NCBI RefSeq assembly: GCF_039654945.1
Contig: NW_027361681.1
Coordinates: 3,720,001-3,784,000 of the forward strand
Direction of reading: 5' to 3'
DNA from: Dendrobates tinctorius
Lineage: Eukaryota
DNA length: 64,000 nt
In this document: in pieces, positions 1 through 64,000 of the stretch
Layout of the letters: the number at the start of each line of letters is the position of its first letter
Numbering within the stretch: the stretch's first letter is position 1
Program-made: the position numbers and the translations under genes
The notes under the pieces: generated by a model
Told to the model about the DNA's origin: nothing
Database searches by the model: none
Seen by the model: the letters and a program-made list of their open reading frames with translations, nothing else

Positions 1-38
1 TTATGAAGTCAAAGTAATCTTTAATGTCCTCTTCACAG

Positions 39-201
39 CTGTGGGACCTCAGGAAGACTAAAGACATAGTGTGTGAGTATAAGGGCCACCTACAAAGCAC
101 CACCTCCTGTGTTTTCCTTCCGAAGAGTACCTCTGACACCCCACTGGTGGCCACTGCATCACATGACTGCACGGTGAAGGTTTGGGAGCGAGATGCTGCT
201 G
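39..201 (+). CDS. WDR31: WDR31 penultimate coding exon (LWDLRKTK...[17 protein letters not shown])
   Basis: AG acceptor 37-38, GT donor 202-203; WD40 repeat; splices in phase to the exon at 5666; synteny with RNF183-PRPF4-CDC26. Confidence 0.9.
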
Positions 202-686
202 GTATGTGATCAGTCTATAGTCCTGGTTGTGAAGGTTGGAGGGATTTATTGACAGCTTACGATCCTTCCTAAAGCGTGCAGCTTTAAGTGGACTACTGTC
301 TCAGCGGAGGGGGGGGGGCAGTTTTTCGGCTTCAAAGAAGGATTTCATCCCCCACACACACCAACTAGCTAGTACAGGAAGACTCCCTATGTATCCAAAC
401 CCTGTGGTCTAACTGCTTTGTTCGGACAGCCTGGAGTTCATAAGGAGGATATGAACTTACCGTATATATACTCGTGTATAAGCCGACCCCCCCCAATTTT
501 GCCAAAAAAACTGGGAAAACTTATTGACTTGCGTATAAGCCTAGGGTGGAAAATGCAGCAGCTACTGGTAAATTTCAAAAATAAAAATAGATACCAATAA
601 AAATAAAGGTAAAATTAATTGAGACATCAGTAGGTTAGTAGGTTAAATGTTTTTGAATATCCATATTGAATCAGGAGCCCCATATA

Positions 687-2319
<1,633 letters not shown>

Positions 2320-2321
2320 TA

Positions 2322-2680
2322 ATGCTCCATACAGTTCATGATGGGCCCCATAAGATGCGCCATACAAAATACTCCCCATATAATGCTGCACAAAGGTTAA
2401 TAATGCCCCCCATAAGATGCTCCATAGTATAATATACCCCATATAATGCTCTATAAAGGTTATGGCCCCATAAGATGCTTCATAGATTATTCCCCCATAA
2501 GATGCTTCATAGATTATTCCCCCATAAGATGCTCCATAGATTATTCCCCCATAAGATGCTCCATAGATTATGCCCCAATAAGATGCTCCATAGAATATGC
2601 CCCCATATGCTGCCCCATAGACTATACCCCCATATGTTGCCCCCATTTGCTGCTCCATAGAATGTGCCCCCATATGCTGC
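2322..2680. repeat. ~27-bp minisatellite (CCCCATAAGATGCTCCATAGATTATTC) inside the Tc2-type element
   Basis: Direct tandem copies; explains the 9-aa periodic ORFs. Confidence 0.85.
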
Positions 2681-3794
2681 TGCAAAAAAAAAACGCCATA
2701 CTCACCTCTCCTGCTCAGGACCCAGCACCTGAGATACTCTCCTCTCCCCCATTCCATCGCTGCTCACCGCTGTCTGCCATGTCGTCTGTCAGTGACGTTC
2801 AGGCAGAAGAGGGCACGGCGCCCACTAACCACGTCACCGCGCCCTCTGCTGGCTAAACGTCATAGACAGACGACGCAGCAGACAGCGGTGAGCAGCGATG
2901 GACCGGGGGACAGGTGAATATCGCTATACTTACCCCCTTCTGGCGTGATCTCTGCAGCCCCGTTTCTCCACGGTCTCCCTTCCTGCCTTCAGCGGTCACG
3001 TGATACCGCTCATTACACTCATGAATATGCGCATATTCATGAGTTTAATGAGCGGTATCGTGACCGCTGAAGGCGGGAAGGGAGACCGTAGAGAAGCGGG
3101 GGGGCTGCAGAAACCGCGCCAGGGGGGGTAAGTATGATCTGTGACATCCCCGCTCCCCCGCCGACCCCCAGGTATATGACTCGTGTATAAGCCGTGAGGG
3201 GGGGGACTTTCAGCCCAAAAAAATGGGCTGAAAATCTCGGCTTATGCATGAGTATATACGGTACCTTATGTCGCAGCCAGATACCGATTCAATTTTTTAG
3301 ATCTCTGGAACAAGCTGAACGTCTTCCAGAGTCTGGATCCATTTTAGCATTTCAGAGGGATATGTAGAATGGCTAGTAAGAATCAGTGTTTAGTCTCAAC
3401 GTGTAGCAGGGCACCTGCCGGACCCGAATGTGCCAAAACTGCCTCTCTAGGACCGTCCAGTAAGGAGTTATGACCCATCTTAGGTTTTAGAGTTTTTAGC
3501 TGCTAGAGGCAAGGGGAGGGGATTTAGGTTCTGCCCGGAGGGCAGTGACCCAAATGGGACAAATGCTAGTGCAAGGCTATGTGGTCTCTTTCTCTGATAT
3601 ACTTGCGGCTCACTTCAAAAGTGGGGGCCACGTCAAGTAACGTGCTGTGAAGGGACTTAGAAACAGCTGGCAGCTCATGCCCCCTGCGGCCCAGCGCTCA
3701 TATGGTCGAACATCCCACCAGGAATTGATATGATCCTTCTGCTTAGATGTGTTGTACTTCACCTGTATTTGCATATCTGACCATTGTATGTGTA

Positions 3795-4297
3795 CAGTGG
3801 GTGCGGAAAGTATTCAGACCCCTTTACATTTTTCACTGTTTCATTGCAGCCATTTGGTAAATTAAAAAAAGGTAATTTTTTTTCTCATTAATGTACACTC
3901 TGCACCCCATCTTGACTCAAAAAAAAAACACAGAAATGTAGAAATTTTTGCAAATTTATTAAAAAAGAAAAACTGAAATATCACATGGTCATAAGTATTC
4001 AGACCCTTTGCTCAGCATTGAGTAGAAGCACCCTTTTGATCTAGTACAGCCATGAGTCGTCTTGGGAATGATGCAACAAATTTTTCACACCTGGATTTGG
4101 GGATCCTCTGCCATTCTTCCTTGCGGATCCTCTCCAGTTCCGTCAGGTTGCATGGTGAACGTTGGTTGACAGCTATTTTCAGGTCTCTCCAGAGATGCTC
4201 AATTGGGTTTAGGTCAGGGCTCTGGCTGGGCCAGTCAAGTGGCTGCAATGAAAGAGTGAAAGATGTAAAGTGATCTGAATACTTTCGGTACCCACTG
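3795..4297 (-). mobile_element. Tc1 internal-deletion derivative (transposase C-terminus only)
   Basis: TIR CAGTGGGTRCGGAAAGTATTCAGA, TA flanks; minus strand encodes [16 protein letters not shown]...KGAST. Confidence 0.9.
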
Positions 4298-5610
4298 TAT
4301 AACCAATGTGTATATAGTGTTTTGTCTAGTGTGCCTTTAAGGCGATTAAATATATAATTTAACCTTTGGCTGTTCTGTTATCTCGATCCACAAGTCCATG
4401 TTGTTGGATTAACTTTCCATGCTACCGGGGCTGAGTTCTGGCCCAATATAATCCCGTTAAGGGACTGGGTTTATATCTAACGAGGAACTGGTGACAGTCC
4501 CATCGGGCTAGCCAGGCGCTGTTTCACTGGTGCTAGTGAAAGGGACTTCTCAGCCTGTCTGGGGTGTGGGCGAGTATGGTGCCACGTCAGTGACTGTGTG
4601 GGCCGCATCCTCTCACTCCCAGTGCCTTCCTGGGCCCGTGTGGACAGGGGGTGTCAGTGTAAAACTGTACCAAGCTGACTTTACGTGTTCTCAGAGGGTG
4701 CGGAACGTCACGTTGGTGAAAGTGGGGAGACTGCATTGCGTGATCCTTCTGACGTAATAGTGTCCTCAGGCAAGGTGCAGGTTCGTCACGTGGTAGCAGT
4801 GGTGGAATTCTGTGTGATCTCCCTGGTGCCATCCTTCACACTCTTCGTGACTTATGTGTTAAGTGATGCTACATTGCTAGCACGTGCCATCACTTTATAA
4901 CAGCTGGGTTCTGGCTCTGATAATGAATCGGCTGCAGTGCTGATTTATAACTGCAGCCCCTTCTGAATGTTTGTAGCACAACAGCGCCTCATGGCATCCT
5001 GGCTGTATGAGGAACTGCAGCCAGCCCTACGTAATAGAATAGGCACCTGCTTTACAAGGAAAATGGACTTTTTAAATTAGTGCTATGGTCCCTTCATTCT
5101 CAGGATTTTAGGACTCCACTATTAAGTTGATGGGTATGCTAGAGATGTACCTTTTTAATAATATATATATATAATGAGTATCTCTACTTTTCTGGCCTGT
5201 ATTGTGGAAAATGTGCTCCAAACTTATGTGAAGAATTCATTTCCCACAGCAAACCATTGATCAAATGGATCATATGGCCTAAGACTATTTCTAGCAGTCC
5301 CCCCTCCTTACAAGCATAGATATGTCCCCAATACGCAGAGGGGAGTAAGTCCCATTGAGCACCACTGGAAGGATTGGGCATGTTAACATTTAATATGCCC
5401 CATCTGTTTGTCACCAATACAGGTGGAGTGTCATACACATCAGACAATCGGCAGCCTACTCTGACCAAACTAGGCCTAATATACGTGGCCTTGTAATCTG
5501 AGAGCTAACGGCACAGCAGTAAAATCTGAACACAGCTTTGACTGTGACTGGAGCATAATTGTAGCTCCAGACCAGAATGGGATTATTGTTTATTAATCTT
5601 ACAGATATAA

Positions 5611-5826
<216 letters not shown>

Positions 5827-6524
5827 CTGGGGGTGCTGCAGAACGCCCCCCTCCTCACCAAGGGTCCTATCACTACAGCGAGGATACCAACATTTTGTAT
5901 GGGATAAAGGGGCGGCTATTGGCTCTAAACACTTGTACAGACTCTAATCACACCACACGATGGCGCTCCTGTCCGGTCCTGCTGCTTGGGCTGACCTCAA
6001 TGAAGTCAGTGAAAGTCTAGAAGCAAAACATGGCAGCTCAGTGGATGCTATTACTGCATCACATGGCGGGGTCCTGGGACATCATTTGAGAGATGTAGCA
6101 TTGCCTATCCGCGACCTGTCCTCCTGATGAACACTCACACTTGAAGCTGTTTTCATTAGTGGCCGTGCACTTAGATCTGGAACAGCCAATGTTTCTGTAG
6201 ATTTTTTTTTTTTTAATGTTTGTATATATGGATTATTATTACTGTATATTCTGTTTATTAGCAGAAGCTGTTATCACACCACTGGACTTGGGGGATCAGC
6301 CCGGCACTTGTGGAGTTGCTGATTTCTTGGGTGAATAATCTGGTAGAAAAATCCTTTAGTTGTGGGAGGGTCGGGCATTAATCTTGTGTTCATGTGGAGC
6401 CGAAGACCTTCTTCACAGATGTGCATTTTTCTCTTATTTTATTGTTCACCCAGATATTAAGCCAGTCGCAGGCAGCCTCTGATCGCCCAGAATCCAATGG
6501 ACAGATTTTATTTTTATTAGAATA

Positions 6525-6552
6525 CTAGCTGAAGAGCCCGGAGTTTCCCGGG
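6525..6552 (-). mobile_element. Helitron-type 3' terminus (GC hairpin followed by CTAG)
   Basis: Minus strand reads CCCGGGAAACTCCGGG-CTCTTCAG-CTAG-T; the 5' end was not located. Confidence 0.55.
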
Positions 6553-6967
6553 CATAGTAACTAACTGTGGTTAGTTATAATACATATCTGTGGAAATTAT
6601 GGGGCCTTATTCCTTCTGCACTTCATGGTCCTTCTTTTAACACAGCCTCCTCCTGCACCTCACGCTCCTCCTTTATACACAGCAGCTTTCATATGCACAC
6701 AGTGGCAGGCAGTGTCACCAGGCAGACAGCACTCTTCCCTGGCTGAACTGTCGGTAGACACGAGATCCTGGGCAGCGAAAGGACCTGTAATGATGTCATG
6801 ACCATGTGACCAGTCCCGTGCTTGGGAGGAGTCAGACGCAGGGCTGTGCTGGTGCTGGAGTAGAAGTGTCAGCTCGTGTCACAGAGCAGGGTCTTATATC
6901 GCATCTCTGAGGGAAGTATAGTAACCCCATATACATGGGATCAAAAGCAAACTTTACATGGGTATTA

Positions 6968-7303
6968 GGGTATGTTTACACTGGGCGTTTTGCTGCTTTT
7001 TTAATGCTAATTTTCAGCTGCTTTTTACAGTACCAGCAAAGCCTATGAGATTTCAGAAATCTTATGCACACACATAGTTTTTTTTGTGATCAGGATTTTG
7101 TGCTTTACTGCTTTTTTGGACATAGAGCATGTCACTTCTTTCAGCGTTTTTGCAGCATTTTTCACTCATTGGCTTGAATGGGTGTTGAAAAAATGCTGCA
7201 AAAACGCAGGTATCATTACTTGCTGCGTTTTTTCTGCAGAAAAGTCATGGACATTAGCATGGACAAAGATGCAAATAAACCTGCGTCCAGTGTGAACATA
7301 CCC
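6968..7303. mobile_element. PIF/Harbinger-type MITE
   Basis: TIR GGGTATGTTYACACTGG with TTA TSD on both sides. Confidence 0.8.
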
Positions 7304-7830
7304 TTAAGGATGATGGGATTGGACTAGAATTGGAATAAAAAGTTTCACAGGACCCTGGCACAGCAGCCATGTTATAAGTCTATGCCCACCGGAGCAGAGC
7401 CCTGCAAACCTCCTTCATGCCGACACCTCCGGCTCCTCACTAGTAGTCCCAGCATGACACACTCACCAGGCCTACTGATCAGAAGAGGAGCCAGGATACC
7501 GGGAAGAAGGAGGTTCATCGGGCTCTGGTCCTGGCCACAGACTACTGATGTGGCTGCTCGGCAAGGGTCCTGCAAACCTTTTTGCTCAACTCTTGAATGG
7601 ATTAAAGTTTTTTATTTTTTGTTTTTTTTTATACTTTCTCATCTTTAATATTTAGATGGGGATTTCTAAAATCTTTTTATAATATTTTACACATATTCAT
7701 TTACTACCCTTTTTAGGGTCTCTGCTTACTGTCAGGGAATGGGAACCCGTCCTTGGCTCACAAGGCCGCAGGGCTCATTAGCGGGAGGTCTGATGTAACA
7801 AGTCATCACTTTTGCCGAGCAGCACGCTAT

Positions 7831-7990
7831 GGCCAGGGTCGCACTTGCGAGAAACTCAAGCCTCAATACCCGGCACTCGGGACCAGAGTGTGCGGCTGCA
7901 TGTCTTTCTATGCAGCTGAACGATCCGGTCTGAACCGCTGGCGGCAGTGCCTGGCATTGGTGCGAGAGACTCGCAAGTGTGACCTTGGCC
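7831..7990. mobile_element. Short MITE (Harbinger-like)
   Basis: TIR GGCCARGGTCRCACTTGCGAG at both ends; TSD unclear. Confidence 0.6.
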
Positions 7991-8954
7991 AATCCACGAT
8001 AACTGCAGGAATGATTCCTTTCACTTTCAGCAAGCAGAGATCTTGAACATCATGAGATCATCAGATGTCGATACACAAAGTATATTACTAGTTTGTATGA
8101 CTTTGAATTATATGAAAATATATGTAGCTGGTAATTGGAGGGCGCTTATAGACACCATACACACCCCTCAGTAGTTTATTGGGATTGGAAGAGCACTTAT
8201 TTTTACCATCTGTTTTGGCATATATTTTAATGTGTATAGTGACATTCCTTTAATCCAGCGCCTGAAATTCCAGCAGTCCAGAATAGAACTGTACGATGAG
8301 AAGCAGAGAGTACCTACTAAGTGACAAAAGCAGATCCTGTGGCAGTGGGGTGAGGTTTGGAGGTTCTGTTCCCGGTTAGTGGTGAATTGTCTGATAATCC
8401 AGCAGTGGGGGACGGTCCTGTAGTTCTGATAAGACCGTATACATTTTGTATTTAGACCTGTGAGATAGATGCGTCCTCGATGTACTGTGTTTAGATGTGA
8501 CCATACTATGAGGCTTCATTACACTCTGGATCCATGCTGTGCGTATGGAAATAGTGAATAAAGCAGATAATTCTCATCTCTACTTTGTCTATTGTGATTT
8601 TATTTTATAAATAAAAACTCCTATGATCATAGGTTTTCCATTGATGCTACAAGTCTGGATCCCAGAGAAAGTAATGTCAAATCTAGACAAGGGTCAATGG
8701 AGCCTAGTGAAGGGGTACGATGAAAGGGTCACTGTACAATCACATGATGTCCACAGAACATAGCCCCCTCACGTTTCAAAACATTGCCTGATTGCACTGC
8801 CTCTGCTGGCTTATCTTCTTTCCATGCTGCCACCTCCTCCCCGATTCCTAATGTAAGGCCGCCTCCTGCCGACCACATGTTTTCAGTACTGTTTGATGAA
8901 ACCAGGCCACCTTTCATTGCTCCATGGCCCTGTACCCCCTTTATATCATAGCTA

Positions 8955-9461
8955 CAGTTGGTACGGAAAGTATTCAGACCCCTTTAAATTTTTCACTCTT
9001 TGGGTCCATTCTTGACTGGCCCAGCCAGAGCCCTGACCTAAACCCAATTGAGCATCTCTGTAGAGACCTGAAAATGGCTGTCCACCAATGTTCACCATCC
9101 AACCTGACGGAACTGGAGAGGATCTGCAAGGAAGAATGGCAGAGGATCCCCAAATCCAGGTGTGAAAAACTTGTTGTATCATTCCCAAGAAGATTCATGG
9201 CTGTACTAGCTCAAAAGGGTGCTTCTACTCAATACTGAGCAAAGGGTCTGAATACTTATGATCATGGGATATTTCAGGTTTTCTTTTTTAATAAATAGGC
9301 AAAAACGTGTACATTTCTGTGTTTTTTTTTTCAGACAAGATGGGGTGCAGAGTGTACATTACTGAGAAAAAAAAATTAACTTTTTTTGAATTTACCAAAA
9401 GGCTGCAATGAAACAAAAAGCGAAAAAATTAGAGGGGTGTGAATACTTTCTGTACCCACTG
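8955..9461 (+). mobile_element. Tc1 internal-deletion derivative, same family as 3795-4297, opposite orientation
   Basis: Same TIR, TA flanks, same transposase C-terminal fragment; inserted into a ~36-bp minisatellite continuing to ~9690. Confidence 0.9.
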
Positions 9462-10169
9462 TATGATGCACTGTATGTCCTGACCCCTTTCTATCATAGC
9501 TGTGATGCTCTGTATCCTGACCCCTTTCTGTCATAGCTATGATACTGTGTGTCCCCTTTCTATCATATCCTATCATATCTGTGATGTTCCATGTGTCGCA
9601 ACCCCTTTCTCTCATGGCTACGAAGCTCTGCCTGTCCTGACCCCTATCATAGCTATGATGCTCTGCCTGTCCTGACACCTTTTATCATAGTCAGCAGTAC
9701 ATTTACTAGTAATTTAGGGTCGTATTGCTCTTCCGTAGGATCGGACCAGGAAACCACCTTCCCTTTGGACATATTGATCAGCCTCGGGTGCCCATGACTT
9801 TCGCTGGTACATAGTGTAATGCGTCCTTTCTCCAGCAGAGGGCAGAGCAGATTTCCACCTTACGGTAATAATAATAATCTTTATATAGCGCCAACATATT
9901 CCGCAGCGCTTTACAGTTTGACGGTATTGTAGCTTGTTTCCGTGTTTTATCTATCTACTGATTTGTGGATTAACCCTTCTTATGCCATGTTTTATGATAA
10001 CTAGTAGGAATCCTAATAATTTTTCTGATTTTAATATGTCTACTGTTATGTTTAACTATAGTTTTAGTGTGCTGAGACAGAGCGTGAAGCGACCAGGGAG
10101 GATGCGGTAAGTGAGATTGATAGTGCTGCATGGACTCTTACGGGACTTGTTCCACGAAGATATGTGTAA

Positions 10170-10558
10170 GGCTATGTGCCCACGTAGCGTTTTTCATGCA
10201 GAGTATTCCTGAGCGGAAATGCACACCCTCTTCCCAGGAAAAACGCATGCATTTTATGAAGTGCTTTTGTAAGCGTTTTTGACGCTTTTGTTAAGCGTTT
10301 TAGCATGCGTTTTCCTATGCGTTTTTGCAATACAATTGAATGTATGCGGAAACCCGTGCGTTTCCGCAAAATTAATGAACATGCTGCGTTTTTTTTCTAC
10401 TTGGCGTTTTCACAGCGGAAAAAAACGCACCATTAGCACAACATGTGCGGATTCCATTATATTACATTGGATGCTTTTCGTAAGCGTTTCCACAGCAGCA
10501 ACGCGCGTCTAAAAGCGCTGCGGAAACGCTTAAAAAAACGCTACGTGGGCACACAGCC
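10170..10558. mobile_element. PIF/Harbinger-type MITE
   Basis: TIR GGCTRTGTGCCCACGTAGCG with TAA TSD. Confidence 0.85.
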
Positions 10559-10609
10559 TAAGGGTGATTATATCCTGTGAGTGGTGCTCAGTTCACAATA
10601 TGACAAGTC

Positions 10610-10880
10610 AGGTGTATATTATGAGGTTCTGCAGCAGCTGAGGTGTATAGTATGAGGTTCTACCGTAGCTGGGGTTTATTATGAAGTTCTGCAGCTAATG
10701 AGGGGTAAATTGTGATATTCTGCAACCTCAGATCCTCATAATGCATGTCAATTGCTGCAGAACCTCATAGTACGCACCTCAGCTGCTGCAGAACCTCATA
10801 GTACGCACGTCAGCTGCTGCAGAACCTCATAGTACACACCTCAGCTGCTGCAGAACCTCATAGTACGCACCTCAGCTTAT
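10610..10880. repeat. 31-bp minisatellite in fold-back arrangement
   Basis: GCTGCAGAACCTCATAGTACGCACCTCAGCT x4 preceded by degenerate inverted copies. Confidence 0.75.
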
Positions 10881-11359
10881 GAAACAAAGCTTCATGTGAC
10901 TTGGTGATGACTGTGGACCTGACAGCAGTGGCTCCTGTGACAGGGCCAGTGCTTACAATTGTATTGGGGTCCATATGATAAATTTCTATTGTGCGGCACC
11001 TCTGTGTCCAGTGAGCCGCTGATCCGGACCCTTTGCCCTTTACATTGCTGTAGAGGAGCACTCTCATCATGCACTGGAGGAGCGGGTCCTGCTTTGCATG
11101 TGCTTTGAATGCAGCTGGGCCTGTATTTGGTGTCGTACTCCTCCACTGTGTTTGTGAATATCCTACTCCGGCTGCTACAAGCCTCGTCTTGCCCTAATTA
11201 CACCCTATTCAGAGGCTGCTATTCTTTCTAATGGCGGACAATTAGTAACAACCTGCGCCCTCTGCTCCTTTGTTACACAGGGTGATGACGGGTGTCTGCA
11301 CCTCCGAATATGTCATCGGAGATTACCTTATATTGGATCATATGCAAACAAACTGCAAT

Positions 11360-12480
11360 GTCAGGAGGGCACGAGGTACAGTTGGAAGGGCACTGTCATG
11401 AGGGCATGAGTTACAGTCGAAAGGGCATGGTCACGAGGTACAGTTTGGAGGGCACGATCAGGAGGGCATGAGGTACAGTCAGAAGGGCATCTCTTGAGGG
11501 CACGGTCAGGAGGGCACGAGGTACAGTCTGGAGGGCACAGTCAGGAGAGCACGAGGTACAGTCAGGAGGGCACGAGGTACAGTCGGAAGGGCATGAGGAG
11601 GTACGGTCAGGAGGGCTCGAGGTACGGTCAGTAGGGCGTAAGGAGGTACGGTCAGGAGGGCACAGGGCACATTCAGAAGGGCACAGGGTGCAGTCGTAAG
11701 GGCATGAGGAGGTATGGTCATGAAGGCACGATGTACAGTCAGGAGGGCACAGGGCACATTCAGAAGGGCACAAGGTACAGTCGTAAGGGCATGAGGAGGT
11801 ATGGTCATGAAGGCACGATGTACAGTCAGGAGGGCACAGGGCACATTCAGAAGGGCACAAGGTACAGTCGGAAGGGCATGAGGAGGTACGGTCAGGAGGG
11901 CTCGAGGTACGGTCAGTAGGGCGTAAGGAGGTACGGTCAGGAGGGCACAGGGCACATTCAGAAGGGCACAGGGTGCAGTCGTCAGGGCATGAGGAGGTAT
12001 GGTCATGAAGGCACGATGTACAGTCAGGAGGGCACGGCACATTCAGAAGGGCACAAGGTACAGTCGGAAGGGCATGAGGAGGTACGGTCAGGAGGGCTCG
12101 AGGTACGGTCAGTAGGGCGTAAGGAGGTACGGTCAGGAGGGCACAGGGCACATTCAGAAGGGCACGGTGCAGTCGTAAGGGCATGAGGAGGTATGGTCAT
12201 GAAGGCACGATGTACAGTCAGGAGGGCACAGGGCACATTCAGAAGGGCACAAGGTACAGTCGGAAGGGCATGAGGAGGTATGGTCATGAAGGCACGATGT
12301 ACAGTCAGGAGGGCACAGGGCACATTCAGAAGGGCACAAGGTACAGTCGGAAGGGCATGAGGAGGTATGGTCATGAAGGCACGAGGTACAGTCAGAAGGG
12401 CACAAGGTACAGTTGGAAGGGCATAAGGAGGGGTACGGTCAGGAGGGCACGAGGTACAGTCGGAAAGGCACGGTTAGGAA
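11360..12480. repeat. Complex minisatellite (21-24-bp subunits, 87-bp higher-order unit)
   Basis: CAGGAGGGCACGAGGTACAGT-like subunits; 29-aa periodic ORFs on both strands. Confidence 0.9.
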
Positions 12481-12963
12481 GGCACATCCTGTTACTAATC
12501 AGATCTACCGTGCTGTGCCAATCCTGCTAATCCAGCATAGCACAAATGTACTGGACCATATGGAATCTGTAGAAAAGGGTGATCAGTCTACCCATTTTCT
12601 TATCATTATTGTATCGGTGGGGATCCAACTACTGGAACTCACCATAATTAGAACGAAGGGTCCTCAGCTGCCCATTCAGCCTTTCAGATACCAGGTCGCT
12701 CCCCATAGCTGATTTTGCACAGCAAGCCACTTGCTTTAAGAGACCACCCTCTTCAGGAAAGGAATACTTGTCTGATTGTACACAAACTTCATATTGTATT
12801 TGCAAAATGTAAAGATTGGTCAAAAAATGCAAATATAGAGCGTGAAATTTTGCAAAATTATCTTATAGGGAGACAGTAAAAACAGTCATAAATGTCTGCA
12901 AGGTGGAGGTCTGGCTGCTGATATCCCAGAATCCATACTTGTCCCAGTCCTTTTTGCGTTGTA

Positions 12964-13509
12964 TCATTTTTGGTTCAGATATATGGGCAAGAACAGAATG
13001 GCGAACAGAAGGATGCCAACAGTGAGAATGGTGAGCCCGATGCCCCACACGCTCTGTAAGAAGGCACGGCAGCCCGTCCGCTGCACTGCGATGAGCCCTC
13101 CTGGCGCTGGCCGCTGCTCCCCACCGGCGGACAGCAGGTGTAATGTCACCACAGATCCTCTACCTTCCGACGAGTCTTTCTTTTTCCTCCAGCACAGTTT
13201 GCACCCGTCCACCCAGACGTCTTGGAGAGTCCGCATCTCGGGTGGGAGGTGGGCTACGACATCAAGGTCAGGTTGCATTTTCGGGACCCCTTCTGGAGGA
13301 ATTTGAGCCAAGATTCGGCAAAAAGGGCATGGGAACTCCTGAGACTTATGGAGGAACAGGCAGAGTCTGGAGAGGCACTCCATGCAGAAGGTGTGAGAGC
13401 AGGGAAGGAGCAGCGGCGTCTTGAAGACATTATCATAGGGGACGTAGCAGATGGGACACTCAAGGAGGCTGCCGATGTGTTCTTCAGGATCAGAAGGGAC
13501 TGTGGCCAT
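12964..13509 (-). CDS. Intronless RING-HC E3 ligase with C-terminal TM helix, RNF223/RNF183-family paralog A (181 aa)
   Basis: CPIC..CSHTFCMEC..CPFC RING; VWVDGCKLC motif; hydrophobic C-terminus; ATG at 13509 in GACATGG context (the ORF-track start at 13530 is GTG). Confidence 0.88.
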   Translation of the reverse strand: MATVPSDPEEHIGSLLECPICYVPYDNVFKTPLLLPCSHTFCMECLSRLCLFLHKSQEFPCPFCRILAQIPPEGVPKMQPDLDVVAHLPPEMRTLQDVWVDGCKLCWRKKKDSSEGRGSVVTLHLLSAGGEQRPAPGGLIAVQRTGCRAFLQSVWGIGLTILTVGILLFAILFLPIYLNQK

Positions 13510-14022
13510 GTCATATCCACATCTCCACACTGGAATGGTCCAAGATGGGACTCAGCTGGGGAGACATAAGGACGTCTAACACCTCCTCACCCCGGGTCAG
13601 GCTCTCAAAGCAAGTGATGACTTCTCACCGGTCCTGGCTTCTCCATTCTCAGCGTTTCTCCATCTTTCTAGTCTGTGTGTTTTCCTTTGAAGCTTCTTTT
13701 GGTGCCTCCGTTCTGGATCTTCAGCCTTCTATATACGTATCTTCTCTTGGTAACCGGCAGTCTGCTTCGGGTTTCATTCAGGCTTCAACCAAGAGTGATT
13801 CTTGGGTTGTCCGTCCTCCCTCATCACATAGCAACACAAACAATTGGGGAAGAAGCCATCAAACACATTCTGTCACTGGAGAGACGGCCGGACGGGCCCT
13901 CATTAGACATGCAGGTTACCGGTGACATCAGGGGTTTGTGTATCCTGCGCTTATACATTGGCAATCAGTCACCAAGAGGCCAGCAATACTTCACACTGAC
14001 CGTGCAGGAGCCGTAAACCTAA

Positions 14023-14370
14023 GGGTGTGTGCACACGTTGCGGATTCTGCTGCGGATTTGTCCAAATCCACAGGTCAAAAGACCTGTTTATCTGCGGATT
14101 TAGGGTGGTTTAGCCTGCGGTTTTCCCCTGCGGTTTGACATCTATCATTGAGCAGGTGCCAAACCGCTGCGGAATCCGCACAAAGAATTGACATGTTGCG
14201 GATTTGAAACCACAGCAAATCCGCGCGGAAAAATCTGCAACGTGTGCACTGCGTTTTTCTTTTTACATAGAGTAAAATTGTACTGTACACCACAGCAGAA
14301 ATGGCTGTGGATCCGCAGGGCCAAAACCGCTGTGGATCCGCAGCAGAATCCGCAACGTGGGCACACACCC
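14023..14370. mobile_element. PIF/Harbinger-type MITE
   Basis: TIR GGGTGTGTGCMCACGTTGCGGATTCTGC with TAA TSD; a related copy starts at 63848. Confidence 0.85.
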
Positions 14371-15676
14371 TAAAGGGGTGGTAGAGGAATAATGGCGCCA
14401 CACCTGTCATCAGGTTGTGTCTGGTATTGCAAATCAGCCGCATTCACTGAGAAGAGCTGCAATTTCAGCCACAACTTGGAGGTAGCGCTATTTATCCTGG
14501 CAAAGCATTTTTCTATTCTCCCTTCACATGTTTGTATATATGAGTCTGGTTTCTGCAAAACTGGGCTACCACCAATATGACTGCGGTTCTAGGGCTCACA
14601 AACGGTTGTCACTCGCCTTTAAGTGCATTTATTGATGATGTGACCACATAGTAAGGTAATGAAAAACATGCACAAATGTGTGTGGTTTTGTTTCGGTGAC
14701 GCACTTCTTACATACGTCCATGCTGCAGGATTGGCATTTTATGAGGTTTGTGACGTTATAAGAACTATCTCTAACTAATACATATATAGAATTTTTTTAA
14801 CATTGGTTATAAAATTGCAGGTGTCACTATGTCTTGTGTGTTGAGTTGTGTAGTGGATGGTAGTTTTTGTTGTTTATAAAGGGCTAGTCCCTAAAAATCA
14901 ATACATTTTTTTAATCTGCATTTTTTAAATGTTTAATCAATTTGATGCAATTCATAGATCATTTGATTTTGAAGGATTATTTAAAAAAAATCAACTTATC
15001 CCCTTTTCTATGGGAGAAGGGATAACTTGTTAGTCGCTGAAGTGTCTGACTGCTGGGACCACCCATTAATCCCTAGATCTTGGCTTGATAACAAGGCTCC
15101 ACAGACCCATCCTGAGGTGCATATGCTCAGTCCATTCATTGTCTATGAGACTGCCAAGTGCTGTGCTCGGATTTCTATGGAAGTCCCACAGGCAATAAAT
15201 GTAGTCAAGGTCCTGTCTGCCAACTCCACTGCATTCAGGATGGAGTCACAACGGTCAGACCCCCATCTATTATAACTTGATTTTTGCAAAAGGAGTGACT
15301 TCTCAGGAGTACTGTAACAATCATTTAGTCACAGGGTCACCTGGGTGTTATATTAGGGCAGGGCCCCTGCTTGCTACTCCTTCTGTGACTCCTCCTTCAC
15401 GCTTACTGGTGGCCCCTTCATTGGAGATTCCTCAGGGCTGTGACTGGTCACCTGTATGGAGCAGCAGCCCCCACCTAGAGGAGATATATAGTATTACATG
15501 GCACCCATAGGGCGGCTATAGATTCTGTCTCAGGGTATAGGGTCCTCCCAAGCTGCAGTACCCTCTCTGACATCGAAAGGTGGTGTCGTCTTTAAGAAAC
15601 AATCCTTTTAATGTACGGGGGTGTTTGGTTTAGGTCATTGCAGCATAACAACATTACGGTCCAGAAGATTAAACCT

Positions 15677-15682
15677 TTTATT
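15677..15682 (-). terminator. Candidate polyA signal of RING paralog B
   Basis: AATAAA on the minus strand ~445 nt after the stop codon. Confidence 0.45.
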
Positions 15683-16126
15683 CCACGAGAGTTTTGTGAC
15701 CTTGTTTTGGGGTGATCATCCTACATTGTGCATTTGGTGCACAGTGAGACTTTTCCCGTCTCTTAGATAAAGTAAGGATGCAAAACTGACCCCGGGTCAT
15801 AGTCTGATATTTTACTGTTCGGGTAAATGTGTGCAGATTTGCCGCACGTTTTTCTACTTGCATTTCCCCAGACAGTGTTGCAGCCAAAATCACAAAACTA
15901 TATGTAAATGCATATGTGGGACCATAAAACCCAGTAATGGATTCCCCCAACTTGGACCATACCATATGTAACAATAAGTGGGTGCAGGGTAACAAAATGG
16001 GTAATGGAATAGACCCAGCCATAGGTGGTGGACGAAGTCCTGGGAACTGTCTCTCATGAAGTCCGCCAGGGAGGGATGCTGACACCTTGATATTCCGGAT
16101 GGAGGACAGTCGACCATCACGTTGTG

Positions 16127-16702
16127 TTAAAGGCGCAGATATGTTGGGAAAAACACCATGAAAAATAGCAAAATGATGCAGCAAATGAGGACCCAGAGGA
16201 TGCAGCCGTAGTTCCTCAGCATGAGGTTGCAGCGGTGATAATGAGGTTGTCGTGGGACCACCACCAGGTCACCAGGCTGGGAGAAACGTGGTTGTATTGG
16301 ACTCAGGAGATGGACGCTGATGACCACGTCCTGCTCCTGCCCCGGGGGGAAATAAGACAATGTGTTGGGTGTACTCATGATGTAGTTGTGGCCGTATCCC
16401 TTCTTCCAGCACAGTTTGGACCCTTCCATCCACACTTTCTGAAGCGCGCCCATCCATGGGGGGAACTGAGCTACGATGTTCATATTGGGGGGCAGCTGTG
16501 GTATGCCCCCTGTTGGGATGGTGACTACAGCCCGGCACATGGGGCAGCAGAATGTCTCCAGCTCCTTCTGGAAGATACAAAGCTTGGACAGGCACTCCAT
16601 GCAGAAGGTATGTGAGCACGGCAGGAGCAGCGGAGTCTTAAAGACGTTGTCATAAGTCGCAAAGCAAATTGGACACTCGGGCACCGAATACTCCAGCTCC
16701 AT
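16127..16702 (-). CDS. Intronless RING-HC E3 ligase with C-terminal TM helix, RNF223/RNF183-family paralog B (191 aa)
   Basis: CPIC..CSHTFCMEC..CPMC RING; VWMEGSKLC motif; TM segment ILWVLICCIILLFFMVFF; first in-frame ATG at 16702. Confidence 0.88.
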   Translation of the reverse strand: MELEYSVPECPICFATYDNVFKTPLLLPCSHTFCMECLSKLCIFQKELETFCCPMCRAVVTIPTGGIPQLPPNMNIVAQFPPWMGALQKVWMEGSKLCWKKGYGHNYIMSTPNTLSYFPPGQEQDVVISVHLLSPIQPRFSQPGDLVVVPRQPHYHRCNLMLRNYGCILWVLICCIILLFFMVFFPTYLRL

Positions 16703-17390
16703 GAGAGGACTGTATTCTACAGCCAATGGCAGGAGGTAGTTAATCAAGGTTTTATAGGATAAGACTTCAGAAAACGTGGCCCCTGCAGCTTTGCCGATGT
16801 CCTGACCTCATCTTCAGCCCAAAAGATGGAAGTTTTGCCAAGTCATGGAGGTCCTGATGAATGCTCCTTGGATGTTCCTCCACAGCGTGGGACTATGGTG
16901 ATTGGAGCCGTTCTGAAGGAGAATGTCCAGGGCTCTGGTACTGGCTTGTCCGGTCTGTGTTGATACCATGCCTGGTAACTATATTTACTCACTATGTTGG
17001 CGTGGCTTCATCAACTCATAAAGGATCACGTTACTTCTGGACAATGACACCGCATGTCGCACCCACTGCTACACAACTTCTCATTGTCTGATCTCTGCAC
17101 TCATTTACATGAATTCAAATGGAAACCTCGGGTCAGAGGACAGATCCCTCTAATTTAAGGGGGTGCACATAACTCCCCCCTCCGCCCCACCCACTCACTG
17201 AGTACGGATCATTTGTAAGGGAAATCTCAAAGCAAATATAACGTCACAGAATCAATACCCAAGAACGAGTGATCACATCTCACATTGTCCTATACCCTGA
17301 GTGTCAGGGTCGTTACCCTGTGCCCCAAACGTCAGGGTCTCGCACCCTGCCGCATCTGCTGGTTCCCAGCTCTTGCTATATACAGATGTC

Positions 17391-17423
17391 CTTGACAAAG
17401 ACCGCTCACGGTCGTAATGTTGA
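17391..17423 (+). other. Degenerate Penelope-type hammerhead motif
   Basis: CTTGACAAA-GACCG(CTCA)CGGTC-GTAATGTTG: variant core with stem II; GAAAC decayed to GTAAT. Confidence 0.35.
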
Positions 17424-17538
17424 ACCTTGTCTGTTTTGACTCCATGTTGCATAAATTAAATTAACACTGCAGCAAGGCCTACCTAATAATTTTCTTTGGT
17501 GCAGAGGTTCCCCCTTCAATTAATCTGGACCTTGAGTC

Positions 17539-17861
17539 CAGGGCCAGACTGGCCAACTGGCAAATGCCAGAAGGGCCTGTCTGGCCATGGGCTGTCTTAT
17601 CTGCTACATTGCTAACAGAATCGGTGCTCTCAAGACCCTCATACTGTTAACAGTTGTGACGGAGCACAAAGTCGCTCACTCCATCACTTACCCCGGCAGG
17701 CTATGGGTCTCATTAGAAATATTGGTCTTGTAGTAAATCTTCCTCTTCTCCATCCAGGGTAATATTAGTAATATATCCCATCTGGCCCTCGGGGGTGGTG
17801 ACAGCATGGACCTGTGTGATTTCAAATGCCAGGGCTGAATTTCAGTCCCAGTCCGTACCTG
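17539..17861. mobile_element. hAT-type MITE
   Basis: CAGG...CCTG termini; 8-bp TSD CTTGAGTC/CTCGAGTC. Confidence 0.75.
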
Positions 17862-18041
17862 CTCGAGTCCCTTCCTTGAGAAAACTATATTTTTTTTAAA
17901 AAAGGACAGTGTTGCTGGTTTTCCTCCTTCATCTCCCTGAGCCCCGAGTGTCAGGCTCATTATGCCTCTGCCCCGAGTATCAGGGTCTTTATGCCCCTGC
18001 CTCGAATGTTGGGGTCGGTATCCCCTGCCCAGAGTGTCAGG

Positions 18042-19331
18042 CAGGGCCGGCGTTAGGGTACGTTGTATGAAAAAGAACAAAAGGGATGGCACTCACCGTT
18101 CTGATGAAGTGAATTTATTTTCAGATAAAAAGCATAGGCTCGGGAGAGATGTATGAATTGTGGACAACGGCCGCTTCACGCCAACTGCGCTTCAACGGGT
18201 CCATGGAGTGCCATCCGTTTTGTTCTTTTTCATGCAACATAGCCATGCATGTTTTTCTTTGGATTGAGCACCCGTTATGTGGGTAGCTTGTGTACAGCCC
18301 AGGTGTGTGAGTTTGTACTGTACTATAGTGCATATCAAGGTGGCGGCAGTGGTGCCGAATTTTCTTCTTTCTTCTTGTACATAGGGCCGGTGTTAGGGGC
18401 AGGCAGACCAGGCAGCTGCCTAGGGCCCCCGCTCGTCCAGGGGCCCCCAGCTGAGCCAGTGGTGTGTCGCTAATAGTGGCACACCACATGGCCGCTGAGG
18501 GGCCCGGCGCCGCCCTCCCTCGTTGCTCATTCAACTTATCGTCATCATAGACGCCGATACAGTTGAAAGCAGTGATGGAGGAGAGAGCGTCAGTTGACGC
18601 TCCCTCTCCCATCACTTCCCTCTGCATTTGTTTCAGTGGGCGCGCGATGACGTCACTTCATCGTGCATCATGCTGTGCCAGCAGTGGTGCCGATGAGACT
18701 GGAGCAGCGCGGGGACCAAGGTGGAGGGGTGAGCATTATGCGATTGTGTGTGTGAGAATGCGGGGGCTGTATTATATTGTGTATTATAGTGTATGTTGGG
18801 GGGAGCTGCACTGTACCGTGTTTTGGGGGCGAGTTGCACTGTACAGGGTGTTGGGGGGAGCTGCACTATACCGTGTGTTGGAGGGGAGCTGCACTATATC
18901 GTGTGTTGGGGGGAGTTACACTGTACCATGTGTTGGGGAGCTGCACTATACTGTGTGTGGAGGGGGGCTACATTATACTGTGTGTGTCTGGGTAGCTGCA
19001 CTATGCTTGGAGGGGGGCTGCAGCATACTTTATGAGAGGGGCTGCAGTAAACTCTATGAGGGGGTTGCAGTATACTCTATGAGGTGGGGCTGCAGTATAC
19101 TCTATCAAGGACTATGGGGAGTGCATTATACTGTATTAAGGACTATCTGTCCCCATCATTCTTCCTCAGCCGGTGCAAAGAAACTTGGGAACAAGCGTCG
19201 AACAACTTCAATGCCGTTGATCACGCTCGTTTAATGGCTTGAACTCTGCACCTGTAAATACAATCAAAATGTTTGTGTGATGTGGAATATGTGAGCATTT
19301 GGGGCCCCACATGCTCTTGAATCCGGCCCTG
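18042..19331. mobile_element. hAT-type non-autonomous element with internal ~29-bp repeats, interrupted by a Penelope-like insertion
   Basis: TIR CAGGGCCGG/CCGGCCCTG; 8-bp flanks GTGTCAGG/GTGTTGGG (6/8). Confidence 0.7.
18059..18382 (-). mobile_element. Penelope-like (pLTR) remnant with a minimal type-I hammerhead variant
   Basis: 16-bp TSD AGGGCCGGYGTTAGGG (18043-18058, 18383-18398); internal inverted repeat; minus 18162-18202 reads GGAC-CCGTTGA-A-GCGC(AGTTG)GCGT-GAAG-CGGCCG-TT-GTCC, then AATAAA. Confidence 0.65.
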
Positions 19332-19949
19332 GTGTTGGGGTTGGTATCCCCTGCCCCAAGAGTCGGGTCATTATACATACTATATAACACCTCCGTCGTT
19401 TGGTTCAATTACTGCTTTAATTATCTCCATGCAGTTCAGTTTGTGTCCAGCAGGTGGAGACAGCGCAGCATCTAGTTCTCTGTCTCCACCATAGGCGCCG
19501 TCAATCTTCGCCTTTATAACTTGTGAATAGAAGGCAGTAATGAGCTGATGGTTGAGGCACGTTCAGACATGGAGTCCCGGCATATTTACCTGAGTAATAT
19601 TTACTCACAAACACGCAGAGTATTCGATTTCTTAGTGTCTTTCTATGCATGGTCTCACATTGACAGTCACTTCTTTTTGTCCGCAGAGTTATCAGCATGT
19701 ACAAGTGCCAGCGACGGGGTGACATCTGGCGCATCAGACCCTCATACACACAGTGAGGAATTTCCTCCTTTGTAACAGTCTCTTATTTCTCTGATGCATC
19801 TGAAATGGAAAATAATAGTCTTTGAAAATCTCCTGCCATTTTGTGTCTACAGCTGCTACCCAGATCTATGTGTCTCCATGGTAACAGGCTATAGGTTCAT
19901 GGATTGTGTTACACAAAAGTGGATGAACCCTGCACAGGTCAGTAGCATG

Positions 19950-21232
19950 GTATCACACGGGAGAGGATTAGATACACGGCTCAGCAGTCAGTATCACACG
20001 GGAGAGGATTAGATACACGGCTCAGCAGTCAGTATCACACGGGAGAGGATTAGATACACGGCTCAGCAGTCAGTATCACACGGGAGAGGATTAGATACAC
20101 GGCTCAGCAGTCAGTATCACACGGGAGAGGATTAGATACATGGCTCAGCAGTCAGTATCACACGGGAGATGATTAGATACACGGCTCAGCAGTCAGTATC
20201 ACACGGGAGAGGATTAGATACACGGCTCAGCAGTCAGTATCACACAGGATAGGATTAGATACATGGCTTAGCAGTCAGTATCACACAGGATAGGATTAGA
20301 TACATGGCTCAGCAGTCAGTATCACACAGGATAGGAATAGATACACGGCTCAGCAGTCAGTATCACACAGGATAGGATTAGATACACGGCTCAGCAGTCA
20401 CTATCACAGGATAAGATTAGATGCTCAGCACACAGTATCACACATGATGATATTAGATACACGGCTCAGCACACAGTATCACACGGGATAGGATTAGATA
20501 TACAGCTCAGCAGACAGTATCACACAGGATAGGATTAGATACACAGCTCAGCAGTCAGTATCACACAGGATAGGATTAGATACACGGCTCAGCAGGCTGT
20601 ATCACACAGGATAGGATTAGATACACGGCTCAGCACACAGCGTCACACGGGATGGGATTAGATACACGGCTCAGCAGACAGTATCAAACAGGATAGGATT
20701 AGATACACAGCTCAGCAGACAGTATCACACAGGATAGGATTAGATACACGGCTCAGCAGACAGTATCACACAGGATAGGATTAGATACACTGCTCAGCAG
20801 TCAGTATCACACAGGATAGGATTAGATACACGGCTCAGCAGACAGTATCACACAGGATAGGATTAGATACACTGCTCAGCAGTCAGTATCACACAGGATA
20901 GGATTAGATACACGGCTCAGCAGACAGTATCACACAGAATAGGATTAGATACACAGCTCAGCAGACAGTGTCACACAGGATAGGATTAGATACACAGCTC
21001 AGCAGACAGTATCACACAGGATAGGATTAGATACACTGCTCAGCAGACAGTATCACACAGGATAGGATTAGATACACTGCTCAGCAGTCAGTATCACACA
21101 GGATAGGATTAGATACACGGCTCAGCAGACAGTATCACACAGAATAGGATTAGATACACAGCTCAGCAGACAGTGTCACACAGGATAGGATTAGATATAC
21201 AGCTCAGCAGACAGTATCACACAGGATAGGAT
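19950..21232. repeat. 41-bp satellite (CAGTATCACACAGGATAGGATTAGATACACRGCTCAGCAGW), ~31 units
   Basis: Direct tandem array; same family as 52111-62372. Confidence 0.97.
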
Positions 21233-21959
21233 ATTGCCCACAAGATGATTGACAGCCCTTGCTCCGCCTCCTGATCAGTGCTCACCTGTTACCTGCACAA
21301 TGTGTCAGACTTTGCCTCTCCTCAGCGTCTCCTTTTCTCTCTTCTGCCTCCTTCGGTTCCAGGGCTTGGCGGCTGTTAATTTAACCCTTTACCTGCCTGA
21401 CACAACATTCCAGGTCCCCAGTGCACCGTGTGGCCTCGGGGTGACTACATTCATTGCTCCATGTGAGCTTTCGAGAGACCCCGCTGACATGACGGCCGCC
21501 CTGCCAGCTCCTGGTAAGTGTCTGCTCATTGTGGGTAGTGGATGATAGGATTCATTGCTGGTGGAGCAGCAGAAACCTCCCCAAACGATTGCACCATTTA
21601 CCATAGTTTGTAGATGGAGGACCCACATAGTATATCTGCGCTTATAGATCCGGGCCCTTGTTTGATCGTATCAGGGCTGGTGAGTGGCATCAATTGTTCC
21701 CTTTTATCAGCCATTGTAGTTATGAAGAGACTGACCGGACAGGTGAATGCAACCTATTGTCCCCTTTTATCAGCAACCCAAGCCAGGCGCCTTGTGCAGC
21801 ATAGGAGCTGCTGGCACATAGAGGACGATGCCTTCCTGCGCACACTAGACTTCTGATAACATAGAACAATAGCTGTATGTTACCTACACTGCGCAAATGG
21901 ACAACACCGTCATTCCTCAAAATGATGACATCTGCGTGAATATGAGCCAGCCACAAAGT

Positions 21960-22179
21960 ACGAGGGCCTATGTCACTGATATGGGGGGGACGACAGTGAC
22001 ATACGAGGGACCTAGTCACTGATATAGGGGGGGACGACAGTGACATACGAGGGACCTAGTCACTGATATATGGGGGGACGACAGTGACATACGAGGGACC
22101 TAGTCACTGATATATGGGGGACGACAGTGACATACGAGGGACCTAGTCACTGATATATCGGGTACAACAGTTTGAATCA

Positions 22180-22214
<35 letters not shown>
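21960..22214. repeat. 44-bp minisatellite (~4.5 units) followed by (TA)n
   Basis: ACGAGGGACCTAGTCACTGATATA..GGGGACGACAGTGACAT recurs at 22003, 22047, 22091. Confidence 0.9.
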
Positions 22215-22216
<2 letters not shown>

Positions 22217-22949
22217 GCAGGGGTGTGAGTGACAGTGATGTACTAAGGGTATTAGCAATATATGGGGGTCATCTATGATATTTCTTCACCTGTACACGGA
22301 AGTGACAATGTTTATCTTAATCCCCGGGACAGGGAGACATCCTGCTGCCTCAGGGCTCAGATCCGGATTCACAGTTGTCCCGGATTCTAGAGCCTAGAAG
22401 TGAGAGATCAAGACGGAGGGGTGCAGAGAATACACGGTGAAGGTAGGTATGGGGGAGGGGGGAGCTCTGATCAACCAAGACTTTCCAATGCAATTTGGAA
22501 ACTTTTTTGTTTTATCTAGAACCCCACAAGTCATACTGCCACTGTCCACCCCCTCCCCTCGTGTCACCGCTATCTGTGGCGATACATATTTTTACTGTTC
22601 CCTATGTGTCACTCTCAGGGGTTCTCCATCTTGTGCACTGCTGTGTATGAGGTGATCCATATGAGATCGCTCCCCATGTTTACAGGTACAATGTTCCCGC
22701 GCGCTTCCTGAGCAGATGGCCGCAGCGAGTGACCACAGAATGAGAAGGGCAAAGTTCTGTAGACACAGCGATAGAGACTCTAGTGCGGTCAGAGTTCATG
22801 GTGATTTTGGGGGGTTGTAAGTAAACAGGATCCATAAAGGGCGGTGCCGTTGTCTCCTCGTGCTTATTTACAACATTTTCCGTGTTTCTCTAATAGGATC
22901 TAATTGAACAACATCCTGGACTGCAGCTGGCTGTAAATGAGCGATAACC

Positions 22950-23504
22950 ATGGCGGACGCTTCCAAGCTCGAACCAGAGTACGAGTGTCCCGTGTGCTGG
23001 AATCCGTATAACACCACGTTCCGCACTCCCAAACTGCTGAGCTGCCACCACACCTTCTGCGTGGAGTGCCTGGCCCACCTGAGCTTCACCACCCAGGTGA
23101 GGAACCGCCTGCACTGCCCGCTGTGCCGACACACCACAATGCTACGCCTGGACCAGGTGATCACAGATCTTCCCACCAACACTGTCATCCTCGGCCATCT
23201 CAAATTGGAGCCAGAGAAACATGGACTTTCTGCCCAAGACACCCGTAGACTGAACTTCTTCCAGCGTCCCTCCTCGGTTTATACTCTTAACGTTGCCCAG
23301 GACACAGGGTCCTTGTACGGTGCTCAACAAAATCAGGTACCGACTCCCCCGACCACTATTCCCTCTGACAACTCCTCCTGGCAGTGTCTCCGGAACCCCC
23401 AGTTCCGCCTGTTCTCCTACATGATGATGACTATGCTGGTGGTCAGCATGCTACTGATCTTTTCCATTTTCTGGACTCGCAAGCTACTGTGGGGACCAGG
23501 GTGA
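22950..23504 (+). CDS. RNF183: E3 ubiquitin ligase RNF183 (single coding exon, 184 aa)
   Basis: ECPVCWNP.N.TF.TPK.L.C.H.FCVECLAHLS, RNPQFR.F.Y and LLIFSIFWT...LWG.G match mammalian RNF183; syntenic orientation; acceptor AG at 22895-22896. Confidence 0.93.
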   Translation: MADASKLEPEYECPVCWNPYNTTFRTPKLLSCHHTFCVECLAHLSFTTQVRNRLHCPLCRHTTMLRLDQVITDLPTNTVILGHLKLEPEKHGLSAQDTRRLNFFQRPSSVYTLNVAQDTGSLYGAQQNQVPTPPTTIPSDNSSWQCLRNPQFRLFSYMMMTMLVVSMLLIFSIFWTRKLLWGPG

Positions 23505-23595
23505 CTCCACTGGGATCTATAAACAGTTGTCTTGGAAGACCTGTAATATAAGTTTATTATACAGGATGCAGCCCAATATCAAGTCAGTGTTTCTT

Positions 23596-23601
23596 AATAA
23601 A
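23596..23601 (+). terminator. RNF183 polyA signal candidate
   Basis: AATAAA 92 nt after the stop codon. Confidence 0.55.
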
Positions 23602-23823
23602 TCGTATAAGGGGTAAAAGCCAAAATTCTCAATGTGGTTTCCCCATTTTAAATGAACTTAGGTTTCTGAGCCAATAATTGCTGTAAACTTGTACCCCAAT
23701 CACCTCCAGAGCGGAGTTCAAAAGTCTACTGGTAGGTTCAAGCAAGGCAGAGACTAAGAGGTGGAATTTCCCTTTTATGGGATTACTCATCATATATTAG
23801 ATGATTATGCCAGTAACACACTA

Positions 23824-25220
23824 CACTGGGGGCAGAATTATTAGGCAAATGAGTATTTTGATCACATCATCCTATTTATACATGTTGTCCTACTGCAAGC
23901 TGTATAGACTTGAAAGCCAACTGCCAATTATGTAAATCAGGTTATTTGCATCTCTGTAATGAGGAGAGTGCGGTCTAATGACATCAAAACCCTATATAAG
24001 GTGTGCTTAATTAGGCAACTTCTTTTCCTTTGGCAAAATGGGTCAGAAGAGAGATTTGACAGACTCTGAAAAGTCAAAAATTGTGAGATGTCTTGCAGAG
24101 GGATGCAGCAGTCTTGAAATTGCCAAACTTTTGAAGCGTGATCACTGAACAATCAAGCGTTTCATGGCAAATAGCCAACAGGGTCACAAGAAGCGTGTTG
24201 ATAAAAAAAGGCGCAAAATAACTGCCCATGAATTGAGGAAAATCAAGCGTGAAGCTGCCAAGATACCATTTGCCACCAGTTTTGCCATATTTCAGAGCTG
24301 CAACGTTACTGGAGTATCAAAAAGCACAAGGTGTGCCACACTCAGGGACATGGCCAAGGTAAGGAAGGATGAAAAACGACAACCTTTGAACAAGAAACGT
24401 CAAGACTGGACCAAGAAATATCTTAAGACTGATTTTTCTAAGGTTTTATGGACTGATGAAATGAGAGCGACTCTTGATGGACTAGATGGATGGGCCTGAG
24501 GCTGGATCAGTAAAGGCCAGAGAGCGCCACTCCGACTCAGACGCCAGCAAGGTGGAGGTGGAGTACTGGTATGGGCCGGTATCATCAAAGATGAACTTGA
24601 AGGACCTTTTCGGGTTGAGGATGGAGTGAAGCTCAACTCCCAGACCCTACTGCCAGTTTCTGGAAAACACCTTCTTCAAGCAGTGGTACGGTAAGAAGTC
24701 GGTATCGTTCAAGAAAAACATGATTTTCATGGAGGACAATGCTCCATCACATGCATCCAAGTACTCCACAGCGTGGCTGGCCAGTAAAGGTCTAAAAAGA
24801 AAAAATAATGACATGGCCCCCTTGTTGGATGGAAGGCTTTTGAGTGTCATCGTAAAGAAAGGTGGCTATATTGGTCACTGATTTTTTTTGTTTTGTTTTT
24901 GAATGTCAGAAATGTTTATTTCTAAATTTTGTGTTGCTCTATTGGTTTACCTGGTGAAAATAAACAAGTAAGATGGGTATATATTTGTGTTTTATTAAGT
25001 TGCCTAATAATTCTGCACTGTAATAGTTACCTGCACAAACAGATATCCTCCTAAGATAACCAAATCTAAAAAAAAAAAAAAAAAAACCACCACTCCAACT
25101 TCCAAAAATATTAAGCTTTGATATCTATGAGTCTTTTGGGTTGATTGAGAAAATAGTTGTTATTCAATAATAAAAAGAATCCTCTCAAATACAACTTGCC
25201 TAATAATTCTGCACCCAGTG
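23824..25220 (+). mobile_element. Degenerate Tc1-family transposon (possibly TRT/DD37E-like)
   Basis: TIR CACTGGGKGCAGAATTATTAGGCAA with TA TSD; transposase from ATG 24038 with stops, a frameshift and loss of the third catalytic motif; WTDEMRATLDGLDGW and FMEDNAPSH remain. Confidence 0.88.
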
Positions 25221-25454
25221 TAGAGCCTCGCTTTGCCCCTTCTGTGCAGGGACCTCAGCGACATCCTCATATAAAATGTCTTCACTCATGGCCATAGGGA
25301 CGAGTCTGATTTCAAAGAGAATGGCCTGAGCTTCAATCTGAGACCCATCCTGCAGCCAGATGTGGCGCCGTCTTTGGCAGCCATGGTTTTCCTACCATTA
25401 TACACATACTGCTTCCAGGCAGAGACAGATCCATCCACCGCTATGTAATAAACA

Positions 25455-25460
25455 TTTATT
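25455..25460 (-). terminator. PRPF4 polyA signal candidate
   Basis: AATAAA on the minus strand ~140 nt after the stop codon. Confidence 0.6.
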
Positions 25461-25600
25461 TTAGAAGCATAAAAAATATACACATAAATGTAGACATTTC
25501 ACTTCCTAAACTGCAACCTGGCTTGTGCTAGTTGCTCCAGAACTACAGTTACTAGCATATCAGAAGCTGGGTTAATGTTCATTGGTTTAAATCTTTTATC

Positions 25601-25794
25601 TTATTCCACCATCCAAAGCTTAAAAGTTCTGTCGTAGGAGCAGGTGGCTATGAGTTCTCCGTCTGAGGATATGTCCACACCCATCACTTTCCCCTCGTGA
25701 CCAGCAAGTGTCTTTAGTGGAGACCACAGCGGGTGCGTCCAGACTTTGGCGGTGTTGTCATAAGCGCCGGTCAGCAGGTATTGTCCATTTGTGG
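25601..25794 (-). CDS. PRPF4: PRPF4 exon 14 ([19 protein letters not shown]...FKLWMVE*)
   Basis: AG acceptor; in phase with exon 13; matches the PRPF4 C-terminal WD40. Confidence 0.97.
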
Positions 25795-26421
25795 CTGTAA
25801 TAGAAGGGGGTGTTATGTACTTAGAGGAAAAACAGGACATGTTGATTGCTTAGTGTTAGATAATAAATCTGGACAGCTACAGCCACCACTAGAGGGAGCC
25901 TGTGCACACATTGGAGTTTACAGGTTGCTCCCACTAGTGGTGGCTGCAATGTCATCCCTTACCTATGGGTCTGTGCAGATAACCCACAAACTTACCCTCT
26001 TAAGTAGCATCTATGGGCTAAACATGGCTGAAACTTGAGCCCGGCTTACAGTGTTATGTAGTCTAGTGTCCTCTACAGTAGAGGTGGGTACAGGGTATGT
26101 GCCTTATGTGAACCAACACCACATCTTGGCCAGGAATAACTAGTAGATGTTGCAGAACAGGACTCATCAGCTGCACCAATCTGCCCCTATACACATATAG
26201 CGTAGAAATGAGCTCACTGATGATTTTCCAATCATGCATTGCTTTGAGGTTAGCAGGGTATGACCCGTGTTGTATTTTTGCAATGCTAAGGGTATGTATG
26301 AAAACCTGCAGCATGTATCCTTAAGCACTGCAAACTACGATTCCCACCATGTGCTGTAAGCCTACTGCCACATATCTTCTCTGCTGCAATAAAAAAATCC
26401 CCCAAAATCCCATAAACTTAC

Positions 26422-26540
26422 GCTGGAACCGCACAGCGCTGACCAGGTTCTGGTGAGCCGGGATGGTGTAGATGCAGCGCCGCTGCCGGAGGTCCCAAAC
26501 TTTACAGGTGTTGTCCCCACTGCCGGTAGCAATATGAAAC
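26422..26540 (-). CDS. PRPF4: PRPF4 exon 13
   Basis: [21 protein letters not shown]...VRFQ; GT-AG, 119 nt. Confidence 0.97.
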
Positions 26541-26685
26541 CTGACACAGAAAAGAGCAAAACGTGAAGGGGTACCAATAACCATCTTGTCTGAATTCCTT
26601 TAATCCACCATCTGATAATCTGGAACCTCAAGATAAAGCAGAAAGAATCATGTGGTCAATAGCAGCAGCAGATTTCATGTTTTTA

Positions 26686-26937
<252 letters not shown>

Positions 26938-27154
26938 TCAACAAGTACCCGCATCATCCTCTACACAGGATGGGTTTGCTGGGAGCTGTAGTTTCACAAA
27001 GCTGGAGAGCCACAGGTTGCTGACCACAATAAAGCAGCCATGACTGTAAGTAGTTGTCCAGCTGTTGAGAAACTACAACTCCCAGCAGACCCCGTAAACA
27101 TAAGTAAAGACCCCCACCCTTAACAGCAGCGATAATATTCTCATTGCTCCTTAC

Positions 27155-27277
27155 CCAGTGCCAGCCAGGGAGCCGTCCAGGTGGAAAGAGAGGTCGTACA
27201 CCCCTTTACTGTGACCCTCCTGATGCAGAATTTCCTCTTGTGCTTCCAAGTCCCACAAGCGCCAGGACTTGTCATAA
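27155..27277 (-). CDS. PRPF4: PRPF4 exon 11
   Basis: [27 protein letters not shown]; GT-AG, 123 nt. Confidence 0.97.
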
Positions 27278-27299
27278 CTAAAGAGATAGCGAAGGGTTA

Positions 27300-27491
<192 letters not shown>

Positions 27492-28333
27492 CTATAAAAG
27501 TCAGTATGTGATTACCAGGGGCCATCATTGATATTGTAAGGGGTATTGCACCTTGCACACCACATACTGCAGTTGGCGCTCTATTTCCCTGCATAAAGAT
27601 TATAACATTGTAGCTCACCAGTGTCACCACTAGGAGGAGCTTACTGTACTATGGCAATGTATACTCATTATCCAGTGTGCTCCCCCTGGTGGAGCCCCGA
27701 CAACATCACAAAATAAACTTCCAGAGCAGGTTGTCGGAGCAGTTTAGCGTTCAAGTCTGCAGATCCAAACTAATCATAGAACGGATCTACTTAGCTATAG
27801 GGTCACCCCCAGAGTCGGTGTGTGCGCGCGATTCCCACATCTCTTTGGGGGATATGAGAGATGGGGGCTCACACGACTGCAGAGTCCGCAGGTAGAGTGT
27901 GATATGTATTCCCCGCAGGGATCATTCACCACGACGACGGCTCCCGTCTCCAGAAACGGCATTAATTACCTCTTCAGAGACTGAAGTAGTATGACTTAAT
28001 GACGAAGAGCAAGATAAATACTCATCATGCAGCTAATCACCGAGTAATGAGAGCAGGGGCCACCAGCCATATTACATAGGCCGCGCTCGCTGCTCTTCAG
28101 GAAGAAGACAAACTAAAGCCGCTTATTAAAAGGTTCCTGCTCCATTATCAGATCAGCTGCTCCTAAAAGCTGCTCAACAATATAAGCCCCCCATTATTGA
28201 GTTCATAGCTCCAGGGAGAAGCCAGGTGTGCTCCACAAGACCAAGGGGCTCAGGAAGCTAACCCTTCTATGTCCTGAGGGGCCCCTGCAATCTGCATATT
28301 GGGACAGAGAGGAAAATATTGTCTAGGGAGTAA

Positions 28334-28476
28334 GGCCTCTTTCACACTTCAGTTTTTTGCATCAGTTATAATCCGCCAAAAAGGCGGACAAGCGGATCCG
28401 TTCTCAACTGATGTGAACGGATGGCACAGGATCCGTTTTCAGACGGATCCTGAAAATGAAGAAATTTAAAGGAATC

Positions 28477-28512
<36 letters not shown>

Positions 28513-28788
28513 CAGAAAGAAATTCGGGTTAAATCAGTGTTTGCAGGATCCGCCAGAGAAAAAAACGTTACAAGCTCCGTTTTGAAATTTTTGATGATGG
28601 CGACGGACAGCAACTTTTGGCGGATCCTCACAAAAAACGGATGCAACGGACAGTAATCCGTCACAATCCGCCATTAATGCAAGTCAATGGGAAAAAAACG
28701 GATCCTCAAAAAAATTTTGAGGATCAGTTTTTTTTCAAAACCTGGCGGATTGTGACTGATTGTAAAAAACGGAAGTGTGAAAGAGGCC
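28334..28788. mobile_element. PIF/Harbinger-type MITE containing (GA)n
   Basis: TIR GGCCTCTTTCACACTTC; TAA/TTA flanks. Confidence 0.8.
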
Positions 28789-29280
28789 TTAACTGTGCAA
28801 GGAATGTATAACACACTGATAAAGGGGTCACAGGAGGCCCAGAGTGACAGCACGTTGCCCCTGCAGTCCCATAGAAGAGCCTGCAGAATATGGTTTACAG
28901 GAGACACATGGGGATAGGGGAGAAGAAACTGCACTATAGGGGCCACTGGAGAAAAGCCTGCTCTTTAGTGGGCACAAGGACAGTGCAGGAATAGAGCCTG
29001 CCCTATAGTGAGGAGGTACACAAGGACAGTGTAGAGGAAAAGATTCTGCTTCATAAGGTCTACAGGAAACGCATGGTGAGAAGTGAGAAAAGCCTGCTCC
29101 ATAGGGAGCACAAAGACAGTGCACAAAAACAAAAAAATAGGACCCGCAAACCTCAAGTATTAATCTACAGGTGCAAGAAAACACTAAGTGGCCAATATAC
29201 AGACACATACATACACGATACGTCAGCACAAAGCAACTGAATACAAAAACTCCAATATTGCAGAAAAACATTAAAAACGT

Positions 29281-29355
29281 AAAGTTACTTAGCAGTTTTT
29301 GATCAAAGAATGCAAAAGCCATCCAACCACGTCAAGGTGACCTTTTCATATTGAC
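29281..29355 (-). ncRNA. Candidate HDV-like ribozyme (copy D)
   Basis: P3 ACC/GGU, L3 UUGACGU, P1 GUCAA/UGGAU, then GG, a P4 hairpin, J4/2 GCUAA and a degenerate P2; manual fold only. Confidence 0.45.
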
Positions 29356-29686
29356 AGTCTCTAAACACTAAATATCTTGCCTTTCTAGGAGCCAAAATAG
29401 CCTCATGTGAACGAGGTGTGAAAAGGAAACCAGGCATACAGTAGCTCTCAATTGAAACCTTATTTGAGGAAGATAGGTGGACATGGGTGCTGAACCCTGG
29501 AGGGGGCCACCACCCAACCCCCCAATATGTACTATACATAAAAGATAAATAGGACCTTTAATACCTTTGGTATTAAATTAATGCACAGGTGCACAAAGAC
29601 GCTATGTGGCCACATCACTACCATACACACGATATGTCAGCACACTGCGACTAATGAATGAGGCTGTTTTGGAGTTCATGTATTAA

Positions 29687-30207
29687 AGTGCACTTGTTTT
29701 GGCCACTATAAGATGTGGCTGCTGCCTTTCAGGGCTTATCTACAGGATTCTATAATGCTGTATATAAGCCCCCAGTCCGACCTGCAAGATAAGAAAAATA
29801 AGTTTTGCTATACTCACCTGGGGGAGGGGGTCCGGGTCCGGCGCCTGCCATCTTGCGATGCCGCCCTGCTGCTTGCTTCCTCGCTCCTGGCATCGCACGT
29901 CTGCGCAGGCGTACTTCTCTGCCCTGTTGAGGGCAGAGCAAAGTTCTGCAGTGCGCAGGGCCTCTGACCTTTGCTGGCACCTGCAGTACTTTGTTCTGCC
30001 CTCAACAGGGCAGAGAAGTACACCTGCGCAGGAGCGTAATGCTGGGAGCGAGGAAGCAAGCAAGAGGGTGGCATCGCAAGAAGATGGGAGGAGCCAGACC
30101 CGGACCTGCGACACCAATCGGGCCGGACCGCCAAAAGCCGGGTGAGTATAATAAACCTTATTTTTCTTCTCTTTCAGTTCAGAACGGAGGCTGGTTACAG
30201 GTTCCCT
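29687..30207. mobile_element. Kolobok/T2-type MITE with long internal palindrome
   Basis: TTAA flanks (29683-29686, 30208-30211); right end ACAGGTTCCCT; ~190-bp arms folding back around ~29965. Confidence 0.75.
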
Positions 30208-30932
30208 TTAATTAGTCACAGTGTTCTAATGCTTCATGTATGTATATGGTAGTGTATTGGCGACATAACATATTTGTGCACCTGTACATTAATTTAATAC
30301 CCAAGGTACGCAGGCCCTATTTTTTTCTTTTTTGTGTAGTACATATTGGGGGGCCGGCCACATAAGTCACAAGGTTGATACAGAAGAACCTTGTCTGGAA
30401 AATATGCGAGAAGTGTGCAGAAAAATAGTACATGAATAGGCATCTGTGCACATCAAGTCCTTTTGTTAGGTTTTCAGAGCAGAAACTTAGACGAAAAAGA
30501 GGGATTTTGGGTTCTTACCGTAAAATCTCTTTCTTGGAGCTTTCATTGGGGGACACAGATTACCATGTGTGTATGCTGCGGCTGCTAGGAGGCTGACACT
30601 ATGCAAAAACAAGAAAATTAGCTCCTCCCTGGCAGTATACACCCACCGACAGGCACCAAGTACCTCAGTTGGTGAGAAAGCAGTAGGAGAAGCAACCAAA
30701 AAACTCTTCAACATATGTACCAACCAAACAGGGGACTCAAAGAGCCAACACGGTCCAACTTAAACAGGGAGGGTGCGTTGTCCCCCAATGAAGGCTCCAA
30801 GAAAGATTTTATGGAAAGAACCCAAAATCCCTCTTTCTTTATCGCTTCATTGGGGGACACAGATTACCATGGGACGTTCCAAAGCAGTCCCGAGGGTGGG
30901 AAAAGCAATAAAGGAACGAAAGGAGGAAGAGC

Positions 30933-32070
30933 TCAGGTTGGTCGATGTGCTACCGCCGCCTGCAGAACCTTACTACCAAAAACTGCATCAGACGAGGCCT
31001 GGGTATGAACCCTGTGGAACCTCGCGAAGGTGTGCAAAGACGACCGGGTTGCGGCTCTACAAAGTTGTAATGCCGAAGCCTGGTGACGCACAGCCCAAGG
31101 AGCCCCTACAGCCCGGGAGGAGTGCGCTCTCACTCCCAGAGGGGGCCGTTTTTCCAGAATGGTAGAACGAATCCAGCGAGCGATTGTGGATTTTGATGCC
31201 GGAAGCCCTTTCCGGCAACCTTCAGAGATGACAAGCAGGGAATCGGATTGGCGAAACGAAGCGGTCCTGGCAAGGTAGACCCGCAATGCTCTCACTACAT
31301 CCAGTTTGTGGAGCGACTTTTCCAGAGGGCGAGCAGGCGCAGCACAAAACGAGGGAAGAACGATATCCTCGCTAATGTGGAACGGGGATACCACTTTTGG
31401 AAGGAAGGAATTGGCCTGAGAACGACCTTATCCTGGTGGAGGATTACGTACGTGGAACGACAGGATAAAGCCGCCAGTTCAGAAACCCTCCTGATGGATG
31501 TAATGGCGATTAGAAAAGCCATCTTCCATGAAAGAAGGGACAGAGGAATGTCCTAGATAGGTTCGAACAGGGCCTTTTAGAGAGCGCCAAGAACCAGATT
31601 GAGATCCCACGGATCTATCGGAGAATGATGAGAAGGAGCCACATGAACGACTCCTGAGAAAAGGTCTTCACCTGCGGTAAGGAGGCCAGATCCTTCTGGA
31701 AGAGAATCGCCAGAGCAGATACCTGGCCTTTGAGGGTACCGAGGGACAGGCCCGCATCCAAACCAGACTGGAGAAAACCAAGTATGGATGGAATGGAGAA
31801 TGATAATGGAAAGACATCGTTATCGTCGCACCATTGGAAAAAAGCCTTCCAGTACCTATGGTAAATGCGGGAGGAGGCTGGTTTCCTAGCTCCAATCATG
31901 GTTTGAATGACCCTGCTGGAAAAACCTGATTCTCTCAGAATCGCGGCCTCAACGGCCATGCCGTTAAACTCAGAGGCTGAGAATTCTGGTGGTAAAGGGG
32001 GCCTTGAGAGAGAAGATCTGGACGCCTCCAGGGGACGTCCGCGAGCATATTCACCAACTCCGCATACCAA
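30933..32070 (-). pseudogene. DIRS tyrosine recombinase, disrupted
   Basis: RRVSELAAL and RAHSSR motifs split over frames; the expected catalytic Y reads H (HTFARFH). Confidence 0.9.
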
Positions 32071-32099
32071 GATGGTCTTGGCCAGTCTGGAGCCACCAG

Positions 32100-33729
32100 G
32101 ATTACTGGGATGCCTTCTGACTATCTTCTTGACTACCCTTGGGATCAGGGCAAGGGGAGGAAACAGTTAAGGCAGTCGGAACTGGGACCACGGAAACACC
32201 AGGGCGTCGCAACCGACGGCTAGAGGATCCCTTGACCTGGCTACGAAGAGAGGAACTTTGTTGTTCATCCGAGATGCCATGAGGTCGACGTCCGGGATGC
32301 CCCAACGCTGGCATATCTGATTGAAGACCGAGGGGTGAAGGGACCATTCGCCTGACACTAGACCCTGGCGACTTAGGAAGTCGGCTGCCCAAATCTCCAC
32401 CCCTGGAATGTGAACGGCGGAGATCGCCGGAACGTGACGCTCTGCCCAACACAGTATCTTTGCCACTTCTGACATTACCTGCTTGCTGTGAGTACCGCCC
32501 TGGTGGTTAATGTATGCCACGGCCGTGGCGTTGTCTGATTGACTGCGGACTGGTTTGCCTACGAGGAGAGGCTGCCAACGGAGGAGAGCAAGAAAAATTG
32601 CTCTGATTTCCAGAAGGTTGATGGGAAGAAGAGTCTCCTGGGTGTTCCAGCGCCCTTGGGCCGTTTTCCACTGGAAAACCGCCCCCCATCCTAGGAGACT
32701 GGCATCGGTGGTGATGACTTGCCACTGAGGCGGAAGAAAGGACCTTCCCTGGAGAACTGACGCCGCAAATGTCCACCAAGTCAGCAATTGCCTTACTCTG
32801 AGCAGAAGGAGAATGGGAAGGTCCAGAGAAAGTGAGGTCTTGTCCCAGACTGAAAGGATGAACTGCTGGAGAGGGCGAGTATGAAATTGTGCGAAAGGCA
32901 CTGCTTCCATGGAAGCTATCATCTTTCCCGGGACCCTCATGCAGGACCGAAGGGGAATGGGCTCTGAGCGTTTTATGGATCGGATTCCCTTGCAAAGAGC
33001 CGAAAATTTGTCCTTCGGAAGAAACACCCGGGCTCGATTCGTGTCGAATTCCATGCCCAGAAACGTCAGACGCTGAGCAGGGTGCAGGATGGACTTCTCT
33101 TTGTTGACTATCCATCCGAGGCGGCCGAAAGTATTCAGGCTTATCTGAAGACAGTCTTGGCGGGACGAGCCCTTGATCAAGAGGTCGTCCAGATAAGGGA
33201 TGATGAGAATCCCCCTGGAGCGAAGAATAGCCATGACTGTAGCCATCACCTTCGTAAATACCCGGGAAGCGGAAGCTAGGCCGAAGGGGAGGGCCGTGAA
33301 CTGATAGTGGTTCACCTGAATCGCAAAGCGGCGATATCTCTGATGTTGCAAACACACAGGAATGTGAAGATATGCATCCTGTATGTCCACAGAACAGAGA
33401 AACTCCCCGGGTTCCATTGAGGCCATCACCGAGCGCAGGGACTCCATCTTGAAGTGGAGGATCCTTACGTGGCGGTTGAGCAACTTGAGGTCCAAGATTG
33501 GACGAAGGGAGCCTTTTTTGGGAACTACGAAAAGATTCAAGTAGAACCCTGAAAACCGTTCGTTTGAAGGAACGGGGACGATAACTCCGGCGGAAAGAAG
33601 GGAGGAAACGGCTTGAAAAAACCCTGGAATTTGGGACTGCTGTCTTGGTGATCGCGACAGGAAGAAGCGCCTGTTTGGGGGGGAGGGGGGGAATTTGATA
33701 TGTATCCGGACATGATTTCCCTGACCCAA
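32100..33729 (-). pseudogene. DIRS reverse transcriptase/RNase H/methyltransferase-like ORF
   Basis: LRPILDLK, LPFGL, YLDD, TTDASLLGWG, SDNATAVAYIN, ADFLSR, DLMAS; premature stop at 32167 inside the MT-like domain. Confidence 0.92.
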
Positions 33730-34070
33730 GCGTCGTCAACAACAGACAGCCATGCGTCCATGAAAGAGGAAAGTATGCCTCCCGCCCTGGAAGAATTTCC
33801 AGGTGGGGGTGACCCGTCACTTTGAGGAAAATCTACCGGAACGGGAGCCTGAGGACCTGGAGGGTTGGCATCTCGATCTCCAGCGAGGAGCGTGTGTATA
33901 AGATGGTTTTCTGCGATCTCTGGAGACAGATAGCCGGTCCTGCTGGGATGATCCTTCTGCTGAAGGGAAGGGACGAAAGGACCTAAACGGCCGCGGAGCC
34001 TTTCTGTTGAAAAAAAGTCTAGGCCGAGACTGGGGAAGAGAGGTACTTTTGCCACCTGTGGCATCAGAGA

Positions 34071-35188
34071 TTATTCTGATCCAGCTTGGCGACAGAGTCT
34101 AGAGCCGTGAAATGCCAGGTTAGTGAGCGACTTCTTGGAGGTGGTAATCGCACTCCAAGACTTCAACCAAAGAATACAGCGTACAGCTACTATGTTGCTG
34201 TTAGCTCTTGCTACACACCTGGCCGCATCTAACGCGGCGGCCAAAAGGTATTTACCCGCATGATTAATTTGGTCTGCCAGATCTGCCAACTCGTCCTGAG
34301 GGGCAGACGACAGAATGCCCCTGTGAAGAATTTTTGCCCAAGCTGAAATGACTTTTGCCACCCAGGCAGAAGCAAAAATAGGGCAGAAAGAGGCGCCGGA
34401 TGCTTCAAGGAATAGACGAGAAACTGGTGGGTCCACTTCGGGAGCTTTCGTCCATTTTGTAAGAAGGTCCGCATCGAATGGATACAGGACGTCTAAGTAC
34501 CTGCGGCCTGAGAAGCGCTTGTCAGGGGGCTCCCAGTGTTTGGATAAAGTGGTCGCGAACTCTTTGTGGTTAGGAAAGGTTCGGGAGGAAGGTTTCGCTC
34601 TTTTAAAGGGGACGGAGCCGTCCTGAAGAGGAGCTTTATCTGCCTTTATTTCGAGCGTTTTGAAAATGGCCGATATGAGACTATCGACCATGTCCTGAGT
34701 CTTGGACATGTTATCTACGTCTGAGTCAGATCCCGATTGAGAGACATTGTCTGACCTAAGGTCGTTTTCTGATGAGGGAGACGAGGAAAGCAGCCTGGCT
34801 GGAGCGGACGGACCTTGTGAGCTGGAAGACGAGCTAGAGATAACGCGCTTCCTAGCAATCCTACCCGGCCTGTCCCTGTGGAGGATGCGGTCAGGTGCAG
34901 ACGACTCACCGTGAGAGGCGGTCGGAGCACAGGTGGCTGAAGATAGTTGCGGAAGTCGTTCCAAGACCTGGACCAGGGACTGAGAGACATTGCAGCAGCC
35001 CACTCTGGAGGAGGGGGGTTGCGCTCATCCCGGAACTCGGGGTGCTCCGGTGGGGCAGACATCGCGGAAGGACTGCAGGATGGGCAGAAGGGAGACAACT
35101 GACCTGACGCCCACTTCTTTTTGCAGCGCGCGCAGGCGTAGTGGGTAGCGGTGGGTCTAGGGTAAGGCGCCCCTGCAGGGTTGGACAT
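34071..35188 (-). pseudogene. DIRS gag-like ORF, frameshifted
   Basis: ATG 35188, CARC..CPSC zinc motif, frameshift ~34990, WTKAPEVDPPVSRL and LWLKSWSA motifs. Confidence 0.8.
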
Positions 35189-35700
35189 ATGCAAGGACTG
35201 CAGAATTACTGCGGCCAGTATCTGAATAGGCAGTACTGCTGCGGGAGCTAAAATTAGGGGCTCAGAAAAAAGAGAGCCTACCGTCACCAGCACCGTTATC
35301 TGATGTGCAGCAGAACAGCAGAAGTGTCCCCCAAGCTGAGATCCCTGGCGTGTCTCACACGAGGAATCAGAGAGGCGCAGGACCTTAGAGATGGGCGGCA
35401 GCGCTGCGCGATTGGCTGTGACCTGCGGGTGGGGGGTCATAAGGAGAGAGAGGATCCGTGAACAGAGCCCAATCCTGTGACGGGCTGAGGAATGGCGCCA
35501 ACAAAGCGCGCGCTCTGCAGCGGGCGCGCACCGGAGCAGAACAGAAAGTGAAAGTAAAATCAGCACCGCGCCTGTTTCTGCCCCCGGAGCCCTGATCCTG
35601 GCGCGATGAGCCCGTAATGCCGCGGTGGATGAGGGAGGTAAGGGAGAGAGGCCCCGCTGCCTGCTGCTTCAGGGAAGGGCACCCGGTGTGGGAGCTGAAA

Positions 35701-35808
35701 GGCGCGCGGCTGCAGAGAGGCGCGCGGCTGCAGAGAGGCGCGCGGCTGCAGAGAGGCGCGCGGCTGCAGAGAGGCGCGCGGCTGCAGAGAGGCGCGCGGC
35801 TGCAGAGA
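35701..35808. repeat. 18-bp tandem repeat x6 (GGCGCGCGGCTGCAGAGA) in the DIRS leader
   Basis: Six perfect copies. Confidence 0.95.
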
Positions 35809-37042
35809 GTGGGTGGGAAATTCAAAGGAGACTCTGCTACCAGGCTGTAAGGAGCGTGCATGGGACTGATCGTAGCCCTTTAGGCTGCTTACCTGACGTC
35901 CACATGCTTCCTGAAGAGGATGACCGCAGGGGCCCGCAATGAGGGGGTGCTGCTGGGAATGAATGTCCTCTGCCCCGCACTCTCTCTGAATAGTGCAGAA
36001 GACGGCGCCAAACCTTTCTGCCTGCAAGGGATAGTCACCGCCGGTGACTGCCGTCTTCCTCTCAGCCCTGTCCCGGGAGAGGGGTGAGGAGGGGAATTGG
36101 CTAGGACCCGCCACCTGAAGTCAGCCCGTAGCACCCGAGGGTGACAGGGAAAGGGTCCTGCCTGCGGTCCTGAGAGTTTCGATGTGGGTAACACCACATT
36201 GCTCGCTCAGCCGCATGATATGGGAAAGCAGGGTGAACATTTACCCCGTTTCCCGGTGTAGAATCTGGAAAATAAAATGGGAAAAGATTTATATACACAC
36301 ACAAAACCTAAAAGAAAATTGGTTAGATGCGGAAGCACAAACTGAGGTACTTGGTGCCTGTCGTTGGGTGTATACTGCCGAGGAGGAGCTAATTTTCTTG
36401 TTTTTGCATAGTGTCAGCCTCCTAGCAGCATACACCCATGGTAATCTGTGTCCCCCAATGAAGCGATAAAGAAAGGTTTTTTTTTCTTTTTTTTTTCTTC
36501 TTTTTTTAGAAAGATTTGTAGAGATTCTGCTTCAAAACTTCAGCGGATTCCAGCACAGCTACATGGCTTTATGTCCGGCACAGCTGCACAACAGGAGGCA
36601 GATCTTTGGGGCTGCATTTTGGTGAAATCATGTTAGTGCCTTGGAAAACAAATGATAGTAAATAATTCCCAGAGGCAGGAGCTATGCCCAAGGCAGATTA
36701 CAGCACTAACGTGAGCCCCTGGGGAGACCCTCACTCACAACACAATAGTGATGAGCAGGACAGAAGTGAAGAAAACATGCAGGAAAAACATGGGAACGCG
36801 TGGATACGGGATGGGGTTCTGGAGGGTTTTCTGGATGCACAATGAATGATCTGAAATCTCAGCCAGTTTTGCACCAGGAATATTTTATTGCTCTCCTCCT
36901 GCTCGTTAATAAACCATGAAGATTCTACTATGAGAGGAGATTCCTGTAAGATGCAGCAAATCCCGTACTTGCTGACCCCCACAACAGGCGGTAATCCCAG
37001 AGTCTCCCAAGCTGCAGGCCATGTGGACAGGCTGGTTTCTCA

Positions 37043-37207
<165 letters not shown>

Positions 37208-37231
37208 TTAACCCAACCATTGTCTCCTTAA

Positions 37232-37896
37232 CCCATTCACAACCTTTTGACATACAAAAAAAAAAAAAAAACCAAAAAAAAAAACCAGACAATACACAAT
37301 TGGTATTGCTGCATTTGTAAAAATCTGATCAAAATATAAAATAAGTTAAACCAAATCACTAAACAGGTAAACAGTGAAAAAAAAAAAAAAGTCTTTTTGG
37401 CCACTTTGCAATAAAAGAGGACCAAAACAATGTATGTGCCTCAAAATAGTATCCAAAGAAACGGCAGCTCAAGATGCAAAAAAATAGCCCCTCAAACGGT
37501 AAAATATCACAAGTGTTAAGGGTCCCGGAGAGTGGCGACTCAAGCAAAATTTAACACATTTCCAAAACTATACATGTTTGGTATCTGTGTAATCCTACTG
37601 ACCTGGAGAATCTGATTGCCGGGTCAGTTTTACCTTATAGCGACCATGGTAAATAAAACCACCAAAAAACAAATGAGAAATTGCACTTTTTTTTCCAATT
37701 TCAAAGCGCTTGGGAATTTTTTCCTGCTTTCTTGTGCATCACATGTTAAAATGAATGTTGTCATTTAAAAGTACAACTTGTCAGGCAAAAAACAAGACCT
37801 CATACGGTTATGTGGATGGAAAAATGAAAAAGCTATGACTCTTAGAAAAAGAAGGAAAAAAACAAAACAAAGGAGAATCACCTGGCTGTGAAGGGG
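37232..37896. mobile_element. piggyBac-type non-autonomous element
   Basis: TIR CCCMTTCACARCC with TTAA/TTAC flanks. Confidence 0.65.
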
Positions 37897-38024
37897 TTAC
37901 TGTCCAGTAACACCAGGATCTGTAACCCTTTGGAAAACTACACCTCCCATCATGGTGCAGCTGGAGATCCCTACTTATTCCCACACAATTATCGGCTCCG
38001 CTCACTTTTGCCCTCTCTAGTTAC

Positions 38025-38083
38025 CTCTTAAGGTCTGTACAGGTTGACAATCTGGAATTGACCAAAGCTTGCACAGTCCGCTC
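38025..38083 (-). CDS. PRPF4: PRPF4 exon 8
   Basis: SGLCKLWSIPDCQPVQTLR; GT-AG, 59 nt. Confidence 0.96.
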
Positions 38084-38654
38084 CTGGGAAGAAAAACCTA
38101 CAATCACCAAAGTAAGCAGCGATAAGCACAATGGGGGGGGGGGTCATCCCATAGAATTGGACTTAAAGGGGTTGTCCAGAATGATAAACACACTGCTGTT
38201 TTCTTTTAAAGACAGCGCCACCCCTGACTATGGGTTGTATATGTTTCTGCAGCTCAGCTCTATTTATTTTAATGGGGCAGATTCACAGTACCAGACAACA
38301 CATGGACAGAGGGTGACGCCGTTCTGAAATAAAATACGGTAGCCATGTTAACACCCTTTTGAAGGGGGATTTTAGTCTAAAGAAATCATCTCCTTCACAA
38401 GGGTCCTGGGCAATTGTCCAGTTACTCCTTCAATGTCGGTCCTGATGGGAGAACAGAGGACTTAAGCACGCTTTCCTGGGATCGGTAAGAAGGACCCACG
38501 CTTGATATCTTTATCAGTGCAGGATATAAACTATGGATCCCAGGGGTGAAGCGTAAACCATGGCAGGTTATAGCAACCATTGTGCAGTAGGGTCAGACCT
38601 TGTTGTCTTACGGATGAGCCAAACCCACATGTCTGCGACCGATAAGTCACTTAC

Positions 38655-38749
38655 CAGCACGCCGTTGCCAAAAGTTTTGAGTTCGGACTAAAGTGACAGA
38701 AGGACAGAGGGCGATCGTCTCCAATCTGACTGCAGAAATTGTTCAAGGA
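38655..38749 (-). CDS. PRPF4: PRPF4 exon 7
   Basis: [31 protein letters not shown]; GT-AG, 95 nt. Confidence 0.97.
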
Positions 38750-38870
38750 CTGTGGAACAAGAAAGGACAGCGATGGTCACAGTTTCAAGGTCTCTGCTTT
38801 CAGAAGCTGAATTCGCACCCAGACCCTGTCTGATGGAGCGTTTGGCACAATGGATCCGCATAGGTATTAA

Positions 38871-40167
38871 CCCCTTCACACCAGTTTGTTTTCACCTTCC
38901 TGACCAGGCCAATTTTTACAATTCTGACCAGTGTCACTTTAGGAGGTTGTAGCTCTGGAACTCTTCAATGGTTCCCACTGATTCTGAGAACGTTTTTTGT
39001 AACATATTGTACTTCATGTTAGTGGTAACATTTGTTTGATATGATTTGCGTTTATGTAAAAAAAAATTGGAAATTTGGCAATTTTCAAACTTTTTATTCC
39101 TATTGCCCTTAAATCCTATCACACAAAATAGTTAAATATCATTTCTCAAATGTCTATATCACCACAAGTTTTGAAACTTTTTTGTTAGGAAGTTACAAGG
39201 GCTAATAGTTGACCAGCAATTTTTATTTTTTCCGTCAAAATTTCCAAAACTTTTTTTTTTTTTTTGGTTTTGCTAGGGACCACATCACATTTGAGGTCAC
39301 TTTGAGGGGTCTATATGACAGTTTATACCCAAAAGTGACACCATTCTAAAAACTGCACCCCTCACAGTGCTCAAAAATCACATTCAAGAAGTTTATTAAC
39401 CCTTCAGGTGCTATATAGGAATTAATGGAATGTGGAAAGAAAAAAAACATTTTACTTTTTGTCACAAATTTTAAAATGTACACAATTTTTGTATTTTATT
39501 TTCGCAAAGGTAAAAGGAAAAAAATGGATCACAAAATTAGTTGTGCAATTTTTCCTGAGCATGCCGATATCCCATATGTGGGGGAAAGCACTGGGTGCAC
39601 GGCAGGGTTTGAAAGGAAAGGAGCGCAATTTGACTTTTTGAATGTAAAGTTTTTTGGAATAATTAGCAGACGCCATGTTGCGTTTGGAGAGCCCGAAGTT
39701 CCTAAACAGTGGAAACCCCCCCACAAGTGACCCTATTTTTGAAATATGCCCCCTAATGGAACTTATCTAGATGTGTGGTGAGCACCTTGAACCCCCAAGG
39801 GAGCTTCATACAAGTTTATAACATATAGCCATTACAAAAAGAAAAAGTCCTACAAAAATGTTCTTTTCGCCCTGTTCACAAGGGTAACAGGAGAAAATAG
39901 AACCCAAAATATGTTGTACAATTTCTCCCGAGTACACAGATATGTGAGGATAAACTACTGTCACGGCGGCGCTGATCGGAGGGCAGTGAGGCCTTTTAGC
40001 AGCATTTAGGGGGCTAAACTGCCAGGAACGGTGTGGGTACCACTCGGACCGTGGGTGTCAGCATCAGCTGATGCCTGGCAGCGATGTCGTGGGCGATCAC
40101 AATGACCTATATATACTGCATTGGTTGGGGACCATGATATAAATATACTGCAAATGTCTTGAAGGGA
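38871..40167. mobile_element. piggyBac-type non-autonomous element
   Basis: TTAA-CCCCTTCA ... TGAAGGGA-TTAA termini. Confidence 0.65.
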
Positions 40168-40354
40168 TTAAACACATTTCAATCAAGACTGATAACACTC
40201 ACAGTGATACATTGTAACAAACCTTCAGAAGTGGGTTAGTTCAGGAAAGATTACCAGCCTCTGATTATACACCGAAGTGCTTTCATTAACTGACAGAGAT
40301 TTTGGAAAGGAAGCATTAATAAATTGCAGTCTCTTTTCCCTCCATTCTACTCAC

Positions 40355-40448
40355 GCGCAGGGATTTATGCAGGTCTTGTTTCTGGGATGTCCTGGTGGAT
40401 TCTGGGATGACTCTGTATTCCCGGGCATTTTCCAATCGAAGCATCGCC
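40355..40448 (-). CDS. PRPF4: PRPF4 exon 6
   Basis: AMLRLENAREYRVIPESTRTSQKQDLHKSLR; GT-AG, 94 nt. Confidence 0.95.
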
Positions 40449-40763
40449 CTGTACAAGATGGGCATACGGGGGGGGGACGGGGGGGGGACAGTCATTTATA
40501 TAGTAGATCTTACCGGTAAATACAGAGGGGAGGGGGGGACGATAACCAATCATGTGGCTATGTTCAGTCTCCAAACTCTGATCTGATTGGATGGGAACAT
40601 TGTCCAACATGATTTATAGGAACACACCAAGCAAAACAGAGAGGGGGAGCACGACACAGACAGAAAGACCAGCAGGTATAGCACTCGATGTCCCGCTCGA
40701 GCCCCCTCAGGCCGTGCCCGCTTCACCAGGACCCTACAGGGTGACAAAAGCTACACAACGTAC

Positions 40764-40843
40764 CGAGGTAAGGAGTATCGTGCAATCCACAGTCGAGCGA
40801 TCTTCAGCGTGTTCGGCCCCTCGTGATACCAAGTGTGCTGGTA
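40764..40843 (-). CDS. PRPF4: PRPF4 exon 5
   Basis: [26 protein letters not shown]; GT-AG, 80 nt. Confidence 0.96.
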
Positions 40844-43800
40844 CTGAAGATAAAAACAATCCACTATAAGTGGGATCCAGTGTAATATAACCACTGTGCA
40901 ATGCAGCTTCATGCAGTCTAATGCTTCATCATTTTATGCTGAAAAGCAAGTTCCTAATAAATCTTGTGTTACCTGCACTGATGCATTGCAGCAAACGATC
41001 AGAACAAGAGAAAGTAGTGCTGCTGATGTTCATAGCTCAGAAATAAATATGTGAACTGATATAGAGCAGGAAAGCCATCAGCTGGGAGTTTTCACTATTA
41101 ATTTACAACAAGCGGTGATCTTGAAATGGTACAGAAAGTTTATAAGTAACTCGTTGTACAATGACTGAATGGAAATGCAAGGAATTATACAATTTTCCCC
41201 TGCCCACATATTGCTGAGTTTACAGTTATTTTTCAGAGCTGCACTCACTATACTGATAGTGCAGTCAATGTGTACACACTGTCACGGGTTTACCGCAACA
41301 GAGAAGCCAGGAGACCACAGTGTCTGATTTCTCCATACTCCTGCACTGATTAGAAGTACTTCATCATATTGAACAGTGCAGGATTAATCTACTCATTTGA
41401 GAGAGCCTGGAGATTTCCTGCTTTGATGATCTCAGCTGTTCAGTGTTGGCCACTCCCCTATGCTATACATACTTGCCTTTAGAAATCAGGGATTGTCAGA
41501 GTTAGTTTCATACTGCCTTGTTCTGAAGTTAGAGGTGTTGGTTGTTTGGGAAAGCATTGGGAGTCTTGTTCAGAAGACTTACTTTGTGATTTGTCTGTGT
41601 GAATATCCTCATCCTCTCCTATTTTTTTTTTTTTTTGGTTTATCCTCGTTCTCTCATATTTGGTTTTCATTCATTTACTTCCCGATGTTCAACTCTGTTA
41701 TCTGAGTGCATATCTGTATGATTGGTATTTTCATTTATCCCTGTATGTCCTCCCTTGTTAGTCTGGTTTGTGTATTCTTATACATCATTACTCCCCACCT
41801 CCCTGGGCTGATTTAGGAGCTCAGCAAGGCATGTAGCCCTGGCGTCTTCACAATCAGAAGTAATGGGATGTCCTGCAACAGTGCCATGACATTAACTCTG
41901 GCCAAACAATTTTTTTTTATCCATCACAGATACTATTACTGCTCTTGTAGGGCAACTGCAGCAACTCAGCCTGAAGGTGGCAGACCTACGCACTGTTTCT
42001 ATTTTAGCATCCAAACATCTGGTTTTAGGGACTGCAACTCCCAGGCAGCCCCAGATGTAGCTCAAGATCGTTTTGCTCAACAGGTTCTCTGGGAGGCAAC
42101 ACAAGTTTGTTGTTTGCAGGAGTCATGTGTGCTATATTTTAAATTACATCCTCACTCCTCAGGAGAAGCAATGGGTGGGGATCGCAATTTCTCTCCTTCA
42201 GGCTGACTCCCAAGTTTGAGCATTTTCTCTCCGTGCAAACCCAGTCTCTTTGGACGGTTGAGGAATTTTTTTTTCATGTGCTGGTTCATATATATCGCGA
42301 CTCCCTGGCCAAGTCTATTCTATGTCAGCTTCGGCAGGGAGACCAGCCGGTGGACAAGTATTGCTCCGAGTTCCGGGGGTGGTCCACCAAATACTAGGTG
42401 GAACGACCCTGTGCTCTGTAGCCAGTTCTGACAAGGGCTATCAGTAAGGGTTAAGGATGCCTTTGCTCTGCATGAGACTCGGGTTTCCCTTGAGGCGGCC
42501 ATGTCTATGGCAATCCGTGTGGACCACAGTGTTCGCCAGAGACATAAAGAGACACTCCAATTTTCGGGAAAGTCGGTGTCAAGGGAAACTAGGTCTGAGT
42601 CAACTGAGGAACCCATGCAGTTGGGTGAGGCAGCACATTCTGTTGGTCCAACTGTAGTTTGGTGTAAAGGGGCGAGTGTTTCTTTGTGGGTGCTTGTCCT
42701 CCCTTAACCCACCATAAACAGCTGCCGGAAAACGAAAAAGCCCGTTTGAGGGGAGGTTGGCAACCCGGGTGTACATATTTCCTCTGTGGGTAGGTCACAA
42801 TTTTATTTTACTTTTTATTAGCGTAGATCCATCTGGGCAAACAAAAGTGGTCATTTCAGCCTCTCTGGCCATTGTGGTGGGGTTTAATTTGATCGTTAGG
42901 TTCATCCAGGTCCTCAAACCATATACACTGTCCAGACCTATACCCATAAACACCATCAACTCTGCACCCTTGAGACAGTCGTATTTTACTCAAGCCATCC
43001 AAGGGTTACATCTATATGTAGGGGCCATGCACTAAGAAAGTATTAACTGTTATGTGTTAGAGCGTCGGCCTTCTCCTGTGGTTCTTGGGCTTAGCTAACT
43101 CTGCACCACCCTGTGGTAGATTGTCAGATTCAGGAGTTCTTAAAGTGGAGTGAGTATTGTCAAGGACACTGCTTGGGCACCTGGCTAGCCAGGGTGAGTA
43201 CCCAATCTCTGCCTGAATACCTGTCTGACTTTGGGGATGTTTTCAGAACAGGGGTGTCAAGAACTCCCCTCCTCATCGTTCTTATACGATTGCGCCATTA
43301 ATTTTATACCTGGGGCCAAGCTGCCAAAGAGCAGACTATATAATATCTCTGTTCCAGAGAGACCATCGCTGAAAGTCTGGCAAAGGGCCATATCAAACAG
43401 TCTTCATCTCCCATTACTGCGGGGTTTTGCTTTGTAAAGAAGAAAGATTATAGGTATGGGATCCATATCCTCACACCCCGGAAAACTTTAACCAGATTGT
43501 AGGAGCAAAATGGCTTTCTATACTGAATATCAGGGGGGCGTATAATCTCATTTGTATTAAAAAAGGGGAATGAGTGGAAGACAGCCTTCAATGCACCTGA
43601 GGGACACTATGAGAACCTTGTGATTCTATTTGGGTTGACAAAAGCTCCCGCCGTCTTTCAGCACTTTGTAAATGACATCTAGTCACCTGGTAGGTAGATT
43701 TGTGGTAATCTATCTTGATGACATATTAATTTATTCACCTGACCTCAAGTCACATCAGGTACATGTCAGGCAGGTTTTACAGATACTTGGAGACAAATTA

Positions 43801-46455
43801 TTTGTGAAACCAGAGAAGTGCATGTTCTCGGTTCAGGAGATCCTTTTTCTAAGTTATTACTTATTGTTCACTGATTTTTGCATGGATCTGGCAAAAGTCC
43901 AGGTGGTACTGGGATTATAATCGTCCTGAGGACTTTACAAAAGTTGTTTGGTTTCGCCAACTACTACCGAGAGTACATCAAAAACTTTTCAGTAGTGGCC
44001 AAACCTTTGACGGATAGAGATCAGGAAAGGAATGGATTTTTCCAAGTGATCCAGTCAGGCCAGCGAGGCACTTAATATCTTGAAAAGATGTTTTGCATCT
44101 GTACAGATTCTTATACAGCCGGACGACACTCAGCCATTTTTTGTAGAAGTTGATGCGTCTGAAGTGGGGGTTGTATTGTTGCATGGTGCATCTCCTGGTA
44201 AATGGTGTCTGTGTGCATATTTTTCTAAGAAATGGTCTTCCACTGAGAAAAACTATGACTTTGCTAATAGGGAACTATTGGCAATGAAGTTGGCTTTTGA
44301 AGAGTGTCGTTATTTTCTCGAAGAAGCAGTTCATCTGGTCAAGGTAATAACTGATCATAAAGATCTTTTATATCTTGAATCTTCCAAGTGTCTGACACCT
44401 AGACAGGCAAGATGGACACTGTTCTTCACCAGATTCAACTTTTTTGTCACATATAGGCCGGCGGGGTATAAAAACCATTAAGGCAGATGCCTTATCTCGT
44501 TTTCCTGGGGGTGGAGATAATTGTGAACCAGTTCCTATACTACAGAAAGGGGTGGTTAGTGCTGCTTTAAGTTCTGACCTTCAGAAAGAGGTTGCTGAGG
44601 CTCAGGGTGACACCCATACTACCTGTTCGTTAGGTAAACTGTTTGTTCCTGTAAATCTCCGTCTTAAGTTTTGAGCGAACATCATGATTTGGTCTTGGCC
44701 GGACAACCTGGTAATAAAGTCACTACAGATCTCCTTACCCAGCATTTTTGGTAGTTTGGGGTACATCAGGATGTCCGGGAGTATGTGCACATTCTAAAAC
44801 CTCTCATACTCATCCATCAGGGTCTCTCCACCCATTGGTGATTCACAGTCTACCTTGGACTCATTTATCGGTAGATTTCATCACAGATCTACCAATATCT
44901 TCAGGTAACACTGTACTTTTGGTGGTAATGGACAGATTCAGCAAGATGTCTCATTTCATTCTGCTACCAGCTTTACCCAATGCCAAGACGTTGGGGCAAA
45001 TTATCAGCAAATTGTGACATTACATGGGATTCCTACAGCGGGGGGTGCAATTTATTCCCAAATTTTGGAGGGCATTTTGCACTCATTTGGGGATCCATCT
45101 GTCGTTTTCTTCAGCCTTAAATCCACAGTCTAATGGGCAAACAACTTGTAAACCAAAAATTTGAAACTTATCTTAGGATCTTTGTGTCTAAGAATCAGGA
45201 AAAATGGGTTACTTACATACATCTAGCTGAATTTGCTGTAAATAATAGTTGTCATGAGTCTACTGGTAAGTCCCCATTTTTCGGGGCATATGGGTTTCAT
45301 CTTCAGTTCATCTCATTTAATAGAAATCGTCCTGCTGGATTACCTGAAGAGGAACAGTTTTCATCATCAATTATGTCTGTGTGGCATGGAGTTATTGATA
45401 ACTTTAAGAGGATGGGGTCCAAAGAGAGTGGCTGATCGGAGATGTTTGGTTGGTCTGGACCTGTGTGATGGTGATTTAGTGCAGTTGTCCTCGAGGAACA
45501 TTAAAAGTTGAAGGTTCCTTTTTAGAAACTGGGTCCCAGGGTCATCGGTCACTAAAAGATTGTGACTGTCAATCCCGCCTTACTTTGCCACCCACTTTTA
45601 GGATTCATAATGTGTTTCACCAGTCTCTGCTCCAAAAAATATGTTGTGTCCTCTGAACCATCATCATCACCACCTCCATCTCCAATCAGTCTTGATGTGA
45701 ATTTGAAATTTGAGATTGCTAAGATCATTGATTCTTGCTTGGTTCCTCGGTCTCTTCAGTATCTGGTACACTGGAAGGGATACAGTCCTGAAAAAGAGGA
45801 CATGGGTAACAGAATTTTATGTTCATGTGATCAGGTTGATCTGGTCTTTTCACGCGGAACACCATGATGGACCTCAGGGGCGAGTCTCTTAGAAGGGGGG
45901 TACTGTCATGGGTTTACCATGACAAAGAGGAGCCAGAAGACCGCAGCGTCTGATTTCTCCTATTCCTGCACTGGTTAGGAGCACTTCATCATCATATTAA
46001 ACAGAGCAGTTTTCTGCTAGCGGTACAGGGATTAATCTGTTCAGTTGAAGCTCCTGGTACTGTCTCAGCTGTTCAGTGTTGGCCACTCCACTATATATTC
46101 GCGCCTCTGGCAATCAGGGATTGCCAGTGTTAGTTTCGTACTGCATGGTTCTGGAGATTGAATGTGCTGGTTGTTTGAGGAAGCATTGGGAGAGCTGTTC
46201 AGAAGACTTTTGCTTGGTGATTTGTCTGTGTGCATATCCTCATCTTCTCCTATTTGGTTTTTCCTTCCTTTACGTCCCAGTGTTCCACTCTGTTTGTGAG
46301 TGCATATTTATATGATTGGTAATTTCATTTACCCCTGTACATCTTCCCTTGTTACACAAAGAAAAAACACAGTATGACAAACGTGCAAAACTACTCTGTG
46401 GTAAAAAAATATAACAGTAGACAGCAAGTGCTAGTAAAAAATGGTAACAAAAACA

Positions 46456-46535
46456 GGGTATTTAGTTGATACGTTTTTTGCAAGAAATGTATACTAAGCC
46501 ACTCCACCAACGTCACGGTATACCCATCTCGTAGC
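46456..46535 (-). ncRNA. Candidate HDV-like ribozyme (copy C)
   Basis: GCUAC-GAGAU-GGGUAU-ACC-GUGACGUU-GGU-GGAGU-GG-P4-CUAA-AUACCC; manual fold. Confidence 0.5.
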
Positions 46536-46688
46536 AATCCTATCTAATGTATTTAAAACCTGATCATGTGAACAGTACCTATATGAGCAGGATTCAGAAA
46601 GGCGCTTCTTATGTGGGCACGCTGTGTAAGACGGCTCTTTATGTGCGTGTCACACAAGAGGGGGGGGGTAAATACATTAGATAGGACT

Positions 46689-46768
46689 GCTCCGAGATGG
46701 GTATACCGTGACGTTGGTGGAGTGACTTATGTTTTTTGCAAAAAATGTATGCTATCAACTAAATACCC
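46689..46768 (+). ncRNA. Candidate HDV-like ribozyme (copy A)
   Basis: P1 GCUCC/GGAGU, P2 GGGUAU/AUACCC, P3 ACC/GGU, J4/2 CUAA; manual fold. Confidence 0.5.
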
Positions 46769-47103
46769 TGTTTTTGTTGTTTTTTACGAGCACTTGCTGT
46801 CTACTGTTATATTTTTTACAACAGTATTTTTGCACGTTTGTCATACTGTGTTTTTTCGTGTTTCAGTCTTTGGGTGGTGTGAACACTGTCCAACCGATCT
46901 ATTCATTTTTGTGCGCGTCACATGTGTTTTTAATCTATTAGTTCTTTGCTCATGCAAGTTTTGGGAGTTTCCCTCCCCTCTCGTGTGACACGCACATAAA
47001 GAGCCGTCTTACACAGCGTGCCCACATCAAAAAGCGCCTTTCTGAATCCTACTCATATAGGTACTGTTCACATGATCAGGTATTAAATACATTAGATAGG
47101 ACT

Positions 47104-47182
47104 GCTCCGAGATGGGTATACCGTGACATTGGTTGAGTGGCTTAGTATACATTTTTGCAAAAAACGTATCAACTAAATACCC
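47104..47182 (+). ncRNA. Candidate HDV-like ribozyme (copy B)
   Basis: Same fold with L3 and P1' substitutions. Confidence 0.45.
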
Positions 47183-47551
47183 TGCTTTTCTTATCATGTT
47201 TTACTAGCACTTGCTGTTATATTTTTTACAACAGAGTATTTTTGCACGTTTGTCATATTGGGTTTTTGCTTTGTGTTTCAGTCTTTGGGTGGTGTGAACA
47301 CTGTCCAACCGACCTGTTCATTTTTGTGCGTGTCACATGTTTTTAATCTTCCCTTGTTAGTCTGGTTTGTGTGTTCTTACACACTACAACTCCCCTCTTC
47401 CCTGGGTTTGGAGGAGGGGGACAGATATAGGGCCGATTCAGGAGGTTAGCAAGGCACGTGGCCATGGTATCTTCACTATCTGAAGTAATCTTGAGAGCAG
47501 AGAGGGCGCCCCTAGCTCTGGGATATCCTGCAACAGTGCCGTGACACACAC

Positions 47552-48035
47552 ATTACATTAATGATCCTGTATTGATTCAGAGTTATACTCCATATCTGTA
47601 ATCACTATTCTGGTGGAGACTGTGTACATACATTACATTACTTATCCTGTACAGATCCTGAGTTACATCTGGTATCATACTCCAGTGCTGCACTCACTAT
47701 TCTGCTAGTACAGACACTGTGTACATACATTACTGATCCTGAGTTACACCCTGTATTATACTCCAGAGCTGCACTCACTATTCTGCTGGTGCAGTCACTG
47801 TGTACATACATTACTGATCCTGAGTTACATCCTGTATTATACCCCAGAGCTGCACTCACTATTCTGCTGGTGCAGTCACTGTGTACATACATTACATTAC
47901 TGATCCTGAGTTACACCCTGTATTATACTCCAGTGCTGCACTCACTATTCTGCTAATATAGAGTCACTGTGTACATACATTACTTATCCTGTACTAATCC
48001 TCAGTTACACCGTCCAATATTCTGCTGGTTGTTAT
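47552..48035. repeat. 81-bp minisatellite (also 41230-41279; target of the Gypsy insertion)
   Basis: GAGTTACA recurs at 47660, 47741, 47822. Confidence 0.88.
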
Positions 48036-48290
48036 ATGAAGCTGTTAGCAAGCTTGATAACAAACCATACTTTTGTACCCAACCTGGGGCCTCTAATGCA
48101 GGGAGATATTTTTCTCTACATCAGATAACTAGACAAAGCCAACAAATAAAATCAGCAATGCAGACGCTGAACAAGCATGGAGTTCTCAGAGGGATTTCAG
48201 CTCTGGAACTCAGAAATGTGAAGACAGCTCTGCAGTGTAATACAAAATTAAAAGACACTATACAATGGCCAGTATGGACCTCCATCATAC

Positions 48291-48378
48291 CTCTTCCCTT
48301 GAGGCTTTGGATTTCTCATCTTCTTTCTTGTTTTTTTTCAAGGCATCTGTGCCGACAACAGAGAGAACATTTCGCAAC
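48291..48378 (-). CDS. PRPF4: PRPF4 exon 4
   Basis: [29 protein letters not shown]; GT-AG, 88 nt. Confidence 0.96.
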
Positions 48379-48573
48379 CTGCAAAGCAGAATGATTATTA
48401 TTTGACATCAATCACTGTGCGATGGAAAGGTCCAGAAACCTGACAGAAGTGGTTCAGAAAAGTAGATTTCTGCCTTCAGCCATTGAATTGGAAGATTCAT
48501 TGTTCAGCAGACACGATGACAGTATTCTGCGCAAGTAGGATATCAGAAAGGCTTTACTGCACAAATTATCTCA

Positions 48574-48801
<228 letters not shown>

Positions 48802-48999
48802 TTAGCAACTTTCTATTATGCTTTCCATTTCCTTTTCAGATCAAATTCAACATCACTGCTTGTGGGCAGTGAATAATGATACCCCTATTTACAGTGACTA
48901 ATGATACCCCTATTTATATCCAGAAGCTGATCACTTGTCCTGTTATCACCGCTGAAAGTTGGTCACAATTGCATGCAGTCTACGTCCTTCCAAGCTTAA

Positions 49000-49333
49000 A
49001 GGGTTGTCTCCATAAGAATAACTTGATTTTTCTTCTCCTCTGGAAAGGAGATAACATGATTGCAGGGGTCCAACTGTGGAATACCCAGCGATCCCGAGGG
49101 GCTCTGCAGCACTGCCCCGAATAGAGCAGAGATACACATGCTCGACGTCTACTCCATTCATTACTTATGGGACTGCTGGAAAAAACTGAACGCACTTCCA
49201 TAAACAATAAATGGAATGCACATCTCAACTCTACTCTCAGGTTTCCAGAGCTCCGATCTCAGGGTCCCATTGTTCAGACCCCCAGTGATCAAATGATCCG
49301 CCCTCCTATATATTACTTTCTGCGAATAACCCT
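49000..49333. mobile_element. Kolobok/T2-type MITE
   Basis: TTAA-AGGGTT ... AACCCT-TTAA termini with internal palindromy. Confidence 0.6.
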
Positions 49334-49637
49334 TTAACAGCAGCAACGCACATGCTGATGATTTGTTACAATGTATCAATGCAGATAAAATGCATCGGGT
49401 GAAGTCAGATGATTGTCAAGACTGATTGTCAATTGCAGGAAACCCTCAGCTTGTAAGCAGTGCTAAGTCTGTGCCGATTTTAACCCTCTGGATGTTAACA
49501 GGAATGATTTCATTCACTGAATGCAAGCAAAGATCTTGAAAGTGCGAACACAAAGTACATTTGAAAGTTAAACAAGTTTTCACAATAAATCCTGGAGGAC
49601 GGTCAGCAAAGTATCGGTAAGACAAGGTCTCAGTCAC

Positions 49638-49797
49638 CTCCTCCGATATTGATGTTCCCGGACTCTATGCCAGCCTTCACCGCGGCTTTCCCCAGAGACG
49701 TCTCCCCCTTGGAGATTCGCTCCTTTTCTTTATCTGCCAAACTGCCGTAGAAAATACGAGACTTCTTCACCACCGGGGCCCCCTCATCGTCCGACAT
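49638..49797 (-). CDS. PRPF4: PRPF4 exon 2, first coding exon ([20 protein letters not shown]...)
   Basis: ATG at 49797; summed CDS 1521 nt = 506 aa plus stop with all phases consistent. Confidence 0.93.
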
Positions 49798-49874
49798 GTC
49801 TGCTGCTGTGGAAGAGGAAAAACACAGTAATAGATGAGGGTTATTACATTGGGGGTTCCGTCAGCGCCCGCTTT

Positions 49875-51648
49875 AAGGTCAGGGGTCTCCGGCAGCTATC
49901 AGGTCAGTGGGCCTCCGGCTGGCGGCAGCTATCAGTTCAGGGGGCCGACGGCCGCTATCAGGTCAGGGGGCCGACGGCAGCTATCAGGTCAGGGGGCCGA
50001 CGGCAGCTATCAGGTCAGGGGGCCGACGGCAGCTATCAGGTCAGGGGGCCGACGGCAGCTATCAGGTCAGGGGGCCGACGGCAGCTATCAGGTCAGGGGG
50101 CCGACGGCAGCTATCAGGTCAGGGGGCCGACGGCAGCTATCAGGTCAGGGGGCCGACGGCAGCTATCAGGTCAGGGGGCCGACGGCAGCTATCAGGTCAG
50201 GGGGCCGACGGCAGCTATCAGGTCAGGGGGCCGACGGCCGCTATCAGGTCAGGGGGCCGACGGCCGCTATCAGGTCAGGGGGCCGACGGCCGCTATCAGG
50301 TCAGGGGGCCGACGGCAGCTATCAGGTCAGGGGGCCGACGGCAGCTATCAGGTCAGGGGGCCGACGGCAGCTATCAGGTCAGGGGGCCGACGGCAGCTAT
50401 CAGGTCAGGGGGCCGACGGCCGCTATCAGGTCAGGGGGCCGACGGCCGCTATCAGGTCAGGGGGCCGACGGCCGCTATCAGGTCAGGGCCGGGCCGACGG
50501 CAGCTATAAGGTCAGGGGGCCGACGGCAGCTATAAGGTCAGGGGGCCGACGGCAGCTATAAGGTCAGGGGGCCGACGGCAGCTATAAGGTCAGGGGGCCT
50601 CTGGCTCGCGGCAGCTATAAGGTTAGGGGGCCTCTGGCTCGCGGCAGCTATAAGGTTAGGGGGCCTCTGGCTCGCGGCAGCTATAAGGTCAGGGGGCCTC
50701 TGGCTCGCGGCAGCTATAAGGTCAGGGGGCCTCTGGCTCGCGGCAGCTATAAAGTTAGGGGGCCTCTGGCTCGCGGCAGCTATAAGGTCAGGGGGCCTCT
50801 GGCTCGCGGCAGCTATAAGGTCAGGGGGCCTCTGGCTCGCGGCAGCTATAAGGTCAGGGGGCCTCTGGCTCGCGGCAGCTATAAGGTCAGGGGGCCTCTG
50901 GCTCGCGGCAGCTATAAGGTCAGGGGGCCTCTGGCTCGCGGCAGCTATAAGGTCAGGGGGCCTCTGGCTCGCGGCAACTATAAGGTTAGGGGGCCTCTGG
51001 CTCGCGGCAGCTATAAGGTCAGGGGGCCTCTGGCCGGGGGCAGCTATAAGGTCAGGGGCCTCTGGCTCACGGCAGCTATAAGGTTAGGGGGCCTCTGGCT
51101 CGCTGCAGCTATAAGGTCAGGTGGCCTCTGGCTGGCGGCAGCTATAAAGTTAGGGGGCCTCTGGCTGGCGGCAGCTATAAGGTTAGGGGGCCTCTGGCCG
51201 GGGGCAGCTATAAGGTCAGGGGCCTCTGGCTCACAGCAGCTATAAGGTTAGGGGGGCTCTGGCTCGCTGCAGCTATAAGGTCAGGGGGCCTCTGGCTGGC
51301 GGCAGCTATAAGGTTAGGGGGCCTCTGGCTGGCGGCAGCTATAAGGTCAGGGGGCCTCCGGCGGGGGGCAGCTATAAGGTTAGGGGGCCTCTGGCTCGCG
51401 GCAGCTATAAGGTCAGGGGGCCTCTGGCTGGCGGCAGCTATAAGGTTAGGGGGCCTCTGGCTGGCGGCAGCTATAAGGTCAGGGGGCCTCCGGCGGGGGG
51501 CAGCTATAAGGTTAGGGGGCCTCTGGCTCGCGGCAGCTATAAGGTCAGGGGGCCTCTGGCTGGCGGCAGCTATAAGGTCAGGGGGCCTCCGGCGGGGGGC
51601 AGCTATAAGGTCAGGGGACCTCCGGCGGGGGGCAGCTATAAGGTTAGG
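49875..51648. repeat. GC-rich tandem array: 26-bp unit switching to a related 33-bp unit
   Basis: GCTATCAGGTCAGGGGGCCGACGGCA to ~50580, then GCTATAAGGTYAGGGGGCCTCTGGCTCGCGGCA. Confidence 0.97.
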
Positions 51649-51833
51649 AAGCCAGTATTTCTGTCATCCCTATGGTTGATGTCGTCAGTAACAATGAGGC
51701 AGTTTTTCCTGTCAGGAGTCTCGGTTTCATCTGGGGCAGGTAGAGCCGGCACTGAGGGGCTCAGTCATCACCGGCTGCTGATCCCCAGGACTGAACATGA
51801 CGCCTGTGTGGGGAAATTAATAACAATAATTAC

Positions 51834-51900
51834 CGGAGAGATAACGCCAATCATCCGCTCTCCGCCTCCAACAGCAGCCACACGCTATAGCAACTGTTTC
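51834..51900 (-). other. PRPF4: Probable PRPF4 non-coding exon 1 (5' end approximate)
   Basis: Donor CCG|GTAATT at 51833 next to the promoter motifs. Confidence 0.55.
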
Positions 51901-51960
51901 CGGGTCATCAGAGGGGGAAATGACGGTAACCGGAAGTGAGAAGAGATGGCGGAAGTAGCT
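51895..51960. promoter_or_regulatory. PRPF4/CDC26 bidirectional promoter core
   Basis: ETS/GABPA motifs CCGGAAGTG (51930-51938), GCGGAAGT (51949-51956) and reverse CCGGAAA (~51897-51903); YY1-like GATGGCGG (51945-51952); head-to-head genes. Confidence 0.75.
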
Positions 51961-51974
51961 GTGGAGCCAGTCAG
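51940..51974 (+). other. CDC26: Probable CDC26 5' exon 1 (start approximate)
   Basis: Donor CAG|GTGAGG at 51975. Confidence 0.6.
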
Positions 51975-52110
51975 GTGAGGAGGAGACCGAGGAGGGTGAT
52001 GTGTTCTGGGCAAAGCGCACAAGACAGTACAGCTGAGATACATCCACCATAACTGTATCTAATAGCAAGGCTCAAGGGGTAAACTTAGTTATATATTACA
52101 TAAGTATAGG

Positions 52111-55100
52111 AGCTCAGCAGAGATATTATACACGATAGGATTAGATACACAGCTCAGCAGACAGTATCCCACAGGAGAGGATTAGATACACAGCTCAGCA
52201 GACATTATCACACAGGATAGGATTAGATACATGGCTCAGCACACAGTATCACACAGGATAGGATTAGATACACAGCTCAGCAGACAGTATCACACAGGAT
52301 AGGATTAGATACACGGCTCAGCACACAGTATCACACAGGATAGGATTAGATACACAGCTCAGCACACAGTATCACACAGGATAGGATTAGATACACGGCT
52401 CAGCAGTCAGTATCACACAGGATAGGATTAGATACACGGCTTAGCAGTCAGTATCACACAGGATAGGATTAGATACACAGCTCAGCACACAGTATCACAC
52501 AGGATAGGATTAGATACACGGCTCAGCAGTCAGTATCACACAGGATAGGATTAGATACACAGCTTAGCAGTCTATCACACAGGATAGGATTAGATACACG
52601 GCTCAGCAGGCAGTATCACACAGGATAGGATTAGATACTCAGCTCAGCAGTCAGTATCACACAGGATAGGATTAGATACACAGCTTAGCAGTCAGTATCA
52701 CACAGGATAGGATTAGATACACAGCTTAGCAGTCAGTATCACACAGGATAGGATTAGATACTCAGCTCAGCAGTCAGTATCACACAGGATAGGATTAGAT
52801 ACACAGCTCAGCAGTCAGTATCACACAGGATAGGATTAGATACACAGCTCATCAGACAGTATCCCACAGGATAAGGTTAGATACACAGCTCAGCAGACAG
52901 TATCCCACAGGATAGGATTAGATACACAGCTCAGCAGACAGTATCCCACAGGATAAGATTAGATGCACAGCTCAGCAGACAGTATCACACAGGATAGGAT
53001 TAGATACACAGCTCAGCAGACAGTATCACACAGGATAGGATTAGATACACAGCTCAGCAGTCAGTATCACACAGGATAGGATTAGATACACAGCTCAGCA
53101 GACAGTATCACACAGGATAGGATTAGATACACAGCTCAGCAGACAATATCACACAGGATAGGATTAGATACATGGCTCAGCACACAGTATCACACAGGAT
53201 AGGATTAGATACACAGCTCAGCACACAGTATCACACAGGATAGGATTAGATACACAGCTCAGCAGACAGTATCACACAGGATAGGATTAGATACACAGCT
53301 CAGCAGACAGTATCACACAGGATAGGATTAGATACTCAGCTCAGCAGTCAGTATCACACAGGATAGGATTAGATACTCAGCTCAGCAGTCAGTATCACAC
53401 AGGATAGGATTAGATACACAGCTTAGCAGTCAGTATCACACAGGATAGGATTAGATACACAGCTTAGCAGTCAGTATCACACAGGATAGGATTAGATACT
53501 CAGCTCAGCAGTCAGTATCACACAGGATAGGATTAGATACACAGCTCAGCAGTCAGTATCACACAGGATAGGATTAGATACACAGCTCATCAGACAGTAT
53601 CCCACAGGATAAGGTTAGATACACAGCTCAGCAGACAGTATCCCACAGGATAGGATTAGATACACAGCTCAGCAGACAGTATCCCACAGGATAAGATTAG
53701 ATACACAGCTCAGCAGACAGTATCCCACAGGATAGGGTTAGATACACAGCTCAGCAGACAGTATCACACAGGATAGGATTAGATACACAGCTCAGCAGTC
53801 AGTATCACACAGGATAGGATTAGATACACAGCTCAGCAGACAGTATCACACAGGATAGGATTAGATACACAGCTCAGCAGACAATATCACACAGGATAGG
53901 ATTAGATACATGGCTCAGCACACAGTATCACACAGGATAGGATTAGATACACAGCTCAGCAGTCAGTATCACACAGGATAGGATTATATACACAGCTCAT
54001 CAGACATTATCACACAGGATAGGATTAGATACACGGCTCAGCAGACAGTATCACACAGGATAAGATTAGATACACGGCTCAGCAGACTGTATCACACAGG
54101 ATAGGATTAGATACACGGCTCAGCAGACAGTATCACACAGGATAGGATTAGATACACAGCTCAGCAGTCAGTCTCACACAGGATAGGATTAGATACACGG
54201 CTCAGCAGTCAGGATCACACAGGATAGGATTAGATACACAGTTCAGCAGACTATCACACAGGATAGGAGTAGATGCACGGCTCAGCAGACAGTATCACAG
54301 GATAGGATTAGATACATGGCTCAGTAGACAGTATCACACAGGATAGGATTAGATACATGGCTCAGCAGACTATCACACAGCATAGGATTAGATACACAGC
54401 TCAGCAGACAGTATCACATAGGATAAGATTAGATACACAGCTCAGCAGTGTCACACAGGATAGGATTAGTTACACAGCTCAGCAGCCAGTATCACACAGG
54501 ATAGGATTATATACACAGCTCAGCAGACAGTATCATACAGGTTAGGATTAGATACACGGCTCAGCAGACAGTATCACACAGGATAGGATTAGATACACGG
54601 CTCAGCAGACTGTATTACACAGGATAGGATTAGATACACGGCTCAGCAGACAGCATCACACAGGATAGGATTAGATACACGGCTCAGCAGACAGTATCAC
54701 ACAGGATAAGATTAGATACACGGCTCAGCAGACAGTATCACACAGGATAGGATTAGATACACAGCTCAGCAGTCAGTATCACACAGGATAGGATTAGATA
54801 CTCAGCTCAGCAGTCAGTATCACACAGGATAGGATTAGATACACAGCTCAGCAGTCAGTATCACACAGGATAGGATTAGATACACAGCTCAGCAGACATT
54901 ATCACACAGGATAGGATTAGATACACGGCTCAGCAGACAGTATCACACAGGATAAGATTAGATACACGGCTCAGCAGAGTGTATCACACAGGATAGGATT
55001 AGATACACGGCTCAGCAGACAGTATCACACGGGATAGGATTAGATACACAGCTCAGCAGTCAGTCTCACACAGGATAGGATTAGATACACAGCTCAGCAG

Positions 55101-58100
55101 TCAGTGTCACACAGGATAGGATTATATACACAGCTCAGCAGACAGTATCACACAGGATAGGATTAGATACACAGCTCAGCAGTCAGTATCACACAGGATA
55201 GGATTATATACACAGCTCAGCAGACATCACACAGGATAGGATTAGATACACGGCTCAGCAGACTATCACACAGGATAAGATTAGATACACGGCTCAGCAG
55301 ACTGTATCACACAGGATAGGATTAGATACACGGCTCAGCAGACAGTATCACACAGGATAGGATTAGATACACGGCTCAGCAGACAGTATCACACAGGATA
55401 GGATTAGATACACAGCTCAGCAGTCAGTCTCACACAGGATAGGATTAGATACACAGCTCAGCAGTCAGTATCACACAGGATAGGATTATATACACGGCTC
55501 AGCAGACAGTATCACACAGGATAAGATTAGATACACGGCTCAGCAGACAGTATCACACAGGATAGGATTAGATACACAGCTGAGCAGTCAGTCTCACACA
55601 GGATAGGATTAGATACACGGCTCAGCAGTCAGGATCACACAGGATAGGATTAGATACACAGTTCAGCAGACTATCACACAGGATAGGATTAGATGCACGG
55701 CTCAGCAGACAGTATCACAGGATAGGATTAGATACATGGCTCAGTAGACAGTCTCACACAGCATAGGATTAGATACACAGCTCAGCGGACAGTATCACAT
55801 AGGATAAGATTAGATACACAGCTCAGCAGTGTCACACAGGATAGGATTAGTTACACAGCTCAGCAGCCAGTATCACACAGGATAGGATTATATACACAGC
55901 TCAGCAGACAGTATCATACAGGTTAGGATTAGATACACGGCTCAGCAGACAGTATCACACAGGATAGGATTAGATACACGGCTCAGCAGACTGTATTACA
56001 CAGGATAGGATTAGATACACGGCTCAGCAGACAGTATCACACAGGATAGGATTAGATACACAGCTGAGCAGTCATTGTCACACAGGATAGGATTAGATAC
56101 ACGGCTCAGCAGTCAGTATCACACAGGATAGGATTAGATACACAGCTCAGCAGTCAGTATCACACAGGATTAGATACACAGGTCAGACAGTATCACACAG
56201 GATAGGATTAGATACACAGCTCAGCAGTCAGTATCACACAGGAGTGGATTAGATACACAGCTCAGCAGACAGTATCCCACAGGATAAGATTAGATACACA
56301 GCTCAGCAGACAGTATCACACAGGATAGGATTAGATACACAGCTCAGCAGACAGTATCACACAGGATAGGATTAGATACACGGCTCAGCAGACAGTATCA
56401 CACAGGATAGGATTAGATACACGGCTTAGCAGTCAGTATCACACAGGATAGGATTAGATACACAGCTTAGCAGTCAGTATCACACAGGATAGGATTAGAT
56501 ACACAGCTTAGCAGTCAGTATCACACAGGATAGGATTAGATACTCAGCTCAGCAGTCAGTATCACACAGGATAGGATTAGATACACAGCTCAGCAGTCAG
56601 TATCACACAGGATAGGATTAGATACACAGCTCATCAGACAGTATCCCACAGGATAAGGTTAGATACACAGCTCAGCAGACAGTATCCCACAGGATAGGAT
56701 TAGATACACAGCTCAACAGACAGTATCCCACAGGATAAGATTAGATACACAGCTCAGCAGACAGTATCCCACAGGATAGGGTTAGATACACAGCTCAGCA
56801 GACAGTATCACACAGGATAGGATTAGATACACAGCTCAGCAGTCAGTATCACACAGGATAGGATTAGATACACAGCTCAGCAGACAGTATCACACAGGAT
56901 AGGATTAGATACACAGCTCAGCAGACAATATCACACAGGATAGGATTAGATACATGGCTCAGCACACAGTATCACACAGGATAGGATTAGATACACAGCT
57001 CAGCAGACAGTATCCCACAGGATAGGATTAGATACACAGCTCAGCAGACAGTATCACACAGGATAGGATTAGATACACAGCTCAGCAGACAGTATCACAC
57101 AGGATAGGATTAGATACTCAGCTCAGCAGTCAGTATCACACAGGATAGGATTAGATACTCAGCTCAGCAGTCAGTATCACACAGGATAGGATTAGATACA
57201 CAGCTTAGCAGTCAGTATCACACAGGATAGGATTAGATACACAGCTTAGCAGTCAGTATCACACAGGATAGGATTAGATACTCAGCTCAGCAGTCAGTAT
57301 CACACAGGATAGGATTAGATACACAGCTCAGCAGTCAGTATCACACAGGATAGGATTAGATACACAGCTCATCAGACAGTATCCCACAGGATAAGGTTAG
57401 ATACACAGCTCAGCAGACAGTATCCCACAGGATAAGATTAGATACACAGCTCAGCAGACAGTATCCCACAGGATAGGGTTAGATACACAGCTCAGCAGAC
57501 AGTATCACACAGGATAGGATTAGATACACAGCTCAGCAGTCAGTATCACACAGGATAGGATTAGATACACAGCTCAGCAGACAGTATCACACAGGATAGG
57601 ATTAGATACACAGCTCAGCAGACAATATCACACAGGATAGGATTAGATACATGGCTCAGCACACAGTATCACACAGGATAGGATTAGATACACAGCTCAG
57701 CAGTCAGTATCACACAGGATAGGATTATATACACAGCTCATCAGACATTATCACACAGGATAGGATTAGATACACGGCTCAGCAGACAGTATCACACAGG
57801 ATAAGATTAGATACACGGCTCAGCTGACTGTATCACACAGGATAGGATTAGATACACGGCTCAGCAGACAGTATCACACAGGATAGGATTAGATACACAG
57901 CTCAGCAGTCAGTCTCACACAGGATAGGATTAGATACACGGCTCAGCAGTCAGGATCACACAGGATAGGATTAGATACACAGTTCAGCAGACTATCACAC
58001 AGGATAGGAGTAGATGCACGGCTCAGCAGACAGTATCACAGGATAGGATTAGATACACGGCTCAGCAGACAGTATCACACAGGATAGGATTAGATACACA

Positions 58101-61100
58101 GCTGAGCAGTCATTGTCACACAGGATAGGATTAGATACACGGCTCAGCAGTCAGTATCACACAGGATAGGATTAGATACACAGCTCAGCAGTCAGTATCA
58201 CACAGGATTAGATACACAGGTCAGACAGTATCACACAGGATAGGATTAGATACACAGCTCAGCAGTCAGTATCACACAGGAGTGGATTAGATACACAGCT
58301 CAGCAGACAGTATCCCACAGGATAAGATTAGATACACAGCTCAGCAGACAGTATCACACAGGATAGGATTAGATACACAGCTCAGCAGACAGTATCACAC
58401 AGGATAGGATTAGATACACGGCTTAGCAGACAGTATCACACAGGATAGGATTAGATACACGGCTTAGCAGTCAGTATCACACAGGATAGGATTAGATACA
58501 CAGCTTAGCAGTCAGTATCACACAGGATAGGATTAGATACACAGCTTAGCAGTCAGTATCACACAGGATAGGATTAGATACTCAGCTCACCAGTCAGTAT
58601 CACACAGGATAGGATTAGATACACAGCTCAGCAGTCAGTATCACACAGGATAGGATTAGATACACAGCTCATCAGACAGTATCCCACAGGATAAGGTTAG
58701 ATACACAGCTCAGCAGACAGTATCCCACAGGATAGGATTAGATACACAGCTCAACAGACAGTATCCCACAGGATAAGATTAGATACACAGCTCAGCAGAC
58801 AGTATCCCACAGGATAGGGTTAGATACACAGCTCAGCAGACAGTATCACACAGGATAGGATTAGATACACAGCTCAGCAGTCAGTATCACACAGGATAGG
58901 ATTAGATACACAGCTCAGCAGACAGTATCACACAGGATAGGATTAGATACACAGCTCAGCAGACAATATCACACAGGATAGGATTAGATACATGGCTCAG
59001 CACACAGTATCACACAGGATAGGATTAGATACACAGCTCAGCACACAGTATCCCACAGGATAGGATTAGATACACAGCTCAGCAGACAGTATCACACAGG
59101 ATAGGATTAGATACACAGCTCAGCAGACAGTATCACACAGGATAGGATTAGATACTCAGCTCAGCAGTCAGTATCACACAGGATAGGATTAGATACTCAG
59201 CTCAGCAGTCAGTATCACACAGGATAGGATTAGATACACAGCTTAGCAGTCAGTATCACACAGGATAGGATTAGATACACAGCTTAGCAGTCAGTATCAC
59301 ACAGGATAGGATTAGATACTCAGCTCAGCAGTCAGTATCACACAGGATAGGATTAGATACACAGCTCAGCAGTCAGTATCACACAGGATAGGATTAGATA
59401 CACAGCTCATCAGACAGTATCCCACAGGATAAGGTTAGATACACAGCTCAGCAGACAGTATCCCACAGGATAGGATTAGATACACAGCTCAGCAGACAGT
59501 ATCCCACAGGATAAGATTAGATACACAGCTCAGCAGACAGTATCCCACAGGATAGGGTTAGATACACAGCTCAGCAGACAGTATCACACAGGATAGGATT
59601 AGATACACAGCTCAGCAGTCAGTATCACACAGGATAGGATTAGATACACAGCTCAGCAGACAGTATCACACAGGATAGGATTAGATACACAGCTCAGCAG
59701 ACAATATCACACAGGATAGGATTAGATACATGGCTCAGCACACAGTATCACACAGGATAGGATTAGATACACAGCTCAGCAGTCAGTATCACACAGGATA
59801 GGATTATATACACAGCTCATCAGACATTATCACACAGGATAGGATTAGATACACGGCTCAGCAGACAGTATCACACAGGATAAGATTAGATACACGGCTC
59901 AGCTGACTGTATCACACAGGATAGGATTAGATACACGGCTCAGCAGACAGTATCACACAGGATAGGATTAGATACACAGCTCAGCAGTCAGTCTCACACA
60001 GGATAGGATTAGATACACGGCTCAGCAGTCAGGATCACACAGGATAGGATTAGATACACAGTTCAGCAGACTATCACACAGGATAGGAGTAGATGCACGG
60101 CTCAGCAGACAGTATCACAGGATAGGATTAGATACATGGCTCAGTAGACAGTATCACACAGGATAGGATTAGATACATGGCTCAGCAGACTATCACACAG
60201 CATAGGATTAGATACACAGCTCAGCAGACAGTATCACATAGGATAAGATTAGATACACAGCTCAGCAGTGTCACACAGGATAGGATTAGTTACACAGCTC
60301 AGCAGCCAGTATCACACAGGATAGGATTATATACACAGCTCAGCAGACAGTATCATACAGGTTAGGATTAGATACACGGCTCAGCAGACAGTATCACACA
60401 GGATAGGATTAGATACACGGCTCAGCAGACTGTATTACACAGGATAGGATTAGATACACGGCTCAGCAGACAGCATCACACAGGATAGGATTAGATACAC
60501 GGCTCAGCAGACAGTATCACACAGGATAAGATTAGATACACGGCTCAGCAGACAGTATCACACAGGATAGGATTAGATACACAGCTCAGCAGTCAGTATC
60601 ACACAGGATAGGATTAGATACTCAGCTCAGCAGTCAGTATCACACAGGATAGGATTAGATACACAGCTCAGCAGTCAGTATCACACAGGATAGGATTAGA
60701 TACACAGCTCAGCAGACATTATCACACAGGATAGGATTAGATACACGGCTCAGCAGACAGTATCACACAGGATAAGATTAGATACACGGCTCAGCAGAGT
60801 GTATCACACAGGATAGGATTAGATACACGGCTCAGCAGACAGTATCACACGGGATAGGATTAGATACACAGCTCAGCAGTCAGTCTCACACAGGATAGGA
60901 TTAGATACACAGCTCAGCAGTCAGTGTCACACAGGATAGGATTATATACACAGCTCAGCAGACAGTATCACACAGGATAGGATTAGATACACGGCTCAGC
61001 AGACAGTATCACACAGGATAAGATTAGATACACGGCTCAGCAGACTGTATCACACAGGATAGGATTAGATACACGGCTCAGCAGACAGTATCACACAGGA

Positions 61101-62372
61101 TAGGATTAGATACACGGCTCAGCAGACAGTATCACACAGGATAGGATTAGATACACAGCTCAGCAGTCAGTCTCACACAGGATAGGATTAGATACACAGC
61201 TCAGCAGTCAGTATCACACAGGATAGGATTAGATACACGGCTCAGCAGACAGTATCACACAGGATAAGATTAGATACACGGCTCAGCAGACAGTATCACA
61301 CAGGATAGGATTAGATACACAGCTGAGCAGTCAGTCTCACACAGGATAGGATTAGATACACGGCTCAGCAGTCAGGATCACACAGGATAGGATTAGATAC
61401 ACAGTTCAGCAGACTATCACACAGGATAGGATTAGATGCACGGCTCAGCAGACAGTATCACAGGATAGGATTAGATACATGGCTCAGTAGACAGTCTCAC
61501 ACAGCATAGGATTAGATACACAGCTCAGCGGACAGTATCACATAGGATAAGATTAGATACACAGCTCAGCAGTGTCACACAGGATAGGATTAGTTACACA
61601 GCTCAGCAGCCAGTATCACACAGGATAGGATTATATACACAGCTCAGCAGACTGTATTACACAGGATAGGATTAGATACACGGCTCAGCAGACAGTATCA
61701 CACAGGATAGGATTAGATACACAGCTGAGCAGACTGTATTACACAGGATAGGATTAGATACACGGCTCAGCAGACAGTATCACACAGGATAGGATTAGAT
61801 ACACAGCTGAGCAGTCATTGTCACACAGGATAGGATTAGATACACGGCTCAGCAGTCAGTATCACACAGGATAGGATTAGATACACAGCTCAGCAGTCAG
61901 TATCACACAGGATTAGATACACAGGTCAGACAGTATCACACAGGATAGGATTAGATACACAGCTCAGCAGTCAGTATCACACAGGAGTGGATTAGATACA
62001 CAGTTCAGCAGTCAGTATCACACAGGATAGGATTAGATACACAGCTCAGTAGGCAGTATCACACGGGATAGGATTAGATACACAGCTCAGCAGTCAGTAT
62101 CTCACAGGATAGGATTAGATACACGGCTTAGCAGACAGTATCACACAGGATAGGATTAGATACACGGCTTAGCAGTCAGTATCACACAGGATTAGACACA
62201 TGGCTCAGCAGACTGTATCACACAGGATAGGATTAGATACATAGCTCAGCAGTCAGTATCACACAGGATAGGATTAGATACACAGCTCAGCAGTCAGTAT
62301 CACACAGGAGAGGATTAGATACATGACTCAGCAGTCAGTATCACACAGGATAGGATTAGATACACAGCTCAG
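52111..62372. repeat. 41-bp satellite, ~250 units, with higher-order structure, filling CDC26 intron 1
   Basis: Period 41; diagnostic variants recur at offsets 738, 2038 and 5820. Confidence 0.98.
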
Positions 62373-62453
62373 GAGACCTGGTAGGGGTAGTTATTTTCTA
62401 GTTGTAGTACTCTGCTGTATACTAACAGCTCTTCCCTCTCTGTAGTTTATAAG

Positions 62454-62534
62454 ATGCTGCGCAGGAAGCCCACCCGCCTCGAGCTGAAGCTGGACGATAT
62501 TGAGGAGTTTGAGAACATACGGAAAGACCTGGAG
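62454..62534 (+). CDS. CDC26: CDC26 (APC12) first coding exon [27 protein letters not shown]
   Basis: Hallmark CDC26 N-terminus; acceptor AG 62444-62445, donor GT 62535. Confidence 0.97.
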
Positions 62535-62934
62535 GTGAGAAAAGTAGAATTGTCCCCCCCCCCCCCCGATCCTCTCCCTCTGACGGATAATGCACTGTAT
62601 ACTGTCACCCTATGGTGGGGAGAGGTCACTGCAGAAATTGATTTTTGGATCTGAGAACAATTAAGGCGTTCGTTATATTGTACATAACACTTCTAGTATA
62701 TTTTATTTCAAATCACCACTGTGTAAAATATTTGTGCTTCTTGTCATGAATGGAAACTTCATTTCTAGTGGTGTGTTACAATTGTATATGGTCTATCTCA
62801 GACAATGCTCTGTGATCGCAGACTGATACAATGTAACAAACTGTCAGGGTAGGGGAGAGGAGATTGTCCACAATGGATACAGCCACTCAGCTGTGAAAAT
62901 TATTTATGTTATCATGGGGTCATTTTCGCTGCAG

Positions 62935-63111
62935 AGTCGGAAGAAGCAGCGGGAGGAGGTGGACCTGTCATCCAGTGAACCAGACGCTACCGCAGTCCCC
63001 CTCAGCACCGACACAAAGACGCGAGAGCAGACTATACACGATAGGATTGGGTACAAGCCACAGCCGAAACCCAACAGTCACACAACACAGTTTGGAAACT
63101 TCGAGTTCTAG
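62935..63111 (+). CDS. CDC26: CDC26 last coding exon (total 85 aa)
   Basis: AG 62933-62934; REQTIHDRIGYKPQPKPN...QFGNFEF*. Confidence 0.96.
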   Translation, partial: SRKKQREEVDLSSSEPDATAVPLSTDTKTREQTIHDRIGYKPQPKPNSHTTQFGNFEF

Positions 63112-63288
63112 CATCTGGGGGCTCCAGCAATCAAGACTTTGGGGTCCCATTGATGGAGGGGCTCCTGGAACAGACATGAACAATGTGCATCAATTTCACC
63201 TGTAACCTGCAGCTCATGGGTTTTTTTTTTTTACTTTATTACTTTTGGAGAACTGGGGATTGTATGTGAAAATTGGATTTATTAACCT

Positions 63289-63294
63289 AATAAA
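63289..63294 (+). terminator. CDC26 polyA signal candidate
   Basis: AATAAA ~180 nt after the stop codon. Confidence 0.55.
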
Positions 63295-63847
63295 ACAGGC
63301 AAAATGTTGCAGAATTTGGACCCCAGGGGGGATGTATGGAGGGGAAAGGGGATTTTAAAGAAATTTAAAAGAAAATTAAATATGCAGGCTTCAAGAAGTT
63401 ATTAGTGGCATAACCCTTTAAAAAAAATATTTTAACACCTATCTTTGAGGTGCAATTGCTTGCCACCCCCATTGTCAGCCATTACCAGAGAGCATCCATA
63501 GGCCTAATGAAGGTGGTTATTCAGTGCAGACATGGAGCTTGATTAAAGTGACAGTCCTCCCTATGAGCCCTCATCTCACCGTGTCTCCTTGTCCTCCTAC
63601 ACTTCTAGTTACCAGGGTTAGTATGATGCACAACAGACCAATCCTTATGTAACTTAGAAAAAGCTGCATTCACTTTGCATGGGCTCATATTCAGACTGGA
63701 GCATGATGGTAACAAATTCTGATGACCCGAACTACCAACTATGGGAGGATCAATGATGATAGTTTTGGTCATTAAACTCAGAAAACATAATACAAGCTAT
63801 ATAAATCAGGAATGAATTATATTGTAGTTTAATAGCACTTGATGTTA

Positions 63848-64000
63848 GGGTGTGTGGATTCTGCTGCGAAATTTTCCTGGCGGATTTGTCTAAATCCGCA
63901 GGTCAAAAGACCTGCCGTTTATCTGTGGATTTGCCTGCGGTTTGACACCTGTCATGGAGCAGGCGCCAAACCGCTGCGGAATCTGTGCAAAGAAGTGGCA
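63848..64000. mobile_element. Harbinger-type MITE (same family as 14023-14370), truncated by the window edge
   Basis: Shares GCGGATTTGTCYAAATCCRCAGGTCAAAAGACCTG and GAGCAGGYGCCAAACCGCTGCGGAATC. Confidence 0.75.

Follow-up and report, generated by a model that had tools for sequence, protein, structure and literature searches.

The segment 29125-30353 of the 64,000-nt window (the whole stretch of DNA analysed, which is repeat-rich vertebrate DNA) is genuine repeat DNA, non-coding and read on the minus strand. We give about an even chance to its being an old, non-coding frog repeat of the Penelope type, similar to the 'non-LTR retrozymes', from a family that has a delta-like module. We read that family as hammerhead-free, with a delta-like, probably structured RNA module. 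The copy described here looks dead: one P1 pair is mismatched, P2 has collapsed, the internal repeats differ by 15-28%, and the copy drifts like its flank.

Layout and boundaries of the repeat

A module of about 115-150 nt is present three times in 29125-30353 (a2, a and a'), as seen directly by repeat finding, self-BLAST and three-way alignment, and 1.28 units of a ~415-nt repeat form the end of the direct arm. The parts of the repeat, and the relative with which it is compared, are as follows.

29125-29240, minus strand: a2, a partial second copy of the module, forming the 3' end of the direct arm and adjoining single-copy flank (direct repeats D2/D3, depth step)
29241-29517 (277 nt), minus strand: y, the interior of the ~415-nt unit, present once and holding the 10-mer GUUCACAUGA and the core
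29518-29658, minus strand: a, the full module copy in the direct arm (repeat finding, self-BLAST, three-way alignment)
29698-30210, strand unassigned: centre of the palindrome, a very abundant hairpin repeat (inverted repeats I1, I3 and I6, and depth of 1e4-3e5)
30208-30353, plus strand: a', the inverted module copy, whose own 3' end (..CATATTGGGGGG) is the right boundary
46354-47345, plus strand: the relative used for comparison, made up of 1.6 tandem 415-nt units and an inverted partial unit; ATCTTCCCTTGTTA stands at both flanks, and the core occurs three times

The a2 copy and 29540-29655 are direct repeats at a spacing of 414-418, with 72-85% identity, while a' is inverted relative to a and 78% identical to it, so that 29518-30353 is an 836-bp near-palindrome with its axis at about 29966. 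Read on the minus strand, the inverted arm (30353 to 29981) and the direct arm (29951 to 29125) are joined head to head. Outward, both arms stop at one and the same position in the ~150-nt 3' module, and depth beyond is single-copy (5.7 in the left flank). The core at 29281-29360 is single within the repeat, and self-BLAST found no second copy of y in the window. An earlier note on this DNA had described a 412-418-bp direct repeat with an inverted copy, laid out as at 46355-47345. The spacing and the inverted copy are both there, but only the ~115-150-nt module is repeated, the core is single rather than present in every unit as at 46.3 kb, and the inverted copy is one arm of a palindrome with a different repeat in its centre.

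The boundaries are also visible in the depth of contigs from four public runs, placed on 28900-30600 at 80% likeness and available as contig summaries. Single-copy depth (5.7, run X1) holds to 29127 and climbs to 20-110 from 29128. It amounts to 20-230 across a2 and y, rises to 160-550 in a and a', and reaches 1e4-3e5 over 29698-30210, against 20-300 elsewhere in the element and 5.7 in the single-copy flank. The palindrome centre is therefore either a very abundant hairpin repeat of another kind, foreign to the ~415-nt unit, or a separate element with the same 3' module; a simple tandem template gives no account of it. Rfam returned only microRNA-hairpin-like noise over the centre, far below gathering scores. 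This GC-rich long hairpin has summed depths of 1e4-3e5 in three organism labels (single copy ~6-10), which places it among the most abundant repeats in these genomes, and its consensus continues to the left of 29725, where the present copy is only ~66% alike. Another very abundant repeat (30496-30600, depth ~1e5) starts ~140 nt beyond the right end of the element and is strong in X14, possibly an RNA run, as well (depth 600-3000). The single-copy left flank has short, imperfect direct repeats with a unit of ~39 nt (GAGAAAAGCCTGCTC...GACAGTGCA; 28920-29123, three copies that are 62-87% alike, at distances of 29 and 136 nt), which reach the element boundary.

In Penelope-like elements and their non-autonomous derivatives, a partial tandem is accompanied by an adjacent, inverted, 5'-truncated copy (PMC8557442), and the amphibian non-LTR retrozymes belong to such derivatives and carry hammerheads (10.64898/2026.07.22.740005; PMC7761336). 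At 29125-30353, the partial tandem takes the form of pseudo-LTR-like direct repeats, though of only 1.28 units, and an inverted, 5'-truncated copy lies beside the 5' end (30208-30353 relative to 29518-29658). The variable-length target-site duplication of Penelope elements is absent, as a comparison of 29080-29145 with 30320-30400 gave nothing above chance. The repeated unit also lacks the hammerhead of retrozymes: no CUGANGA box occurs on either strand, and Rfam is blank for hammerheads at E<=10. We read the element as decayed, Penelope-type and hammerhead-free because of its layout, the outer ends at the same module, a unit length equal to that of its relative and the lack of a hammerhead box.

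The closest known systems are the animal non-LTR retrozymes (Cervera & de la Pena 2020, PMC7229834; Li, Clavereau & Pollet 2026, 10.64898/2026.07.22.740005), which share with this repeat short non-coding units (170-540 nt), partial tandems with an adjacent inverted 5'-truncated copy, amphibian hosts and one small conserved RNA module per unit. In contrast, they carry type I hammerheads, of which 29125-30353 has none on either strand, and the present element differs further in its 1.28 units, the lack of a detectable target duplication and its foreign-looking hairpin centre. The 836-bp near-palindrome with repeated modules in its arms also recalls foldback or long-hairpin repeats; however, the arms end at a retroelement-like 3' module with no terminal duplication, and the module-to-interior junction is common to a non-palindromic relative, the 46-kb element. 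A pair of blocks, CATATTGGG ... TTGGGTGGTG, crosses the a/y junction and spans the same point in the 46-kb element; this junction is therefore native and not the edge of a foldback element.

Several other features of the window were recorded. The strong AT skew at 52-62 kb is due to a 41-bp satellite at 52111-62377 (252 copies, 92% matches), of which a second block lies at 19950-21232 (31 copies, 93%). Side by side at 49923-51648 are two GC-rich minisatellites, whose units measure 26 bp and 33 bp (~26 and ~33 copies, 92-97% matches); a complex tandem array with nested periods of 21, 66, 87 and 196 bp lies at 11358-12472, where an overlapping 257-aa frame is probably a repeat artefact. A 184-aa open frame with a RING-type zinc finger (22950-23504, plus strand, E 8e-8) is possibly an exon of a host gene. 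The sole reverse-transcriptase remnant in the window is of LTR type: a 520-aa open frame (32167-33729, minus strand) in a GC-rich block (32-36 kb) matches RVT_1 (E 2e-15) and, weakly, RT_RNaseH, and is an LTR-retroelement-type remnant, not a Penelope-like one.

A distant relative at 46 kb and the delta-like core

The repeat is likely to be a decayed and distant relative of the 46-kb family, which itself has a 14-bp target duplication. Both elements have a spacing of ~415. A collinear chain alignment of the two units, with cheap long gaps, scores 77, compared with 48+-6 for shuffles (max 76) and 39+-8 for 300 random window pieces (max 61), and no control in either set reaches 77 (0/300). Three exact 10-mers are common to both units (GUUCACAUGA, TTGCTTTGTG and TTGGGTGGTG; ~0.18 expected), along with three 9-mers, and collinear blocks of y are shared with 46940-47360. 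The homology is weak: plain local alignment of the 46-kb unit with 29125-30353 is at chance level (26 vs 21+-2.6), and an nhmmer profile from the three 46-kb copies found no match there. The core taken by itself shows no significant likeness to the 46-kb element. The proposal of a diverged family member 17 kb from the 46-kb element is thus borne out, as is the shared upstream 10-mer GUUCACAUGA (29412 to 29403, and 47066-47075). The similarity had been said to lie mainly in the ribozyme-like core, which does not hold, since the two other 10-mers (TTGCTTTGTG and TTGGGTGGTG) and the 9-mers fall outside it; conservation between the elements is patchy along the whole unit.

The core, for which 'HDV-like ribozyme' is a hypothetical label, comprises the following parts, listed together with the 10-mer upstream of it and all on the minus strand.

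29281-29360: delta-like core (direct reading, covariance-model match, pair counts, depth)
29357/29355 to 29351: P1, 5' strand
29345 to 29339: P2, 5' strand
29338 to 29336, and 29328 to 29326: P3 and P3', ACC/GGU
29335 to 29329: L3, UUGACGU
29325 to 29321 (to 29319 in the 7-bp register): P1, 3' strand
29318 to 29293: P4 region
29292 to 29289: J4/2, CUAA
29288/7 to 29281: P2, 3' strand
29403-29412: 10-mer GUUCACAUGA, an exact match to 47066-47075, lying 47 nt upstream of this core, the distance at the 46-kb site being 27 nt

The string given in the earlier note reads as described from 29360 to 29281, including P3, L3 and J4/2. P1 pairs as it stated (GUCAA/UGGAU: G.U, U-A, C-G, A.G, A-U), and P2 is indeed degenerate, with two of six pairs in register or five of seven with a one-base slip. 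P1 has four of five pairs, or six of seven in the long register, with the A.G mismatch. Also present is a rival hairpin, in which GUCAA pairs perfectly with the UUGAC of L3.

The likeness to the HDV-like ribozymes of retrotransposons (R2, RTE, L1Tc) and of CPEB3 (PMC3774820, PMC3185411; descriptor PMC4870747) lies in the helix order P1-P2-P3-L3-P3'-P1'-J1/4-P4-J4/2-P2', a 3-bp P3, a 7-nt L3 with U first and CG at positions 5-6, and CUAA directly before P2'. However, those ribozymes occur singly, either in an intron or at the 5' end of autonomous LINEs. The present core also differs in the third base of L3 (G, where every described member has a pyrimidine), in its AU-rich, weak stems, in the lack of an Rfam match, and in P1.1, the pairing of L3 positions 2-3 with J1/4, which is absent or, if P1 is 7 bp and opens with C-G, a single flipped G-C pair.

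Delta-like descriptors were taken from the RNArobo supplement (PMC4870747), coded and run on the window. The published descriptor found nothing in the window; when two L3 mismatches were allowed, it found two of the three 46-kb copies and one unrelated locus. The present copy passes only with one mispair in P1, two in P2 and one L3 mismatch, at which setting seven unrelated loci in 128 kb pass as well. P3 is a 3-bp Watson-Crick helix, as the descriptor has it, and the J4/2 cytosine stands in CNRA directly before P2', here and in all three 46-kb copies. The L3 rule UYYHCG(N)Y is broken by the G at the third position of UUGACGU, and in the 46-kb copies by two mismatches. P1 (5-7 bp) and P2 (6-7 bp) are free of mispairs, as published, in the 46-kb copies c1 and c3, and not in this copy.

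A covariance model, R1, was built from the three 46-kb cores with P1 as 7 bp, P3 and P4, leaving P2 out. Its best non-self full-length match is 29281-29360 (15.2 bits, E~0.1, with rough E-values from a short calibration), and an unrelated locus scored 13.0 bits; the second-best match, 43691-43776, has neither repeats nor the motif and was rejected as chance. The nested folding energy of the core equals that of shuffles (z +0.25) and is uninformative. Rfam gave no match in 29125-30353 at gathering score, and no delta-ribozyme match on either element at E<=10. By-eye candidates for tRNA/SINE-type A and B boxes were also rejected, as the A-box-like string of the 46-kb copies is not conserved in 29125-30353. 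Taken alone, the fold match of 29281-29360 is at chance level.

P1 can be extended by two pairs to 7 bp (CUG or CCA with UGG) in this copy, in the 46-kb element and in the third family member described below, the usual length in delta ribozymes (5-7 bp in the descriptor, PMC4870747). The 5-bp register opens with G29355.U29321, where the abundant relative described below has A-U, and it has GG as J1/4 and no standard P1.1 pair. In the 7-bp register, the opening pair is C-G, J1/4 is CU, and the G at L3 position 3 pairs with the first J1/4 base, C, beside a U.U, an arrangement of P1.1 that we take to be that of CPEB3 with the C-G pair flipped. Active delta-like ribozymes tolerate varied P1.1 pairs, C75U being dead and G25A impaired (PMC13635239).

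Paired changes, copy number and age

Pairs were counted on the model-fitted alignment for P1, P3 and P2, the last written as a pseudoknot outside the model. The counts give 87.5% of stem cells paired, against 34-47% with partners slid. Five pairs are changed on both sides between the two elements (P1 columns 7-40, 8-39 and 10-37, together with the pairs at both ends of P2), a total reached in 3 of 500 shuffles, while slid controls gave 0-1; compensatory base changes, as the earlier note had claimed, are present. This copy no longer forms the four inner pairs of P2, nor one pair of P1. As P2 lay outside the model, its two both-side changes were not fitted. The choice of P1 partner was not free, since the 5' strand of P1 begins in each element at a GACUG conserved between them. 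By our own arithmetic, at least three of four further pairs at fixed positions have a probability of 0.05-0.15.

A third family member is represented by two 30-letter loose ends of one contig, read on the minus strand and compared by hand only. The contig comes from X14, possibly an RNA run, where it has a depth of 342; it matches 29296-29339 and carries 29323 C>G. Its flanks beyond the match are unlike, and by this hand reading of the minus strand they are homologous to the present copy. Its P2, AGGUAC/GUACCU, forms six of six pairs at homologous columns and, compared with the 46-kb GGGUAU/AUACCC, has both end pairs changed on both sides (two compensatory changes). The P2 of the present copy is this helix, spoiled by one deletion and one substitution. 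P1 of the third member (AUCCG/UGCAU, or CCAUCCG/UGCAUGG) has C-G where this copy has A.G, along with a C.C mismatch of its own, and GUUA replaces the CUAA of both window elements, so that the putative catalytic cytosine is gone. The variant 29323 C>G has a depth of 342 of 365 in the possible RNA run X14 and 19 of 3270 in the DNA run X1, a ~30-fold over-representation that hints at transcription. Whether P2 and the A.G mismatch are restored in relatives, a check suggested earlier, has a divided answer: both are in the third member, but neither is among the majority variants listed for the ~50 closest paralogs, where the one change among the variants listed is 29347 C>A, in J1/2.

A sharp peak in depth lies inside y, with a bin mean of 2104 at 29299-29355 against 30-230 around it (80% likeness). 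Depth is ~3270 at 29323, ~326 at 29347 and 30-84 beyond, a peak of 10-25 fold over the centre of the core at that likeness. About 44 nt of the core (P3, L3, P1 3' strand and P4; 29296-29339) are therefore common, at >=80% likeness, to roughly tenfold more copies than the rest of the unit. Longer paralog contigs are 82-86% identical across 29289-29438 and diverge after. A peak of conservation at the core, as expected earlier, is seen in the contig depth of paralogs and not in the pairwise alignment, which is patchy throughout. The core, taken as a 23-mer with one N, had no match among metagenome contigs. The left junction is crossed by a contig from a second organism label (28901-29195) with ~96% identity in flank and element alike, which indicates that the insertion is old and that the copy is drifting like its flank.

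The earlier note had invoked selection on RNA structure across subfamilies. The evidence suggests such selection at the family level and not at this copy, with its P1 mismatch and collapsed P2. On balance, we lean slightly towards the module being a conserved RNA structure; self-cleavage of intact relatives, as ribozymes of the delta-like kind, is possible, though we doubt it.

Alternative readings and significance

The best-surviving alternative, which we consider unlikely, is a conserved RNA structure that does not cleave, for example a recognition or priming signal for reverse transcriptase, or an element stabilising the transcript. In its favour are the covarying helices, in the pair counts and in the third member, the broken delta L3/P1.1 rule, the C-G opening pair of the 7-bp register and an abundant relative that retains P2 without the J4/2 cytosine. 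P4 is moreover conserved in sequence over the 44-nt block of high depth, uncommon for the P4 of a ribozyme. Yet the helix order, 3-bp P3, 7-nt L3 with U..CG, CNRA before P2' and 7-bp P1 all coincide with the delta fold, and related hammerhead-bearing repeats place their ribozyme at the equivalent site (PMC7761336; 10.64898/2026.07.22.740005).

Still less probable is a chance patchwork, in which a foldback hairpin element lies beside a neighbouring decayed fragment and the core, a by-eye match to a permissive motif, has no RNA role. The chance-level local alignment, blank nhmmer search, covariance-model E~0.1 with an unrelated match 2 bits lower, seven unrelated loci passing the same relaxed descriptor and folding z ~0 are all as it would have them, as are ends without a duplication and a centre made of a different, hugely abundant repeat. 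What speaks against it is a chain score above 300 of 300 controls, the three exact 10-mers and the ~415 spacing shared by both elements, the conserved GACUG at the 5' start of P1, P2 end pairs that are compensatory though outside the model, and a third member whose P2 is intact at homologous columns. Least probable is a DNA-level signal, the core being an internal promoter or enhancer needed by each retrotransposed copy: TGACGT is the longest invariant string between the two families, the depth peak covers the block with TGACGTGG, and the TGACGT(GG) of this most conserved block resembles a CRE/UPRE-type bZIP site. Penelope pseudo-LTRs are reported to hold a promoter and start site (PMC8557442), but such a signal leaves unaccounted for both the both-side changes in P1 and P2 and the G.U pairs, which are A.C on the other strand.

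Under the preferred reading, a Penelope-type repeat whose family has a delta-like module, the ~80-nt module, one per unit, is most likely a family-level pseudoknotted RNA with the order P1, P2, P3, P4 and a cytosine in J4/2. The RNA function, cleavage, circles and mobilising enzyme that we infer for the family would then fit together as follows. Multimeric transcripts of intact relatives would cut themselves just 5' of P1, and a Penelope-like reverse transcriptase, primed from both strands of the target, would turn the unit-length RNAs back into DNA, with the inverted-plus-tandem layout as the outcome. We found no paper describing delta-like ribozymes in Penelope-type or non-LTR-retrozyme repeats.

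A more far-reaching version, which we hold only tentatively and think improbable as a whole, is a frog superfamily of Penelope-mobilised 'delta retrozymes' with ~500 copies carrying the core. Here the hammerhead would have been replaced by a self-cleaving, undescribed delta-like subtype (a flipped J1/4 base pairing with a purine at L3 position 3, and a 7-bp P1 opening C-G), at least one member would be abundantly transcribed, and the present locus would be a subfamily fossil.

This copy alone adds little. Its worth is as a diverged comparison sequence, in a comparison weaker than the by-eye impression. If intact relatives do cut themselves, the Penelope type of retrozyme would not be bound to hammerheads, and this retroelement lifestyle would have been combined with a small ribozyme class for a second, independent time. 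The present search rules for delta-like ribozymes, with a pyrimidine at L3 position 3 and a G.U opening pair, would in that case be too narrow.

Follow-up and report, generated by a model that had tools for sequence, protein, structure and literature searches.

A decayed chromodomain Gypsy element lies in the 64-kb stretch of frog DNA analysed here (the window), and its LTR-like repeat is split by a 991-bp non-coding insert, which we call E1. The host was recognised as a Gypsy/chromovirus element from remnants of RVT_1, RT_RNaseH and Chromo ORFs at 43672-45867. The host repeat and the insert are composed as follows.

45902-47489, plus strand: host LTR-like repeat of the decayed chromodomain Gypsy, split by E1; the joined flanks match 41278-41864
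46341-46354, no strand: left copy of the target-site duplication (TSD), ATCTTCCCTTGTTA; exact 14-nt direct repeat, single copy in the paralogous LTR
46355-47345, plus strand: element E1, bounded by the TSD
46355-46668, minus strand: inverted partial unit on the 5' side of E1, from the inverted repeat pairs; 91% identity over 314 nt by blastn
46669-46929, plus strand: 5'-truncated direct unit (segment B, 261 nt), from direct repeats at 412-417 spacing
46930-47345, plus strand: full 415-nt unit closing at the 3' end of E1, from the repeat analysis; its 3' end aligns with that of a relative, E2 (below)
47346-47359, no strand: right copy of the TSD; exact direct repeat, single copy in the paralogous LTR

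When the two flanks of E1 were joined, they aligned without interruption over the junction to a paralogous LTR at 41278-41864 (70% identity), in which just one GTCCTCCCTTGTTA is present, as at an empty site. Because the joined flanks cross the junction in a paralogue with a single GTCCTCCCTTGTTA, E1 is a discrete insertion. An earlier note on this DNA had claimed that the insert splits the 3' LTR of a Gypsy element and is surrounded by a perfect 14-bp TSD, and both claims were correct. The first bases of the right TSD copy, ATCT, are also the unit's own continuation at 46931-46934 as read from the sequence, and may represent microhomology used in priming.

E1 opens with its inverted partial copy, followed by 1.63 head-to-tail units of 415 bp (direct part 677 nt). 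The inverted copy corresponds to 46971-47276 as its reverse complement and runs on for some 12 nt towards unit position 46957, and segment B repeats 47084-47344 at a spacing of 415 nt with 85% identity (blastn). These values agree with the earlier description of about 1.6 units behind an inverted 5' partial copy. A partial tandem (pseudo-LTR) with an upstream inverted and 5'-truncated copy is a hallmark of Penelope elements, and the Penelope-style insertion proposed before is indeed the layout found, a TSD-flanked partial tandem with an inverted 5' copy. The insert had also been described as lacking recognisable coding content, and none of the ORFs inside E1 matched a Pfam family or any homologue; a spurious 125-aa ORF, used as a query for more copies, likewise found no homologues. 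No further copy of E1 was detected within the window by blastn, and exact-pattern scans of metagenome contigs and viral contigs for more copies found nothing. The E1 family is very abundant in the runs of three organisms, with thousands of family contigs in DNA runs; both this abundance and the majority bases given below were drawn from Logan contigs, for which RNA status was only guessed and which show neither ends, strands nor circles. Considering that the family is so abundant and that the inverted arms of E1 are long (~310 nt), a fold-back or MITE-type DNA transposon, or a fragment of a static satellite duplicated together with its flanks, might be proposed. However, on the right side the arms do not reach the end of the insert, the two ends bear no relation to each other, and the paralogous site is uninterrupted. 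The 14-bp TSD is moreover longer than any fixed TSD known to us among DNA transposon superfamilies. An origin other than a retroelement is thus extremely improbable.

A very diverged relative, E2, was found elsewhere in the window.

29125-29690, minus strand: E2, one full unit of ~415 nt and a 5'-truncated upstream unit, from direct repeats at 412-418 spacing
29281-29357, minus strand: putative ribozyme fold of E2, 77 nt, the best-preserved in the window, from threading and from a match to a trypanosomatid-derived descriptor
30207-30353, plus strand: partial copy of E2 in inverted orientation, from the inverted repeat pairs; 78% identity with 29518-29658 read in reverse

BLAST alone gave no link between E1 and E2. 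Local alignment of E2 with the E1 unit scored 50 against 29.4 +/- 4.2 for shuffles, none of 300 reaching 50, and was collinear to a common 3' end. Judged by this alignment, E1 and E2 are homologous and have their 3' end in common. No clear TSD was found for E2. A Penelope-like element (PLE) was sought beside it, and the adjoining RT is of the LTR/retroviral type and has no GIY-YIG; across the 64-kb window there was no PLE ORF (RT plus GIY-YIG) and no LINE ORF, the sole long RT being of the LTR/retroviral type. A common TTGGGTGGTG motif at the outer ends of the inverted arms in E1 and E2 was considered and dropped, since the motif of E2 lies in a part of the unit that is not homologous.

One HDV-like fold per unit, 415 nt apart, had been reported from the first reading, and threading recovered it: a fold of HDV topology, ~82 nt long, occurs once in each 415-nt unit, and a third lies in the inverted copy.

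46687-46768, plus strand: HDV-like (L1Tc-type) fold of unit 1; by threading, P1 6/7, P2 6/6, P3 ACC/GGT, J4/2 CTAA
47102-47182, plus strand: HDV-like fold of unit 2, by threading
46537-46456, minus strand: HDV-like fold of the inverted copy, by threading
46687-47101, plus strand: predicted 415-nt monomer between two cut sites, from the spacing of the C1 positions

The nested double pseudoknot P1a-P2a-P3a-L3-P3b-P1b-P1.1-P4-J4/2-P2b threads through four of four copies, with P1 paired at 6/7, P2 at 5-6/6 and P3 at 3/3. The closing pair is C1-G as in the L1Tc type, the canonical G1.U37 being absent, and in each of the four threaded copies P1.1 consists of a single G-C pair, formed by L3 position 3 and the C that follows P1b. 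Directly before P2b, E1 has CTAA, a J4/2 of the C-N-A-A form; if P4 took another register, this stretch could be paired in E1. L3 of E1 begins with G instead of U and contains an extra U. In organisms A and B, G is the majority base here (place 46516), and part of the family has an L3 with U first and a length of 7 nt (places 46516 and 46509), from which the E1 copies differ. A CRE/UPRE-like site, TGACGT(GG), can also be read in the conserved L3 block.

Cleavage is predicted 5' of C46687 in unit 1 and 5' of C47102 in unit 2, with candidate catalytic Cs at 46759 and 47173, respectively. The ends of E1 do not coincide with the predicted cut, the direct part beginning 18 nt upstream of C1, and 243 nt separating C1 from the 3' end downstream of it. 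The stability of the predicted monomer exceeded that of shuffles only mildly (z -1.6 on the plus strand and -2.9 on the minus strand). Each of the three E1 folds carries one or two damaging substitutions that are private to it. In unit 1, the last base of P1b is changed from G to A, leaving C1 unpaired, and P4 has an indel; in unit 2, the first base of P1b is changed from G to T, and CG in L3 is changed to CA; in the inverted copy, C1 is changed to T and P1a position 6 from C to A. The family majority restores G at 47128 in unit 2 and both bases of the inverted copy (46537 A>G and 46532 T>G on the plus strand). Since three of three folds are damaged in this private manner, E1 is a fossil, and this copy is almost certainly inactive.

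The absence of a canonical hammerhead, claimed in the earlier note, was confirmed: no CUGANGA box exists on either strand of E1 or E2, and no Rfam hammerhead matched. Rfam searches with cmscan (E<=10) of 46200-47500 (1.3 kb) and of two 121-nt pieces returned no ribozyme family, HDV-type models included, and none was returned at the gathering score over the whole window. The L1Tc-type subtype is probably under-counted in genome annotation, because the Rfam models miss it entirely. The nested MFE of the fold was no better than that of shuffles (z ~0), and RNAalifold was not significant, though its consensus contains P2 and P3. A canonical HDV descriptor (G1, CC/GG P1.1 and C directly after P4) gave many inconsistent matches of low quality, none of them kept between units, and was rejected.

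In E2, the stems of the fold are P1 CTGTCAA/TGGATGG (6/7), P3 ACC/GGT and P2 AAAGGT/AACTTT (5/6), and the unpaired parts are L3 TTGACGT, the C after P1b, J4/2 CTAA(GT) and a candidate catalytic C at 29292. As RNA, L3 (UUGACGU) fits the HDV-like rule that this loop has 7-8 nt, with U as its first base and G as its sixth. Relative to E1, positions 4, 5 and 7 of P1 and positions 1-4 of P2 are altered on both sides with pairing kept, a covariation base of two families (E1 and E2). These pairs were counted by threading each copy, the MAFFT alignments having put E2 one column off the structural register. The trypanosomatid-derived descriptor, which was written after the frog sequence had been seen and leaves L3 positions 2-4 free, matched E2 as its sole hit in 64 kb, and matched 0 of 300 and 0 of 1149 dinucleotide shuffles.

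The closest counterparts of the frog folds are the HDV-like ribozymes of the L1Tc/ingi clade (L1TcRz, L1Tco/NARTco(78)Rz and SIDER2A Rz, with the Pr77 hallmark). L1TcRz of Trypanosoma cruzi is active and has a 3-bp P3 and a P1.1 of 1-2 bp (PMC3185411). The sequences of the L1Tco/NARTco(78) and LmSIDER2A ribozymes are printed in the supplement of PMC4035085, where L1Tco(78)Rz and NARTco(78)Rz are termed highly active, the in-vitro cleavage of LmSIDER2A(81)Rz is moderate or better as a function of upstream sequence and Mg2+, and the wording 'C1A39' mismatch is used for ribozymes of this type. Like the frog folds, these ribozymes measure ~77-82 nt, have a 7-bp P1 opened by C1-G, and run from a 6-nt P2 strand through (C), ACC, an L3 ending in ACGU and GGU at once into P1b. 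A single-pair P1.1, J4/2 of C-N-A-A, P4 and a 6-nt P2b are also common to both. The 7-nt L3 with U first and ACGU last is matched by E2, whereas E1 has G first and an extra U; YAGUA after P1.1 is common to the L1Tc type and E1 only. In E2, J4/2 is followed by G-U (CTAA+GT) as in L1Tco (CAAA+GT), and the distance from P1b to AAGU is 28 nt in both. The fold resides in a non-coding non-autonomous retroelement in the frog, as in NARTc and SIDER. In contrast, L3 positions 2-3 are UG in the frog and CA in trypanosomatids, and P1.1 is G-C instead of A-U, changed on both sides. The hosts are a vertebrate and trypanosomatids, respectively, and the fold sits inside a tandem 415-nt unit in the frog, but in the L1Tc type it occupies the 5' terminus of an element with a poly(A) tail. 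The L1Tc-type ribozymes are active in vitro, while the frog fold is known from sequence and threading.

An explanation without any ribozyme would take the ACC-TGACGT-GGT block as a signal that acts at the DNA level or is bound by protein, for instance an internal promoter element of the CRE/UPRE kind or a recognition site for RT, with the helices arising by chance. The TGACGT(GG) in the L3 block is a bZIP-type core, and the lack of an Rfam match, the MFE z of ~0, the covariation drawn from only two families and the many low-quality matches of the loose canonical descriptor would all fit such a signal. On the other hand, the whole architecture, its spacing and three separate unpaired motifs agree with active ribozymes, none of the 1149 shuffles matched the descriptor, and P1, P2 and P1.1 are altered on both sides yet remain paired. 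A promoter role would not exclude cleavage in any case, since Pr77 of L1Tc is promoter and ribozyme in one (PMC3185411). We consider an explanation without a ribozyme improbable; the match of helices and unpaired motifs to active L1Tc-type ribozymes, together with the compensating changes in E2, supports the fold as more than a chance look-alike.

Based on these results, we propose, with a probability of roughly 65%, that E1 is the fossil of an abundant, non-coding and non-autonomous frog retroelement that bears one L1Tc-type HDV-like ribozyme per unit and whose helper was Penelope-like. E1 entered the old Gypsy LTR in one discrete event, which generated the 14-bp TSD. In intact members, the fold would cut the transcript just 5' of C1, and a transcript running through at least two units would be trimmed to a unit-length RNA of 415 nt with a 5'-OH and a 2',3'-cyclic phosphate. 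This RNA, whether linear, multimeric or ligated into a circle, would then be copied by the reverse transcriptase of the helper, primed at a nicked target. Copying may begin at the fixed T-rich 3' end and run over more than one unit, leaving 1.63 units in E1. A Penelope-like element would be the most likely helper of the family, although the nearest ribozyme relatives are found in LINEs of the ingi/L1Tc clade and not in PLEs.

The same ribozyme could also have served a SINE-like partner of an ingi/L1Tc-type (Vingi-like) LINE, comparable to NARTc, RIME and SIDER. The ribozyme would then only free the RNA at its 5' end from read-through, the tandem and inverted parts would result from template jumps or twin priming, and no circle would be formed. 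All the nearest ribozyme relatives come from L1Tc/ingi-clade LINEs and their non-autonomous derivatives, and a 14-bp TSD is compatible with target-primed reverse transcription at an endonuclease nick in general. However, the 3' end of E1, read from the sequence, has no poly(A) or simple-repeat tail, and the fold is internal to the repeat unit (at about position 173 of 415), away from the 5' end of the insert. The Penelope hallmark of the layout and a window free of LINE ORFs also speak against a LINE partner, which we regard as unlikely.

Within the preferred reading of a Penelope-assisted element, intact members might have been 'delta retrozymes', in which L1Tc-type HDV-like cutting yields 415-nt monomers that become circles and are copied in rolling-circle fashion by Penelope RT. 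This more specific life cycle is put forward tentatively, and we hold it to be doubtful. If it is true, delta retrozymes would have arrived at the retrozyme life cycle independently, with a second kind of ribozyme, and a ribozyme type known only from LINEs of trypanosomatids would have its first home in a vertebrate. An L1Tc-type ribozyme in a Penelope-style element would, if borne out, mean that self-cleaving modules were exchanged between retroelement classes, and the range of a ribozyme subtype reported until now from trypanosomatids alone would extend to vertebrates. In that case, the E1 family would also point to unit-length RNAs, possibly circular, whose source in frog cells is very abundant and easy to assay.

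In known retrozymes and Penelope-like elements the ribozyme is a hammerhead, and HDV-like ribozymes are known from the 5' ends of LINEs (R2, RTE and L1Tc). Like the E1 family, the metazoan non-LTR retrozymes (Cervera and de la Pena 2020, PMC7229834; Li et al. 2026 preprint, 10.64898/2026.07.22.740005) are dispersed, non-coding tandem units of a few hundred nt with one self-cleaving-type motif per unit; they are present in amphibian genomes, and a Penelope helper was proposed for them. In contrast, E1 lacks the type I hammerhead that defines retrozymes and has an HDV-type fold in its place. Retrozymes yield monomeric circular RNA, whereas the E1 family is known here from DNA and its monomer fold is only mildly stable. 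Our search of the literature turned up no retrozyme-like tandem element reported to bear an HDV-type ribozyme, in agreement with the earlier note, which knew of no such HDV-ribozyme retrozyme in amphibians. Penelope-like insertions resemble E1 in having a truncated copy in inverted orientation (optional in such elements), then a direct copy truncated at its 5' side and then a full copy, in the lack of poly(A) and in the long TSD, their TSDs being variable; they carry an RT/GIY-YIG ORF and a hammerhead, and E1 has neither. Two reports (PMC3774820, PMC7761336) describe HDV-family ribozymes that process retroelement RNA, including that of internally deleted SIDEs derived from R2. The HDV-like ribozymes of R2 and other LINEs and the R2-derived SIDEs share with the E1 family an HDV-family ribozyme in a retroelement or its non-autonomous derivative, but the R2 type has a canonical HDV-like core at the 5' junction of the element, while the core in E1 is of the L1Tc type and internal to a tandem unit.

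The 14-bp sequence ATCTTCCCTTGTTA occurs at 46341-46354 and again at 47346-47359, with 991 bp between the two copies. When one copy was taken out, the flanks formed a continuous sequence that showed 70% identity, across the junction, to a paralogous repeat (41278-41864) in which GTCCTCCCTTGTTA is present once. This repeat is therefore an empty-site paralogue, and the 991 bp (E1, 46355-47345) are a discrete insertion with a perfect 14-bp target-site duplication (TSD). Remnants of ORFs between the two repeats contained RVT_1, RT_RNaseH and a chromodomain; thus the host of E1 is a decayed Gypsy/chromovirus, whose 3' LTR is the repeat that E1 splits. Both the TSD and the split Gypsy LTR had been described in an earlier note, and both held. 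The two host LTRs diverge by 30%. Just downstream of the split LTR lies an 81-bp tandem repeat (47650-47991, 4.1 copies, 88% match), and weaker copies extend the array from about 47546 to about 48030.

E1 consists of three copies of a 415-bp unit, arranged as follows:

46355-46668, inverted truncated copy, reverse complement of 46971-47276 (91%)
46669-46929, 5'-truncated direct copy, repeating 47084-47344 at 415-nt spacing (85%)
46930-47345, full unit, one copy

The direct part amounts to 1.63 units, in agreement with the roughly 1.6 head-to-tail units and the 5' inverted partial copy reported before. The units differ from each other by 9-15%, and no second copy of E1 was found in the window by BLAST. 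The ORFs within E1 had neither a Pfam family nor homologues, in line with the previous description of an insert with no recognisable coding content, and E1 has no poly(A) tail. The bases after the end of E1, ATCT, open the TSD and equally match how the unit continues at 46931; as read from the sequence, they are possibly a priming microhomology. E1 very probably arose by target-primed retro-insertion. Over 17 nt, the 3' end of the unit (TTTTTGTGCGTGTCACA, 47321-47337) has 94% complementarity to bases close to the unit start (46984-47000), and in the predicted fold 47321-47337 also pairs across the tandem junction; through such a modelled panhandle the two ends of the RNA could meet. In run X16, whose RNA status is a guess, one contig carries 255 unrelated nt before it matches E1 from 46356 on. 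It may be another copy with exactly the left boundary of E1, or a chimera.

No CUGANGA box was found on either strand of E1, and Rfam gave no match at E<=10 on 46200-47500 or on 121-nt pieces, nor at gathering score on the entire window. The canonical HDV descriptor (G1.U, CC/GG P1.1) yielded scattered weak matches only, inconsistent from unit to unit. Therefore, by curated models, E1 is neither a hammerhead retrozyme, which accords with no canonical hammerhead having been seen at first reading, nor a recognised HDV-like ribozyme. Threading of each copy recovered the following folds:

46687-46768, + strand, HDV-like fold of unit 1
47102-47182, + strand, HDV-like fold of unit 2
46537-46456, - strand, HDV-like fold of the inverted copy

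The two direct-copy folds start exactly 415 nt apart, which upholds the proposal of one HDV-like fold per unit. The 5' half comprises P1a (CTGCTCC), five unpaired bases, P2a (GGGTAT), P3a (ACC) and the loop L3 (GTGACGT(T)), and the 3' half P3b (GGT), P1b (GGAGTGG), a C, P4, the J4/2 junction CTAA and P2b (ATACCC). P4 is a long imperfect hairpin, and the C after P1b is able to pair with a G of L3, forming P1.1. Every E1 copy escapes a fold descriptor drawn from trypanosomatid ribozymes through private changes. In unit 1 the G partner of C1, the base 3' of the predicted cut, is gone and P4 contains an indel; unit 2 shows G->T in P1b and a decayed L3 CG (now CA); C1->T and, in P1a, C->A mark the inverted copy. 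E1 is an old insert and almost certainly inert. An extra match to the bare CC-N-TG-N-CGT..GG core, at 17337 on the minus strand and with no P1 partner seen upstream, was taken as chance (0.9 expected per window).

A second element, E2 (29125-29690, minus strand), has a tandem spacing of about 415 nt and an inverted partial copy at 30207-30353. BLAST found no similarity between E2 and E1. Their local alignment scored 50, against 29.4 +/- 4.2 for shuffles (0/300 reached 50), and was collinear across 267 nt up to a common T-rich 3' end; E2 is therefore a distant relative of E1. Threading placed one fold in it:

29357-29281, - strand, HDV-like fold of E2, 77 nt

The unpaired parts are kept (ACC, TTGACGT, GGT, the C after P1b, CTAA), and the stems differ in sequence from those of E1 (CTGTCAA/TGGATGG and AAAGGT/AACTTT). 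Three P1 and four P2 pairs were changed on both sides with pairing kept, and each helix has one mispair. Exactly between the direct part of E2 and its inverted copy lies a 516-bp palindromic stretch (29691-30206; arms about 29829-29951 and 29981-30106, 81-87% identity), so that 29518-30353 forms one long hairpin. The palindrome may represent a MITE that entered at the junction, or it may belong to a snap-back event.

The E1 family was compared using contigs of four public runs, placed at 85% likeness. DNA runs of two organisms contain the family in extreme abundance, and it is also present in a third organism. Its majority restores the fold bases damaged in E1 (places 46532, 46537, 47128 and 46484), and in part of the family L3 is 7 nt long and begins with U (places 46516 and 46509). 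The base that gives this U start, at place 46516 (the first L3 position in the inverted fold), accounts for 91% of the word depth in organism C's run and for only 5-7% in organisms A and B. Subfamilies differ between species at this core ribozyme position. The fold is likely a real, selected feature of the family, and intact copies would somewhat more probably than not cut.

Compared with shuffles, the predicted 415-nt monomer is only slightly more stable (z -1.6 and -2.9). As the predicted cut site falls at neither end of the insert, the direct template would not have been a simple linear monomer; a multimer or circle, copied from a fixed start at the T-rich 3' end, would fit better. The window contains no Penelope ORF and no GIY-YIG domain, and its only long RT (32167-33729), adjoining E2, is of LTR/retroviral type. 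Other ORFs include the N-terminus of a Tc1/Sleeping-Beauty-type transposase (1021-1641) and a RING-finger ORF (22950-23504). A Penelope-like element as the putative helper has about an even chance, and a circular-RNA life cycle of the family is less likely than not.

Amphibians have been described as carrying hammerhead retrozymes, which have been linked to Penelope elements (PMC7229834; PMC7761336; preprint 10.64898/2026.07.22.740005), and HDV-like ribozymes have been described at LINE 5' ends. In the full-text literature, as far as our incomplete coverage reached, an HDV-type ribozyme was not found in any tandem, retrozyme-like element, nor an L1Tc-type ribozyme outside trypanosomatids; the earlier note had likewise been aware of no HDV-ribozyme retrozyme described in amphibians. 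That note had proposed a 'delta retrozyme', a Penelope-style insertion with an HDV-like motif instead of a hammerhead; the insert, its layout and its fold were confirmed, and the reading as a whole is partly supported by our tests, which rest on the window and published sequences. The best explanation of E1 is a non-autonomous retroelement of Penelope style, present as a fossil copy and with a predicted L1Tc-type HDV-like ribozyme in its unit.

In T. cruzi, L1TcRz has been shown to be active; in this HDV-like ribozyme P3 has 3 bp and P1.1 has one or two pairs (PMC3185411). Sequences of elements with assayed 5' ends are given in the supplement of PMC4035085, where L1Tco(78)Rz and NARTco(78)Rz are termed highly active and LmSIDER2A(81)Rz shows moderate or higher in vitro cleavage, depending on upstream sequence and Mg2+. 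The features of the trypanosomatid sequences were turned into a descriptor: C1; a 7-pair P1 with <=1 mispair; 6-14 nt; ACC-T-NNN-CGT-GGT; P1b at once; a next base pairing with L3 position 3; C-N-A-A plus 0 or 2 nt; and P2b >=5/6. It matched the real 64 kb once, at E2, and dinucleotide-preserving shuffles of the window never (0 in 300, then 0 in 1149), with the frog sequences already seen when it was written and L3 positions 2-4 left free. The bare core motif occurred 0.08 times per shuffle. L1Tco reads CCCTGGC, GCA, GCCGGC, C, ACC, TCAACGT, GGT, GCCAGGG, and then TC, CAGTA with a hairpin, ..GCAAAGT and GCCAGC (PMC4035085). E2 has the identical order of elements, at almost identical spacing: P1a is 7 nt long with initial C, P2a is 6 nt long and precedes a C, and then come ACC, a 7-nt L3 with U first and ACGU last, GGT, P1b at once, 28 nt from P1b to AAGT in both L1Tco and E2, a C-N-A-A junction, and a 6-nt P2b with 5/6 pairs in both. 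The AGTA that follows P1.1 is shared by E1 too. Trypanosomatid sequences have A at L3 position 3 and U as the base following P1b; the frog has G and C there, both sides having changed. The frog closing pair is C1-G and not the canonical G.U, exactly as PMC4035085 has it for the L1Tc clade ('C1A39' mismatch).

Follow-up and report, generated by a model that had tools for sequence, protein, structure and literature searches.

Each copy of a mobile repeat of ~415 bases in this frog-like genome carries the fold of a hepatitis-delta-type (HDV-like) self-cutting RNA in which two base pairs next to the predicted cut site are flipped. Because the same flipped version is common in phages and sits at the exact 5′ end of an insect-type LINE, it is probably a real, largely unrecognised form of a known ribozyme, although cutting itself is inferred from sequence alone and the three copies of this repeat studied here are damaged. 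We consider this reading more likely than not, with a probability of roughly 0.65.

Three copies of the motif within one insertion

The window, that is, the whole stretch of 64,000 nucleotides that was analysed, contains three copies of an ~85-nt motif inside one insertion of ~1 kb (46355-47349), and a diverged fourth copy elsewhere. An earlier sequence-only reading had proposed an HDV/CPEB3-like fold repeated in a 415-bp tandem unit, with three copies whose GCUCC begins at 46689(+), 47104(+) and 46535(-), and this observation is confirmed: all three copies lie at those positions. The features are as follows.

46345-46354: left target-site duplication, TCCCTTGTTA, extending to ATCTTCCCTTGTTA (46341-54) if the 4-nt microhomology with the 3′ end of the unit is counted; ATCT is also the last 4 nt of the unit at the internal unit junction, 46941-44.
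46355-46667, minus strand: inverted partial copy of the unit, equivalent to 47276 down to 46971, carrying motif copy C (91% identity over 315 nt by BLAST; inverted repeats I1, I2, I4 and I5).
46456-46537, minus strand: ribozyme-like motif, copy C; P1 46537-31 (UUGCUAC), P2 46525-20, P3 46519-17, L3 46516-09, P3′ 46508-06, P1′ 46505-46499, C38-U39 46498-97, J4/2 CUAA 46465-62, P2′ 46461-56.
46669-46937, plus strand: first, partial direct unit, equivalent to 47084-47352, carrying motif copy A (85% identity over 280 nt by BLAST; direct repeats D3, D5, D6 and D7 at spacing 412-417).
46687-46768, plus strand: ribozyme-like motif, copy A, with a predicted cut 5′ of C46687; P1 46687-93, J1/2 46694-98, P2 46699-704, P3 46705-07, L3 46708-15, P3′ 46716-18, P1′ 46719-25, C38-U39 46726-27, P4 region 46728-58, J4/2 CUAA 46759-62 (candidate catalytic C at 46759), P2′ 46763-68.
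46938-47349, plus strand: full direct unit (~412-415 nt), ending ...TTTTTAATCT at the 3′ end of the insertion.
47102-47181, plus strand: ribozyme-like motif, copy B; P1 47102-08, J1/2 47109-13, P2 47114-19, P3 47120-22, L3 47123-30, P3′ 47131-33, P1′ 47134-40, C38-U39 47141-42, P4 47143-71, CUAA 47172-75, P2′ 47176-81.
47350-47359: right target-site duplication, TCCCTTGTTA.
29281-29357, minus strand: diverged second family (F2, as opposed to F1, the family of the 415-bp unit) carrying the same motif; P1 CUGUCAA 29357-51, an ACC-UUGACGU-GGU core, P1′ UGGAUGG, C-U, CUAA 29292-89, P2′ 29286-81.

A 27-nt core pattern matched exactly three times in the window with up to 3 mismatches, against 0 expected from shuffles, and a BLAST search with the unit found no other copy in the window. 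The 415-bp period is real, in that direct-repeat families are spaced 412-417 apart. However, the tandem unit proposed in the sequence-only reading is not an array but a single insertion, comprising 1.64 direct units (46669-47349) preceded by the inverted partial copy, all within one direct duplication of 10-14 bp whose identical 14-mer, ATCTTCCCTTGTTA, lies at 46341-54 and 47346-59. The 3′ tail of the unit is ...GTCACATGTTTTTAATCT. At this locus the direct part starts 18 nt upstream of C1 rather than at C1.

The helices are as had been described: P2 is GGGUAU/AUACCC, P3 is ACC/GGU, L3 is GUGACGUU, and CUAA is followed at once by P2′ (AUACCC) in copies A, B and C, which places the candidate catalytic C by sequence position only. 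The consensus P1, CUGCUCC/GGAGUGG, forms 7 pairs, 2 of which are wobble, with one P1 lesion in each local copy. The elements of a nested double pseudoknot occur in the order P1-P2-P3-L3-P3′-P1′-P1.1′-P4-J4/2-P2′ in copies A, B, C and F2, although P2 of F2 fits only with one mismatch and the c...G-N bulge geometry that is also seen in phages. P4 is a weak A/U hairpin, or absent, and a competing nested pairing, UUGGU.../...UCAACUAA, can sequester J4/2. A relaxed HDV-type descriptor hit only copies A and C in 128 kb of both strands, copy B failing on its L3 lesion, and hit 2 times in 120 dinucleotide-preserving shuffles of the window.

As the sequence-only reading had stated, each copy has its own lesions, and all three carry lesions in P1, L3 or P1′. 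Copy A has G37 to A (46725) and a rearranged P4; copy B has an L3 G to A (47128) and a P1′ G to U (47134); copy C has C1 to U (46537) and C6 to A (46532). Differences between copies B and C are spread evenly, so the locus decays neutrally. In contrast, the family as a whole is abundant and its consensus is intact. Thousands of contigs from three organisms aligned to the unit, indicating a very high-copy family; tandem joints of 415/416 nt appear in DNA contigs of two organisms; and the consensus restores both lesions of copy B, 47128 A to G (3539 of 3912 depth) and 47134 T to G, with few variants listed inside the motif. These data were assembled Logan contigs without molecule ends, in which coverage in the RNA-labelled runs roughly follows the DNA repeat profile, and they are therefore no evidence for or against processing; one joint in an RNA-labelled run that goes back 403 does not separate a circle from a tandem transcript. 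The most abundant k-mers of the family lie just upstream of C1 (47062-47097) and in the P4/P2′ part, not in the catalytic core.

The motif is the only similarity between the F1 and F2 units (67% over 82 nt, E 0.004), which are otherwise unalignable but share the tandem-plus-inverted architecture. Three of four changed P1 pairs between F1 and F2 are compensatory, but the alignment around P1′ allows an indel reading and the chance probability is about 0.15 by rough count, so we do not rest on this comparison.

Rfam returned no ribozyme family of any kind at the gathering score in the window or at E<=10 on 46200-47500, where neither an HDV family nor a hammerhead scores, although the HDV result says little because Rfam also misses the phage and LINE variants described below. 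No hammerhead core (CUGANGA...GAAA) is present on either strand of either family. A tRNA-like or SINE-head reading of GGUGGAGUGGCUUAG was dropped because there is no tRNA hit in the region at E<=10. Only one-mismatch matches to octamer promoter motifs were found (46952 and 29310), from which nothing can be concluded.

Related elements in phages and a LINE

Does the motif belong to a natural class? We searched IMG/VR with a pattern taken from the frog core (ACC-KUGACGU(U)-GGU-N5GG-CU...CUAA-P2′) and parsed 108 distinct elements with the complete HDV-like double pseudoknot. Of 227 distinct core contexts, 146 pass the fold, against 198 of 4540 (4.4%) with shuffled flanks. Because the phage set was retrieved with the frog core, core identity is by construction, and only P1, P2, P3, positions 1, 2 and 36-39 (in the free scans), the adjacency of CUAA and the context are independent. 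P1, P2 and P3 covary in these elements. In 42 minimal phage elements, P1 pairs 3-7 all covary, with 98% paired cells against 39-57% when the partner is slid, and the first P3 pair switches from A-U to G-C. J4/2 in the class is C-N-R-A. A G at the first L3 position, as in F1 (GUGACGUU), instead of U is rare, occurring in 1 of 108 elements.

We then ran two scans that leave positions 36-39 free. Among 32 folded elements with L3 UUGACGU, positions 38-39 are CU in 32/32 and the first P1 pair is C-G in 27/32, whereas among 74 folded elements from the same database with the canonical L3 UCCACGU, positions 38-39 are GG in 67/74 and the first P1 pair is G.U or G-C in 65/74. L3 position 22 and position 38 thus switch together (C-G in published theta ribozymes, G-C here), and the first P1 pair flips with them, from G.U to C-G. 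We define this variant class by L3 KUGNCGU(U), CU at positions 38-39, a first pair of C-G (sometimes U.G) and C-N-R-A before P2′. All four copies in the window carry this L3 type and CU at 38-39, copy B departing from the L3 pattern by its lesion at 47128; the first pair is C-G in B and F2, U.G in C and broken in A, and the consensus has C1-G37. In P1.1 there is one Watson-Crick pair (G22-C38) plus U21.U39, the 22-38 pair being supported by the strict co-variation in these scans.

A covariance model built from phage sequences alone gave the four frog copies as its four best hits in the window: F2 at 22.2 bits (E 0.0018), A at 16.6 bits (E 0.05, aligned with C1 at 46687), C at 15.7 bits (E 0.09) and B at 12.1 bits (E 0.77). 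The next hit is 9.4 bits.

A metagenome scan for more frog copies found none, but it found a LINE family instead. Seven independent insertions of this LINE (loci L359-L380 in the metagenome contigs), which encodes an APE endonuclease with a full Exo_endo_phos domain (E 2.6e-8), begin exactly at C1, being 96% identical from C1 onward and 33% identical upstream. Known R2 ribozymes likewise define the 5′ end of their element (PMC3774820). Among the ORFs near the poly-A-preceded copies (locus L388), no reverse transcriptase was found, the only match being a weak PHD hit below the Pfam cutoff. One phage copy lies 1 nt after the CCA end of a tRNA. This position and the LINE boundary are indirect indications of a cut 5′ of C1.

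Interpretation and competing explanations

We interpret the motif as a member of a variant subclass of HDV-like ribozymes whose skeleton is that of the phage theta ribozymes, P1-J1/2-P2-ACC-L3-GGU-P1′-P1.1′-(linker or P4)-CUAA-P2′, but in which the two stacked pairs at the active site are inverted: C1-G37 replaces G1.U37, and G22-C38 (plus U21.U39) replaces C22-G38/C21-G39. One such predicted ribozyme sits in every ~415-nt monomer of a very high-copy, non-coding, retrozyme-like retroelement. In this view, multimeric transcripts would be cut 5′ of C1 (46687, 47102, and 46537 on the minus strand) into unit-length RNAs with 5′-OH and 2′,3′-cyclic phosphate ends, the C of CUAA acting as general acid. 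These RNAs, probably after ligation into circles by a host ligase, would be copied by a retroelement reverse transcriptase and inserted as tandem-plus-inverted cDNA with a target-site duplication, the insertion pattern that this locus shows. Our analysis establishes the fold, its class membership, the covariation in the class, the copy number and the anatomy of the insertion, whereas self-cleavage and catalysis, circularisation and the identity of the reverse transcriptase (Penelope-like, or LINE with twin priming) are inferred. Catalysis is not guaranteed, because C1-G37 removes the G.U wobble implicated in metal binding in HDV (ref. 28 in PMC13635239). The three copies at this locus are mutated relics of one old insertion and are probably poorly active or inactive.

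The sequence-only reading had inferred a non-canonical HDV-like self-cleaving ribozyme and allowed two registers, and this interpretation is partly supported. Comparative evidence supports the core inference, a non-canonical HDV-like fold, and its second register: a 7-bp P1 starting at C, with a flipped single G-C P1.1 pair plus U.U, which matches both a large natural class with covarying helices and the 5′ boundary of a LINE family.

How else might the motif be explained? The alternative that survives best, although we consider it unlikely, is that the block is a structured RNA or DNA element that descends from, or mimics, an HDV-like fold but does not cleave, or is instead a recognition element for the mobilising reverse transcriptase or part of an internal promoter. 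The replacement of the cleavage-site wobble by C1-G37, the lack of cleavage or RNA-end evidence, the position of the most abundant k-mers and the neutral decay of the local copies are consistent with this possibility. Against it, the same core is kept in phages, a LINE and two frog families, with covarying P1, P2, P3 and P1.1 and an invariant C of J4/2 directly before P2′; the LINE copies begin exactly at C1; and the skeleton equals that of theta ribozymes, which do cleave.

The first register of the sequence-only reading, with cleavage 5′ of G46689, a 5-bp P1 opening with G.U and the following GG as an unpaired P1.1 strand, is not supported and appears very unlikely. In F1 the third P1 pair happens to be G.U and is followed by 4 more pairs, but in the class position 3 is an ordinary covarying pair (C-G 19, U-A 12, A-U 5, G-C 2, G-U 2, U-G 1 and one unpaired), pair 2 also covaries (C-G, U-A, A-U), the LINE boundary lies two nt upstream of that G, and L3 has no CC to pair with the GG.

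Chance resemblance of an ordinary dispersed or satellite repeat, suggested by the short helices, by a descriptor relaxed after the fact and by the chance matches that a loose descriptor would give in a genome of this size, is already very unlikely, because a 16-18-nt core from the frog copies retrieves more than 100 folded, covarying elements elsewhere, a model that never saw frog sequence ranks all four frog copies first, and the motif is the only conserved block between two frog families.

Relation to known ribozymes and retroelements

The closest system is that of the theta ribozymes, minimal HDV-like ribozymes of gut phages (Kienbeck et al. 2024, PMC10879173). These published, experimentally cleaving ribozymes share the skeleton and core letters, P1(7)-J1/2-P2-ACC-U..ACGU-GGU-P1′-2 nt-linker-CUAA(N)-P2′, in their case with CC after the U of L3 and GG as the 2 nt, and the variant class is abundant in the same kind of phage contigs. 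However, theta ribozymes are minimal forms without P4 located at phage tRNA 3′ ends, published members have G1 and a CC/GG (or other two-Watson-Crick) P1.1, and the string TTGACGT does not occur in the part of their supplementary files that we searched. Here L3 is UUG..., positions 38-39 are CU and the first pair is C-G, and the frog copies have a ~30-nt P4 region and sit in a eukaryotic repeat, not next to a tRNA. In the CPEB3 ribozyme and the Ackermannviridae and C. briggsae HDV-like ribozymes, P1.1 is likewise reduced to one Watson-Crick pair plus a U:U or C:U pair, an arrangement compatible with fast cleavage in the two crystallised ribozymes (PMC13635239), with a U:U second pair tolerated in a crystallised phage ribozyme. 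The CPEB3 L3, given as UUCACGU in the sequence-only reading, differs from the frog/phage UUGACGU only at position 22. In those ribozymes the remaining Watson-Crick pair has the pyrimidine in L3 and +1 is G, whereas here the pair is G(L3)-C and +1 is C.

In HDV-like ribozymes of R2 and other non-LTR retrotransposons (PMC3774820), a delta-type fold begins at the first nucleotide of the element, as the variant does in the LINE described above, and P4 is variable or absent in R2 too. In the frog, the motif lies inside a tandem monomer with conserved sequence upstream of C1, not at the 5′ end of a coding element, and its core has the flipped pairs. Animal non-LTR retrozymes (PMC7229834; bioRxiv 10.64898/2026.07.22.740005) resemble the frog family in their non-coding monomers a few hundred nt long (~415 nt here; ~170-400 nt for the retrozyme RNAs reported in PMC7229834), one self-cleaving motif per monomer (predicted here), short tandem insertions with TSDs longer than 4 bp and very high copy number in amphibians, but the type I hammerhead is absent here and the motif is delta-type. 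The partial tandem preceded by an inverted 5′-truncated copy fits the anatomy of Penelope-like insertions (PMC8557442), but LINE twin priming gives the same picture, with the outer end of the inverted part being the more 3′ position, as seen here, and no reverse-transcriptase partner was identified. Naiad-type Penelope-like elements lack hammerheads, which makes them a possible candidate partner.

We found no paper describing this variant or a delta-type retrozyme, in a literature collection that covers few subscription journals. A bolder reading, which we offer tentatively and regard as slightly less likely than not, is that of a "delta retrozyme": a vertebrate family of non-coding tandem retroelements that would make unit-length, probably circular, RNAs with an HDV-like ribozyme instead of a hammerhead. 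Its ribozyme subclass, with both active-site pairs inverted and shared with phages and insect LINEs, would have escaped Rfam models and published descriptors because they require G at +1 and a two-Watson-Crick-pair P1.1.

If the flipped-core RNAs cleave, the accepted HDV-like consensus, which requires G1.U37 and C-G pairs in P1.1, is too narrow, and a whole subclass has been missed in phages, LINEs and vertebrate repeats; the variant would also be a natural test of how the cleavage-site pair and P1.1 position the catalytic metal. Moreover, the retrozyme life style of tandem monomers, self-cleavage, RNA circles and reverse transcription would not be tied to the hammerhead, which raises the question of which reverse transcriptase mobilises the frog elements, hammerhead-less Naiad-type Penelope-like elements being one candidate and a LINE carrying the same ribozyme another. 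Very abundant frog repeats would then become candidates for small structured or circular RNAs.

A single tandem-plus-inverted insertion

Do the three motif copies exist as described? We found that the observation made by the sequence-only reading held, in that a 27-nt core (GGGTATACCGTGACGTTGGTGGAGTGG) occurs three times in the window with up to 3 mismatches, at 46499-46525(-) (copy C), 46699-46725(+) (copy A) and 47114-47140(+) (copy B), whereas shuffled sequences gave none, and a BLAST search with the repeat unit found no further copy in the 64 kb. Repeat analysis revealed direct families spaced 412-417 bp apart, together with long inverted arms of 136, 66, 62, 61 and 55 nt. Together, these define one insertion with the following parts:

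46355-47349: the whole insertion
46355-46667, minus strand: an inverted partial copy of the unit, followed by a G-run junction
46669-47349: 1.64 direct units
46341-54 and 47346-59: the same 14-mer, ATCTTCCCTTGTTA, bounding the whole

Because the first four letters of this 14-mer are also the last four of the unit, the duplication proper is 10 nt plus a 4-nt microhomology. The "415-bp tandem unit" that had been proposed is therefore correct as a period, but the locus is a single tandem-plus-inverted insertion and not an array. The right flank, 47350-47403, is itself a repeat, with a summed depth of about 2300-4700 in the DNA runs described below, so the element inserted into another repeat. An 81-bp tandem repeat (47546-47991; 4.1 copies, 88% matches) lies 200 bp downstream of the insertion, and shorter arrays lie at 48867-48916 (25 bp) and 49923-50000 (26 bp).

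To ask whether the motif is more than a chance resemblance, we wrote a relaxed HDV-type descriptor that required a 7-bp P1 with at most one mismatch, a P2 of at least 5 bp adjacent to a 3-bp P3, an L3 of 7-8 nt with CG at positions 5-6, one Watson-Crick P1.1 pair, and C-N-R-A directly before P2'. It hit only copies A and C in both strands of the window, copy B failing on its L3 lesion, and it hit 2 times in 120 dinucleotide-preserving shuffles. This is suggestive for one window but not on a genome scale, and we therefore looked for independent evidence.

A second family (F2, as distinct from the F1 family of the 415-bp unit) is present at 29130-30360. It is another tandem-plus-inverted insertion, with a ~420-bp period on the minus strand, and is interrupted between its inverted and direct parts by a palindromic element (29767-30192; arms of 101 nt at 87% identity plus outer arms) that looks like a foldback or MITE-type insertion. 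The only similarity between the F2 and F1 units is the motif itself (67% over 82 nt, E 0.004), which in F2 reads CUGUCAA-...-ACC-UUGACGU-GGU-UGGAUGG-CU-...-CUAA. Three of the four changed P1 pairs are apparently compensatory, but this count is alignment-dependent and our reading does not rest on it. One-mismatch octamer-like motifs occur at 46952 (ATGCAAGT, in F1) and 29310 (ATGCAAAA, in F2). Rfam 15 found no ribozyme family in the window at gathering scores and nothing at E<=10 in 46200-47500, and no hammerhead core was found on either strand. Because Rfam also misses every phage and LINE member of the class described below, its negative result carries little weight.

A class of elements sharing the frog core

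Patterns taken from the frog copies (ACC-KTGACGT(T)-GGT-N5GG-C, then variants with a free L3 position 23 or other P3 letters) were scanned against IMG/VR. Besides GC-rich coding false positives, they returned many AT-rich intergenic elements, of which 108 distinct elements were parsed with the complete fold.

Table. Features of the 108 folded elements
P1: 7 bp
J1/2: 0-8 nt
P2: 5-9 bp
P3: ACC/GGU 72, GCC/GGC 34, CCC/GGG 2
L3: UUGNCGU, rarely 8 nt
Linker or P4: 4-7-nt linker, or a P4 hairpin of up to 74 nt
J4/2: CUAA 65, CAAA 21, CCAA 12, others C-N-R-A
-1 nucleotide: U 57, A 46, C 5, G 0

Of 227 distinct core contexts, 146 pass the fold, against 198 of 4540 with shuffled flanks. In a MAFFT alignment of the 42 minimal elements, P1 pairs 3-7 all show changes on both sides, and paired cells amount to 98%, against 39-57% when the partner is slid; the first P3 pair alternates between A-U and G-C. 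As these sequences were selected for pairing, the percentage paired is partly by construction, and the shuffled-flank control is the fair test. At least six copies of the variant motif (P1 CUCACCA, P3 GCC/GGC, ~50-nt P4, J4/2 CCAA), among them loci L258, L266, L302 and L305, sit in one very large viral contig, IMGVR_UViG_650627024_000001 (617,453 bp).

Because the first patterns fixed GG-C, we ran two further scans that leave positions 36-39 free, namely ACC-TTGACGT-GGT-N13-16-CTAA and the same pattern with the canonical L3 TCCACGT.

Table. Positions 38-39 and the first P1 pair in perfectly folded elements from the free scans
L3 UUGACGU: 32 elements; positions 38-39 CU in 32/32; first P1 pair C-G 27, U.G 2, G.U 2, G-C 1
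L3 UCCACGU: 74 elements; positions 38-39 GG in 67/74; first P1 pair G.U 47, G-C 18, C-G 1

The second P1 pair also varies (C-G, U-A, A-U). Thus, L3 position 22 and position 38 covary (C-G to G-C), which supports P1.1, and the predicted cleavage-site pair flips with them. The published theta ribozymes have exactly the same skeleton (P1, J, P2, ACC, T, CC, ACGT, GGT, P1', GG, linker, CTAA, P2'), with G at +1, and TTGACGT does not occur in the portions of their supplementary files that we examined (PMC10879173). A 2026 structural paper shows that HDV-like ribozymes with one Watson-Crick pair plus a U:U or C:U pair in P1.1 cleave fast (PMC13635239), and we therefore considered that the weak second pair (U21.U39) need not be an obstacle.

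Where would the cut fall? In the phage locus L081 (10439-10498, minus strand), within an array of 20 tRNA genes, one flipped-core element starts one nucleotide after the CCA end of a tRNA-Asn and just before tRNA-Thr, which is the context of theta ribozymes. More telling is a scan of metagenome contigs for the 8-nt L3 form, which found a family of eukaryotic contigs (loci L359, L360, L362, L369, L373, L379 and L380) in which the motif, here with a long P4, is followed by a 439-codon open frame (L369:380-1696) with a full-length Exo_endo_phos domain (E 2.6e-8), that is, an APE-type LINE. Seven independent insertions of this LINE are 96% identical from C1 onward and 33% identical in the 30 nt upstream, and column-by-column conservation starts at C1, the upstream flanks being unrelated. 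This is the known behaviour of HDV-like ribozymes in R2 and related elements, where self-cleavage makes the 5' end of the element (PMC3774820). Of the two registers that the sequence-only reading had left possible, this supports the one with C at +1 (register ii) and is against the one with G at +1 (register i); its interpretation as a non-canonical HDV-like ribozyme is thus supported in part, with cleavage itself remaining an inference. In three other metagenome loci (L377, L387 and L388), a minimal flipped-core motif (CCCUCUC.../GAGAGGG) lies immediately after a 12-17-nt poly-A run in eukaryote-like sequence, which would fit a retroposon placed behind another's tail, although no reverse transcriptase was found nearby and the only match was a weak PHD hit.

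The frog copies and their family

The frog copies share the L3 type of this class (GUGACGUU in F1 and UUGACGU in F2, copy B reading GUGACAUU because of its G-to-A lesion at 47128), CU at positions 38-39 in all four copies, C1-G37 in the consensus, A at -1, CUAA directly before P2', and a 6-bp P2 in F1. A covariance model built only from the 42 phage elements, with P1 and P3 nested, was run over the window with filters off, and its four best hits are exactly the four frog copies.

Table. Best hits of the phage-only covariance model in the window
F2: 29357-29314(-); 22.2 bits; E 0.0018
Copy A: 46687-46728; 16.6 bits; E 0.052
Copy C: 46540-46478(-); 15.7 bits; E 0.09
Copy B: 47099-47161; 12.1 bits; E 0.77

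The next hit scores 9.4 bits. The E-values are modest because the 3' tail of the model is not matched across the frog P4 insertion and because each local copy has a lesion. Core identity is by construction, whereas the P1 register and the ranking are not.

We also compared contigs of four sequencing runs with one unit (46900-47420). About 2500 contigs from the DNA run X1 (organism A), about 2300 from X5 (organism B), 365 from the RNA-labelled run X11 (organism C) and 54 from the RNA-labelled run X16 (organism A) match at >=80%, summed word depths reach 1e5, and tandem joints of 415/416 nt occur, although no molecule ends can be seen in such contigs. The family consensus differs from copy B at 47128 (A to G, restoring ACGU in L3) and at 47134 (T to G, restoring P1'), and it has one more U in the P4 run; position 47113 in J1/2 is variable, and few other variants are listed inside the motif. 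Loose-end consensus sequences reveal other subfamilies, for example GACUGCUUCAAUAGGGGUUACCUGGACGUG, in which L3 reads UGGACGU, which would turn U21.U39 into G.U.

Several features weigh against an active ribozyme or make these copies atypical. First, C1-G37 removes the G.U wobble implicated in metal binding in HDV. Second, F1 has G instead of U at the first L3 position, which is rare in the class (1 of 108). Third, P4 is a weak A/U hairpin in copies A and B and is not predicted in copy C or F2, and a nested alternative pairs UUGGU... with ...UCAACUAA, as the sequence-only reading had suspected. Fourth, the direct part at this locus begins 18 nt upstream of C1. Finally, the differences between copies B and C are spread evenly, with 5 in the 80-nt motif out of 33 difference positions (9 of them one 9-nt indel) over 306 nt; the locus is a decaying relic.

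Inferred mobilisation of the repeat

We found no paper describing the flipped-core variant or a delta-type retrozyme in a literature search that was incomplete. The skeleton is that of the published theta ribozymes; the 22-38 pair and, with it, the first P1 pair are inverted. Animal retrozymes described so far are hammerhead elements related to Penelope-like pLTRs (PMC7229834; bioRxiv 10.64898/2026.07.22.740005).

How might these units have been mobilised? Our analysis establishes the fold, the class, the copy number and the anatomy of the insertion, but catalysis and everything that follows from it are inferred: cleavage 5' of C1 with the C of CUAA as general acid, unit-length RNAs with 5'-OH and cyclic phosphate ends, their ligation to circles by a host ligase, and rolling-circle or multimer reverse transcription. 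The inverted 5' part fits the Penelope-like pattern (PMC8557442), but it fits LINE twin priming equally well; Naiad-type PLEs, which lack hammerheads, would be no more than a candidate partner. The ~36 nt just upstream of the predicted cut site (47062-47097; CAUGAUCAGGUAUUAAAUACAUUAGAUAGG) carry the highest k-mer depth of the whole unit in all runs; they would be the 3' end of a processed unit RNA and could be the part recognised by the reverse transcriptase. In this view, reverse transcription would have started at a microhomology (ATCT) with the nicked target, which would explain tandem units whose ends do not coincide with the cut site.
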